A stretch of 63,198 nucleotides of DNA, counting the filler, from Dugesia japonica (Eukaryota): assembly GCA_001938525.1 (NCBI GenBank). It is 6 parts of 6 records of this genome, joined end to end, with 100 filler letters (N's around TTAATTAATTAA, not from the genome) between each part and the next. Parts side by side here need not be neighbours in the genome. Positions count along the whole stretch, not along the records: positions 23,146 to 31,451 come from MQRL01625971.1; 5 more parts are not named here. One strand, 5' to 3'. Every line of letters begins with the position of its first letter. Positions within the stretch are counted from its first letter, which is position 1. Below are positions 1 through 63,198 of this stretch, piece after piece. The notes beneath the pieces were generated by a model. The model made no database searches, was not told the origin of the DNA, and saw only the letters and a list, made by a program, of their open reading frames with translations. A program made the position numbers and the translations under genes.

Positions 1-13
1 AATAAAAGGTAAA

Positions 14-394
14 ATGATAAAGTTAAAAGATATATTTTATTTTTATCTTAAAGAACAATTTACTATTAATATATTACTAAATATTAATTATAAAATTTAT
101 TTTAGGATGATATGTTTTTCTAAAGAAAGTTTTAATTATATCATAAGAATTAATCATCTTGCAGTATCATTTTTATATATTAAACAGAAATATGATTCAT
201 TTGATATTAAAGTAGAAAGCANNNNNNNNNNNNNNNNNNNNNNNNNNNNNNNNNNNNNNNNNNNNNNNNNNNNAAATATTAATATTCATCAAATATCTTT
301 TGGAAGAAAAGAATATCCAAAATTACCTATTATTAATACAGATAAATTTAACTTTGCTTATCATAGTTATAAAGATAAAAAACCTAAATTTTAG
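14..394 (+). pseudogene. Fragment of a Polinton structural-type protein (possibly capsid-related)
   Basis: NIHQISFGRKEYPKLPI..FAYHSY loosely parallels SIQIQLNNTYYPINE..FPYTEY in the MCP at 4528-5790; interrupted by an N gap. Confidence 0.3.
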
Positions 395-403
395 TTAGTA
401 AAA

Positions 404-1068
404 ATGGAAGATGAAAATAATTTATATCCTAGTCTACGTGATGAATTCTCCGGAGGCGAGCTACATGATGAATACACCATACGAGATTTAAAAAATAAAC
501 TGTCATTATCTAGAATAAGAGATTTTGAAAATGATTTATACTTTATTAAAGATAAAATAAAACATTATAGAAAAATATATAAAAGATGGAATAGAATAGA
601 TTCAAGTATTAANNNNNNNNNNNNNNNNNNNNNNNNNNNNNNNNNNNNNNNNNNNNNNNNNNNNNNNNNNNNNNNNNNNNNNNNNNNNNNNNNNNNNNNN
701 NNNNNNNNNNNNNNNNNNNNNNNNNNNNNNNNNNNNNNNNNNNNNNNNNNNNNNNNNNNNNNNNNNNNNNNNNNNNNNNNNNNNNNNNNNNNNNNNNNNN
801 NNNNNNNNNNNNNNNNNNNNNNNNNNNNNNNNNNNNNNNNNNNNAAGTTAAAAATAAATTATTTCTATTTCAACAGAAAGCTGTTCATGATGAGATTTTA
901 ACTGATGAAGAATTAAATTTTAGTAAGAACATGGTAAATGAAGTTCATGAAATGATATCAGTAACAAAAAAACAAAAAATTAAACATGAAGATGTTAATT
1001 TAAAAATGTTAGTAGAAAATCAAACTAAAGTTATAAATGAGATGCGCGCTAAACTTGGCTTGTCTTAA
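404..1068 (+). CDS. Conserved Polinton/adintovirus accessory protein (NLYPxL N-terminus, helical; possibly the membrane-active protein-X type)
   Basis: MEDENNLYPSL..LSRIRDF..KHYRKIYKRWNRID before the gap; after the gap another frame reads KAVHDEILTDEELNF..MRAKLGLS* (TAA 1066-1068); the central part is N. Confidence 0.55.
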
Positions 1069-1113
1069 GACGCATGCGTATTTATGATCAAAATTTTTAT
1101 TTAAGAAATCGCT

Positions 1114-1509
1114 ATGCTGGCCTTCGGACAAATGGAGCGCAATATGAAAAATGTAATAGATAAAATTGAACAAGTAATACCTTTAATAAAGTCTGGTGAA
1201 TATAATAATAACATAAAACAAGAATTAAAAAATTTAATATTAACATTAGAGGAATATGTATATGATAAACAAAATGAATATGAAATTAAAAATGTGGAAA
1301 TAAGAAATAAGAAAAGAAAATATCCAGCTCTAGAAGATTATGAACTTCCAAAATTTGATTTAACACTTCAACCAAAAGCTGTACAAATCGCTTCGCCACC
1401 AAATTTAAATAATAATAAGGAAATAAAAGCAATAAAAAAAGCAATGAAAGATGGAAAAAAATTAGAAAAGAAGATACACCAATTGATGATGAAGATGGTG
1501 TTAAAATGA
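1114..1509 (+). CDS. Polinton accessory coiled-coil protein, possibly frameshifted from a single gene with 1506-2012
   Basis: 131-aa ORF overlapping the next ATG (ATGA); Lys/Glu-rich helical. Confidence 0.5.
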   Translation: MLAFGQMERNMKNVIDKIEQVIPLIKSGEYNNNIKQELKNLILTLEEYVYDKQNEYEIKNVEIRNKKRKYPALEDYELPKFDLTLQPKAVQIASPPNLNNNKEIKAIKKAMKDGKKLEKKIHQLMMKMVLK

Positions 1510-2012
1510 GATTAAACCAACCACCATCATTTACAATGGAACTTTATTATTCTTTTAAAGATGAAGAAGGCGCTGAGCTGGACTACGTACAAAATGTTCC
1601 TGTTGAAATAAAAGATTTTAAAATAGAAAATTTTAGAGAACATTTTGAAATATTTTCAACACAAAAAGAAAAAAGTTTAATAGATTCATATATGTTGTGT
1701 TCTCAACAATTAACTATGTTAAAACGTGGAACATTATACTCATATGCGATGTTAGGATTAATATTAAGTATTTTAAAAGAAAGATTTAAAACTTCTAATG
1801 AATTTTTAAATTATCTTGCAGGATATGGAATTATTCACACATTGAGTTATATAAATAGATTAATTAGATTATCAAGAATCGTACATAGATGGCCTGATAT
1901 TATTAAAAGTAATTTATCATTTAGAAAGATTCAAGAACATGTTACTGAGATTGAAGAATTAATAGATTCAGAAAATCCAATGGTAACATATAAATTTTAT
2001 TTTTTAAAATAG
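1506..2012 (+). CDS. Polinton accessory helical, putative DNA-binding protein
   Basis: LGLILSILKERF..F..YL..SYINRLIRLSRIVHRWPDI..SNLS pattern typical of small Maverick ORFs. Confidence 0.55.
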   Translation: MRLNQPPSFTMELYYSFKDEEGAELDYVQNVPVEIKDFKIENFREHFEIFSTQKEKSLIDSYMLCSQQLTMLKRGTLYSYAMLGLILSILKERFKTSNEFLNYLAGYGIIHTLSYINRLIRLSRIVHRWPDIIKSNLSFRKIQEHVTEIEELIDSENPMVTYKFYFLK

Positions 2013-2774
2013 ATCATCTAACATTTCACCAGTTTCTTTGTTAAGGTAAAAATAATTATATTTAGTTTTCCAATGAAGATTTGTTTCATAGTCATATTCT
2101 AACTTATTATTAAAAATATAAGAAAACAATTCATGGTAAACATTATTTTTATCAGTTTTATTTAATTTAAAAAATATATAACAATTTGAATTATTTATAA
2201 TAGAGTTTTTATCTAAATCATAATATGTTTGGGAAATATAAATTACATTACAATTTGAATGTCTACCTCTAGTAAAATAACTTTTTTGAATCTCTTGATT
2301 CTTTTCATTAACTACATCATCAAAAATTATTAAATTTTTCTTTTCTCTTGAAAGTTTGTCGCATGAAATAATTTCATTAGGTTTATTTGATAATGTAACA
2401 TTCACCCAGTGGGACCCATTGCTCCTTTGTTTCTTGATAACTAATTTTTTATCTAAATAATAATTTATAACTTGATATGGGGTCGTGTAATGTTTTGGAA
2501 CTATATTTTGTTTTTCAAACATTAAATAAATTTCATCTTTATATAAACCATTTTCAAATCCTAAATATAACAGTTGAATTTCAAATTGATTGATTGTTGT
2601 GGAATAAAAAATTAATGTATCATAATCTAAAAAATCTGCAGTTAATAACATTTTCATTAATAAAATATTTTTACTACATCCTGAAGATTCTATTATTAAT
2701 AATCTAAAATTATTAGGTAATACTTTATTATTAAACTTTGTTAAATTATTATTCCAGACTAACGGAGTTGACAT
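2004..2774 (-). CDS. A32/FtsK-like genome packaging ATPase with degenerate Walker A
   Basis: RLLIIESSGCSKN (from GxSGCGKT), Walker B LIIFDD, TRGRHSNCNVIYISQ motif. Confidence 0.9.
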   Translation of the reverse strand: MSTPLVWNNNLTKFNNKVLPNNFRLLIIESSGCSKNILLMKMLLTADFLDYDTLIFYSTTINQFEIQLLYLGFENGLYKDEIYLMFEKQNIVPKHYTTPYQVINYYLDKKLVIKKQRSNGSHWVNVTLSNKPNEIISCDKLSREKKNLIIFDDVVNEKNQEIQKSYFTRGRHSNCNVIYISQTYYDLDKNSIINNSNCYIFFKLNKTDKNNVYHELFSYIFNNKLEYDYETNLHWKTKYNYFYLNKETGEMLDDLF

Positions 2775-2805
2775 TGATATTTTTTATATAGCATTTTTAA
2801 TTCAT

Positions 2806-2991
2806 CTAATTTTTTATCCATTTTTGATTTTTAGAACTTCGTTCTTCATCTAACAACTTTAATTCAAATAATAAAAAATTCTTTTTTTTATATAATTTTT
2901 CTAAATATAATTCATGATAAGTATTTTTTATTTCTTGATTTATTTTTCTTAATTTTGTTTCTAACATAAAATAATAATCATCATAATCCAT
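2806..2991 (-). CDS. Small Polinton hypothetical protein
   Basis: 61-aa ATG ORF co-oriented between the integrase and the ATPase. Confidence 0.4.
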   Translation of the reverse strand: MDYDDYYFMLETKLRKINQEIKNTYHELYLEKLYKKKNFLLFELKLLDEERSSKNQKWIKN

Positions 2992-3113
2992 TCTTTTTAT
3001 ATATTTATATTTTAATCCTAACCCATTTATTTTTTCATTTTAAATTTTTCATTTTACATTTTTCATTTTTCATTTTTCATTAAATGGTATTAAAACCCAC
3101 TTAGNGGGTTATA

Positions 3114-4421
3114 TTATAATGCCGATTTCTGTAATTCATTAGAATAAAATCTTCCTAAAATTNTGTTGCCGTTAAGATTTGAGATTTCAAATNTTATAGG
3201 TTGTTCATGATAAATTTTAGTAATAACATAAATTCTTTTTGACCATTTAAAAGTATAACCTTTTGGAAAAGTTTTTCCTATTTTAGTTATTCTAACTCTA
3301 TCTCCTATTTTAAATTTAAAATTTTCTTTGTAAACTTTTAGAATTTCTATTTCAACACTTTCTGGATTTTTTGTTGCTTCTTGAGGTGTAATATTAATTG
3401 CTGAATGTATTGTGTTGTTGTAATCATTTACAATTTCTTTTAACAACTCTAATGTGATATCTTGATTTCCAACGGCAGTAAAATGTTGAAAAAGCTTGTG
3501 TTTAAAAGTTCTATTAAATCTTTCAATGAAAACTGCCTTGCCATGATTTTCAGTTGAGTACATTTCAATTTCATTATTTTTACAGAAAGATTTAAAATGT
3601 TGATTATAAAATTCTTTACCTTTATCAACCCATAATTTATTTGGNNNNNNNNNNNNNNNNNNNNNNNNNNNNNNNNNNNNNNNNNNNNNNNNNNNNNNNN
3701 NNNNNNNNNNNGTTAATTCAACAAAAGCATATCTTGTGTAAAGATCTATAACTGTTAATATTACATTTTTACCTTTTCGTTCAACGCCTTGAAATATTAA
3801 ATCTGCAGACCAAATGTCATTTTTAGCATAAACAATTACTTTTCTAAAATGTTTAGGGGTTTTAAAATCCTTATGAAGTTCTTTTGATAATGTTAAATTT
3901 GGTTCGTCTTCATTTTCAGATTCTTCATCTATAATTGTACTTTTTTTAAATGGATCTTTTTAAGTTCCTCCTTGTCCAATAATTATTTTACCTTTCATTG
4001 CTAATTTAACTAAAGCTCTTTGAAACTTTTCTGTTGTTGTTAGATTTTGAATGTTATTAAGACCATGTATTAAATTTACATCTGCTATTTGTCGATCTCT
4101 TATGTTTTCTGAAATATAACTAATGTCATGTTTTAATGCCGCTTCATCTACTTTATTAATTGGCTCTTCTCCAGGTTTTGGAATATTATTTTCATCTTAT
4201 CTAATATCTAATCGTGTTCCAAGTCCTGTGTAATTATGTTTAAATAAATGTCTTTCCTCAGGATATTTTTCTGTTGTTATTGGTTTTAATAATGTAGATA
4301 TAACGTTTGAATTTTATAGGTCGCCTCCTTTATATTTATTTATACATAAATCTAAATGTCTTGATTTATTTTTCTTTAAAATTATTTTACCACATTTTTC
4401 ACAAATAAAATTTTTACTCAT
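3114..4421 (-). pseudogene. int: Zn-finger + parvovirus-type phospholipase A2 (PLA2X) + retroviral-like DDE integrase in one reading frame
   Basis: From ATG 4421: CEKCGK..HLDLC; HNYTGLGTRL..PINKVDEAALKHDISY..R.IAD (PLA2); SKELHK..WSADL..TVIDLYTRYAF..LWVDKGKEF..IERFNRT (D,D,E); FKIGDRVRI. Three in-frame TAA stops (4314-16, 4197-99, 3960-62). Confidence 0.9.
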
Positions 4422-4527
4422 TTATTATATTTAACATTTATCATTTTACATTTAACATTTTTATATTTTAATTTTAACATTTATCATTTAGAACTAAAAC
4501 ATAGATCACTTCGTGATCATTTAATAT

Positions 4528-5790
4528 TTATTTAACATCAACTCCTCTTACATTTTCAATCATGACAACTTTACTATTAGATAATTTCATCTCAACGTGT
4601 TTCTCTTCAAGTATACACCAATAAATAGTACCTTTAAAATCTGGATCTTTTGTTAAATGAAGTGTTACATCAACATTATTAATATTCATTTTGTCATCAT
4701 GAGAAATTACATCAAAACAAAATATAGGATAAAGATTACCGAAATCTATTAATGATAATTGAGGCTCTGTTAAAAACTCATGACAACATTTTACATATTC
4801 CGTGTAAGGAAATATCTTCTCATTATTTTCCATGTTAACTTTACACTCGTTAATTGGGTAATAAGTATTGTTCAATTGTATTTGTATAGATTTTAAATAA
4901 TAATTTTTTATTACTTCAACTTCTGGATTTCCTTCTTTAACTTTTTTAGTTCTTTTCTGAATAAATAGATTATTATTTTTTTCATTTGAAATTACAGTAT
5001 CTTTTATGCAAATAAAAATATATCTAGGTTGATATGCAAGACTGTTAGTTTTAATTGAATAATATCCTCCGCCATCTAAATTTGATTTAGCAGTTATGCG
5101 ATTTAAATAAGAAACTTTAATGGGTTTATCTGTAGCAATTCTTTCTAATAAAATTAATTCTTTTCTAGGTAATAATCTAAATTCTGGAATGTGTAATTCT
5201 AAAGTTACTAATTTTAATTTTGCTGTATCATCTTTTTCTCCATAAAATAATAATTTATCGTTCATTTGACGGTTACATGTAAACTCTATCATTGTGTTAT
5301 ATAAAAGGCGATTATAAATTTGCATAAATCCAAATAAATTTCTTAATTGAAAATAACCTTCAAATTTTTTACTTGAATATAATTTCTTTCTAATTTTATA
5401 ACTATTAGTTTTTAAATCACCATCATCAATATCTGGAATTCATCCTGACATTTGTCCATATTCTTTTTTCCATTTTTCAGTTGTAGATATTAAATTTAAC
5501 ATTGTAGAAATTATGTTGATCCTAATGTTAGCCTCATAGATTTAAATAAACTAGGAAAAAAGTTATTCTCCAATGTTATTTTATTTACATCTGCAACTGT
5601 TGTCTCAATTCTAAAGTATAATAATGAATTGCAAATATCAAGTGGGTTTGTAGATTGAAGAGATTGGAATACAATGTCACCACTTGCATTTAAATTATTT
5701 ATTGAACCTGATGAAGGTGAAATTTTTAATGTCATTTTTAATGGACGTATGTGAAAATTCAATATTATTATCTAGATCTAGCTTACTCAT
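4528..5790 (-). pseudogene. Double-jelly-roll major capsid protein (Polinton PY/hexon-like), frameshifted
   Basis: ATG 5790; LENNFFPSLF..MRL, GFMQIY, LELHIP, PRYIFI, IQIQLNNTYYP, LYPIFCFDV; ORFs 5511-5762 and 4528-5325 are pieces of a ~420-codon gene. Confidence 0.8.
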
Positions 5791-5942
5791 TTATTAAATA
5801 TAAAATTGAAAACTAAAGATATTATTAGAGCAATTAACAAAAAATAAATAAAATATTTTTGATGTTGAACTTTTGAATTTAATTTTCTTGTGTTATTTAT
5901 AAAACTTGTCAACTCATTAGTTTTTATTTCTACGACCATTTC

Positions 5943-6308
5943 TTAAAGCAATTGTTTAGATTTTGCTTTTGTTCTACGTAAAGCATTTAATACTATTGTA
6001 TTTTTATTTGCATCTTGTTCACTTTTTTTAGTTGTAATTAATTTATTAATTTTTTCTTCATCGTATTCATCCATACTAATTATTTTTTCTTTTAATACAC
6101 CATTTTCCATTTTTAAATCAGATATTGTATCTCTTACCACAACCATTGCTTCTTTATATAATTGATATTGAGGAAAAACATTTCTTAATAATACATCTTT
6201 TTCTTTTGCAGAAGAATGTACTACCGTCTTATAATCATCGTTTAATTGTTTTCTCAACTCTTTGTCTTGTTTGATATCTTCCAATAAATCCTCCATTTTA
6301 TAAAGCAT
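5943..6308 (-). CDS. Polinton hypothetical coiled-coil protein
   Basis: Intact ORF overlapping the upstream gene, same strand as the capsid block. Confidence 0.5.
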   Translation of the reverse strand: MLYKMEDLLEDIKQDKELRKQLNDDYKTVVHSSAKEKDVLLRNVFPQYQLYKEAMVVVRDTISDLKMENGVLKEKIISMDEYDEEKINKLITTKKSEQDANKNTIVLNALRRTKAKSKQLL

Positions 6309-6840
6309 TTTTATGGGCGTTAAAAGATTTTTCTATCTCATCTTCATATTTTTCATCTTCAACATTTTCTATTTTACCTGCAACATTTACACTTGCACTT
6401 GCATTATTTACTCTTTTTCTTTTTACAGGAACTTTATCTGATCTCATTTCATTTCTTTTTTCTGTTAATGTTATTTTTAATTTCTCTTCTGGAATTAATT
6501 CAAATTTATTTGTTTTAACATTAAAGCAATAATTTCCATATTGATTTTTAATAAATATATTTGTTTTTTCATCATAAGAATATTTTAATCTATGATATCT
6601 TTTTCTTTGAGATTTTAAATTTAAATCTTTTAATGCTTTATTTAACATGATGGATGTCACACCAAGTTCATGAGCTATATCACAATCTTTCATATTTGGA
6701 TTTTTCATTTTAATTTCTTCATATCTTGCTATCAAACAAATCTTTACAGATTTTTTAAATAAATCAGAATTATAATTATTCGCACATTTCATGTTCTTTT
6801 CAACATTTTCACATGTTATTTTTTCATATTCTAATGCCAT
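6298..6840 (-). CDS. Helix-turn-helix DNA-binding protein (Polinton accessory)
   Basis: IKMKNPNMKDCDIAHELGVTSIMLNKALKDLNL HTH-like segment; basic NLS-like VKRKR. Confidence 0.65.
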   Translation of the reverse strand: MALEYEKITCENVEKNMKCANNYNSDLFKKSVKICLIARYEEIKMKNPNMKDCDIAHELGVTSIMLNKALKDLNLKSQRKRYHRLKYSYDEKTNIFIKNQYGNYCFNVKTNKFELIPEEKLKITLTEKRNEMRSDKVPVKRKRVNNASASVNVAGKIENVEDEKYEDEIEKSFNAHKNAL

Positions 6841-6974
6841 TAGTACTTTTTCTATAGCAAAATAATAGCCACTTTGTAGGCACTTTATAGCCGCTTATTA
6901 TTCCTCTTAAATTCTTATGTAAAATTTTTTATGCAAAATCTTTGCGCTCGACATTTTTTATAAAATATTTTTCA

Positions 6975-7165
6975 CTTAATATTTTTCGGTATGGAATTTT
7001 CACTGATATTTTTTACTCAAAATCGGACATTTAAAATCGGACATTTAAAATCTGTGGCTGAGTTTGGGTTGTTCATTTTTCGGTATGGAATTTTCACTGA
7101 TATTTTTTACTCAAAATCAGACATCTAAAATTGGACATCTGAAATCTGGAACGGTGGCTGAGTTT
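6975..7165. repeat. Two tandem ~95-bp copies with internal aaaatcggacattt units
   Basis: tttttcggtatggaattttcactgatattttttactcaaaatc at ~6982 and ~7076. Confidence 0.85.
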
Positions 7166-7179
7166 ACGTCCTTCTCCAT

Positions 7180-7545
7180 CTACTTATATGTTAATAGCTG
7201 ATAATAGTAAGTATTGAATATGTTAAGAGCTGTTGATAGCGAGTATTATATACATGTTAATAGTTGTTGATGGCGCGTATTATGTATTAAGACTTGATAA
7301 AAGCTAATATTGTACTGTTTTTATGTTAAGACTTGTTAATAGCGAGTATTCCATATGCTAATCGTTGTTGATAGCTAGTTTTGTATATGTTAAGAGCTGT
7401 TGATAGCGAGTATTGTGTATTTTAATACTTACTGATAGCGAATATTATGTATGTTTAAACTTGGTGATAGCGAGAGTTGTGTACTATGACTTAAATCTTA
7501 AGATAACTAATATTATACTAAGTATGATTAATAGGTGACTAATAT
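7180..7545. repeat. Degenerate ~31-33-bp tandem array
   Basis: Recurring tatgttaagagctgttgatagcgagtatt unit. Confidence 0.8.
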
Positions 7546-9058
7546 ANNNNNNNNNNNNNNNNNNNNNNNNNNNNNNNNNNNNNNNNNNNNNNNNNNNNNN
7601 NNNNNNNNNNNNNNNNNNNNNNNNNNNNNNNNNNNNNNNNNNNNNNNNNNNNNNNNNGTACAATTGATTGAGTGAACAATTGGTAGATTGTATATATTCA
7701 CTTGTCAGTATTAGAGTCATTATTACAGAAAGGTATAAGTAAATTTTAACTAACTTTAGAAAAACTTTGTAGAAATTTTGACTAGTTTTAAAAAAGTTCA
7801 TGTAAATTTTCAAAGATTTTAAAAAAGTTCTAGTAAATTTTAGAATTATTTTCCCGCTCTTTTACATTGGATTTTTGAGAGGGTTAGAAAAATTCCTATA
7901 AATTTTGACTAATTTTAAAAAGGTTATAGTAAATTTTAAACAATGTTTTAAAAGTTTGTGTAATTTTTCAACGATTAGAAAAATGTTCTAGTAAATTTTT
8001 ATCAATTTTAATCATGTAAATTTCAGATAAAATTATTTGAGTTCATGTTAATTTGATAATACTATCTCACTCTTTGTTGTCACCATAAGCATTAGCTTCC
8101 TCTCACTCTTGTTTATTTTTCTAACTTAATACAATGAAACATATTAAAGAATAAAGTAAAACCTAACTTTGATTAGAAATAATTGAATAAGTATTTTTTA
8201 TTTGTCATTATGTTTTTCTAAATAATAAATTATAATGTAGTGGAGACTACTTACAACAATCGCTTTAATAAATAAATTTGTTTTAATGGTCTTAAATTCA
8301 ATGATAAAATCAATAGTTTCATTATAAAACCCATATTTTCTTCTTAAAACCAGTATTTTCATGATAAAATCCCTGTTTTCCATTAAACCTATATTTTTAA
8401 TGTTGAATCAAGTATTTCTAATCATACGATCCGTATTTTTTATTTTAAACTCATATTTTCTAACAACTTTACTGATAATAAGGTATTTAAATAAAAATAA
8501 ACCCATGAAAACCANNNNNNNNNNNNNNNNNNNNNNNNNNNNNNNNNNNNNNNNNNNNNNNNNNNNNNNNNNNNNNNNNAATAAGATGATGAAAATATAC
8601 TGAAATAGTTATATTATTTTAAATAAAAAGCATATCATACTAGGTCTCACTCACTCTTATTGTCTTCTTTATTAATATATGACCCTTTTTAAAGATTAGT
8701 GAAGTGAGGTATTTTCATATGAAGTGAAAATATACATTAAGACACAATAGAAAATAAGAGGAAATATAGCTAAATATCTCTAAATAGAGGTAAATCAGAT
8801 AAATAGGGGTAAATCAGGCAAATAGGGGTAAATGTTGGTAAATGACTAAAAATATGGTAAAATATGGTAAAAAAAGATGAATTGTGTATAAATTAAACAT
8901 ATTAGATGACTATGTATATAATAAATGCAGTATAATTACTGAATTGGTTTATTCTATTAAATATTTTATATGACCAAACCAGTCTTTCTATGTTAAACTT
9001 TTATTTTCAATAAGTCTATAACTTTTTTATGATAAAGCTAGTACTTTCAGCGATGAAC

Positions 9059-9158
9059 NNNNNNNNNNNNNNNNNNNNNNNNNNNNNNNNNNNNNNNNNN
9101 NNTTAATTAATTAANNNNNNNNNNNNNNNNNNNNNNNNNNNNNNNNNNNNNNNNNNNN
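9059..9158. other. Artificial scaffold spacer N44-TTAATTAATTAA-N44 (also 23046-23145, 31452-31551, 42222-42321, 54068-54167)
   Basis: Identical 100-bp construct five times; the 12-mer has stops in all six frames. Confidence 0.97.
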
Positions 9159-9423
9159 AACTGCTGACAAATATGTTTTCCTTCGACTAAAGTTAAAATT
9201 GAGACTTCAAATTTATTCTCTGAATGTACGTAACTGAATTTAGATTTCGGTAGTTTTTAGTGTGGTTATTAGTAGTTTTTGCAGTTTTTACTCTGAATTT
9301 CGACTAAAACTGGGGCTCATTTTCTTAGCACCCCAACTCGTTTTCGATTTGCCGGGATTTTTAGAACGGCTCTTTTTCAATTTTATTGGTGCTAGCACCG
9401 ATTTTCTGAATTTCTCTATGAAT

Positions 9424-9942
9424 TTTGGTGCCATGATTGGCGACTATTTTTAGAGCAGCACCTGACATCGGTGTCTTTGTTTTATTTTTATTTTCTGGCT
9501 GCTCATTGGTCGAATCTTAGAATCCTTACCATACCCCTCTGGAAGGTGGTACGTTTTTCTTTTTTAGTGTTATAATTGCACCTATTTGTTCTCTGTGCAG
9601 TTTTTCTTGTTTGAACTTCCTCCGACGTTTGGGACCGGAGTTATCCGCAAAAAACATNNNNNNNNNNNNNNNNNNNNNNNNNNNNNNNNNNNNNNNNNNN
9701 NNNNNNNTTTTGGTGCCATGATTGGCGACTATTTTTAGAGCAGCACCTGACATCGGTGGCTTTGTCTTATTTTTATTTTCTATCTGCTTATTGGTCGGAT
9801 CTTAGAATCCCTACCATACCCCTCTGGAAGGTGGTACGTTTTTCTTTTTTAAGGTTCTAATTGCACCGATTTGTTCTCTGTGCAGTTTTTCTTGTTTGAA
9901 CTTCTTCCGACGTTTAGGACCGGAGTTATCCGCAAAAAACAT
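9424..9942. repeat. Tandem ~235-bp duplication (9424-9657 and 9708-9942), probably a non-autonomous transposon piece
   Basis: ttttggtgccatgattggcgac..ggaccggagttatccgcaaaaaacat present twice with scattered substitutions. Confidence 0.85.
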
Positions 9943-11159
9943 ATTTTTAACTAATTTTGTTTATTTTTTTTGTACGAAATTAATTAATTTTTTCATATTA
10001 ATTAATTATTTTCTATAATATTTTTTCTTGTTAATTCNNNNNNNNNNNNNNNNNNNNNNNNNNNNNNNNNNNNNNNNNNNNNNNNNNATTAATTTTTCTT
10101 AATTATTGTTCATAAGTGGCTTCTATTTTCCCCGCATTTTCTTTATTTTAACTTCATTTCCCTTTCATGGTGCTTTTGTGCTTTATTTCTTTCCATGTAA
10201 CTTCCGATTTTTTGCGGGTGTTTCACCCCAACAATCGTATAAAATTTTTTTTTGATCTGATTAGTTTATTTGATTATGTTGGTGTGTGTATTTTTAAATT
10301 TTAAAATTTGTGTGTTTGGGTTGTTAAGGGGGTTAATTTAAAGTAGGTCAAGTTGATTTTGTGTGTGTGTGTGTGAAAGAAGGGTTTTGAATCCGAGTGG
10401 GAGCTCGAGATCTTGGAATTAATTTTTTCGGGGTTTTTAAGATTTGGTTGTGGTTGGACAAAAAGTTGGTCTATATATTGTCTAAAGGACTTATGAGGTT
10501 GAATGGATGTTTTTTGCTAGAAGGGTAGTGGCGCCAGGGCACAGTAGTACTAGAGTTATCGTGGCATGTTTTTTGAGAGGTTATAGGTTTGTATGGGGTT
10601 GTTGGAATTTGTTGGTTGATGGGTTGATGGAAAGATAATGTGATGGAGAATATTTTTTATGTCGAATGTGCTTTGATTTTTGATTTTAAAGGGTTGAATT
10701 TGATTTTTGATATTTGCAAGTAGTATAAGTGTGTTAAAAAAATTTCATAAGGGGGAAAAAGGTATGGGTGGAAAGAGAATTAATTATCAGGTTTTTTAAG
10801 ATTTATTTGAAATTTTTCTAACTGGCAATGTGAAGTAATAAATATTTGAAATCTTTTTTTGTGTAAAAATGCTGTATTTTCCTTAAAATGATGAATTATT
10901 AGAAAGTAATAGTATTTTTGAGTATGTTTTGAGTATTTTTGGATAGGAAGTGTGGTTTTTAATATTCTTTGATGGGGGAAGAAGGGAGCCTTGATTTTTT
11001 TCGAGAGAAAATATTTTTTAGCGGGAAATTTAAAAAAAATTTTGGCAAGAAATTCAAAAAAATCTTTGGTGGGGCAAATTTTTTTAAAAATTTAATTAAA
11101 TTATATTTATTTAAATTTACTTTAATTAAATTAATTTCTTTTCGAAGATTTAATATTTA

Positions 11160-11515
11160 TGTATGAGATGGGACAGTCTTGATATTTTGCAAGAGACGAG
11201 GGGAGTCTCTATATTTAGCATTGTATGAGAGAAGTCTCTTGAAGGAAGTCTATATTTAACATGAGATTGGACAGGCTTGATATTTTGAAAGCAATGGGGA
11301 AGTCTAAAATTCATAGGTACGTGATTTTCATTGTATGTGTGTTGCATCTGAGTTGCACCTGAGTTGCATCTAAGTTGCATACTTATTCCATTTAATAAAA
11401 TTTTATTTAAAAAATCAATAAAAATTCCGAGGCACGTGATTTTCATTGTATGTGTGTTGCATCTGAGTTGCATCTTAATTGCATATCTATTGCATACACA
11501 CTGCATTCATTAATA
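11160..11515. repeat. Nested direct repeats with 11-bp gttgcatctga units
   Basis: cgtgattttcattgtatgtgtgttgcatctgagttgca at ~11320 and ~11435; atgaga(t/c)tggacag..ttgatattttg twice. Confidence 0.8.
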
Positions 11516-11708
11516 AAAAACTATTTACAATAAGAAACATTTATAACAACAACTATTTTTCTTTTCTTCTTCTTTAACTGTTACTTTCTTTAGATGGATT
11601 TCTATGGGTTCCTGGTTTGTCTGTCTCTTCTACAACCAATGAAATTATACATACACACACAATAAGTATACAAATAGATATTCTTTTAAATATTTCATTA
11701 TTTTTAAA

Positions 11709-12428
11709 ATGGCAGATATTCGCAATTGATCACACAAGCAATATAAAATTCTCAAGCAGATAGATTTATGCAACAAAGATAATGGAGATAATGTTGATTC
11801 TATACCTAATAAAGGATACTAAGAGTTGTCAATCGTCAATCAAGCCTATACACTGAACTATATGGACAATTTGAATATGTGTATAGTTAATAAAGCAGAG
11901 ACAATAAAAAGAGAATACAATCTGGAACCGTTCATGAATCCCTTGAAAGAAATATCTAACAACGAAATTTTGTTGTATCGATATAAGTTTGGGAAGAAAC
12001 TTCAAAAGGGTTTTCATGCTTTGATAGAAATTCAATTTTTTGATATTTTGGTGGTAATATTATTATTAATATTAATACAATAATTATTATTTAATTAGGT
12101 ATTAAGAAAAGAAGAAAGAATTAAAAAACTTCAATTCGATCTAAATGGTCTTGAAAACATGACATTTTTGATGAAAAACTTGGTAAGGTTTTGTGAAATT
12201 GATCCGCCAACAGTAGCTATCGAGATTTATAAGGAAGAAAAAGTAAACATTACTAATAAATTGAACATGGACATACAAAATCAGAGTTCAGAGATAATCA
12301 GTATAAACAGTACAAATGTTAAAATGCAANCTCTGCCCATTGTATTTGGTAAGCAAAGACAGTGTCGTGTGGATAGGAAAAAAAGCGGTAATATATTTTT
12401 TTATTTATGTAAATTTATTAATTATTAA
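11709..12428 (+). pseudogene. Intron-containing orphan gene convergent on polB
   Basis: ATG 11709 is in frame with ORF 11826 (two stops); a phase-0 45-nt GT-AG intron 12054-12098 joins it in frame to ORF 12159-12428. Confidence 0.6.
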
Positions 12429-13071
12429 TGTGCAGTGTTAAACAATCACACCAACATCTTGTTTCTTGGTTGAAAAAGACTTCGTTTTGTTAAGTGTTGT
12501 AAATATTTTGTGTACTTTTATGTGTTGTTTTTTCAAAGTTATATAATAATATTTTTTTAATCAAAGTCTTTTTTAATTTTAAATATATAATTTAAATTAA
12601 ATCTTATAATTAAATAAAAAATCTTTTTTTAAATAAAAAATCTTTTTTTAAATTACTTTCTTAAATTGTTGGTAATATTTTTAATTCGGATACGAAATAC
12701 TTTCTTTCAATATTTTCCAGCATTTATTCTAGTGTAAGGTCCAAATTCATTATCGATATTATTAATTCATTATTAATGGACATTTAAATTTATTTTGTTT
12801 ATATTTAACATGTATGTGTCATGCACAATGCATGCACAATGCATGTTTGCATTAAAACAAAACTTAATAAATAATAAAAAACAAATGATAATAACCACGT
12901 TTATTTAAATAAATACAATAATGTACAATTTTGATACAATACGTTTACAAATGTTTTTTCAAAATATTTTCTTTTTTTGTAGTCATAATCTAAACAAAAA
13001 AAAATTAAAATAGCATTTAAAAAACAAATAAATAAATACCGTTTGTTTATTAGAACGGTTTTTAGAAAAAA

Positions 13072-15535
13072 CTACTTAATACTATAATGACCATATGGGA
13101 CACTGTTATTTTTACCTTATCATCTGTATTACTCAGTGCTATTTTGTTCGACTTAATGCTATACAATTGATGATTTTTGGTGGTTATTCGAAATTTTTCC
13201 ACCGAGATTGATTTGTTCTATTATAACAGTCAAAGTAAGACTAATGAGAGATTTCTGTGTTCTTCAATGATATGCCATTTGGCCCTCATGCTGTTCTTAT
13301 CTCCGAGCAAGCTATAGCATTTCGGCCTCAAAAATACCCACTCTTGATACTTCTTCCCTTTATTCTCATCTTTAAATTTTCCTATAACTATTACTATAGA
13401 GTAAATACTGTTACTATAAAGGGAATGATCTTTATCATAATTTGAAGGATCAAGTAGCTGATCTCTCACCATACTTGTTGTTATTTTTTCTAATTTAGTA
13501 TTTTCTATTTCTAGTAAAAACTATCTGTATCGCCGGCTACAATATTAATTTTTCAATTATATTCCTTCCTGTACTTATCCAACTCAATGTACTGAATTTT
13601 GTACATTCTCAATTTTGAGAGGTCAAGTATAGTTTGTCCTATGAAGCTTGGATGATCTAAACAAACTATGTCCTTATTGAGAAGAACCACTATCAAATCA
13701 TCAACAATTTTGGTAGCTTTCTTAAATCCGGCTTTTGATGTATGTAATCAGCTTTTTTGCTAAATTACAAAAGCGCAAATTGATCCTGTTCTTGAGATTC
13801 TCAACTGATTTTCCCTATAGACTGTTACTTAACTGTTTACAATAATTTTTATCCAATTCCGAAACACAATTTGATCTGAGAATTGTGTTGGTGTTGATAT
13901 AATTCTCGAATATTGCTGGCTAGCTGAATTGAACTCCTCGATGAACCTCTATTACTTAAACTGTTAAACTTAAATACATTTGCTGCAATCTCCAGTGCAC
14001 TACGTTATTGTTCTTGAAATAGGGCGTTAACATTAATTTCTTTATTTTACAACCTGGATCCCTTCTATGTTTTGCTGCAACCGGAAAATCATTCAAATAA
14101 TCATGAATTTCTGCAGGAATCACCATGTCTACCTCTAAAGTGTATCCATATGGTAATGAATCTAGATCTACATTCTTACACTCTTCCAAAACCCTATCTA
14201 ATCCATCATAAATCCATTCAAAATTTGCTAAGGGCAACTTTTGACTAAGTGCTTAACCATATAGATTATTAATATCTATATACAACAAGTCAACATTTTC
14301 ACTAGTGGCAACATGGTGATTATTAATGAATTTTAACCCTCCTCTTATACCTTCTTCGTAAAAGGTGTACATATCGTTATTTTGGAGCAACTCAATTGTT
14401 TTTTCTATTGACTTCAATGCAAATGCTCATGACATACCAGGTATTCAGAAAAAAATTCAATGGCTCCAAGTTGTTGTGTGCTACAGACTTTGCACAGAAT
14501 TGCTGAAAATATCAGCTAATAAATACACATCCATCTTTAAATATAACACCAAATAGTCCAACAAATTTGTACAGCTGAATATTTCCCACATCGATAATGC
14601 TTTTTTATACTCTTACCTACTAATATCCTCTCATTTTGGTGGCATTTGCTTTGTTTCTTCCCAAACCTGTAAGCTTGTTGCAAAACTGTACGAAAATATC
14701 CCTTTGGCTTCGTAATAATCTGATTCATAAACTTCTCTGTAGTCAAAGGTGTCGCTTTTAAGGATCTAACAACAAAGTCCAATGAGGAATTTATGAACTG
14801 ATAGCTGTTGATGAACTTAATTGTTGTTTTATTTTGCCGTCAATTAAACATAGAAATTTTTCTGATGTTGTTGAGATGCATGATATTGCCCAATTCCTGA
14901 ACTTATTAATAACATACTTCAGACTATGATGAAGATTAAATCCTCGTAAATTATGAAAGACCACTGGTAGTTGAATATGCAGTTGTCTAATTAAATTGCA
15001 TTGATTACATGCTGCTCTTCTATATTTCTCTGTGAAATGGTCGTGGTCACGAACGGGATATCTTATTTCTTTCTTGCATAAGTAACAAATTTTTGCAGCT
15101 CTAAATTCTTCATCTTGAACCTTTGTTATTATAATTTTCATTTTTCCTTTTGTTTCATGATAAGGAAATACAATATTTTCACTTATTTCCTCCACAGCCT
15201 TTAAAAACTTATACACACAGTCATCTCCAATAAATTGTCTGTTTGTTGATTCGTTGGTAAAAGTACTAATCAACAATAGACTAGCCGAAACGGGTAAATG
15301 TTTCTGGAAATGCTTCTCGTCTGGAAGAAAAACCGATTCAAAGTCAGCATATATCATGAAAGGTGGTGTTATTGTTTTCAAATAATCCTTAAAGATTAAA
15401 TTCTTCTCCGATTGCATGGTATACATTGTGGAACCTGTCTGGATTTTTTCGCAAATTGGTTCATGCTTTTCATAAGCTACTCTATTTTTTAACCTATTGA
15501 GATACTTAGGACACCATGTTGATTAAATACGAACA
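13072..15535 (-). pseudogene. polB: Protein-primed family B DNA polymerase (Polinton type), 5'-truncated and frameshifted
   Basis: IYADFES (ExoI), CYLC..VRDHDH..AACNQCN, VVFHNLRGF, GIRGG, YIDINNLYG (motif A), K.LSNSL.GKSVEN (B), GDTDS (C), GKFKDE, FLRPKCYS, ALSNTDDK, PYGHY. Confidence 0.95.
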
Positions 15536-16482
15536 AGTAGATAGATTGGAGTGCACTGATACAAATCCACCCGGGGGAAGAAAAAATTTTTGTTTCAGAA
15601 ATTTGATTGGCTGCAAACATGTTTTCTAGCATTTGAACGGTAAAAAATTTTTGGTGTGTGATAACGTAGTTACAGTTTTGTCAGTAATACTGCAATTCGA
15701 TTGGTCGATTTTTTTCCATTTGTTGATGATGTCATGATAACGCAATGACAATAAATTGTTACGTAACTGTTACGTAATTATTATTTGTTTTAATTGATTG
15801 AATATTTATGATTTTCTTTGTCTAAATCAATTGCATTTATATATATTTTTAATTTAAATTAACTGAAATTAATGATTTTTTTGTTTAAACTAATCGAAAA
15901 TAATTATTTTTTTTGTTTAATTTAAGTGAAATTAATGATTTCTTGATTAAAGTAAATGAATGATATTTTAAATAAATTTTTTCGCTGGTAATATTAATAT
16001 TAGCCGCGCCTGTCAATATTAATATTAAATTTCTCCGGCAATGTTAATATTAACATTTAATTTCTCCAAACAATATTTACATTAGTGGCTCAGGTTTCGT
16101 ACTAATGGATGTTTTTGTGTTCATACTATGAGATGTTGGTTGGAAACAGTATTTGTTATAGGGTACAAACTATGAGATGTCTATGAGTATGCACTCTTGG
16201 CAGTAACCGACATTAGATCCTCCCTGAACAAACCATTTAATTCTCCTGACATTAGATGTTCACAGTTCTATTAATATTAGCTGCTCACCCAAAGAATTGA
16301 TTACTACTTCAAGGAAAATCATTTTTAATATTTATATTTATGTAAAATTACTCTTCGTCTTAGTATAATTAATGAAATCAGTATATTATTTGCATTCTTA
16401 TTAAAATTATTATCAATAATATCATTAAAAATTATTTTCATACATTGTTTCAATAACAGTTTTGATTGAATTCCATACCATT

Positions 16483-16790
16483 AAATTACCTCCTCCGACA
16501 TGTACAGTCCGACGGACCGAATCCATCAAGGTCCGTTAACATCCAATCGAAGCCGTTCATAATTGAACTTATCGATAAGCTTGTGTAGTTTTAACTAGAC
16601 TAAGCTCGATTATAGTATGTACATCTCTGGCAGCAATGCTTCCAACCGTTCACATCCGTTCTCAAATATAAATTGCTATAACTGTATAATTTTTATAAAA
16701 TAAAAACAGTTAGTCTTTAACGCTAATATTTGGCTAGACTCAGATCCACAAATTGGTAAAGAATTCAAATGTCAACTGTTATTAACTAAA
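16483..16790 (-). pseudogene. Relic of a small spliced orphan gene, copy 1 (homologous to 35583-35870)
   Basis: NSLPICGSESSQIL..GCERLEALLPEM..LKLHKLIDKFNYERLR..IRSVGL ending at a GAG|gtaat donor. Confidence 0.55.
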
Positions 16791-17459
16791 TCTTTAGATT
16801 AAATCATTACAGACAATTATTTCTTGTTATCATTAAGGAAAAGCATTACTAAAATTTTATTTAGTTAAATCATTTAAGAAAAACATTATCATTTAAATAA
16901 AAGTATTAAAACGCAATTTAAATAAAATAAATTCTTACTTATTTTCAAAGTTCATAATAATAATCATAATTCGTAATACGTTACCATATCTCCAATAACT
17001 TAAATCCTCTCATTAAGAATTCATAACAATTATGATCTGAAAATCAATTTATTAACTGAAATAAATTATTAATTTTAAAAATCATTAACTTTAAATAAAA
17101 TCGTTACGAAAATTATTACAATTTACGAAAATCATTACCGTTTAATTTCAATAAAAATAAATCCTTACTTATTTTCATAATTTATCAAAATTTATAATAA
17201 TATTGATCTAAATAGATTTTCATATTATATGTATCACAATTCGTAATAGGTTTTTCTAAATAATCTAAAATAAAATAAATAATACAGCAATTTAAATAAA
17301 AAATATTACTTGATATTCTTAAAATAGCGAAATAATGATGAAATAATATGAAATTATTCCATTCAAGCTATATTTACGTAATATGTTTAAAACAAAATTA
17401 TTTATTAATAAATAATTGTTTAACATATTTTAATTAATATGATTTAGCAAAATCAATTT

Positions 17460-17885
17460 TAAAAATATTAATTTGAACTGATAAATTTTAAATTTTAATT
17501 TATACTAATTTTAAACTGTTTAATTTTGATTTGTATTAATTTTGAGCAGATAAATTTTGATTCATATTAATTTCAAACTGATATATTTATAATTATAAGC
17601 TGCTAAATATTGAATCATCTTAATTTCAAACTGATAAATTTTGATTTGTATTAATTTTAAACTGTTTAATTTTGTTTCTTTTTAAATTTAAGCAGATAAA
17701 CTTTGATTCATAATAATTATAAGCTGCTANACTTTGATTCATATTAATTTCAAGCTGTTAAATTTTGATTTGTATTGATTTTAAACTGTATAATTTTGAT
17801 TCTTATAAATTTTAAGTTGAGACAATTTGATTCTTATTAAATTTAAACTGTTAAATTCTTATCTTAAAATCTTATGAATTTTAAG
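17460..17885. repeat. ~31-bp degenerate tandem array
   Basis: Unit taattttaaactgtttaattttgatttgtat. Confidence 0.85.
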
Positions 17886-17889
17886 GTTT

Positions 17890-20125
17890 ATGATGAAAGA
17901 TGTATTTTCAATGATGAGTTCTATACTTTCTATATAGTTGTCTCTAACTTTCTTTGATGACTCATGTATTATCCTATATATTCTATGATGAAGTGTCTAT
18001 GTTTTGTGATGGAACTATAATTTTCCATGACAAAGTGATTATTTTCCATGTTGAAGTGTTTGTTTTCAATAATGCAACCTATATTTTACATGGTGATATA
18101 GAAATTTAGTATGTTTATGAATTTTGTGTGGTGAAATGTATTTTAAAAGAGATAAATTAGAAATTTCAATGTGATTAACTATAATTTTAGTGTGACGAAT
18201 TATAAGTTAAATTTGTTGGTTTGAAATTTTATCTGCTGACTTAGAAATTTTATTATTTTCTATTTAATCTTTGATTGCTAATGAATACTTCTGTGTAATT
18301 TCTAAGACTTTTAATAGAAATATACAATGTCTGAAATATTTTATTGACTTATATGTATTTTCTAATAAATTTCATGACTTCTATATACCGTTACCACGAT
18401 GAATTATAATTTAATGTACTGGTTTAGAAATTTAATGTGTGTACGTAGAATTTTACCGGGATTAAATGAAATCTTTGTGTAATGTGTTGCAATTTAAGTG
18501 TGATAGATTATAATGCTTATGTGATGAATTTATGTATAGAATTTGTATGTGTTGACGTTGAAATTTACTTGTTCAGTGTTAATTTTTATGACTCAAATTA
18601 GACTTTTGTGAGATGGATAATAATTTTAAACCGGTGACTTTAAAATTTCAATGTGACGAAATATATTTTTAGTGTGACTAATTATAAGTTCACTTGTTGA
18701 TTAGAGTTTATATGTAATGACTAATAAATTTTATGTAACAAACTAGACTTAGAAATTTAATGTATTGGCTTAGAAGTTTTATGAGATGTCATAGAAGTTT
18801 GTTTGATAAAAGTAATTTTGATGCATGGATTATAATTTTTATGTGTTGAGTTACAGTTTAGTGTGATGGATTATAAATTAAATTTGTTGGTTTAAATTTT
18901 TATCTGTTGACGTAGAAATTTTATTATTTTCTTTGTAATCTATGAATGTAATTGAATACTTCTGTGTAATTTTAAAAACTTTTAAATAGAAATATACAAT
19001 GTTTGAAATTTGTTTTGACTTATATGAATTTTTAAATAATTGTTATAACTTCTATATAACTTTAGCATGAATGAATTATCCTTTTTATGTACTGGTTTAG
19101 AAATTTTATGTGGCTACTTAGAATTGTACTATAAGGAATGAAATTTTGTGAGATAGAATGTAATTTTAGTGTAATGTGCTACAATTCTGTGTGATGGATT
19201 GTAAGTTAAGTATGATAGATTATAATTTTATATGTTGGCTTAGAAATCTCAATGTGATGAACTATAATTTTAGTGTTACAGATTATGAGTTTAACTGGCT
19301 GGTTAGAATTTTTATCTGTTGACTAAGAAATTATACGTAACAAACTAGAAATCATGTGCTGACTTAGACATTTTATGCCTTGGCCTATAAGTCTTATGAG
19401 ATGTCTAAGAATTTTGTCTGATTAAAAAGATTTTAATGCATGGAATTTAATTTTTATGTGCTGACTTACAATTTGTGTAATGAAATATAATTTTATTGTG
19501 TTGGATTACAGTTTAAGTGTGATGGAATGTAATTTTAGTTTGATGGATCATAACTTTTATATGATGACTTAGAAATGTTATGCGTTAAAAAGTTTTACTT
19601 TTTGAGTGTTAATTTTTATGCGTTAGATTAGACTTTTGTTAGACGGATCGAAATTTTAAAGTGTTTACTTAGAAATTTCAATGTCATGAACTACATTCTA
19701 GTATGACAGGTTATAAGTTTAACTTGATGGTTAAAAGTTTTATGTGTTGACTAAGAGATTTTCTGTGACAAAAGTAATTTTAGTGTCTGGATTATAATTT
19801 TAAAGTAATAACTTAAAACTTTCAATGTGATGAACAATAGTTTAGTGTGATTGATATTAATTTTTCTGATTGGTTTCAATTTTTTTTGTGTTGACTTGGA
19901 AATTTGATTTACTTTTTTATAATTTATGAAACTTTTTTAATAACTTTTATGTAATTTTTGAAATGTTTACTTAACTTCCATGTAATTTATGATAATTTCT
20001 CATGACTTATATTTAATTTTAATATAATTGAGTATATTTTTATGTAATGAAATGTAATTTTATGTATTGGCTTAAAGTTATTACATGTGGAGTGTTAATT
20101 TTTGTATGACGGAATGCAATTTGAG
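17890..20125. repeat. ~21-bp degenerate T/G-rich tandem array with higher-order duplications
   Basis: Units tgtgatggattataattttta and tgtgttgacttagaaatttta; ~18190-18440 repeated at ~18860-19110. Confidence 0.85.
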
Positions 20126-21000
20126 AGAATGCTAGTGTGGTGTGGGAAAAGTCAGTAATTGATTGTGAAAAGTGAGAGAATATTAGTAATTATAAGAGGA
20201 GATCATTGCAGAATGTGAGAATACCAATGGATAGTGTGAAAAGAGCAGTGGAAATGGAAGAATACTAGTAGACAGTGGGAGAAGATCAGTAGAGAGTGTG
20301 AAAAGAGCAGTGGATAGTGAGTGAATATTAGTGGATATTGATAGAATACCAGGGGGTAGAGAGAGAAAACAAGTAAACAGTAAGTGAAGACCTATGTAGA
20401 GAGAGAATATGAGTAAAAATCACAGAATACTAGTAGATGGTGTTAGAAGATCTGTTGGCAGTGAGCAAATACCATAAGATACTGAGATAACACTAGTGGA
20501 TGGTGATAGATTAGCAATGGATAGTGACAGAAGAACTGTATGAGTTAGATAAGACCAGTAAATAGTGAGAGGAGATGAGTAAAGAATTGTAAACAACCAG
20601 TGGATAGTGAGAGAATACCAGTGAATATCGAGAGAATATAAGTAGAGAGTGGAGATTACATTTGGATAGTGGCAGAAAACCTTTATAGAGTGTGAGTAGA
20701 CCAGTGGAGAGGTACAGAATACCAGGAGAAGGGGTTGAAGACTAGTAAAAAGTCAGAGATGGCCTGTAGAGAGTAGTAGAATACTTGTAGAGAATAGGAG
20801 AATACCAGTGGATAGTAAAAGAATACCAATGTGGAGTAAACGAAAGCAAGTGAGTGTGACATAAGACCATCGAAAAGTGAGAGTTATGAAGTAATTATGA
20901 GAGTAAACCTGTGAAAAATAGTTAAAACCTAGTAAGAATGAGAAACGGCTAGCGAAGAGCGAGAAAAAACAGTTAAGAAAGTGTGAAGAGCAAGGGAAAT
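20126..21000. repeat. ~21-bp degenerate purine-rich tandem array
   Basis: Unit ccagtggatagtgagagaata. Confidence 0.85.
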
Positions 21001-21034
21001 AAAAACTGTAAATACTTATATTGTTGGGAAATCA

Positions 21035-21605
21035 CATGATCATAATATTGGTCAGTGAATATTCACATTAGTATAACCCATGAGATGTTAACATTGACAT
21101 TGATATTATCATTGTTATTGCCCGGTGAATGTTAACGTCAATATTAATATTAATATTACCGGGGGAAGAATACATTAACATTAATATTAATATTGCCCAT
21201 ATGATGTTAACATTAATATTAATCTTAACATTAAAATTGTCCAGCAATTCTTTTATTCTGCAATAGAAATATCTCTTGGCAATGAAAATATTCCATATAC
21301 ACAATGGGTTTTCTTTCACTCTCAACTGACTTTCTCTCACTATATCTAACATCATTTGAGAACATCATGATCCAAATATTGGCCATTGGATATTAACATT
21401 GCCATTGATATTATCATTAATATTGACTGGTGGATGTTAACGTTAATATTAACCTTAATATTAATATTGCTCGGGGATGTAACCATTAACATTAATATTA
21501 ATATTTCCCGGGGAGGTAAACATTAATATAAATATTAATATTGCTGACGAAATTTAATGTTAATATTAATATTGACAGGCGCGGCTAATATTAATATTAC
21601 CAGCG
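21035..21605. repeat. Subterminal array of AATATT/GTTAAC palindromes separated by short GC-rich spacers
   Basis: gttaacattaatattaatatt(gcccgg..) units; mirrored at 15985-16085, related copies at 22245-22345 and ~39660-39690. Confidence 0.75.
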
Positions 21606-21945
21606 AAAAAATTTACTTACAATATCATTCATTTACTTTAATCAAGAAATCATTAATTTTACTTATATTAAACAAAAAAAATAATTATTTTCGATTAGTT
21701 TAAACTAAAAAATCATTAATTTCACTTACCCGTTAAATAACAAACTTGTTATTATTGTGTAATCATGACATCATCAACACATACAAAAAATCCACCAGTC
21801 AAATTGCAGTATTACTGACAAAATTACGTAACCACACAACAAAAAATTTCAACCATGCAAACACTAGCAGCTAATCAAATTTCTGACACGAAAAATTTTT
21901 CTATCCCCGAGGGGGGATGTTTGTATCAATGCGCTACTATCTACC

Positions 21946-22400
21946 TAGATAGATATGCAGTGGTGCACGGGAACACCCTCCCCTCGAGAGAAATTTTTTT
22001 TCGGCCGATTATTTTTTCATTATATTTTCTTCATTTTTTTGTTTAAATGAAGTGAAGTTAATTATTTTGTTTTAATGAAGTAAAATTCTCGATTTATTGT
22101 TTAAATTAACGAAATTAGTTATTCTTTGTTTTAATTAATCTAAATTAAGTGATTATGAATAATGTTTGAGTTTCTTCATGGAAAAGTTACTGAAAAGCTT
22201 ATGTTTGGTTAAATTAAACAAAATTCATCGAATGTGATTTTATCCCCGACAGTATTAACATAAAATATTCCCTCTTTCAATATTAACATAAAATATTTCC
22301 CCCGAGCAATATTAATATCAACAATAATCGCTCTAAGAAATATTAAGATTAGATACTTATCAGACAATGTTAAAAAATATATATAAAAAACAAAATGAAA
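21946..22400 (+). mobile_element. Third terminus of the same family, fused head-to-head to the right end of E1
   Basis: tagatagatatgcagtggtgcac..cccctcgagagaaattttttttcggcc followed by the same AT-rich and aatattaac subterminal blocks. Confidence 0.7.
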
Positions 22401-24669
22401 AAACAAATCAAAACATGAAATTTATTGTTGATAAAACATGAATAATCGGTCATTGTGTACAGATGTTTAAATCTGGAACTTAATTGTAAATTATTTTTAA
22501 TAGTATAAATTAATTAGTTTAAATAACAAAAAAAATACCAATAAATATATTTCTTTTCATAATAATTAAGTTATATCATTAAGTTCCATTAAAATCATTA
22601 AATTATATAAAAGTTATATAGTTAAAATTTGATAATATTATGTAAAGTTTAAATCATTACAATGAAAATTGAAATGAAATTATAATCAAATTAAAATAAA
22701 AGCATTTACTTATACTTATTAAAAAAAGTCATTGTTAGTTGGGTTTAAAAAGCTCACCGTATTATCAATATCAAAATCCAAATTCATAACAATAATTTAT
22801 TAAAATCAAACTATAACCAACATTAGTTGTTAAACAAACAAATTAAAATCATGTGTTTTAATTGATGATCTTCTTTACTAAAATTTAAAAATTAAAACTT
22901 TTATTTATTAAAAAATTAAACTTTCATTAATTTTAATTTATTCTTAAACTAATATTTGTTTTATAATTACTATTATGGTGAGAATAATTGTTGGACTTAA
23001 CCATTGATCGCATTTGAGATTTCATTAAAATAAGAAAAGGCTTCGNNNNNNNNNNNNNNNNNNNNNNNNNNNNNNNNNNNNNNNNNNNNTTAATTAATTA
23101 ANNNNNNNNNNNNNNNNNNNNNNNNNNNNNNNNNNNNNNNNNNNNATAAAGTTGCATTTAGTTATGTTTTTTTAAATTATTAATTTTATTTTTTTGTGGA
23201 ATTTTTCGGGAACCTATCTTAATTATTTTTATAGATTCTCCAATTAAATTCTTATTCATTTTACGTTGTTTCAGTCTGCGTCGCAAAATTTAGGAACGTA
23301 TCTACGACGCAAATTGGAGTTCAGGTATACTTCTATTAAAGCTAATCTTAGACTAGTACAAACCAATTCAATAAGAAACACTTTCAAATTTCTCCTAAAT
23401 AGGGATCATCACTTGATATTGACATAGAATGAAAAAGGGAACTTGATGTCTTAGAACAAAATTCTTATGTTTATTGTGATTAATCAATTAAAAATATTTG
23501 TCATCAGACATCTTAAAATACTTTCAAAATCTATCAATCAGAAACTTCAGTAATTATTGGCGTCCAACTTTGTTGCTTCGATGGGCTTGTGTTTTGGTAA
23601 GCTCAAATGAACTTAAACAAAGTTAAGTTTATGCAAGATTGTTTTGTAATCAATTTAAAGTACAAATTAATACTATTTTAAAATTAATACTATTTAATAG
23701 TGGTGCATGTTTAAAAGCAAAAAAACAGGTTCTAAATGTTCGACTTTGAATATTCCCTGGAACTACTCTTGTCCTCCGAACTGATGCGATCAGAGTTAAA
23801 ACACTTGTGTCAACGACACACAAATTTATTGTGACTAGCCATTTTGCCGTCTGCATCATTGATCTATATTGCGGCTTCTTTGTATAAAGTTCTCGTTCCG
23901 AGCTATAATGAATCAAGATTTAAAGGTCGTTTTTTCAAATAAGTCTAAAATTTAAGAAAAGTTGAGATTAGAACACTTTGTAAAAAAAATTATAGGCTTC
24001 ATAAAAAGTATGGAAAAAACTTCCAAGGGCCGTATAAAAAACACGTTCAAAACATTTACACAACATTTTTACTTCTAGTAGTTAATATATCGTAAAAATA
24101 CTATTTGATTTTATTCATATGGTGATTCGTAAAAAGTAAAAATACGTTTATATTTACGGACATTGCTTTGTATATGCATTATTGATTCATTAATTTATTA
24201 TTAATGTATAAAATATCAATTCAAATATTTGTGATTTCAAGTATCTTTAGTTGTTGTCATTTCTGTAAATATAAACATTTTATTATAAGTCCTTAGGATT
24301 TTATGAATCACTCTGTATTTATATTTAAATTATATTCATTTTTTGTCTATTTATGTTGATAATATCTACAAAAACTTAGGAAGAAAAAATTGTGCAGAAG
24401 GTTTCATATAGGTCAACAAGTTGTGATTTTGCAAACAAACACTTCTTGAGAGGAAAGTAGACTGTGGCAAAACCCAGGCGGCAATTTGATGAATCGGAGG
24501 TACCATAAACTTAAGAGCGTCTTTACTCAACAAATGGTTTTATATGGTTATTAATTCAAAAGTAGACATTTTCAAAGTTTATTAAAAATTAAATAAATCA
24601 ATAATATATAAACAAATATGTTTAAATATTATATCTTAATCTTTTTGAACATTTGTTTTTTTAGCCCCT

Positions 24670-27600
24670 CGATCCTTCGTGGTTTAGGGATTCCAGAATA
24701 AATTAAAAGCATCTGATGTAAGCTTAGAAATTTTAATATTTCCAAATGATCTTCATATCTGTATCCATTTTTCTTTAAATTGTGGAGTTCAACCTTTACT
24801 AGAACTTCTTCCCCTTCAACAAAATTCCGGTGTACTCTTTAATCTGATTCATATTCATTTAATTTCAGTGCCGCATTTTTAAAATTTTCATTAACTAATT
24901 TTCTAACTTCTCCACTATTTGTATTGTCAATTAGTAATGGTCCATGAATCATAATTTTTCTTCCATAAATTATTTCAAATGGCTATATTCTAGTTGCCTA
25001 TTGTTGGGTTGAATTAATTGAAAATTGAATTCGAGGAAATAGCTTATCTCAACTAATTTTTATACATCCACTTTTTTTTAGTGACAACCATATCACGTAG
25101 AGTCCTGATCGTTCTTTCTGCCAATCCGTTTGATTGATGTTGGTATGGAGACAAAAATTCTTGGGTAATTCCAAATTTCTGAGTCATTCCTTTCATCAGT
25201 TTTCCTTCAAATATCTTGCCTCTATCTGTCAGTGTGGATTTGAGCTTGCCGAATCTATATATCCAATTCTATTTTATTGATTCAACTACAGATTTTTCGT
25301 CTTTTTTGGCGATCGCTGACAGGCTAACAAGTTTGCTGTATTGATCTATAATGATTAAAACATACTTCTTCAAAATAAGCTATATCAATGACAATCTGTT
25401 CTAACGCTTTTTTATTGCAAATTAAGCATATTTTTAAACTCATGTTCAATTTTTCTGAACATATCTGGCCAAACATAAGTGGTTTGAATATATTCAGTTA
25501 ATTTTCTCGTTCCCAAGTGACATAATTCTTTATGAATGTAATTTAATAAATCAACCACTGATTTACCTGCTAAAACAATCCTCTTTGTATTTTTATCAAC
25601 AAACAGTATTATATCTTCTTTCATAACAAATTTATCAATATCTCTACAGTATTTACTTTTATTTAAATTTTTAGTAACTTGGAAACTTTTATCTTCAATA
25701 TATGCAATTATCTCTATGATAATTGCATCATAACTTTGAATTTTTATGATACTTTCTTTATCATAATTTGAGCTTTCTACAATATTTATTCTTCTAACTC
25801 TATATTTTTTACCTTTTGCATCGCGATGAGTCGACAAACATTGGGCACATAAACTTTCTCCTATTCTTGATAATCTATCAGCATTATCATGATCAATGCC
25901 TTCACAAAATTGAAGATCAAAAGCAAATTTGGCTAGGTTTGTAATCCACGTCTGGAACTGTGAACTAATTGGTTTACTTGTTTTCTTCATAAACACTAAA
26001 GCCTTATGCTCAGTTCTGGCTATGAACTTTTCCCGTAAAGATAATGCTTGAAATTAATAATAAATTCGTGTAACGCCAATAGTTCTTTTCTGGTTACACA
26101 ATAACCCTTTCAATGATCATTCAAATTACGAGATGCATAAGCAATAACAGTTTCCACACCATCTTTTGACAATTGACTTAAAACAGCACCAATTGCATTG
26201 AAACTACCATCTGTATCTAATATCATTTTGCTCTGAGGATTTAGAAATGCCAAGATTGGAGAACTACATAATTTTTCTTTTAGTAGTTTAAAGCTGCTGT
26301 CACATTATTCAGTCGACTCTATGACTTCTTTTAATTCAGTTATTACTGCATATAATGGACTGGCAATTGTTGCGTTATTTTTAATAAATCTACGATAATA
26401 ATTTGTCAATCCCAAGAAGGTTCGAATTTGAGTTGCATATTTTGGAATAACAGTCTTTTTTTTTATTAATAATGTCATCATTTGTTTCAAAACCTTTAGA
26501 ACTGATTGTATGGCCAAGAAATTTAAGTTTTTGATACACTAAATATACATTTTTCAGGATTAATTTTGAAACCAGATTGCTCAATTAGTTCCAACACATT
26601 TTGTAAATGTTTATTATAAATTTCTTGTGTCTGACCAAAAATTAAAATGCCATCAAGGTAAATGAGCACTAAAGTAAATAACATCTTGTTGAAAATTTTA
26701 TGCAATAACTCTTGAAATGTTGCATGAGCAGTGCATAATTTGAACAGCATGCGATTAAGGCAAAACTGTCCTATTTTTGTGCCGAAAACTGTTTTTAATT
26801 TTGATTTCTCAGTTAATTCAACGTTATAATATGCCTGTCCTAGATTAATTGATGAGAAAAACATTTAACCATTTAATGTATCCATTAACATATTTATATC
26901 TGCAACAGGAAATGAATATTTTCAGTTACCGAATTCAATTTTTTTAAATCAATGCCTATTTTCAGAGAACCATCTTTTTGGAACAATTATTAATGGAGAA
27001 TTCCATGTACTTCGACAAGGTTTTATAATATTTGCTGATAATAGATTTTGTATTAACTCGTCTATCTTGCCTTTTAATTGCATAGGTTGTTTTTTGGATT
27101 TATCAATACGGGTTCTCTTTTAGTTTCTATGTTATGCATTGTCATATTTGCTAACCTTACATCAAATTTTGAATTCATAAAAATGTGGTGATATTTATCA
27201 AGTAATTTAATTATGCTGTTGGTAAACAGAAAAACATTATAAAAATAAATATCTAAATATACAATAATTTTTCAAAAAATTAAATTTCTTAAAATTTGTA
27301 TTAATAAAATCTTTAAATAAAGATTAACAAAAATATTTGATTATTTAAATACATTAATTAAAATAAAAATCAACCTGTAAATACATCTAAAGTGCATGTG
27401 TGTAAATAATTATTTGGAAATCCAAATGTTGATTGCCAAATGGAATTTGTTCCGTGAGTTTGTGTGTTGTTAAATTTATCCAGTAATCAATGGAGTTTTA
27501 GAAAATCCAAAAGATAATTGCATGCATTATGTTTTATTTTTNTCTAACTAGATTTGTGTGTATTTGATTGCTGAAAAATCAGTATAAATACTGATTCAAT

Positions 27601-28260
27601 TTTAGTTTGAAACACCAAAAAAAATTATTTGTAAAAATAAATGAATTAAAATTTTGCAACATTTTTCTGAAAAGATTTAATGATTCAATAAAATTCATTT
27701 AAGAGACTATTTACATTTGTTATTTATTCTGCAAGATGGACCTTTGCCTGATTAGTGGAACCAGGTCATTTTCTAATATTCAAGAAAATTTAGTACGTTC
27801 AAGATTATTGTTGAAAAAACACTCAACAATTCTATTGCTGATATTTAACTTGAGTGTATTCATTTTTTTAGTACTATGTTTCTTATGTTTGCATATAACA
27901 TTTTTTGAATTTATGTAATTGATTTCTTTTATTTCCATTCTAAACGCTTCCATTATATTGACATCATCAATAAAATGTAGACAAATGTCTTTAAAAATAC
28001 ATATTTCGTTCTCTATATGCTTTTTATTCCAAATTAATTTAATTCTAGCTTTTCCTAGCTTTTCACTTTTTTCAGAAAATACTCCAGCTAGCATTACATT
28101 TGAAAATCAAATTTTAGGTGAGCCAATCTTCTTCCAAATTTCCTCACTCATCACTGAGACAGACGCTCCTGAATCCCATAACATCTCTACACTAATTCTA
28201 TTACGATTTGCACTTCTCCAATTGCTATCATCATGTTTTTGATACATCAGTTTAACATCA
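24670..28260 (-). pseudogene. pol: Gypsy pol (protease, RT, RNase H, integrase), multiply disrupted; AT-rich insert ~27200-27760
   Basis: LWDSGASVSV; WNSPLIIVPK; IYLDGILIF; FLGLTNYYRRFI; DTDGS..IGAVLSQ; NADRLSR; HKELCHLG; TDRGKIFE; NGLAERTIRT. Confidence 0.92.
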
Positions 28261-28362
28261 GGTCTTCTATCCATATCTCGATTTTTCTCTTTAAAGTTTT
28301 TCTATGCAATCTCACTGACGAAATGGGCACAGCGGGTTACTGGACATTTTTTTCATTATTTT

Positions 28363-29450
28363 CTAAGATATTATTGCATCATGTTTAAAATCAATTAAGG
28401 AGTCACATTCATTTAAGGATTCTTCCCTTTCTTGTTCTGCTATACATAATATTCNTTGGTTATTATGCCCTCTTTGTAATAGTGCANAATTTCTGAAAGC
28501 CNGGCNTTCTTTACCGCATATTAAACACCTATTTTTTAAAGTACAGTTTATTCTTCTATGGTTTGTTTCTCCACAGCAAAAACAAGCACCATGCTGTAAA
28601 AATTCTACACTTGGAGGAGCCTTACCATCAAATCTATTATAAATTTTTGTTGCTACATATTTCAGAGAATAATTTGGAAATTTTCTTCTTTTTTCTTCAT
28701 TTATATCTTTTAACTGTTGCATATTATTACCAATCGTTGAATCGTTTGTCGGTTTTCTAGAAATTGTATAATATTTTGGAGTATTTTCTTTGTGATGAAA
28801 ATATTGTCTTCCGTAATTATTTCCCATTTTATTAAATTTTTGTTCAAAAGCTGATTTCTTAATAGCACTTGCATAGCTTTCGTTGACATTTGCATTACTT
28901 TTCGCTACAAATTTATCGAGGTTTGCAGCCGATTCTCGACGTTTTTCGTCATTTAACTCTGGTTGGAGTGCAAAGGATTCTTTTAACTTTTCACTTCTTA
29001 ATCTATTCAGAATAAAAAATCTTGATATCTCCTCTGGTGATTGTCGGTTTTCAAATATATCGTGGACAAGTGTTTTTAATCTTATCGCAAAATTTCGATA
29101 TTTTTCATCAGTCCTTTGTTTAACTGATGATAGATCTGTAATTTTTCAACCAGCGATGTATCAATAATAAATTTTGATCGAAACTAAGTTTCGAAATTTT
29201 CATTTGTATTGAAGTCATCATTTGTGTTCGTTTCTTGCCACAATTTCTTGGCATCGCTTTGTATTAGAATATCAAATGCAAAAGAAATTCCATTTGATTA
29301 AATATGACAAATTTCTTGGAGGTTTAAATTCAATCTTTAGCAGTATCTGAAGAACCATAAAAAATGTAAGCTTCGGAATAAGCATTTCTTGAGTAGCTTG
29401 TGGACGATTTTTAAAAATCTTTTGTCGCTCTTCTTTCCTTTGCCTAGTAA
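28363..29450 (-). pseudogene. gag: Gypsy gag with two CCHC zinc knuckles
   Basis: CFCCGETNHRRINC and CLICGKExxAFRNx. Confidence 0.85.
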
Positions 29451-29639
29451 TGGCACTAACTTCTACGTGGTCGCCAGTTAGATTTTTTAGACATTTTCAA
29501 AGTTTTTTTAAAAATTAAATAAATCAATATTATTTAAACAAATATGTTTAGATATTATACCTAAAAGATTTAGTTATAGAAAATTTTAACTTAGAGTTTA
29601 GTCTTTAAATATACTTTTATTCTATTTTTACTCATCAAT

Positions 29640-31010
29640 TTTTTGGATTTCTAGGATTTTGATAATAGATTCAGCCTATTCTCTTTCTCTAATTTTATTC
29701 GCAATTTATTATTATGACAGCAAAAATAGGGGCATACCTAGAAACCTCAAGCGTTTGTAACACTTCTGTGTCATGCCCCCCGTTTCTCGGGCTCAGTGCA
29801 TCTTTAAAGTATCGCTTCTTACTCTCTTGATTGATATGGGCAACCTCATTAAAAATTCGGCTGAGAAACAATTTTATACAGACAACGATGTGAATTATAA
29901 ACATGGTCATACATGTTTAAACAAGACACGTGAATTTAACTCGGCATCTTTAACATTTATTTATTTATTTACACCGATGGCCATTACGCATCCAGATCCA
30001 CAGATGGTTCCTTTCCATCCCCATCTTCCTGTGTTGGCTGGTAATTGAGCCACAATGTCCAAAGTGTGTTGAGCATTGCGATTCGCATATATTTTTTAAT
30101 CACATTCGCCATGCGTCTTTTAGCCTGTTAGTTCCTTTTCTTTTATTAGCTGTCTTTTCAAAATGAGTATTTCTTTGCGCAATTCACGCTGATTCTTGTT
30201 TCACCGTTTCTGCATCTGGAGAACTTCTTTCTTAAATACTGTTTCTTCAGTTTACTTGTTCACTAAATTATCAGCACTATAGGTGAGTATGTTAATTAAA
30301 GAAGATCGAAACGTTGTTTAATAAAAAATGGTTTATTCCGACAATTATTTTCTAGTCGGTAGACAAATATTATTTAGCTTATTGCGCGGCTTTTAATTAA
30401 TATCGTTTCATTCATATTCACACTTTGAGAATAAAAATTGGCTTTCTATATATTCAAAATGGATATTTAAAACAGAGTATAGCGTCGTGTCACGGCCTCT
30501 GCAATTGAACTCACAAGAGAAAAGTTTAATATAACATTTTGACTTTTCATGAAATACCTATCACACTAGTCCAATAACTTATTTAAACGAGCAACACTAA
30601 TTCTACAAGAAAACGCAACATTTGCAACATCCTTTTAGTTATTCCCTATTAGAGGAGCTTGGATAACAGCTCAATTTCCTGCATCATCTGTTGACAGCGA
30701 TATAATTCGCTTCTTCATTTGTCCCAACAGTACTCCATGTTCCATATTTTGTCAGATCAGCGCAACAGGTTCTTTTGGTATGAATCTCATCTCCTGGCGT
30801 AGTCCTGCAAGCTCAGCCTCGTTGCTGAACGGCCTGGGACTCGACCAATTGCTGCAGTAGAACTCTACATATTTCAGCTAATTTAGCACAACAATGCTAA
30901 ATGGCCACCTTTTTCTTCTCATAGATCATTTTACGCTCGTCTGTTAATTCTGCGGCGCATCGCTATCGGATCCAAAAGGTTTCTTCATCTCCATCATTCA
31001 TGAGTACTAG
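29640..31010 (-). mobile_element. Decayed cluster of small orphan ORFs, repeated at 52931-53700 and probably 41906-42148
   Basis: 29729-29830 matches 53022-53120; 30090-30275 translates NLVNK.TEETVFKKEVLQMQKR..RELRKEILILK, matching ORF 53399-53677. Confidence 0.65.
29729..29779 (-). ncRNA. Candidate 51-nt three-way-junction structured element (second copy 53022-53072)
   Basis: GGGGCAU/AUGCCCC closing two hairpins; all 8 differences between copies preserve the fold, including one compensatory pair. Confidence 0.5.
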
Positions 31011-31551
31011 TGGGATGTTCTGATGGTAATATTCAGTCATATTATGTTAATAAATAAAGTTAACGACATTTATTATTTCAATCATCGATAATTTCTTTCA
31101 AATAGTCAAATTTTGAATACAATTAGTGAATTTTTGGCCTCCAGCCTATTGGGTCTCTTTCCTCCATTCCTGGAGACTGAAATACTTTTCGTATTAAATA
31201 AATCATTTTCTCTGCCTAATTTTCATCCTTTAATAAATTGTTGAGATGAATTCAAGACTATTACTAACACAAATCAACAATTGCGCTGGTAGATTTTAAA
31301 AGAGATTTTTGGCAATAATCCAGGTATCGTTATATTATACTTATATAGATTCTCCTATAAACTTTAATAAAGTTATTATAGATATTTCATTAAAATAAGA
31401 TAAGGCTTCGATCAAAACAAAACAAAATTTATTTGTAAAAAAAGTTCAAATNNNNNNNNNNNNNNNNNNNNNNNNNNNNNNNNNNNNNNNNNNNNTTAAT
31501 TAATTAANNNNNNNNNNNNNNNNNNNNNNNNNNNNNNNNNNNNNNNNNNNN

Positions 31552-31617
<66 letters not shown>
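31552..31617. repeat. (AAT)n microsatellite (also 32340-32505, 42155-42221, 55247-55325, 58435-58509, 63128-63198)
   Basis: Direct reading. Confidence 0.95.
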
Positions 31618-31618
<1 letters not shown>

Positions 31619-31842
31619 GCATTAACAGTTTGAATGTTATTATATATTCAATGGTTATTCTAAATTATTATTAGATTGTTTTTATTAAATCTATTTAAAT
31701 ATAGATGCGAGATAAAACGAAAGTGTGTAAAAAGAAAATTAAATACATAGATATTTAAAACTTCTAAGAATTCTAATAAATTTGGTAAAATTCGAAATTA
31801 AGAAAATAATAAAAATAAAAAAATTATACTTTTGAAACTTAC

Positions 31843-32336
31843 TATTCTGCAGAATCAATTAATTGATATTCTGCTGATCTTTGAAAACATGATTGTATGC
31901 CTTTATCTTTCCATAGGTTAACCATGGAATTATACAATGTTTCATTAAGAGGTCCACTCGATTCTACAGTTCCAGCCAACTGAAGTAAAGTTTGAGCATC
32001 ATTCTAAAATTAAAATAAAATACATTAAGTATTAATTACTTTAAAGTATATTTTACTAATCGTTCGGGATCCGTAAAATCAATATTAAGTTTCGCCATAG
32101 CTCTGATGATAACTATAAGACTTTGTATAGTATTACTAAATATCAATGATCGAAATCCTAATCTTTCTGCTTCCGAGTGACCGTTATCAACAATTAACCT
32201 ACAAAGGCAAATAATCAACATTATTAATATCTTAAATAAACTTATCTTGTCAAAATTCTCGGTAATTAATTTAGAGTATTCATTTTATATTAGAAATGAA
32301 TATAAATTTTATTATAAAAGTTAAACAATATATAAA

Positions 32337-32388
<52 letters not shown>

Positions 32389-32438
32389 NNNNNNNNNNNN
32401 NNNNNNNNNNNNNNNNNNNNNNNNNNNNNNNNNNNNNN

Positions 32439-32493
<55 letters not shown>

Positions 32494-32788
32494 TTAATAA
32501 TAATATAAATAAAAAATAACAAAACTAATTATTATGTATACATTTATATTAATTTGAAATTAGATTTAGCTAAAATTACTTCATCTGTTTGACAACTGTA
32601 CTTTTACCAGATTCTCCAGTACCTTAAATTGAAATGAATTAATTAATATTACTTAAATAATACAAACCTAAAAGTAAAAGTTTCACTATTCTATAGCGCT
32701 GCTTTGCTTCATGCTTTAATTCTTTATCTATTTTATGAGAGATTTCATTTTTTTCTAGTTCCTCTGGTCTGCCTAATAAACAACCCAT
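31843..32788 (-). CDS. Heterotrimeric G protein alpha subunit (divergent Gi/o-like), exons 1-4: 32668-32788, 32580-32622, 32057-32198, 31843-32003; 3' part off scaffold
   Basis: MGC start; KLLLLGTGESGKSTVVKQMK P-loop; [36 protein letters not shown]; GT-AG introns at conserved G-alpha positions (43- and 142-nt exons). Confidence 0.95.
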
Positions 32789-34339
32789 GATATTCTAAAA
32801 TATTTTAGTTATTTAAATCGAAATTAAGTGTTTATAATTATCCCTTGATAATTTAAAACAAACATACATTACATTTATTTTTAAGAATATTTTATATTTA
32901 TATAATTAATAACTACTTTTAATGTTATGTTTAAATGTTTCTTTGAAAATTTTTTACTAATTTTAATTTTATTAATTTAATATTTGTAAAATAAATTTTT
33001 TTTCTTATGAAGTTAAAATTAGCTTTCTTATAGGGCATTGGTAAAAATATTTTATAAAATATATTTTTAATTATTTTAATTTGAAAAATGTAAAATGAAA
33101 TATCATTCAATTAATAAATAAAATCAAAATTTTGATTTAAATATAAAATTAGAGAAAATAGATCATTATCACTTTCTTCGTTTGTTTAAATATTCTAATT
33201 ATAATTGATAAATTGTCGTAAATTTATTGAATTGTTTATTTTAATAATTTTATTGTTTTTTCTAATTTCTTCTACATATTATAGAAATTTTGATTAAATA
33301 TTTGCATTAGTATTTGAACTCACTAGATTTTAAATTCTTTTTATTAAGTAAAACCGATGTTTTACATACCAGGAAATATCATTGCAATTTATCAAATTTA
33401 ATTATTTTCTAGAATAGAACTAGGAGACTTAGAAATGATAGAACCTGTACACTGGCTAAATTATAAAATAAGTACATAGTAAAATAGATCGTGTGATTAA
33501 TTTTCAAAGCATGAGAATTTTTGAATGGTCAAAATTTCGATAAATTTGCAGTATTTATTGCTTGTATAATTTCATTTAATAACAGTGCGGTTAAAAATAG
33601 AATTTTTTAAAAAATATTACTAAAATTTTTGCAATTACAATTGATTTTTATTGTTTTAATATTAAATAAATAAAAATCTCAGATAAAAAAAGATTCTCTT
33701 TTATTTCTTATTAGAGATTCAAATTTTCGACAATAATTTTTTTAAGTGATTTAAGGGAATCATGTTGGACTTCCAATAAGAAATGAAAATAACATGTAAA
33801 CAATTTATTGAAACGTTTTTATTTATTTTATTTCTCAATTATTTTATTCAGTAATTCTTGTCTATTCATGCATTTTTATTTTTGATTTCTGAAATTTATA
33901 TCGAATTTATTTTTTAATAAAATTCAAATAAGAGTATTTTTACAATAACAATTATTGCGAAAATAATTGTTGGACTTTGATCGCATTTGAGATTTCGTTA
34001 AATTAAAAGCTTCGATCAAAATTTTGTTTATTTTTTTATGGAGGTTTTGCGATTCTGTGCAGTGAGTAAATCTAAAAAGAGAAAAAGTAAAACCTTGGTA
34101 AATAATGAATTATATTCATCATAATTTTATGATAGTTGTCTGTATAATTATTTACAGCTACACAAATTTAATATTTCAAATATATTTTGATTTTAAAATT
34201 GAAATATTTTTTTGAAACTTTTCAATTTTATTATTTTAATTTTGACACAAATGATAAAAATGAATTAGAATATTTTTGCATAGATAAAGTAAGAGGAAAG
34301 TACATTCAAATAGTATTTGATTATTCAATCCATCATACA

Positions 34340-34580
34340 AATTTCTAACTTAACTCAAAAAATTATAATTCAATACATAAAAATTACATAGAAGTCATTA
34401 AAAATTATTAAAGATTTACTAGAAGTTAATAAAAGTTTTCAAAAATTACATAAAAATCAATAGAAAATATCATTTGTCACGCTAAAAATGCATTCCATCA
34501 CATAAAAATTACAATCCATCAAACAAAAAATACATTTCATCACATAAAATTCTAAGACAGTACATAAAATGATAAATCAT
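34340..34580. repeat. Inverted piece of the 21-bp array found at 17890-20125
   Basis: cattccatcacataaaaattacaatccatcaaac is the reverse complement of the tgtgatgga(t/a)t units. Confidence 0.7.
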
Positions 34581-34581
34581 C

Positions 34582-34829
34582 AGTAGGTAGATTGGTCAGC
34601 ACGACCCCATCATTTTGATTGGTCATTTCTGCTACACTCCCCTCCACTCTCAGATCGATAGTTATTGATTTTTGATCTGAATTATTATTGATTTTTAAAG
34701 TGATTTTTTATGTGTAAGTTCGTTTTTCAGTGCTAGATTGATGGGGTTGGGGAGGTTGGAAAGGAATAGATAAGTGTGTGTTGGAATTGACCAATCAAAA
34801 TAATGAGTTCATGCTTACCAATTCACCGT
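34582..34829. repeat. ~250-bp fold-back inverted repeat (MITE-like or terminal hairpin)
   Basis: ggtagattggtcagcacgaccccatcattttgattggtca pairs imperfectly with tgaccaatcaaaataatgagttcatgcttaccaattcacc. Confidence 0.8.
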
Positions 34830-35582
34830 GGATTTGTTTAAATTAAGTCTAGTTGTTGGAATTTCAAATATTTTGTTTTAATTAACAAATAAATTAAGCG
34901 GGAAATTCAAACTTCAAAAAAAAATTCAAATAGTTTTTCTTTTTTTTGAAATTTTTTCTTCTTTTTTTTATGTCCTCTATCTTTTATTGATTTTTAAAAA
35001 TTTTTTATTGGGTTTCGATGTTGTATTGGAATAGGGATTTTTAATCTGTATCTGATGGCAGATAACTTTTTACAAAAATATTCCTGTTAGTTACAGTGAC
35101 GTGTTTTCAGATTTCAGTTAATTGGTTCCAGTGTTGCGATTTTTTTTGCATATGGATGATTTTGCTTTGATTGGAAGAGGAACACGGAGGAAAGGTGATG
35201 TTGAAAAGGTTTAGTAATTCCTATGTGATGGTGCATGTTTATGTGTAAAAAAATTTATTTTTTGAAAATCGCGACAGAATGAGTGACGGGTGATAATTTT
35301 CGGATTTCGAAGGTATATTTGAGTTTGCTAACAAAATCGGTCTATAGGTTGTCAAAAGTGACTATGAGCTAAAATGTTTGTGTGCTACATGAATGCAGCT
35401 TTTGTGTTGCAAAAATGAGTTTCATGTATATTTTTAAGGTTTTACGAGCTTGAAAAAATGAAATAAATCATTTATTAGATTTTTTTATAAGTTAATAGTA
35501 TAAATCAATAAATTATTAATAATAATTAATTATTTTTCATGCATTACTTCAGTAACAGTCTTGTTTTCTTTACATACCGTTA

Positions 35583-35870
35583 CATTACCTTCTCCCCATA
35601 CAACAGTCCAATAGAACGAATCTATTAAGGTCAGATAGCACACGATCGAGTCCGTTCATAATTGAACTTATCGACCAGTTTGCGTAGTTTTAAGTAGGCA
35701 AAGCTCGATTTACAGTGTGTGCATCTGTGGAAACAATGTTTCAGTCCGTTCACATCCGGACATAAATTGAACACCTACAATTGTATAAAAACAATCAGTC
35801 ATCATCGTTAATAATTGACTAGACTCAGATCCGCAAAATGGTAAGGAATTTCAACGTAATTGTTACTTAT
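35583..35870 (-). pseudogene. Relic of a small spliced orphan gene, copy 2
   Basis: NSLPFCGSESSQLL..GCERTETLFPQM..LKLRKLVDKFNYERTR..IRSIGL, AAG|gtaat donor. Confidence 0.55.
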
Positions 35871-37203
35871 TCAATATATGACATATTTTATATTATTTAG
35901 CACATATTAGACATCTTTGATAAATTTTTGACCATATTAATGGAACCTTTAATCTTCATAGACGATTTAATAATGGAACCTTAAATAAAATTGACTATAT
36001 AATTAATGAACCTTTAAATAACAGTTACCTATATCTCAATTTATAGTAAATTAACTTAAAAAGTAATATATATAAATTTAACATAGAAAAAAATATATTC
36101 TCACACTTTTTAATTCTCTATTTTAAATATGAAATAGAAAAATCCATATATTTATTGATTTTTTAATTTCATTACCATAAATCAAGATATGATAATAAAT
36201 ATTCCCTCAGTAAACAAATTTAGTTTAATATAATACGGTTTGATTCATTCAAATTTATAAAGTTTTGTAGGGTTTTAAAGAATTATATGAAATTGTTTTG
36301 GGCTGTAAAGATTTTTATTGAATTTTGTTATTAAATGATAAGATTTTATAGTATTTCGTGATTTTTAGGGGTTTTCCAGGTTTTTTTAGATTTTATATTC
36401 ATTATGGTTTCTATAAGAATTTTATTAAGGGTTTTTATATAGATTAAAGTATTATATGATTTTATATGGTCTTTATATAGTTTTATAGGACACTGCAACA
36501 CAAATTTATGTAACAAAAAACAATCTAACACGAATGCAATGAAAACAAAGAAAATGTAACATGAATGCAAGTACATAAGTAACATGGGTCATACCTGTTC
36601 AAGGAATGTAATACAATTGCAAGTTAGACAAATATAAGGGTTAATTATAAAGGGGTTTTTTGATTTACTAATCTTTTTAAGAGTTGACTAGAATTTTCCA
36701 TGGTTTTTAGGGTTTTCTTATAAATATTCCTCTTTGAGTTTCTAATAATAATCGTTATAATAATTATTAAATTAATAATATTAAAAATATTTAGAATATT
36801 GATTTTGTTTTACTGTTTCAATTTAATTAAAAAGCAGGTGTATGTTTTATTTCATATATAAACGAAGTACATGTTGGGTTCCATCATAATTTGAAAAAGA
36901 AGAAAGTAACTTACATGATCAAAATTCCCTTTTTAAAATTTCTTATAGAAATGGTGAACATATTTATAAGTTTCAATTATGTTGAAGTATAATTTTTGTT
37001 ATTTTCATTTATTTATCGAGTTTAATCATGATTTTATTAATTTGATTTTAATATAATATTACTTTTATGAGTTTTATTACCATTTTATATATTTTTAATG
37101 ATGATTATATTACAAATTATATAAGATCAATATACTTTTAGATAATTGTGAATTTTACAACTAATGTACTGGCACAAGACATAATTTTTGCTACCATGAA
37201 ACA

Positions 37204-39470
37204 ATGCAGAAATATTATAGTCTTATTTATTACAAGAAAAAAAATTTCATATGCCTTGCATGCACCTCACTGGGTTTAACTACATATAACAAATTTTATA
37301 GGATACATGCACATAACTTGACACAATGTACTGTTAGTAAAAAGCAATTATTATTGAAAATATTAGAGGAATATACGTGTAAGAAAATAAATTAGATTCA
37401 AAAGTGATTGCTGATGTGTCTAAATTAAATAAGGAACAAATAATTCTACCAGATAGTTTAATAGAAAATTTATTCCAAATAAATAAAGAAATGAAGAGTA
37501 TAAAAATACAATTTTGAATACATACAGAGTTTATCAAGGATGAAAAATTTAAAACATAGATTATCAAATAGAGCAGTCTCTTTAAGCAATAAGTATTTTG
37601 AAGAAGGTATCCCTTTATTGAATGAAAAGATTTTTATCAGGTCCGAGTTAGGAAGTATTTGAACACTATCTTGTATAATGAAATACGTTTTAAGATTAGC
37701 AATATAAGTAGACTTTCTGGAATCAGTTAACCTGCCATTGTAAACATTAAAAACAACGATAATCAATTATTCCTGCATAGTATTTTCTTATTCTTAAATG
37801 AGATTTAGTTGGTATGGATCAACACTATCGGACTGCAAAATATGAAGAGATTATGCCAGAACTTGTATTTAGTGATAAAGATATGTCAATGAAACTAAAG
37901 AATATCTCAAATTTCGAAAAGAATATCTCGGGATATTGCATCGTGGAACTTACAAGCATTTAAAGACGATGATGTTGTAATGAAACACTTCAATCTTGAC
38001 ATAATTTATAGATCTAAAATAATCGACGGAAGAAAAATAAATATACAACTATTTGAAAATGGACAAAAGCTTCATTGCATTGATGAAGTTAATTTAAATA
38101 GGCTTATAAACAGAGACATTAAGAAGATGGATTCTAATAAGGAATTTAAAGACTACTCAAAAGTAATAAGTCATCCATTCGGCATATACGCTGATCCTGA
38201 ATCAGTATTATCACCAGATGATGATTTATATCAAAAGCAAATAATTATTACAGCCGGATCTTTGTTAGCTGACAACTGCACTTATGAAACAAAATGGAAG
38301 TAGTTTATCGGAAGCAACTGTAATTTCAAATTTTTTAAAGAGATTGAAGAAATCAGTAATTCTAAGAAATCCGTGTATCCATATAAAAAAAAGTAAAAAG
38401 AAGAAGAATGTAACTCTGGAAAATTTCATTTCCTGCTACCCAAACCTATCATTTATTAGTAAATTCTATTGAAGACATATTGAAACACTCTTAAAATTGA
38501 CATTATGATTTCTAACAAACTCCAAACTTTTCGCAGTGACTTGCCCATCGCAGCGAACATCAATGTGCTCCGGGAAGCAAAGTTATTATTTTGACTCATT
38601 ATCTAAATATAAACTATTTAGTTCACTGGAGACTGCTGTAAATTTACTTGTAATTAGATGTGCAAGTTACAAAGATACACAGGACAGTCAGATTTTCACA
38701 ATACAATATTTTCAAGAACTACATCGACGAAAGTAAAAAAATAAGAGCCAAAAGCATGAATGAATTAAACAAAATTTACTATAAGCTTATACTCAAATTA
38801 GTTGAAAATCTGAAGAAAAGAATAAACTTGAGAATAAGCAATTCGGCCAAGAAGTTTGTGACCTAAACCTCAAAATAATGGTTTAGGAAAACCATTAAGA
38901 CCAATAAGGATTTAATAACATTCCAGCTAAATAAAGAAGAACATAGGACAAATAGTTCTTAATTTAATTAAATTTCGAATGTACCTGCTTCAATACATCG
39001 AGCTAAAGAAGTAAAAGAAACAAGAAATTTGAGAGATACAAATGGTACCTGGAAACACAGATGGCTTTTCCTCAAAGTTAGAAACATTAAAGTGAAAATG
39101 TTTTTTGTCACTAATGGTAAAAGACCGACTATTAGATACTTCAAATTACTCACGAGACCAAACTATTTACAGAATGGATCTAGATTTGGTTGTAAAAAGG
39201 TTTAAGGACGAAAATAAGAGAACAAAATACAAAAAATGGGTTTTCCTAATATCGAAATGTTATAGTCTCCTTAGCAAATCAAACAAAATTAAAGGCTAAG
39301 GCTACAAAAACCTTTCTCCAGTCTTCGTGAAACAATTTAGAATACGAACTAAAAATCACTAGTAGTACAGTTTCTTAGGACTCAAAGTCGCAATAACCAA
39401 CAATGACGACAAAGGAATGTCAACTGACAAAGACATAAGCGTACCATACGGTCATAATTCTATCTCGTAA
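37204..39470 (+). pseudogene. polB: Second protein-primed DNA polymerase B, heavily decayed, with an internal deletion of ~0.9 kb relative to copy 1
   Basis: FKDYSK..PFGIYADPES, DLPIAA, VHWRL, VENLKKRINLR, LLDTSNY, FKDENK..WVFLISKCYSL, NNDDK, VPYGH align with 13072-15535. Confidence 0.9.
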
Positions 39471-40073
39471 TAAATAAGACTAGAATGATAAAAACATATG
39501 TAAAAGTAATATAATTTGTTATTTGAAATTTTTAATCTTTTATTATTGAGATCTAATTTGCAACGAATATTCAGATTGAAAGGACTGCTAGTGTATAATG
39601 AAATGGCTGTACATATGGCTTGTATATGATTATTATTATTAATATTGTACGAGTACGCAAATGTTAACATTACCCTGGGAATATTTGCCTAACTACTTAA
39701 AAATTTGAAAATTTTAGTTAATTTAAACAAGAAATCATAAAATCAGCTAATTTAAACAAAATTAATAAACAGTACGTTATTATAAAAAGATTAGGTCAAC
39801 CACCCACGCACAAAACTGTAAAATCTAAAAAATCCGTAAATTGGCCGGTAAAAAAAATTTTCTCCGGTGTGGAGAAGTGTTATGATGCGCTACTATCTAT
39901 CTACTTTTGATATTTGGGTTTAAAATATTAAGTTTTAAAAGCATACCTGCAATTTTTGCAATTCAACTTTAATTATCTTTACATCTTAATTGTTTAAAAG
40001 AAAATTTTACGAAAAAAAATTCTTTTTTTACAAATTCAAATTAGATTCGCAGATCAAAATTAAAATATTGAAC

Positions 40074-40725
40074 ATTTTCGAACAAAGTATAATGAAAATA
40101 ATTTTGATTTTAAGGTAAATGTTCTGAAATCATAAACAATTTACTAATTTTCTTGTGTTTTACTAAACCAGTGTTTTATCAATACTTAAATGAAAATAGT
40201 TTTACAATTGTACAAAGATATTTCTTACTCATCAAGATAATTATTATTAAAACGTTTAGTGTAGTTTACTGAAATAAATTAGTGTCTTTTGATTCGGTAA
40301 TTTTGCTGAAATACTAATTTACATGAATTAGTAATATCAGATTTAACATACCGAATGAAAAGATATTATTTTTTAATAATTATATAGAATATCCGAGAAA
40401 TATTGTACTTAAACATCTTGAAATAAGGAAAGAAATACATTTGAATATGTAATCACGAAAATCGGCTTATATCATTAGTGGCTGATTAGTATGTACTCGA
40501 TCGAATTTCATGATAGGATAATTATGAATGAGTAATAAAATATATTCAGTTGAAATTCTGTATCATTTTAACTAATGTCGTTTATTTATAGCAAATATTT
40601 GATGCGCTTTATACATATGGCTGGTATTTGTCAATAAAACACGAGGAAATTAGTAAATTGTTTNNNNNNNNNNNNNNNNNNNNNNNNNNNNNNNNNNNNN
40701 NNNNNNTTATACTTTGTTCGAAAAT
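40074..40725. mobile_element. Possible MITE with 19-bp inverted ends
   Basis: attttcgaacaaagtataa (40074) and ttatactttgttcgaaaat (40707); the right copy abuts a gap. Confidence 0.35.
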
Positions 40726-41905
40726 TAAAAATTAAATGTCATTCTATTTGAGAATATTTATATCAAAATAACTCACTTTGAAATGAGTAAACCATTTTCG
40801 TACTGTATTTTTCCCATCGCATTCTTCCAATAAACATCACAAATTGTTCTAATGGGTTCTTACGCAATAGCTTCTCTGTTATTATTAGGGTGAAACAGCC
40901 ATGAAGAAACTAGAAAAATTTCTGGGACCCCAAATAAACAGGTTATAAACTTAATTAAGGAACATTAAAAATAAATCCCGTTTAATTAAGAATTAAGCGA
41001 AATTAAATAAAAATAGTTAAATGAAATGAGAAAAATAAAACCAGAAGAAGAAATAATAAGATCCAAAAAAGATAGAACAAAATGACCATTATTTATAAAT
41101 TAATTTAAAGAAGAAATAAAATTTTAAAATATAATCATAATTAATTATGAAAAACAAAGAATAAATAGTGAAAAAACAATAATAAGTCAATAAATTTGTC
41201 CAGAAAGAGATGGGATAAAAGAATCTGGAGGATTTTAGCGGTCAGAAATTTGATTTCGCTATTTTCAAGAGTTAAAAACCTTCTGAAGGATGAGGAAAAT
41301 ATGGTTAAAGATCAACTAATGAGAGACCAGAAAAAAATCAAGAACAAAGACAGAAAAGCATCTGACTGCTAGAAATAGCAGCCAATAAAGAACAAAGAAA
41401 GTTGGTAAGCTAAAAATAACCACTAAGTAGTTATGAGTAAGAAGCAAGAAAAAAGGAAGAACCAAAAAAATTGTGGGGGCGAAAAAATTCAGAGTTACAT
41501 AAACCGCCTGAGATTTAGCGAAAAAGAGACATTATTTCTAAGTTTGGTTTAGAGTAAAGAAGAAAATTTTTGGTTAACCAGATAAAAGACTTCTGACATT
41601 TGTTTGACTGAAGTATTTTTGAAGAAGAGACCTTGTGCTTACGCTATAAATTACTAATGGTATTCTATACCTGTTGTAGAATTATTAAATCTTCAATTAG
41701 ATTGACTTTTATTTGAAATCATATGTATAAAGTATATATGTATATGTATGTACTAAAACGTACTCTGTATGATATTTTCTTGCCATAATATTTCAGTTAT
41801 ATTAATCTGTAATGTCGATATATTAGTGAAAAGATGGGCTGTAATCCACCAATAATAGTTAAACCATTTTTCTTCGTTAACAAATATTTGGGCGCACCTT
41901 TTCGA

Positions 41906-42148
41906 TTATACAACTGAAAAACTGAGATTATGGATTCTAGAAAAGATTCTAGCCCGCAACCTAATGACTTCCTCAACCAGACGGTATTCACTCTCGTGAG
42001 ATTGTTTTAGTAGCTTAGTAAAAATTTCGAGCTGCGTCTTACAGAAGTGTCCTTGTTCGTTTGAGTGCTCGCCATCTTTGCAAAACTCCTTACAGTGCTT
42101 TTTGTAATAACGCATTTTAGCTTGAGCTGTTGTGACTGTAGTTTCCAT
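41906..42148 (-). CDS. Small orphan Cys/His-containing helical protein
   Basis: 80-aa ATG ORF, GC above background; resembles the frameshifted relic at ~30640-30800. Confidence 0.4.
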   Translation of the reverse strand: METTVTTAQAKMRYYKKHCKEFCKDGEHSNEQGHFCKTQLEIFTKLLKQSHESEYRLVEEVIRLRARIFSRIHNLSFSVV

Positions 42149-42153
42149 TTGTC

Positions 42154-42221
<68 letters not shown>

Positions 42222-43889
42222 NNNNNNNNNNNNNNNNNNNNNNNNNNNNNNNNNNNNNNNNNNNNTTAATTAATTAANNNNNNNNNNNNNNNNNNNNNNN
42301 NNNNNNNNNNNNNNNNNNNNNAAATAGCAACAGGACGTTGTTAGTTTGTAACACTGAAATCACCACTTTTGAAGTACCTGAAACGAAATGCGCACACATC
42401 ATACGACACTTCATCATTTCCGAAAATGGAACAAATGGATTCATATACTCTTGCTGCATTTTATATGTGATGAAATTCATATANNNNNNNNNNNNNNNNN
42501 NNNNNNNNNNNNNNNNNNNNNNNNNNNNNNNNNNNNNNNNNNNNNNNNNNNNNNNNNNNNNNNNNNNNNNNNNNNNNNNNNNNNNNNNNNNNNNNNNNNN
42601 NNNNNNNNNNNNNNNNNNNNNNNNNNNNNNNNNNNNNNNNNNNNNNNNNNNNNNNNNNNNNNNNNNNNNNNNNNNNNNNNNNNNNNNNNNNNNNNNNNNN
42701 NNNNNNNNNNNNNNNCCTTTAAAGATATTACAATGCATTTATTTTGTAAGTATAAATATAAATTCTTTAGTTAATTTGAATTTGACTCTAATTTTCTATT
42801 TAGTTTCTACGGCAAAGAATTTGTCGTTAGAAAATATTCTTATCATATTGAGATAAGAAAGACTTTTCAACGTCTCTCTTTGAATTTTTAAGAATAAATA
42901 TTTTATTTTTGAATATATTTCTATAAATATGCGTATATTCTCNATGGGTTTATTAGAAATAAATNGTAAATTCTACATTCCTTCNTAATTAAAACAAAAA
43001 CGTCTTTATTTATAATATTTCAAACAAATTTACTAACGCAAGAAAAACTAAAAAAAATTCAGCAAATTCAACTAATCAGTGTCAATAATTTCAACTTTAT
43101 ACATGTATAAACTTTAAATTTACCCAGGAGAAAATAAATATTTCACTTGAGTTTTAATTGACTTTAGAAAAACAAAGAACTTATTACTTAATTTTGATTG
43201 GTTAAAAAGATTTTTGTAAAGTTTTCATAGTAAATTAAATTAGAAAATAGTAGTACTTCTTCTGTAAAAAAATATTTTTCAACAAAATTTTCAAGGTAGA
43301 ATGCTTTTATGTGTATTTTGGACGTATTTTACTTTGCAAGTGGAAATTATTGGGATGTTTTAAAGCTATTTTAACTATTTTTCTGAAATTTTGGAATAAT
43401 TCATTTTAATTGTATAGTTTAACCTTGTTGTTCAGAATTGGTATTATTTTATTGATGAGCTAAGCTACTAAAAAACTTAAGAATGGCATATGAAACTTAG
43501 ATGTATTAAAATACATAACTATTAGTCAGTATACTTTTATAGATCTATAAATATGACTTGCTTAACTATATAACTGATCGATATTAGTTTAAATTTTAAT
43601 CTATACATGAGAATCCTTACGCAAAGATGGGATTTTCTACAGTCAAGTCATGTGAATTAAGGATAGTGATCATTGAGTTAGATTTGATGAAGATTATATG
43701 AAGATTTATTTCTGATAGAACAATTTGTCATATTCTAAATAGACTATACTGCTTGTATATTCAAACTTGTTATATTTAATAAATTATCTATCTATCTATC
43801 TATCTATCTATATATATATATCTATATATATATGTATATATTTAAAAGAATGATATTAAATTTAAATTAATTTTTAAAAAAACATCTTG

Positions 43890-44532
43890 TTATTTAAGTA
43901 ACAAATCTTTTACACAATCTACAGCGCAAAAGATATTGGAGAAAGTTGCTGAACAATCTCAAAGCACTGCTGTAAAAACATTTACCCAAAAAGATCATGT
44001 TGTATATTGGTTGCCTTGCTGAGACTGCAATGGAATCGTATAGTACGAATTGATTTCCCAAAATGAAATAATCAAACCCAGTAAATACTTCAGCTGGTAT
44101 GATCATTTGAAAGCAGCAATCAATGAAAGCGATCTGAATTGAGCAATATATATGGTGTATTGTTATAACAAGATAATACGAGACATCATGTATCTTTACA
44201 GAACCGAGAAAAGTTGTTTCAATATGGCAGGAATATTTTACCTCACTCAACATACTCACCAGATTTGCAACATCTAATTGTTATTTATTCAAGTCTTTAC
44301 AGGATTATTNTAATGGAAAACATTTCATTTTTAAGATGCTTTCTTAAAGCACCTGCTTAAAGGAGTTTTCACTAAAAAACACTCAAATTCTGTAAGAATG
44401 AGTTTTTTTAAATTATCTGACAGATGGTGAAATATGGTTGGTGGACATATTGTTGAATGAAATGTTTTATGATCGTAAAGAATTGATTGAATGTTTCTTA
44501 AAATTAAGAAAACACTTTTTTCTAACCCAATA
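43890..44532 (+). mobile_element. mariner transposon remnant (C-terminal transposase plus right TIR)
   Basis: Frameshifted QRKRYW, KKIML, GIV.YELI, QDNTRHH (HDNARPH), PHSTYSPDL, YLFKSLQ, KLSDRW; ends ctttttctaacccaa-TA. Confidence 0.88.
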
Positions 44533-45581
44533 CAATAACCGATGGTTTGTCACCGTAACAAATACATTGAAGGAATTCATGATAACAAAAATTTAAGAAC
44601 TACCGGTATATAGGATGTAACCACTTTATTGAATGTGTTTGTTTTTGATTAAAATCTTATAGCGTAAGATTGATGAGAGACAACTAGTCAAATTTTATGG
44701 GGTTTTCTGGTGACAGTGATTCTCAGGATAATGACTAATTTATTAGATTTTTATTGCATAGAATGCAGTATAGACTTCTATTTACTTCCGTAATAAACTC
44801 TTTCGGATATTGTCTGACGTGTTTTGTTTGGTTTCTGGTGATTGGGTTTAAAGTAGATGTCAGATGGGTAAAATTTAAACAAAACAAATAAAATTATCAA
44901 AAATACACTTATTTTAAAAAGTTACAAAACCTAGGAAGATAAGTAAACACTGTGCCATCCCCTCCTTCCCCTCTACCTGGTCGAGAAATTTGAAGTGGCT
45001 AAGTAATTTTGAGTATGCATTATCGTGGATTTTGGATTTTAAATTTTTATCGGATTAAAATATTTATTTTGTTTTTTTCTTTTAATTAATGAGAGAAGTT
45101 TCCTTGAATTTTAAATTTTGTTTTCAATCTCTTTGAATTTTTTAATAAAAAATTTAAAATTTTTTGCGGTATTGATGAAGAATGGTATTGCGCATGTATA
45201 TGTGTATGTTATCATATTGTTTTGGTGTGTGTATGTCTTGTGTGTGTGTAAAGATATTGTAAAAATTAGAATTTAAAATGTTGTAAAAAGTTCCATTTTT
45301 GCTTAAAAGTTTCAAATGTTACCAAAAGTTACAATAAGTGGCATTGGGTTGCCCTAATAATAAGTCTAATCAAAATTGACAATATTGGGAGCAAATAACC
45401 ATATCAAACCGTTACGTTGGTTTTATAAGTTGTTGTGTTAGAATTTTATAAAGTTTTTAATAATCTAAAATTTATTTAATAACATTAAGGATGATTTCTG
45501 ATTGGATAATTTTGAAATTATACAAATCCAAACATGAACTAAATTTAGCTAAATTACATAAATCAAATCATAGTTAATTTA

Positions 45582-46379
45582 TTACTGAAAAGGCGGGCAG
45601 TAACATAGAACTTTGAAATTTCTCGTATCTTTATTGATGAGTACATAAACATTTCCTTCAACATTAGTTGATAAAAATTCTTTAGAATCGGTCATTGGGC
45701 TGCCAATTGCAAGATCAAATTTATATTTGTTCTTAATTGTCGTGAATTCTTTGTTACTGGTCCGTTTAGCACCAAACATAAACATTTGGTTTTTGAAAAC
45801 TAAAATTATATTTTTAAATATGATTTTTAAAAAGAAATCTTTGAATAAATTACTAGATTTACAAGATTGAAGTTCCATTTTCAACAAGGGTAAATTTCTA
45901 AATTCTGCAACAACTCCTTTATTTTTAATACATCCATCCATTGCTAGTTCAAACGAATTTATATTTTGTAATAAAAAGTATGAATCGCATTTATTTATTA
46001 TTTCTTCATTAACTGTTTGTTTACAAATAGGATTAGGCTTTTCAGGATCAACTGGTTGATATGTTGACCTTGAAAATACCTGGGTATTATCAACAAGAGA
46101 ATAAATACCTTCACTGCTAATGGGATAATAAAAATCATTATCAGCAATATATGATAAAGTGCATGATTCGTCTTGTACTATATAACTAACTTCACAACAT
46201 CCTGTAGAGTGGCACTCTATAATACATTTCAGAAATCCTTTAGTTTTTTTTATTATAGACTCAGCACTACAATCTCTTTCAAAATCATTGAGATGCCAAA
46301 TATTTTGTAAATGTACATTATTAAAACATAATAAAAACAAATTCGTTACGATAAGTAATTTATATTTATCAATAAACAT
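45582..46379 (-). CDS. Secreted PAN/apple + C-type-lectin-like protein; probable 54-nt in-frame intron 45800-45853
   Basis: Hydrophobic N-terminus; CIIECHSTGCCEVSY...CTL (PAN); SYFLL..SFELAMDGC..GVVAE..MFGA..KVLC (CTL-like); GT..AG AT-rich segment. Confidence 0.7.
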   Translation of the reverse strand: MFIDKYKLLIVTNLFLLCFNNVHLQNIWHLNDFERDCSAESIIKKTKGFLKCIIECHSTGCCEVSYIVQDESCTLSYIADNDFYYPISSEGIYSLVDNTQVFSRSTYQPVDPEKPNPICKQTVNEEIINKCDSYFLLQNINSFELAMDGCIKNKGVVAEFRNLPLLKMELQSCKSSNLFKDFFLKIIFKNIILVFKNQMFMFGAKRTSNKEFTTIKNKYKFDLAIGSPMTDSKEFLSTNVEGNVYVLINKDTRNFKVLCYCPPFQ

Positions 46380-46869
46380 TTCTAGAGAATCAGACAAATG
46401 TCTGAAAATTTTTGAAAAAGATTTTATTTGTAGAATTTTTACGAAGAAAAATCGATTTTTTTTTAAAAATAAATATCGTTTAATTGGTTGATCAAATTTG
46501 TTTATATAGATGGAAAATTGTGAAAAGTAAATTAAAAAAAGTTTTTAATAAATGCTAAATAAATGATTATTTTTTTAAAATTTTATTTCAACGACTTTAT
46601 GTATTATTAAAAGAGTTTCTAACACAAATTGCCTTGTGGCTTTTTTTTGATAAAATTATATCGAATTTTAGATTGAAACAAATTTTATAAAATTTTCAAA
46701 AATTAATTATTGAATTTGTATTTTTTTTTATTTTTTAAACTCAACTGAAGTATCCAATCAATCTCTTTAATAACTAATCATTGTTATCATATTACTAGTT
46801 TCTTCTGAGAAGCCAGTAATTTTTGAATTTGGTTTTAATTTTCAATCTGAAAATGAGAATAATTAGAAT

Positions 46870-49640
46870 AAATCTAAATTTATTTTTCTAAAGTTTGTAG
46901 CTAGTAAATATAGCAGACCACTAAAAGCTGTCAAACAAAACAAAAAAAGAAATGGAGGGAAAGTTTGTAAACGCTAATTGAAATCTTCCAAATCAGACCA
47001 TCTGGCTCTACTGCCATTGAATCTCTTCAAGAGTGCCAGCCTGTCCGTTGTGGAAACTTCAATTTTTACTCGACCAGGCTATGCATTTCCTTGTCGAGAC
47101 AAGAGCAAATTTTCTTATCACATTAGCGCGTAACCCAACCTGTTTTAGCACTGGTTCATGTTTAACACGCCAGGATTCCAGACACCCTACTGAGATCGTC
47201 TCAAGGAGAACTTTTCAATTTTGAAGGTTTTTCTGAATGTCCTCCTTCAGTGGTGTGTATTTATTAATTTTCAAGTTTCTCGCCAATTTTAGATTACTTG
47301 ATGTGTCGTAAGGGGTTTTCACATCCAGTAGGAAAATATGCTTCTTCCTAACATTAATAAGCTGTAAATCAACGCGATCAGTCCTATTAACAAAGTCACA
47401 GGTCCAATCGAGTATGACATTGAAGCTTGTATTAGCTCCAACAACCCTTGCAAGCAACTCAAGGACATCATTGTGGCTAATTTCAGTCCAAGTTTTTGTC
47501 GGACCGGTTACAAACTGGGATTTTTGCCCCCTTTTAAAATCCGGAGATGATAATTTCGACTACTATTGTGAAAGTAATCGGCTGAAACGTCATTATTAAT
47601 AAGCTCAAAGATCGCTTTTTGAGAGTGGTAAAACTTATTCCTGAGGTTGAGATCAATAAATATTTACCTCGACATTCTAAGTTTTATTTCCCCGCCAATT
47701 CTAAAGTTCAAATGTTTTGGTTTCATGTTTCTGATATAGTAGATGTAGCTATAGAGCATGTCCTTCCCTGTAATAATAATCTGAGTAATGCAGGAGTCAA
47801 TGTGAACAAGGCTGCCACTGTTTAGATGGGTATCCATAAAAGCATTGATTTGTTCATCACTGAACCAACTGCTATCAATAATCTCGGAAGAAGGATTATC
47901 CACAGTTGTGGGGAGTGAGGCAATTGTGGGAGCAACTGTGGGCCATAAACGTCATTTCTCATGAGATATGTGTTTTTCCTGGCTCTTGATTGCATCAGAA
48001 AAGGTTACACTATTTGCAATTTTGGCAGCATTGTAAATAGTAACGATTGAAGAAGCAGTATTTCCAATCTGCATTGTGGTTGCCTTACTATTTTAACTAC
48101 GCATGAAGATTGATTTAGGCGTAGATTTTATCCGTTTGTTATTATTGCTTTTTGATTTGGGATATTTTAAAAACTAAGCATAAGCAACAGCACTTTTTGA
48201 CGCACGAGGACTTTCAGAAATAGTCAGTTGACTAGAGATATGCATAGTATTAGTGGTGTCAGAACTTGAAGTTGGTAGCACTTTTGCTGGTGAGTTGGGA
48301 GCCGATTTATTAGCAAATATAAAAGAATCAAATACATTTCACTCCAAATCAGAGCTCTGAGCAATATTTTCAGTTTCAAGGGACGCCCATCCATCAAAAT
48401 AGCAGAGGTGTAAAGTAATGGGCGATTGAGAAATGTCCACAAAAATTTCATCCTTATCTGCAATATGTGGAGAAGGTATGTCCTGATTATGATCAGCAAT
48501 AGTGTCAGGGACAGGGAGTTCTTCAACAGCTATAACTAATTTATTGTTTCTGCGCTTAATTGTCTTTCTTTTTTGCTTAAATTTGGTTATCAGTCCAGGT
48601 TTATGATAATAGATAGTATTAATTTGAATATTCTTTGATAAAACATTAATTTTAAATACAGAGTCATTGAATTCATAACCATTGTTAGCGGTTGTGACAC
48701 CAGCAGTGTTGCATTGAGATGTATTAGTAAAATTATTATTATCTAAGATTTGCAAGTGTTTGTTATTGCTATTATATAAGTTTAGATAATAATTAGAATT
48801 AATTATTTTAGAATTTTTAGAATAAATGACAGCAGATTTATCATGAAAAGATTCTACATTAGAAAATTTATTGCTATTATAGTCATTTCTAGTAGATTTG
48901 CTATAATTTACTGAGTTCATATATTCATTGTTTAAAAATGAGCTAGAGGAGTTTGAATTTAAAACCGGGAAAGTATCCAGTACGAATCACTGGTAATTAA
49001 CTTGCTACTCCAACATGTGCATGATATATCTCATAAAATTTTTTTTATGACTATCTTTTCTCCAACTAAATTTCAGTCTATTTCATGCTAGTTTATTGCT
49101 TTGAACATTCCTCTCTAGGCAGCCGGTAGTCTATTGTTTCAGCTCCAGTTGGGCGACAATTTCGATCCTCAATTCACAACAATACTTTAATATCTCAATG
49201 ATTGAGTCAGTTGACAGTCTATTTCGATTCAGCTCCAACTGCTCGCTAATGTGAAGGTTCTCAGTCAGAATCCCATGATTCAGCTGATGTGTAACTACGA
49301 CGCTACCCGCGATCGCATTACCAAATAAATTTCTTAAAGCCCACAACACTACTGATGCCACACTTGGGGTTAACTATTGTACCATCTTGTCAACAGTGAG
49401 TCCTCTGATCGCAAGATACCACGGACAATTTGCGGCCTTATCCTACCGGGATTTTTCACCCTAAAATCTAAAACTCTGTAGAGCTATTGGTAGTTAGCTG
49501 TAGGGAGTGAGTGTCAAGGCGCACTCACGCCAACCAAACGCCATAAGTGGTCAGCTTAAAAAATGCGATGCTCATTGCCGGCTCCCTCGTTTATTCCCCA
49601 TAGAATTCGTGAGTTTATCTAGCCTTGACTAAACTCCATT
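46870..49640 (-). mobile_element. Internally deleted RLE-type non-LTR retrotransposon (NeSL-like): N-terminal region, Ulp1-like protease remnant and restriction-like endonuclease; RT absent
   Basis: SHNDVL..RVDLQL..IFLLDVKTPYD..ARNLKINKY..ISVGCLESW (RLE); WFSDEQINAFM (Ulp1-like start) only ~400 bp upstream. Confidence 0.78.
49502..49636 (-). ncRNA. Candidate pseudoknotted 5' leader RNA of the RLE element
   Basis: Four stems, three abutting with zero-nt junctions, plus 8-bp loop-loop complementarity GUCAAGGC/GCCUUGAC. Confidence 0.5.
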
Positions 49641-52600
49641 CTCTCGACGTGAAAGTCAGACAAAGTATCCAACTTCCGAGATCGGTACTCCTTATTTGAA
49701 GCGTCGAAGCTCGATGTCCGTCCCAGCATATCTACGGAAGATCTTCCACTCCAATAACTACTTCGAAGATTCTTGTCCCACAGTCGATAACGATTTCAAT
49801 CATTTCAGTCATTAGACGATCATTGCAGCTGTCCCTTCAAAGTTGATCATGCTTCTAGTTTGAGCTTACTAATCGCGGGCCCTATTTTCCAAAATGACAT
49901 CCACCATTATGACATCTTTTCCTCGGGTGCCTTCACATATCTATGGTTACGCTCGAATTTACGTTCATCTACGTTCATTTGTCGATCGAATTTTCGTTTA
50001 CCACTCACTTAGGTGGCCTCCCTGTGTTGACTGTCCGATATCCATCCTGCACTTCTTGATAAGGTATAGCAATTTCTCGTCCAAATACATTTCATTGATT
50101 AACCACATTAAATCTGTTCAACTCATTTGCCGCCTCCTCTTCTCCGTAAATTCTATCAGTTTCTCGTCAAAGTCACGGCTCAAAATCATTCTCTCATCAT
50201 CTTTTAATCTCATTATTTTCAGTTACTATTACTCCATTATCGCTACAATATCATTACTACTCCACTTCTTTATTATTGATNAATACCATTTTTCATATCA
50301 TCGCTGCTCAACTCTAGAATACATTTTCAATAAAGTCCATCGTCAATATTAAATATCGTTGTCTTTTATTATTCATCCTCAATTTATGTTTCATTTATTA
50401 GCTCATCGCCTCATCTCGTTTACTTTAATATTATTATTCATTCTGATTCATTATCACCTCACGACAGGATACGTCTTGATCCATTAATTTACTCCCAATA
50501 TTCATTGCTTTACTTTCTCTGCGGAAGTTCCAACCGCAATAGTTCTCTCTTTGCTGCTCATTTACCTTGGCTTTATCATCATCATCATCATCGCTTCTAC
50601 TTTATTCTGCTCTACTTCATTTACATTTAATCATCTCCTCAACTCATTTAGAATTTATAACTCGCCTCGTTGAATTTTATTTGCTCATTCATTGTTGCAC
50701 ATAAGTTTCAATCACACTTCTGTGACTATATTATTACTGATTATTGATTTTCCCCTCCACAAACTCGCTTCTCGATGCAGTTTTCTGTTGCTAAATGCAT
50801 GTTAAAATTTATTCAATACTTGCCTCACCACCAATACACTTTTACTGCTGCACCTTTAGATGCATAAACGTCAAATGTCTATTGACTCACATCCAGTTTC
50901 TATTACTGTTATCTTCGTAGACAACTGACCTGTGAGTCAATTCAATTTCCTCCGCTTTTATCAACAACTCATGCAGATTACTCAACAGATATTCCATGAC
51001 CATCTGCAGCAGTTTGCCTTTGATATTTCACACAAACTGCCCGCCATGTTCATTGTTTATTTGTCGATTCATTGATTACGTGATGTTCAAATTGGGTCCT
51101 TCCGAATGAGAAAAGTTGCGAGATCCTCCTGCTAATCTCACCACTATGCTTACTCGAAACCACTCAATTATCATCTCATTGTCAGTAATTTATTTATTAT
51201 TAATAATTATTTAATTCATTTTTATAGCGGGATGCTTCATACATCTTGGTCTAGATATGCAGTGCGTGTGAGCCCTAATTTCTATCTCTCACTCACCTCA
51301 TAACTACATCGCTTCGTATATTCATCAGTATTATTTATCATTCCCTTATTATTATCGTTATCTCATTTTATATTAAAATTTGCTGATGTTTGATATAAAA
51401 TATTCTCGCTGTCGCATGAAAGATAGTTCAACTCCCCGAGCTCTCTGGCATTTAGCAGCCTGTACATCTCACTCTATTTGTTGACGCTCATCATCATCTT
51501 TGCAGCATCACCAAAAGACACACACAATATCTCGATGCCTGTGTCGAATCGTAATACAGCAATTTTGACGCAACTCTTTTACTCCACTTGTAGCCTCGTC
51601 TAAATTCAACTCTTAATCTTTCACTGCACCTCTACCTACTCGAACTTATCGTTACTCTCTGCACAAAATCTAAACTATGCTTTGCCTGTTTCGTATTATG
51701 TTCCTATTCTCTGCGTGCATTTCGATTGTCTCCTATCATGGTTTATTTGAATGCGTGCTATGTTCCAAACTCTCTGCCTGTCTGTATCAACTGATATTAT
51801 GTACTAAACTAACTCCATACTTTTACTGCACTTTATTTTACCTTGAATAATTTTATTTACGAGAGGATTTTAAATTATCTATATAATTATACGATAATAA
51901 TAAATATACAAGAAAATATCAGAGTCGATTTTTAATTATCTATAAAATCATACAATAAAAATGATAAAACAAATAATGTGTCAAACACTTCCAATGGTAT
52001 TTTGTTTTACTACTTTAATTTCGTTACCATTGCTATACAATTGAAAATTAAATTTAATTAAATTCAATTCAATTATTGTGAAAATTATACGAATAACAAA
52101 AAATTAAATAAAATATCTAAACTCTTCCAGTACTGGTGCGCAATCCTTTTTATTCAAATATTACCCCAAATATGTTAACAAAACTCTTTACACAAAATTT
52201 AAGCAATTCGTTTATAAAGCATTACTACAGACTTTTAATAAAAGCTTTTTACCAAAATACCTTTGCATTTATTTACTAAATTCTTTATTGAAAATTTTAC
52301 TCAATTTGTTTACCAAATTCCTTACTAATTATATTCAATTATATTCGTACGGTAATAACTTAACGTAATTATGATTTTAAATAAATATTGATAAATAAAG
52401 AATCTGAAATTATCAATTTTAATGTACAGTTTCGACGAACATTAATAAAATATTAATGCGCAAATTAAGAGTATTAATCAAATTATCAACCTTACACGAT
52501 TCGAGTGCCATTCCCATTGACAAATTAACTGCATAATTTTTCAAATTTATCTGCATACTTGAAGCATAATTTTAATAGTCAAAGCTATTCAATTACAGCA

Positions 52601-52930
52601 ATAATTTTTGGCAAAATTAATCATTTTCCATTCTAGCATTTTAGCGTATTATCATTTCCAATTTTACAAATATGCATATCCCAATTAGATCTTTCCGCGG
52701 CCTTTATTCGATTGTCAAATTTCATTAATTCATCAACATTCATTTGTTAACCGTTCTCCGAATGTAATTCACACTTTGCATTTTTATTCATTTATAAAAT
52801 TGGTTCTATTCGTTTCACTATACTTGTCATAGTTGTACTATCTTTTTAGTTGCATTGTTGAAAATTATTTTTAACTAGATTACAAAATTTAATAATTAGT
52901 TTCTTGAAAATTAATAGTGTATGAAAGAGA

Positions 52931-53700
52931 TGTAGATCGATGTAGTGTGTTCCCGGCTGAGCCCCCAAAACCCTTGTAGGGTTTTTAGGATTTTCAATAA
53001 TCTAATACTTTAGTTTGTCTAGGGGCATACCTAAAAACTACAAGCGTTTGAGTCACCTCTGTGACATGCCCCTTATTTCCTCAGGTTCAGCGCGACTTTG
53101 TGGTATCACGTCTTAGCACAGCTTTCATGACTTCGATCTAACTTTTCTCTCAGTGCTCAGTATTCCGTCATAGTGATTGTAANNNNNNNNNNNNNNNNNN
53201 NNNNNNNNNNNNNNNNNNNNNNNNNNNNNNNNTCCGTCATAGTGATTGTAAAAATTGAATCTGGCCATACATAACCATTATAAATGAGAAAAACAAACTA
53301 ATGTGATATCGAACAATTTTATTAAACTAATTTTCCGCATCCAAATCAACCGTGGTGTGGTTTACTCTTGACTCCTCAGATGGTTCTCGATATAACAATC
53401 ACAGTGATCGTAAATTAGTAAATNNNNNNNNCTCTCGATCGGCATAAACTTTGATTATATCAGCCATCAAACGGTTGGCTTGTTGTAGGGCCAGCTCCTT
53501 CTCTTTAAGCTTTTGATGTTTGAGATTGTGTTTGGTGGTCTGTGTTTTCAGCTTTAGCACCTCATTTCTGAGCGTCCTACGCTCTTCCTTCCATTTCTTC
53601 TGCATCGCTAGCACGTCCTTCATACTGACCTTACTTTCTGTTGTTTTATCCACTAAATTATAATGAGAATTAAGCAAATGTTGGACACCACTATCAATTG
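52931..53700 (-). mobile_element. Second copy of the orphan-ORF module, next to a possible degenerate family terminus
   Basis: tgtagatcgatgtagtgtg at 52931; homology to 29640-30290. Confidence 0.55.
53399..53677 (-). CDS. Small basic coiled-coil orphan protein
   Basis: MKDVLAMQKKWKEERRTLRNEVLKLK..; homologous relic at 30090-30275. Confidence 0.55.
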   Translation of the reverse strand: MLNSHYNLVDKTTESKVSMKDVLAMQKKWKEERRTLRNEVLKLKTQTTKHNLKHQKLKEKELALQQANRLMADIIKVYADREXXXFTNLRSL

Positions 53701-54611
53701 AATTAGGTAAATAATATTAATATTATTACTAAACTTATAATCGACTGAAATTTAAGCAAAGCCACTCATTTGTTAGAATCATTTAAATACATGACTTATT
53801 ATTGTTTCCCAGTTATCTCCATCTACTTCACCCATAATTACATTATTGATTAATTAAATTTATCTATAAACATTTTAAGTTTTGATCTCGGTAGCAAAAT
53901 TAACACTCAAAGATTATAACACAAATAATTCATAAAAAAATTAATTTCCTTTAACGAGGAACACTGATGACAACACCACTGTTTCTGTAGTATTTTTTAC
54001 TTTACTTGTGACCTACATATCACTCTTTCTAACTCGTATTAACAACAAAACAATTAATGTGAACTTTNNNNNNNNNNNNNNNNNNNNNNNNNNNNNNNNN
54101 NNNNNNNNNNNTTAATTAATTAANNNNNNNNNNNNNNNNNNNNNNNNNNNNNNNNNNNNNNNNNNNNTTTTAAAATTATTAATGCGTTCAGCAATAAGTC
54201 TAAGACTCTTTATGGATGGGTTTCTAATCTTATTTATAAATATGATTATAATGGGTGTAATGCCACATACATGGGATAAACTTTAAATCATATTTGATTT
54301 TTTAAAGTTAAAGTTCAAAAAAAATAGAATTTTTTCAAATTAAATATTTTAATTTGTATTTAAATTGCAAACTTAACAATTAAATTTTAGTTTGCTTTAA
54401 CAATAATATAATTAATATAATTTATAATGAGATCATTTATGATTTTGTTTATTTGTTCTAATTTCATATTTAATTTGTGCGCAAACCTTTCAAATTATCT
54501 ATTTAAAATAAAGTCTTTTAAATCAAAAGTAGTTTTAAAAATTTCATAGAAAAATAAAGTAAGATAATTTATAAAATTGTCATTGCTTAAATTTTAATTT
54601 GTATAGAAAAA

Positions 54612-55289
54612 ATGTCACATCCGAGATCAAGCACCAACTCGTACGTGTCGAAGGAGTTCTCTATTAAATCTCAAATCGGTAGTGAATTACCAACCAATGA
54701 AAGTAGATTTCTTAGCAATGAGTCAGATTCTATGTGGCAGAATAATATTGGCAACAACTCTGCTACTTTACCATTGAGAACTACAAGTCAATACCGATCT
54801 TCTTACAATCGCAGTTCAAATATGAACAGTGCAAGAACATCATCGGTAAATTACGTAACAAATGAGCCAGAATTACAATGGCAAAACAATAGTAATCGTA
54901 TTGAAACTAGAATAATGACAGAATCTCCTAATCACTTATCTGTCTTACAAAATTTGAATTCATCGCAATTATCTCCAAATATCAATGATAATAAAGATCA
55001 ATTCTCGATATATGGTTCATACAAGAAACACATAAGTGAAAAACGAGATAATTCAACAATATATGAATCTGCAAAAGTCACTGAAACTCAACAAATTAAT
55101 TATAAGAATTTACCTGTAAAACAAAACTCAACAATAAGCTATTCTTCGCCTGACTTTGAAGTTCCGATTACTTCTGGACTGACATCTTCGGGATTTTTTT
55201 CACCACAGATTCAACAGCAAAACACTCTGCAAGACCTTCTCTCATTCAATAATAATAATAACAATAATAATATTAATAATAATAATAAT

Positions 55290-55327
<38 letters not shown>

Positions 55328-58141
55328 CGATCAAAGGAAAATAGTCGTTGAAGAAATGCCTATAAAGTCTGAAACACAAAAACAAGCGTTCTCTGCAATT
55401 CCAACATTAACAGAAGCCCCAGTCAATAATAAAATGGAAAAAGATCAAGAAATTAAGAAATTAAACCGAACTATTGATAAACTTAATAATAAAATGAAAT
55501 CTCTACAACAAAATAATGATGAAATGAAAAATCATGTGAAAAATTTATTAAATGAACGAAGAAATTTAATAAAGCAAATAGAAAATTCGGAATTTGAAGA
55601 AATAATTGAAGAAGAAGAAGTTCAAAGAGCCAAACCAAATATAGTTGTAAATGAGAACCAGAATCAACAAAAATCGGTTGGTATTAGAGAGGAAATCGTT
55701 AAAGAAAATTATATAGAGAAACATAAAATCGGTCTTCAAGATCTGCCTAAACATATTCTGAATAATTATCGGCAAGATATTATCGATCAAGAAAGAGAAA
55801 AAATGGAACTCGAAAAACGAACATTAATGAGCACTTTACAGATCCAATATCAACAGAAATTACAATCAATTGAACAGGAGAAAGAGATTCGTAAAACTCA
55901 AGTAAAGCATGTCTCGATTCAAAGCTATAAAAATCGAAGGTTCAATGAAACATCATCGGATGTGAATTTTTCTCGCGCTTCTCCTCAATCAATTGCGACA
56001 GTTTATCAGCCAACAACTTCGTCAAAAAAATCTCAAAATGATATTAAAGAAAAGATTACAAAAAAATATTTCGATTCTACTTCAGATGTTGATTTATCTC
56101 GAGTAGGATCATTTTCCAGATCAATAGTCACTGTCGCACAACCAAACACAGCATCAAAGCAATCACAAAACGAATCAATCGAGGAAACTACTAAAACCAT
56201 TTCTCGAAACGTTTCGAAATCATTGAATGAGTATATGAGAAAATCGGAAATAAAANNNNNNNNNNNNNNNNNNNNNNNNNNNNNNNNNNNNNNNNNNNNN
56301 CTGGAATCTAATGACGCCGAGAATTTATCTAAAGTAATTCGAGAAATTTTGTTAAAGCAAACAAAATCCGTCGAGACTCACTCTCAACAACCGGTTATGG
56401 TAAGTAGACTATCACAAAATGAAAGCTGTGAAAGTTCTAATTCCAAATTGGCAAATGAAACATTCTCCTCTTTCACAAAATCTATTAAAAAATCCCGCGT
56501 ATCGACTACAAAATATCAAGATTCAATTTTAGAGAGATTTATGGATTCATTGAAAACAAACAATTCCGATATGCTTTCATCTTTGATAGAAGAATTGATT
56601 TTCAAACCATCAAAAACTGTTGGTATAAATAGTGTACCAGCCAATTCCAATAAGAATATTCAAACTCAACAACTGAATTTCAATAATATTTCTCATGAAG
56701 TCCACATTGTCGACGAAAAACCGAAAATAGAAAAATCTTCAAAATCCATATCAGCGAAACCGACTATTTTCCATAAAGGAATTCAGCCAGATGAAAAATT
56801 CTACTTTGAAACCGGTACAATGACCGATCATTTGTTTTATCGAAGTCAAGGAGTTAACACATTAAGTGAACATTCAAAGAGTGTTTATTCACCATATTCC
56901 GAGACTGATTCTTTTGTTACTCGTACTTCGAGTCGTAGTGAAGCAAAAAAAGAATTCAAATCCCAAACTGTTATTCAATCATCAACGAATAACTTGCAAA
57001 AGCAATTTCAAAAATTACAAGAGAAAACCGAAATTAAAATAGAACCAAAATCTAAAGATACCGTCGAAGAATGGGAGCAAACTTTTCTTGTTAAAGAAAT
57101 AAAGAATTCAAATACCAAATCGAATACTTTATTTGATAATAGAAAAGCAAATATATTAGAAGAAGAGATTATAAAATCCCAGAGTAATATTCAAGAATCT
57201 ACACCGAAACCAAAAGAAATAATCGAAGAATGGGTACAAAATATCGAAGAAAAGGTCCAAGTTGTAACTGCTCATGTTGATAAAGATCAAAACGTAAAAG
57301 AAGATACACCAACTACTGTAGAATGTTGGGAGACAATATCTAGAATTAAAGATGGAAAACTAATAGAAAAAAAAGAATGTTATCGTGATAAATACGTAAG
57401 TTCTGATCCTGAAGAAATTATTAAACATTTGGAATCACATAGTCACGATCATCATGATCATTCTCATTCTTCAGATTTACAAGAAGTGGAAAAATCTGTT
57501 GAACTACATCAACACGGTCAACATAAGAAAGAAAAATTCGGCGATTACAACGAAAATTTTGTAAATGAATCAAAAAGCATTCCTTCAAATTCGAGTATAA
57601 CTGAAACCAGCTATAGCAAAAACATGAATTCATCGAGTATTCCTATTCAGAAAGGTTTCAATGAAAGGGAAATTTCAAAATTTCGAAGTTATACAAATGT
57701 TACGTCAAATATACCCATCGGCATCTCTCGATATGAAAGCTCATCAATTGTTGATCAACATTCGCCATCAAATTTGAAAGAGAACGTTTCAATTTCCGAA
57801 AAAATTGAGAAAAGTTCTTCATCAAAATCATTCAATTCACCAATCACTTTTTCGGCTTTCTCGTCAACATCAAGCAACATCAAATCAAGAAGCTCACAAC
57901 AAATAGAAATAACATCAAATACCAAACAAAATACATTTACAAAACCAGTGAAAATTGAAAATTCAGAAACAAATCATTCTAGACATGGAACTAATATAAA
58001 TGTGAAAACATTTTCAGAAATCATTCCGAATAATGAAAATAATAATGACTCCAGTGTTATTGGATCAAACAATAGTGCTTTCTATTCTTTATCAGAACTA
58101 CCAAAACCACCGAAGGACAGTCAAAGTTATGATTATCAAGA
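54612..58141 (+). CDS. Large host exon: Ser/Asn-rich disordered protein with coiled coils (KANK-like architecture possible); the gene likely continues after a splice donor
   Basis: 1177-codon ORF in AT-rich DNA; coiled coil EIKKLNRTIDKLNNKMKSLQ; repeated SVGI/TVGIN/KNIQTQ/TGTMT/QGVNT motifs; GA|gtgagt at 58142. Confidence 0.85.
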
Positions 58142-58459
58142 GTGAGTTCTTTAATTTAATTAATTATTTAATTTTTTATTCAATCCTCTTCGTTCCGCCA
58201 CTTTGAAAATAAAATTTATTTTCCTGTTAAAGTCTCACAATAGAATTTCCTATTTTTAAATAATAAAATCTAAAAAGTTTTTCTTAANNNNNNNNNNNNN
58301 NNNNNNNNNNNNNNNNNNNNNNNNNNNNNNNNNNNNNNNNNNNNNNNNNNNNNNNNNNNNNNNNNNNNNNNNNNNNNNNNNNNNNNNNNNNNNNNNNNNN
58401 NNNNNNNNNNNNNNNNNNNNNNNNNNNNNNNNNNTATAATAATAATAATACTAATAATC

Positions 58460-58509
<50 letters not shown>

Positions 58510-61493
58510 NNNNNNNNNNNNNNNNNNNNNNNNNNNNNNNNNNNNNNNNNNNNNNNNNNNNNNNNNNNNNNNNNNNNNNNNNNNNNNNNNNNNNNNNNNN
58601 NNNNNNNNNNNNNNNNNNNNNNNNNNNNNNNNNNNNNNNNNNNNNNNNNNNNNNNNNNNNNNNNNNNNNNNNNNNNNNNNNNNNNNNNNNNNNNNNNNNN
58701 NNNNNNNNNNNNNNNNNNNNNNNNNNNNNNTTGTTATCCAATATCAATAAATAAAACCAAAATTTTGATCAAAGCTTTTATATTAAATGAATTCAATAAA
58801 ATCTACTTTAAAAAATCAACACCAAAATAATTAATATTTAATAATTATCTCTGATAATTTGGTATGAATTTCAAATTTTTTTGTTCAAAAATATGACATA
58901 CATTTGCGAAAAAAGTTTCTTTTCCTTTACAATTACATTCTGCTGAAAATTATTTATTTATAATTAATTTTTTTTGATTTAGTTCAATTAAATTAGTTCT
59001 ATATGAACGACTTATTTAGCTGCAACTTCATTAATCGCACCATGTTTCTGATTTTGGGGTTTTCTTCATCAGCAATGGCTTTTCCAAGACATCACACAGT
59101 TTTTATTAACATCTCTTTTTTGTAAAATCATATTATTTTGATTAACATTTTCCATTTTAAAAAAATAACGGTAAATATTTTATTTTTATTAAAAAATAAA
59201 TTTTTAATATTCAAAATCTCACTTTCATTAAGAAATAATGGCTGTAAAATATATCCATTCATTGAACTGTCAATGTCAATTATACTAATTTAATGATTAT
59301 TGCCAATTTCATGCGTAATTCTAGATAATCTCTGATTTTCTTTCAAATTTATACCATATTTTAGGGCAGCGGGAGTATAATTTAAATGATATATTAACAA
59401 TATATAATTAATAAAATATAAAATCGGTGTTTCTAAAAGAAATTTATATATTATTTGACGATTATTTAAACTTAATATTTTTTTTAAAAATGGTTTGCTT
59501 TTAACAACTCTGACGTGTTAAATTTGATCAAATAAAGTGAAATTAGCTTGAAAAATTCATTTTTAAATTAATATGTATATTTAAGCAAAGGTAAAGGAAG
59601 TAGCTGTCAACATTAAATCTTCTTAAATTTTTATATATATAATATTGATTCTTTTAAATGGCATTTTTTTTAAAAATTGGACCCCTATTGTGGGATTTTA
59701 TTCCTTTCTCTAAGAAATAAAGTTTCCAAATTAAAATAACCTGTAATTTTTGAAAAAAATATGATTTCTAGTTTAATTAGTCTAAGTAGTCAGTGTTTTA
59801 TAATTTGTTAAAATATATAATTTGTTAATTGAGACAAGAAAATAAAACTGATAATAAATCTATTTATTTTGTTTACAGAAAATCACTATTAATTTCTCAT
59901 TGATTTACAGTGGAAAAATGTTTTCAGATAATCAATGATTTAAAGTAATAAAATCACAAACAACATTAATATATATTAAATTTAAAATGTTATTGCATGC
60001 TTGGTTAAGTTTTGTTTGATAGCAAAAGTATAATAAATATTAAATATACAGTGCTTGTAAAAGTATGTATATAGTAGTATTACATAAGAGATTGTCCATT
60101 AATTATGTCAACAATTTTCAGACAACTTTTAATCCTCTCTCCCTTGTCAACAACTGTTAAATATTCAGTGACTGCTCTAATAAAATTAGGTCCACAAATA
60201 ATTACGCCCTCCTCACAAATTAAGAATATTTTAACGAATTTCTTTGATTTAATAAATTTGTCGTAAAAAATAGTTGACGNNNNNNNNNNNNNNNNNNNNN
60301 NNNNNNNNNNNNNNNNNNNNNNNNNNNNNNNNNNNNNNNNNNNNNNNNNNNNNNNNNNNNNNNNNNNNNNNNNNNNNNNNNNNNNNNNNNNNTAACCATA
60401 TTTTATCGAAACTAATAAAGGTCCATGTATTTTTAACCTTTTTACTTTTTTTTAATTAAAACTGCAATTTAACCGGAAAATTACCATCCATGTTTAACTT
60501 GCCAATTTAACTACAAAATGTAAATTATCGATTGTATTTTAATAATTGTTCTATTTTTTGTAATCTGATAAAATAATTTAAAAGAAGAAAATTTCTTTTA
60601 CTGTTGTATATTCATTTACTAGTGTATTTTTATGGGTAGATCTTTTACCAGATCAATAATTTCATATTTAACAATTATGGTAGAGGAAAGATATTCATGA
60701 AAAACCTTTCTTAAAACCAAGTCAAGCTACAAAATCTTATTTAAACATTCTCAGTCATTTAATGATGGAATCAATGCTTTTTGTTATTTATTGTAAATTT
60801 ATAAATGATTTATCGTTAAGTTATTTCTTAGTATAAGAAATTTATTAAAATTAATTATTATTAATTAAAAATTTTGATTAAAAAACTTTGATTTTGTTAA
60901 AAATTATTTACCTACTTTTATAAATTAAGAAATTAGAAAATAACTGAAATAATATATTTAACAAACAATTCCAGTAGCAAACATTGACCTTGATTGAATA
61001 ATAAGCTTGCATAGAATTCTCAAAATACCAAATTAAATAAACAACAATATTTGCTACACACAGAAATCATTCAACTAACAACAAAAAATATAATCGACTA
61101 TCAAATTCTCGAACTTTATCAATCATTTTTGAAATACCTGCTTACTCAAAAAAACAAAAACAAATTACAAATTGACTTTGATAATAATTATTATATTTAA
61201 AGCCAAATGAATTGTTTAATTTTCGTCAATTTCCATTGTTATATGACATTCAAATTTGATCGTTTTCTTTTACATTATCACTTTGATTTTCTTTGTTAAA
61301 AATTGAAAATAAAATCTCGTTTTTATGATTGATTGTCTACTGTCACCACTACGCATATTTAATGCAAATTTGTTTTAATCCATTTACTAATTATTACAAA
61401 ATAGATAATTAAGGTTTAATATATCTACTGAAGACTTTATTAGAAATGTTATAAATATTTATTATGATGATTATGTCTGTTAGAGTTCTCAAA

Positions 61494-61527
<34 letters not shown>

Positions 61528-61974
61528 AGATGAATCTGTAACATTCATCTTTGCATTGAAAAAATTAACACTTTTCATTCCAAGATTTATTCAAGACAAA
61601 ACCAAAACACAACATATCAATTTGTCTTTTCAAAGAAATTAAAAAATTTTATAACTGAGACTTGAAATAAAAAATATTAGTTTATCAAAATATTTTTTTT
61701 AAATAAAATTTCAAAATATTATATCAAAATGTTTTCAAAGGAAAATAAATTTTTATCAGAAATTTAATAATTTCAAACATGTATTTTATTTATGACTATG
61801 AATTATAACTTTTAAATATAACCTTAAATTATAAATTTATAAATTTACCAACAAATTATAAATTTAAAAATTTCTTTTCTTGAAACATTTGATTAAATAA
61901 AATTACAAAAATTATATTTAATTAATTTATTTAATATATTTAAAATTTACTACAAATTATAAATTTAAAAAAGT

Positions 61975-62072
61975 CAATTCCTGATGAAGACAAGGTCGAA
62001 ATATCGAATGGTTTTCCAATATCAATAAAAAAACTAAAATTTTGATCAAAGCTTTTTTATTAAATGAATTCT
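61975..62072 (+). mobile_element. Penelope-like pseudo-LTR dispersed repeat (other pieces 58731-58795 +; 22982-23045, 31381-31430, 33962-34040 -)
   Basis: Shared ccaatatcaataaa..aaaattttgatc(a/g)aagcttt..aatgaa segment; this copy begins with a minimal hammerhead. Confidence 0.6.
61977..62009 (+). ncRNA. Minimal type I hammerhead ribozyme
   Basis: AUUC-CUGAUGA-A-GAC aag GUC-GAAA-UA-UC-GAAU: intact core, 3-bp stem II, palindromic AUAU stem III, 4-bp stem I. Confidence 0.7.
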
Positions 62073-63126
62073 ATCAATTTAAAGTTTAGTTTTTTTGTAA
62101 ACATTAAATATGTAAAATTTTATGTTTATTTCACAAATTTCTTTATGATTTAATTAAAAATATTTAATAAAATAAAATAATTTTATTAATTTCGTCTCAA
62201 TATACAAAAAATTTAAAATTGCTTTTAAAAACTACCTAGAAATTTTCTAGTTATGCCAATGCTTGCAAAAAAACAATTTTTTATTTGCTCATTTTTGTGG
62301 ATTTTAACAAGAATCTTAATTATCTGGGAATGAAGCCCGAATTCTTAATAATTTTAAACACAACTTTTTCATTAACGCTACTAAAATATTCTAAAAAGAT
62401 ATCTTCAATAATTTGTGGTACAGCCTTCATGACAATACATGCGCGACTTTACAGCTCTCAAGAGATTTTCTAGTTAAAAATTATTCATATATTCTTACAA
62501 CGTAAAATAACCACACTAATACTTAAAACAATTAATTATAATTATTCACCAATTTGATTGAAAATAGCTTTTATTAATTAAAACACACATTTTAATCGAA
62601 ATAAGTAAACCAAATAGATTTTAATAATTTATTTGAGAGGAGGGATTCTTCCCTCCAATTATTATTGGAGATAAGATGAGTATATATTTATTGTTTAGTC
62701 AATATCATAAAATTGACAAATGGTTTAATATCTTTACAAGTTGATTTGATCTACCGACGATAATTTTCAATTTTTAAAAGTGAAAATTATTAGCTCTAAT
62801 AATGAAATTGATCAGTTCTTGAATTTATTGTATTAAACTAATATTTAACAATTCATTTCAGCTCAAACACATTCTCACGAACACATCATTATAGCACACC
62901 TATACACACATTGCTAGGTTCTTTTACTATTTCACTCATTATTGATTGACGCTGCATACATCATATAAAGCTTTTATGTGAATAGGTTAAAAATTGTTTT
63001 ATTTTACATATTTGTGGCTCGGATTTTTAAAATTCAATTCAAGGTTTATTTTGGATTAAATGCGTTAATCGAATCGTAAATTTAGTAAATATGTACATTT
63101 ATTGATTGTAATGGTGTTCACACTGA

Positions 63127-63198
<72 letters not shown>

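Follow-up and report, generated by a model that had tools for sequence, protein, structure and literature searches.

What keeps a 51-nt motif recognizable in two diverged copies in planarian DNA, and what does it do there? The window, a stretch of 63,198 nt with filler included, is AT-rich eukaryotic DNA (G+C mostly 0.17–0.35) with numerous assembly gaps; it harbours Maverick-type genes and a decayed gypsy element beside a spliced gene for G-alpha. Each motif copy lies 1.7 kb or less from a gap. A reading made from the sequence alone had described the motif as a covarying three-way junction and proposed a cis-acting RNA or single-stranded DNA signal for replication, packaging or 3'-end formation. 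The motif is real, we find, and part of a non-coding module under constraint in an abundant mobile element, a module that most likely serves the element's own copying.

The two 51-mers were verified in sequence and position, at 29729..29779 (copy 1) and 53022..53072 (copy 2), both on the minus strand. Their eight differences are also as described: one A-U/U-A swap, one G-U to G-C change and five unpaired positions. A search of the window for GGGGCAT-N30-45-ATGCCCC gave exactly these two matches, and 100 shuffles gave none. All 16 of 16 pairs survive eight random substitutions in 0.37% of 200,000 trials, or 0.8% with transition bias, for a structure picked after the sequences had been seen and with two sequences supplying one compensatory pair. 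The two-sequence consensus energy is equalled by 0.67% of 3,000 mutated controls, and its covariation term alone is unremarkable. The observed covariation score is reached by 263 of 500 shuffles. Overall, the earlier description is confirmed in part.

Two of the three proposed arms are plausible. P1 (7 bp) has a pair probability of 0.98–0.99 and is invariant between the copies. P2 (5 bp with a 4-nt loop) is the site of the sole double change; its mean probability, 0.75 in copy 2, falls to 0.02 when copy 1 is folded by itself. The third arm, AAAC/GUUU, which would complete the three-way junction, is ambiguous and gained no support: its four pairs are all invariant, with no covariation, its mean RNA pair probability is 0.00 and 0.16 in the two copies, and RNAalifold chooses the helix GCUUG/UAGGU instead. 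As RNA, the full three-way fold scores −14.7 against a minimum of −17.6 in copy 1 and −16.5 against −17.6 in copy 2; as DNA, no fold of copy 2 scores lower on either strand. One mixed line of contig loose ends (15 contigs, agreement 0.71) has other P2 letters that mostly still pair, which is only suggestive of kept P2 pairing.

The conserved unit is wider than the 51-mer. Taken as a stand-alone unit, the motif had been drawn too narrowly: homology spans 96 nt (29727–29821 versus 53020–53115; 77% identity, E 1e-13) and resumes downstream. The 51-mer is the best-conserved core at the centre of a larger module, made of a block of about 100 nt, a variable AT-rich spacer and a second block of about 37 nt. 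Block 1 of copy 1 (29727..29821, minus strand) contains an imperfect upstream hairpin (29816–29797), segment A (29796–29789), the core and segment B (29751–29737). Its counterpart in copy 2 (53016..53115, minus strand), at both edges of which contig loose ends pile up, has the hairpin at 53110–53091, segment A at 53091–53083 and segment B at 53044–53030. Segment A lies between the upstream hairpin and P1; the hairpin has 83% of its cells paired and is unstable by itself as DNA. Block 2 of copy 2 (52955..52991, minus strand) holds a segment B' (52989–52973), an alternative hairpin (52985–52967) and a segment A' (52964–52956), and that of copy 1 (29645..29665, minus strand) holds B' alone, A' being missing; 1 of 300 shuffles aligns as well as the two do. 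The copy-1 spacer (29666..29726, minus strand) is variable, AT-rich and hairpin-capable, with AATAAA at 29710 and 29699. The copy-2 spacer (52992–53015, minus strand) is shorter, unrelated and free of AATAAA.

Block 2 is complementary to two parts of block 1 and follows the letters of its own copy. B' is complementary to segment B, the strand that had been split into P3 and J3/1. We sought the complement of B in the next 100 nt of each copy (background 0.6% and 0.8%), and the exact complement is 8 or 9 nt within a copy versus 5 nt across copies. In copy 1, 8 nt at 29655–29648 are exactly complementary to that copy's B; copy 2 forms 15 pairs around a 2-nt bulge. Over the two copies, B and B' lie 40 and 81 nt apart. 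The A/A' duplex of copy 2 (−11.6 kcal/mol, background 4.7%) makes the weaker case. The hairpin that block 2 of copy 2 can form by itself excludes B/B' pairing, and a 9-nt palindrome follows the 15-nt B' that this hairpin overlaps. Whole-module folding is moderately better than that of shuffles (copy 2, z −1.9 as RNA and −2.8 as DNA; copy 1, −1.5 as RNA). In favour of an RNA switch, G-U pairs of the minus strand occur in P2, B/B', an extension of P1 and the closing pair of the hairpin; wobble in the A/A' helix falls on the plus strand and counts against one. On these models, the module's fold and its switching are inferred, and its design appears two-state. Behind 53115, the commonest flank of other copies in runs X1, X2 and X23 (agreement 0.49–0.57) contains a short stretch able to pair with segment A, as a rival to A'.

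Protein coding is next to impossible as the reason for this conservation. The frame GHxTEVxQTL..RYAP is indeed open across the core in both copies. Yet its codons show one synonymous versus four non-synonymous changes, with the differences falling 1/4/3 over the codon positions, and none of six frames of the core has a synonymous excess. Deletions of 1 and 2 nt at 53074–53075 break the frame in 3–31 contigs per run, and the frame has no match in Pfam. The codon-type pattern that the sequence-only reading had named as a refuting outcome was not found, a result in that reading's favour, and the coding explanation is largely refuted.

The module is also held more tightly than the coding exon beside it. 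A coiled-coil coding exon lies upstream of copy 2 (53327..53652, minus strand), after a conserved AG that we infer to be a splice acceptor; a gap of 8 N and a stop codon in frame interrupt this exon. The homologous exon upstream of copy 1 (29984..30262, minus strand) is broken by stops and frameshifts. The two exons differ 15/13/28 by codon position, a codon-type pattern, and no shuffle of 300 aligned as well. In both copies the motif follows some 140–210 nt past the exon's stop codon on the same strand. Identity is 43/51 (84%) in the core and 74/96 in block 1, versus 73/129 (57%) in the gap-free block of the exon (Fisher p against the exon, 0.0005 for the core and 0.002 for block 1). The motif is non-coding and its conservation goes beyond shared ancestry. 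Because the exons have diverged in codon fashion, and at 57% versus 84%, we take the copies to be old paralogues in which the motif is tighter than the protein.

The protein of the exon upstream of copy 2 has one match among 1.84 billion representatives, the relative P0001 at 49% identity; a word-index search gave no candidate, a search for related loci gave none, and in the Atlas its neighbours are generic coiled coils, a weak recognition. Homology farther upstream of both copies is not significant (117 of 200 and 44 of 300 shuffles as good), nor is that between the DNA downstream of copy 2 and the DNA upstream of the copy-1 exon (97 of 200 shuffles; best blastp E 0.11). Broken ORF-like stretches also lie beside the motif copies, at 31030–30620 and 52870–52640 (both minus strand), the latter itself repeated at a depth of 0.25–2.5 thousand. 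A 19-bp direct repeat surrounds a 50-N gap at 53164–53251, where matching contigs skip 69–78 bases; repeat and gap are probably an assembly artefact.

Public assemblies mark the module as a high-copy repeat. We profiled the copy-2 region (52560–54060) at 80% likeness in public runs. Summed contig depth in run X2 is 239,383 at 53039 and 424,650 at 53108. The two bins of block 1 reach 198,635 and 381,034 in X2 and 75,597 and 138,232 in X1, and block 2 (at 52978) reaches 67,105 and 57,533. Depth is 3–11 thousand on the exon and 0.2–2.7 thousand in most flanking bins, so that the module stands about 100-fold above its flanks, with the same pattern in X1. Among the contigs listed, eight long ones from X2 have a depth of 12–41, which suggests very roughly 10^4 module copies, depth being different from copy number and open to inflation by tandem arrays. 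A terminus proposed about 90 bp downstream of copy 2 is not borne out by the profile, in which depth is 70–156 at 52932 versus 57,533–67,105 at 52978.

Copy 2 deviates from most contigs at 53039, 53083, 53108 and 52978, among the 40 of 237 difference rows listed, and at 53039 at least 124–125 contigs have the alternative letter. With the letters that most contigs show at 53108 and 53083, wobbles become Watson-Crick pairs. At 53039 and 52978 B/B' has 15 pairs in both states, as judged by eye from unphased contigs. Polyadenylated RNA is sparse: run X23 gave 253 matching reads out of 13.6 million, and run X22 gave 7 out of 10.5 million; these reads come from both strands, none is 99% alike, and they span no joints. 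No stacked read ends occur among the 253 and 7 reads, which come from fragmented libraries in which small non-polyadenylated RNAs would be missed.

The module matches no known ribozyme among those searched, in line with the sequence-only reading, which had recognized none. Rfam 15 covariance models gave best E values of 2.1–4.3, all far under the gathering threshold, and by-eye resemblances to 5S rRNA, SRP, group II intron domain 5 and U7 were dropped, with no such match in Rfam. The hammerhead core is CUGANGA, followed by stem II and GAAA; neither strand has a full core, and a lone CTGAGGA at 53084 in copy 2 is absent from copy 1 and most contigs. HDV-like ribozymes place a P3/L3 hairpin directly before the 3' strand of P1, itself a 7-bp helix from G1. 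A descriptor of this layout found no candidates in any of four strand-regions, and although the plus strand of copy 1 has an L3-like TTCTCG, P3 and P2 cannot form around it. Twister L4 loops end in AAGC, and no L4-like loop occurs on either strand. The twister layout, in which P4 closes the L4 loop and two pseudoknots form, is described in the excerpted PMC11662667.

A covariance model built from the two sequences gave 21 matches in all, the two strong ones being the input copies and the other 19 scoring at most 13.2 bits; the window holds no third copy. Motif pattern scans gave no matches in viral contigs, metagenomes or prokaryote genomes. Among the matches listed by an exact-sequence literature search there was only the 10-mer CAAACGCTTG, under unrelated titles. 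No description of the motif appears in the excerpted texts of PMC6431247, PMC8532177, PMC11410931, PMC11417382, PMC4067079, PMC8557442, bioRxiv 10.64898/2025.12.11.693146, PMC11662667, PMC7229834, PMC2836005 and PMC3601003. The family has no Rfam entry and may carry a name in the repeat libraries Repbase or Dfam.

The setting of copy 1 points to a retroelement. Directly downstream of it lies a decayed gypsy gag-pol (24563..29465, minus strand) with protease, reverse transcriptase and integrase fragments, next to a gypsy 5' LTR end (29466..29565, minus strand). The latter comprises a 78-bp repeat (29488–29565), which has a twin of 91% identity at 24563–24639, and a PBS-like TGGCGACC at 29476, which we take to match the end of tRNA-Arg. 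This type of site is unique within 23,000–32,000. From copy 1 to the PBS-like site and the co-oriented gag is 250 nt, with AATAAA three times between (29710, 29699 and 29621). We estimate that chance would bring copy 1 so close to PBS and gag about 1% of the time, and it is mainly because of this improbability that we favour placing the module in an LTR. Copy 1 need not be part of the element to which this 5' LTR end belongs.

Other features of the two loci weigh on this placement in both directions. Copy 2 has neither PBS nor gag after it, which counts against an LTR. Downstream of the two copies the DNA aligns at chance level (22 of 200 shuffles as good), and that of copy 2 contains no AATAAA. 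In copy 1, A' is lost exactly where unrelated DNA starts, a loss just as compatible with the insertion of a short-LTR gypsy into an independent element. Of the 3' LTR only the last 78 bp remain, too little to show either LTR length or the recurrence of the motif expected in a second LTR; typical animal gypsy LTRs average 174–695 bp (PMC3601003, in excerpt). Gypsy LTRs have TGTTRNR...YNYAACA ends and a TSD. Around copy 2 there is a candidate solo LTR (53921–52173, minus strand; 1749 bp, TGTTA...TAACA, 5-bp inverted repeat, 6-bp flanking repeat), a configuration matched by 8.7% of 1,190 random sites; on the copy-1 side, TGTTAG at 31269 is 1793 bp from the LTR end. An intron in sense orientation would better suit a DNA element and speaks against the LTR, and the sparseness of polyadenylated RNA weighs against the retroelement reading too. 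With gag as the query, no loci were found. In planarians, giant gypsy elements that carry accessory ORFs have been described (PMC6431247, in excerpt). The adjacent gag-pol differs from such elements (Burro/GYPSM1) in spanning about 4.8 kb, and membership of the module in its LTR is putative. With its module upstream of AATAAA, LTR end and PBS, copy 1 resembles the R regions of gypsy/Metaviridae LTRs; residual conservation in long gypsy R regions has been linked to stem-loops (excerpted PMC3601003), and no two-block module of this kind was met in the literature searched.

Our best explanation, held tentatively, is a two-state RNA fold in the 3' portion of the transcripts of a very abundant retroelement family, with a long gypsy LTR as its probable site. 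Such a module would sit in the U3/R part of a long gypsy-type LTR that also bears a small spliced coiled-coil gene. In the local state, the upstream hairpin, P1, P2 (with or without the third arm) and the block-2 hairpin would form. In the long-range state, block 2 would zip onto segments A and B, open the third arm and close off the spacer. The two folds are predicted to be mutually exclusive. Retroviral R regions contain RNA switches. By analogy with them, the switch might set the use of the nearby poly(A) signal or present the RNA end for packaging or strand transfer. Every lineage of the family would retain the module as the remainder of its LTR drifts, and we propose that the depth peak arises because of this retention. 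Of the cis-acting signal proposed earlier, its non-coding, folded and mobile-element nature carries over; the exact three-way junction and the stand-alone 51-nt unit do not.

Two alternatives are DNA transposons. A rolling-circle end signal of HLE2 type (Helentron/DINE-1), acting as folded single-stranded DNA, is unlikely, though it is the main rival. Block 2 would then be the sub-terminal repeat and stem-loop, B its inverted partner, block 1 the core and the exon cargo, with a gypsy later inserted into copy 1 at about 29637. HLE2 elements have a 12–16 nt subTIR, a partner subTIR at the far end and, in autonomous copies, a RepHel protein, and they insert between T and T. In DINE-1, a 13-bp subTIR is accompanied by an inverted repeat close by, a conserved core and a stem-loop; the subTIRs of HINE may be palindromic (PMC4067079, in excerpt). 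The module shares with Helentron, HINE and DINE-1 a short inverted repeat pair, a stem-loop, a core and high copy number. The 15-nt B' with its overlapping hairpin and palindrome, the three-way fold, which as DNA has the lowest energy on either strand of copy 2, the scarcity of RNA and the tolerance of introns suit such an element too. The module's spacing is longer, however, B and B' lying 40 and 81 nt apart versus the 3–22 bp described (excerpted PMC4067079), and no T|T boundary is seen: no T-run flanks block 2, right after which conservation ends (depth 70–156 at 52932). Rep/helicase was found by none of 74 Pfam queries, although non-autonomous copies need none, and the far end of the element was not seen, its upstream ends being cut by gaps. 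Canonical Helitrons (HLE1), which end in a hairpin and then CTRR and insert before T (PMC11417382, in excerpt), were rejected: CTAG in copy 2 overlaps P1 and has an A after it, copy 1 reads CTAT, and the CTAC after block 2 is unconserved. Block 1 could also be the end of a cut-and-paste transposon, either a terminal inverted repeat of about 100 bp or a MITE end, with TGTCTAG as its first plus-strand letters, a reading we judge improbable. Conservation would then reflect transposase binding sites and the fold would be a by-product of short palindromes. The invariance of P1 and the third arm is what binding sites would show, loose ends cluster at 53016–53018 and 53115, and one 1162-nt contig matches 53017–53134 alone. 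Against it, the last four letters are absent from copy 1, block 2 lies outside the end and nonetheless tracks its own copy's B, and the window has no inverted copy. A block of about 100 bp with a plus-strand TGT edge recalls Ginger, whose TIR begins TGTNR (excerpted PMC2836005), but the start here is TGTCT (53016–53020), and no inverted partner, CCGG/RTATAY target or transposase is seen.

Two further alternatives assign the module to other elements. There is an outside chance that it folds as the 3' terminus or pseudo-LTR of a Penelope-like or Terminon-like element, in the role that hammerheads play in these, possibly as a self-cleaving RNA of unknown class. Terminons bear coiled-coil ORFs and a 3'-terminal ribozyme fold (PMC6431247, in excerpt), and the module has in common with Penelope-like elements, Terminons and non-LTR retrozymes that a fold is conserved after a coiled-coil ORF, within an element that is repeated; its pseudoknot-capable layout and variable spacer would suit a ribozyme. 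Against this stand the failed hammerhead, HDV-like, twister and Rfam searches on both strands, no Penelope-like reverse transcriptase or GIY-YIG found nearby, and, though not decisive for self-cleavage, the lack of stacked ends in the 253 and 7 reads of fragmented libraries. Unlike hammerhead retrozymes, moreover, it shows no hammerhead core, no 150–450 bp tandem array in the window and no abundant module RNA in two poly(A)/cDNA runs. A SINE core or a repeat derived from a small RNA, embedded in different hosts, is very unlikely. It would account for a very deep core of about 100 nt with heterogeneous flanks, and SINE/5S and SINE/7SL have expanded in Dugesia (bioRxiv 10.64898/2025.12.11.693146, in excerpt), but the upstream exon common to both copies shows that they did not insert independently, and we find no Pol III head: there is no tRNA, neither 5S nor SRP among matches up to E 10, and no box A/box B pattern. 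Another likeness is to the Xrn1-resistant RNAs of flaviviruses, small three-way junctions whose third loop can pair downstream. A three-way junction whose third loop pairs downstream would be common to both; unlike those RNAs, the module has no Rfam match, its partner is 15 nt long, distant and would open the arm, and it is a chromosomal repeat.

The retroelement switch would add to a known kind of object, structured cis-signals in mobile elements, a module that is new to Rfam and outlasts the adjoining coding exon. It is quite a long shot that the module, about 170 nt in all, represents a class of catalytic or 3'-end-forming RNA not described before, one that replaces hammerhead, HDV or twister in a retroelement clade. 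If it were, it would be a pseudoknotted switch with a variable spacer in about ten thousand copies in one animal genome. Eukaryotic repeats are a source of self-cleaving ribozymes, both hammerheads (PMC7229834) and twisters (PMC11662667), each as excerpted. Thousands of diverged natural copies in public data make a rigorous covariation test cheap, and its outcome would be either the identity of the element class or a new RNA motif. Even a mere end signal would serve as a marker for classifying an abundant repeat family.

Elsewhere in the window, five gaps of 100 bases, at 9059, 23046, 31452, 42222 and 54068, hold the linker TTAATTAATTAA and are assembly joins. A scan for bacterial promoters and terminators found none. 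The G-protein alpha host gene (32794–31842, minus strand) has introns of about 45–60 nt, and a search with it gave no matches. The stretch at 45500–51800 is richer in G+C, strand-skewed and contains broken ORFs, with no Pfam matches, and represents one or more unclassified elements. Maverick/Polinton-like genes lie within 1100–15500, among them a double jelly-roll capsid (4528–5325), a phospholipase A2-like domain (3963–4196) and an endonuclease VII (14791–15426). Inverted repeats of 169 nt at 15860–16028 and 21560–21728, 96% complementary and 5.5 kb apart, mark another terminal-repeat element. A further dispersed repeat occurs at 23016–23045, as a truncated copy at 31381–31410 and, seen by eye, near 33990–34020. 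A host ORF at 54612–58145 (plus strand) encodes 1177 aa rich in Asn and Ser and has one relative, P0002, at 61% identity.

Follow-up and report, generated by a model that had tools for sequence, protein, structure and literature searches.

A 5.3-kb unit with AGTAG-type ends (E2) lies in the window, the whole 63,198-nt stretch of Dugesia japonica DNA analysed here, and raises the question of what kind of element leaves a polB gene between such ends without integrase or virion genes. A first-pass annotation had grouped it with a similar unit (E1) as a compact, polB-only mini-Polinton family, and proposed either a size-constrained, self-replicating unit dependent on a helper or one segment of a multipartite virus. 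We therefore examined the ends, genes, relatives and abundance of E2.

Ends, junctions and polB of E2

The features of E2 and its left flank are as follows.

34327-34581, minus strand: left flank of E2, a 21-bp repeat array resembling the interior of E1
34582-39905: the E2 unit, 5.3 kb, with AGTAG-type ends
34582-34595, plus strand: left terminus (AGTAGGTAGATTGG), a 14-mer of the same type as the left end of E1
34586-34827, unstranded: local inverted repeat with 44-nt arms, 82% complementary, lacking homology with E1's terminal inverted repeat (TIR)
35512-35865, minus strand: E2 copy of a block shared with E1, the most repeated portion of E2 in the runs
37204-39455, plus strand: dead Polinton-type protein-primed polB without about residues 526-866 of its relative P0002 (junction 38378-38478)
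39718-39905, minus strand: right terminus with a TIR remnant that has homology to the TIR of E1 and E3

The left 14-mer AGTAGRTAGATTGG is common to E1 (15536) and E2 (34582), and a 15-mer recurs near the right ends (21929-21943 in E1, 39885-39899 in E2); two matches were found for each, against 0.03 and 0.01 expected, respectively, these counts being post hoc, with patterns derived from the matches themselves. As the first-pass annotation claimed, E1 and E2 lie on different scaffolds, no match to integrase, ATPase or capsid falls within either, and no target-site duplication (TSD) was found at the two units. The distinct right end that it described holds for the terminal ~20 nt, where left and right differ in both units, but the E1 ends are the arms of one TIR. 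The E2 right end is homologous to this TIR (z 7.4-7.5), and the left end shows no homology to it past ~20 nt (z 0.4-1.1). A TIR of 100-1500 bp with AG/AGT-type ends is thus present in E1, and in E2 the right arm alone belongs to the E1 TIR family.

E2 sits in a host chromosome, both ends being joined to their flanks at single-copy depth, which gives no support to the suggested extrachromosomal or plasmid status. The left junction is bridged by X4 record 18 (34296-34752, depth 7.3, 21 gaps) and the right junction by X1 record 7 and X2 record 16; in three studies, the junction-spanning contigs have depths of 6.6-8.3, matching the unique flank. An apparent absence of molecule-end pile-ups was left out of the argument, because assembled contigs cannot reveal free molecule ends. 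Two contig joints, 39906-33395 and 33126-37214, are tentative hints.

The E2 polB matches P0002, which contains DNA_pol_B_2 (E 2.7e-32) and Endonuclease_7 domains, at E 3e-66. Relative to P0002, it has 22 stops, at least three frame changes and a 924-nt gap (~0.92 kb) in which the exonuclease core and polymerase motif A are gone; X2 and X4 contigs read through this deletion with one difference each. Judged by its sequence, the E2 polB is non-functional, and the loss of motif A together with the 22 stops speaks against self-replication. That E2 carries polB alone stands insofar as polB is its sole identified gene, but the gene is broken. Similarly, the predicted ~0.9-kb deletion agrees with the 924-nt gap, but a second deficit of 162-198 nt brings the summed length to ~6.4 kb, not ~6.2 kb.

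Related units and the shared block

The window contains further elements to which E2 can be compared.

2004-5439, minus strand: capsid-bearing Polinton from a different lineage, lying on a separate scaffold, with ATPase-like, integrase and DJR capsid ORFs
11709-12410, plus strand: orphan gene relic, convergent with the E0 polB; a 15-codon insert is read as a 45-nt intron
13075-15535, minus strand: E0, a second polB relic of the E2 clade (residues ~401-1211, 15 stops), cut at the E1 left end
15536-21946, plus strand: E1, a gene-poor element with an imperfect ~0.5-kb TIR, about 63% tandem or sub-repeats
16409-16781: E1 copy of the shared block
21947-22350, plus strand: E3, a third terminus and TIR remnant, fused head to head to the E1 right end

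The E1 TIR arms are identical at 376 of 414 aligned nt, with the differences mainly in the first ~20 nt. Neither polB nor structural genes were found in E1, and stop counts gave no clearly open frame when its repeats were read as a decayed long ORF. Stops are rarer in all minus frames at 20036-21085. E0, absent from the earlier annotation, abuts the E1 left end; no terminus was found within 3 kb behind its polB, and with the missing 5' part it would be longer than 6.6 kb and still not reach an end. The notion of a "polB-only" family is not supported by either unit, E1 being without polB and E0 combining polB with another gene and having no nearby end. Nor do two units show a size constraint, because the 6.4 kb of E1 is ~63% repeats. 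The units are nested in one another's remains: E1 cuts E0 and adjoins E3, and the E2 left flank is an E1-type internal repeat; among the matches listed for the right flank, none is to an E1-type repeat. The proposed helper dependence is reasonable, since short Polinton relatives without integrase and capsid would depend on a helper for mobility; the Polinton at 2004-5439 is a possible helper type.

A 375-nt block with 74.7% identity is common to E1 and E2, at a distance of 874 and 931 nt, respectively, from their left ends. It had been described as a common minus-strand exon relic ~1 kb from the left end; the block is indeed there, but without a coding signal. Its substitutions show no codon-position bias (19/20/17, p 0.88), and the best frame has 12 synonymous changes against 8.5 +/- 2.6 expected (p 0.12). 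No match was obtained in Pfam for the block as protein, by phmmer across 1.84 billion proteins for one frame, by word search for a second frame, or in Rfam. The block is 4-10 times as deep as polB, each taken at its best-covered listed positions and with an 80% cut-off at which the decayed E2 polB recruits fewer relatives. Given this greater depth, many carriers are likely without polB, like E1.

The polB clade and its capsid-bearing members

In three single-frame trees, built by a quick-tree method (one with FastTree) from sequences other than those of bidnaviruses, the E2 and E0 polBs share a clade with L006 and L015 (support 100, 99 and 99). Virion genes occur in cis on 4 of the 17 contigs fetched for the wider Polinton clade. 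L015 encodes an rve integrase, an A32 ATPase and a DJR capsid, the last named via the Atlas alone (0.98, 225 of 256 features), with no Pfam and no PDB sequence match. L006 and L017 have capsid and protease matches, L012 has a piece of a protease, and in L017 the genes are co-oriented in the order capsid-protease-polB. The first-pass annotation had suggested checking for any link between the clade and capsid or integrase; for the wider clade, the answer is positive (L006, L015 and L017). The nearest sub-clade consists of P0001, P0002/P0058 and P0003/P0070 (support 83-93), and the capsid-bearing loci fall outside it. Five of the 14 members of the P0002 cluster are on 5.70-5.73-kb contigs and one is on a 6.65-kb contig; the P0003 polB is on a 6.56-kb contig. 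Near-identical polBs from the same clusters as these short ones are on contigs of 11.3 and 12.6 kb (P0002 cluster) and of 15.1 kb (P0070).

In IMG/VR, the P0002 query returned no loci, the polB alignment query returned four, none of them inside the E2/E0 clade in the trees, and two DNA motifs, one of which fits the E1 right end only, returned none. A search of GTDB yielded 10 loci at 26-36% identity, and phage records gave no match.

Origin and abundance of the family

Based on the junction contigs, the polB lesions and a clade with capsid-linked members, we consider that E2 is probably a decayed deletion derivative of a Polinton/Maverick, from an abundant non-autonomous family. The many carriers likely without polB, and E0 with its further gene, also count for this reading. 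The parent would have had virion and integrase genes, with polB reading toward one end as in the L017 order, and a central block would have been lost from it. Derivatives may then have spread in trans, with full-length elements supplying the enzymes for copying and insertion, because the AGTAG-type ends of the derivatives would be used both as protein-primed replication origin and by the integrase as its substrate. The TSD may have been erased afterwards by decay and rearrangement. E1 would represent the same process further along, with polB lost too and repeats expanded. Read in this way, E2 is an ordinary fossil, most animal Polinton copies being broken: degradation affects 96% of the Maverick loci in vertebrates (PMC8097293), and the available text of bioRxiv 2024.01.15.575659 describes 10 loci in C. 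elegans strains at which pPolB and TIR occur without an integrase. Several findings count against this reading: unlike in a simple deletion of a TIR element, the E2 left arm is not the mirror of the right arm; the TSD is absent; the capsid-bearing Polinton of the window is of another lineage; and capsid-bearing loci lie outside the nearest sub-clade, with its recurrent 5.70-5.73-kb contigs.

The non-homologous arms and absent TSD would also fit a composite of two derivatives, one supplying the left arm and the shared block and the other a polB-plus-TIR remnant, with the two fused through deletion or nested insertion. The flanks agree with this, the left one being an E1-type repeat and the right one having no listed match, as do the odd junctions on both sides of E1 and a linker near single-copy at 36303-36305 (depth 11-15). 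However, the left 14-mer, the right 15-mer and the block's position and orientation all recur in E1, and low linker depth is weak evidence because AT-rich linkers diverge fast. We regard a composite as unlikely.

It is just as unlikely, in our estimate, that an animal Polinton sub-clade was split into ~6-kb asymmetric-ended units, namely polB units (the 5.7-kb contigs, E2) and gene-poor units with the 375-bp block as a cis element (E1), which were amplified to thousands of copies, both kinds being fossil remains of a polintovirus that was multipartite or a satellite. Should the 5.7-kb contigs of the nearest polB relatives prove to be complete units, they would connect Polintons with bidnavirus-like genomes as a segmented or satellite form.

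Under a stricter version, which appears quite unlikely, E1, E2 and E0 would be endogenized parts of a polintovirus whose genome was divided into ~6-kb segments; as in bidnaviruses or Drosophila Vesanto virus, these segments would share their termini, and polB would sit on one type and accessory or structural genes on others. Shared terminal motifs with different interiors, the missing TSD and the 5.70-5.73-, 6.56- and 6.65-kb contigs are in its favour, and, according to the available part of PMC8363768, Vesanto virus can have as many as 12 segments (3.3-5.8 kb) whose terminal repeats are similar and several of which carry PolB. It is weakened by the capsid-linked wider clade, which is monopartite where visible (L006, L015 and L017). 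Moreover, the same polB clusters include the 11.3-, 12.6- and 15.1-kb contigs, E0 would exceed 6.6 kb without an end, E1 is without a structural gene, and IMG/VR yielded no member of the clade in two motif scans and two polB scans. In the literature from 2019 on, we found no report on multipartite Polinton-type viruses.

Very unlikely is a satellite or linear plasmid that was limited in size, carried polB only, replicated itself and borrowed capsid and integrase, with E2 as a decayed inserted copy. PolB is indeed the only identified E2 gene, the conserved AG-rich ends fit protein-primed replication, and a dead copy leaves room for intact ancestors; transpovirons are a precedent for an element that has lost its structural module, and linear plasmids with pPolB are known, as stated in the accessible portion of PMC11161782. 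Nevertheless, the polB is dead, the contigs are locus-specific at single-copy depth, E1 has no polB, E0 is not polB-only, and the size match concerns two units, one of them mostly repeats. It is extremely improbable that the layout is a coincidence and the 34582 end no more than an unrelated MITE at 34586-34827: the 82% inverted arms, a fold z of -2.43 (2 of 200 shuffles equally good) and the missing E1 TIR homology would suit it, but the terminal AGTA falls beyond the arm, the 14-mer agrees with the E1 end, and repeat depth runs beyond 34827 as far as the shared block, with 8-39 contigs at 35028-35445.

Animal Polintons/Mavericks encode pPolB, an rve integrase, a DJR capsid, penton, ATPase and protease, and have a TSD of 5-8 bp. 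E1 and E2 show neither rve integrase, virion module (MCP, penton, ATPase, protease) nor such a TSD, and polB is present as a relic in E2; they resemble Polintons in the pPolB clade, AG/AGT-rich ends, the E1 TIR of several hundred bp, chromosomal insertion and degraded copies. They differ in length (5-6.4 kb vs 13-25 kb), in the end motif (AGTAG(A/G)TAG vs (AG)3 or (AGT)2) and in left and right ends that diverge over the first ~20 nt. Polinton ends without intact replication or integration genes, and genomic repetition, were both found, as expected for a non-autonomous derivative. Polinton-1N1_DR, a Repbase-type name, is a non-autonomous Polinton; in the literature, "nonautonomous Polinton" and "non-autonomous Maverick" were not found as terms, and few papers appeared under other name variants. 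Like the C. elegans pPolB-plus-TIR remnants, as far as the available preprint text describes them, the present units are short, integrase-less and retain their ends, but they have an apparent abundance far above the locus numbers given for vertebrates, a conserved 375-bp block and a repeat-filled interior. In Bidnaviridae and Vesanto virus, too, the units are close to 6 kb, have related termini and in some cases carry PolB, but these are free segmented ssDNA viruses, whereas E2 is chromosomal, no structural segment was found, and its polB nests among capsid- and integrase-linked Polintons in trees made without bidnavirus polymerases. Transpovirons and pPolB linear plasmids share a small linear replicon design without virion genes; the former differ in a pPolB-helicase fusion and giant-virus helpers, and the latter are extrachromosomal with an intact polymerase, whereas E2 is inserted and dead.

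The 375-bp block and the left/right terminal difference appear to be kept across subfamilies with differing TIR interiors. If real, they may mark candidate cis signals for Polinton replication, packaging or integration.

The ends, the shared block and polB each recruit many divergent contigs in all three contig sets. By this apparent abundance, in which summed contig depth does not equal copy number, the family seems far commoner than Polintons usually are; vertebrate Mavericks have a median of 8 and a maximum of 287 loci (PMC8097293). In one of seven raw RNA runs, 28 of 2458 aligned reads were at least 99% alike, a result neutral on expression.

Termini and layout of the E1 and E2 units

The window joins short scaffolds of an AT-rich eukaryote, probably an animal, through N-flanked linkers. 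It holds the following features.

13075..15535 (-): E0, a second polB relic
15536..21946 (+): E1, a gene-poor element
21947..22350 (+): E3, a third terminus/TIR remnant
34582..39905: E2, the polB-bearing unit under study
16409-16781 in E1 and 35512..35865 (-) in E2: a block shared by both

The first-pass annotation had proposed shared termini, and both the 14-mer of the left end and the 15-mer of the right end matched exactly twice in the window, always at the ends of E1 and E2 (0.03 and 0.01 expected, in a post hoc test whose patterns derive from the matches themselves). As it had also stated, no TSD flanks either unit, and neither contains a match to integrase, ATPase or capsid. Beyond the end motifs, E1 and E2 have in common a 375-nt block (74.7% identity) and a 52-nt TIR sub-repeat. 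The block, described earlier as an exon relic, is indeed present in both units; its exon status is unproven. Substitutions are even across codon positions, synonymous changes are not significantly in excess in any frame, and no homologue was found in the two frames searched as protein or in Rfam. The block could be either a former exon or a cis signal.

The two ends of E1 are arms of one imperfect TIR (376/414 aligned nt identical). With 60 resamples per comparison, the E2 right end falls in this TIR family (z 7.4 against E1 left, 7.5 against E1 right and 5.9 against E3), and the E2 left end showed no homology to the E1 or E3 TIRs beyond its first ~20 nt (z 0.4-2.1). That E2 is a composite is unlikely. 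A difference between left and right in the terminal ~20 nt is present in both E1 and E2, and is the most unusual real feature here, though seen in two examples only. The E1 right end is fused head-to-head to the E3 terminus (21930-21965), each apparently lacking the terminal AGT, which could reflect either two joined element ends or an insertion event at one end. A further AGTAGGTAG start occurs at 51640 (-); its homology to the E-type ends is unconvincing.

A decayed polymerase among Polinton remains

The E2 polB aligns to residues 138-525 and 867-1225 of P0002, an intact relative with DNA_pol_B_2 that served as reference for both E2 and E0, and 924 nt are missing between the two stretches. 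Against this reference, E2 carries 22 stops across four aligned segments and at least three frame changes, and the deletion spans the motifs at P0002 positions 563, 592, 641, 734 and 821, which we take to be exonuclease II/III and polymerase motif A. The E2 polymerase is dead. Because contigs from two run-derived sets matching E2 (X2 and X4) cross the deletion with one difference each, it is not an assembly error. If a second deficit (162-198 nt) is added as well, E2 sums to about 6.4 kb. E1 is also 6.4 kb, about 63% of it repeats (intervals set by hand). The size constraint suggested earlier is not shown, since there are only two such lengths and E1's is mostly repeats. The E2 polB is enclosed almost exactly by a 29-nt inverted repeat (86%; 37214-37242 and 39458-39486).

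The E0 polB (P0002 residues 401-1211, 15 stops) is cut by the E1 left end. Behind it lies a convergent orphan gene, and no AGTAG terminus was found in the 3 kb up to the scaffold end. The E2 left flank is an E1-type internal repeat. Together these make up a nest of Polinton remains.

11709-12410 (+): orphan gene relic beside the E0 polB; likely 45-nt intron; 6 homologues, 38-86% identical; Pfam gave no family that passed its cut-off
395-6894: Polinton of another lineage; open frames for ATPase-like, integrase and DJR capsid proteins, plus several further unknown ORFs

Intact vertebrate Mavericks are reported to be intronless. The capsid-bearing Polinton lies on a separate scaffold (E 2.7e-11 for DJR; E 9.4e-7 for rve, which falls short of the Pfam cut-off; ATPase by tblastn only), from which both polB and a terminus are absent. 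LTR-retrotransposon remains (RVT_1 and Integrase_H2C2 matches) and a likely non-LTR endonuclease fragment, recognized by eye, were seen at 25412-29145 (-) and 47215-47559 (-).

The polB clade and the origin of E2

A metagenome scan returned 293 relatives, 80 of which were kept; 17 of them (L005-L021) share 39-54% identity with P0002, and 16 of these 17 were placed in a tree. Three single-frame pieces were each given a tree of their own (105-189 columns; one quick IQ-TREE, two FastTree); E2, on a long branch, and E0 group with these relatives in a single clade (support 100, 99 and 99). Linkage to virion genes, raised as a check in the first-pass annotation, occurs in the wider clade, in cis in 4 of the 17 contigs; the other 13 (1.1-4.1 kb) are uninformative on linked genes. 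L015 carries capsid, protease, integrase and A32 ATPase, the L015 capsid being assigned from the Atlas (0.98, 225/256 features, recognition value below the Atlas threshold). L006 carries capsid and protease; in L017 a capsid end and a protease run in the same direction as polB; L012 has a protease piece. The orientation of polB relative to the virion genes differs between L006 and L015 on the one hand and L017 on the other. None of the 17 contigs has an AGTAG-type end. L015 also encodes a TATA-binding-protein-like domain (10321-10779 (-); PF00352, E 2.7e-17), in a Polinton of the E2 clade. L006 (4834-5238) and L017 (527-1030) have in common a small ORF between protease and polB (32% identity), which resembles a DEDD exonuclease by eye and has no Pfam match.

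Published sources describe Polintons as 15-25 kb long (PMC6431247), with TIRs of 100-1500 bp and TSDs of 5-8 bp (bioRxiv 2023.08.22.554363), and define them by pPolB plus integrase (PMC5499653). E2 does not qualify as a complete Polinton; it matches a non-autonomous derivative in a decayed state. Of vertebrate loci, 96% are degraded; the median count is 8 per genome, and defective copies numbering in the hundreds are termed perplexing (PMC8097293); C. elegans strains hold 10 loci with pPolB and TIR and no integrase (bioRxiv 2024.01.15.575659); an integrated PLV had no detectable integrase (PMC11296320); and non-autonomous copies are apparently absent from Anolis (PMC3014272). In the openly accessible literature, Repbase aside, we found no described non-autonomous or multipartite Polinton family beyond names.

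Building on the observed lesions, insertion, clade and gene linkage in other clade members, we postulate a full-length parent, mobilization in trans and an order of events: a full-length Polinton would have been stripped of the central block that holds the integrase and virion genes, its ends and the shared block would have sufficed for copying and insertion in trans, and the E2 copy would afterwards have lost polymerase function and TSD. Overall, we consider this deletion-derivative mechanism reasonably probable. It is weakened because the nearest relatives of the E2 and E0 polB (P0001, P0002/P0058 and P0003/P0070; support 83-93) are known by the lengths of their contigs alone, with 11.3, 12.6 and 15.1 kb among them, and 5 of the 14 P0002-cluster members are on 5.70-5.73-kb contigs (5700-5725 bases), others being on 11.3 and 12.6 kb. 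A segmented or satellite nature is, taken jointly, unlikely; that E2 is one of several segments, for which Vesanto virus offers a precedent (PMC8363768), is by itself quite unlikely.

Chromosomal state and abundance

E2 words are present in 7 runs of one organism from 3 studies, with contigs mapped from 3 of the 7 and raw reads from 1 of 7 RNA runs. Among the 24 pieces listed, one contig (X4; 21 gaps) bridges the E2 left end to its flank, two (X1, X2) bridge the right end, and none spans the whole of E2. The assembly itself may derive from one of the three studies. Junction contigs have depths of 6.6-8.3, similar to the unique flank, and E2 is chromosomal. With chromosomal junctions at single-copy-like depth and a dead polymerase, E2 itself does not qualify as the linear plasmid proposed earlier. 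Transpovirons and linear plasmids are a precedent for loss of the virion module (PMC11161782); a satellite or plasmid is a very unlikely reading of E2. That the E2 left end, which contains a local 44-nt inverted repeat, is a MITE is hardly credible.

Summed contig depth, which is not copy number, was 3-5 x 10^5 in the shared block, 1-6 x 10^3 in polB bins and 1-5 x 10^3 at the ends; in the right flank it was 7-60. Where each is best covered among the positions listed, the block is 4-10 fold deeper than polB, whose decay in E2 reduces its recruitment. These data suggest a large family, many members of which, like E1, have the shared block and no polB. A separate, very abundant short repeat at 33859-34111 and about 23000-23045 is present in RNA reads too.
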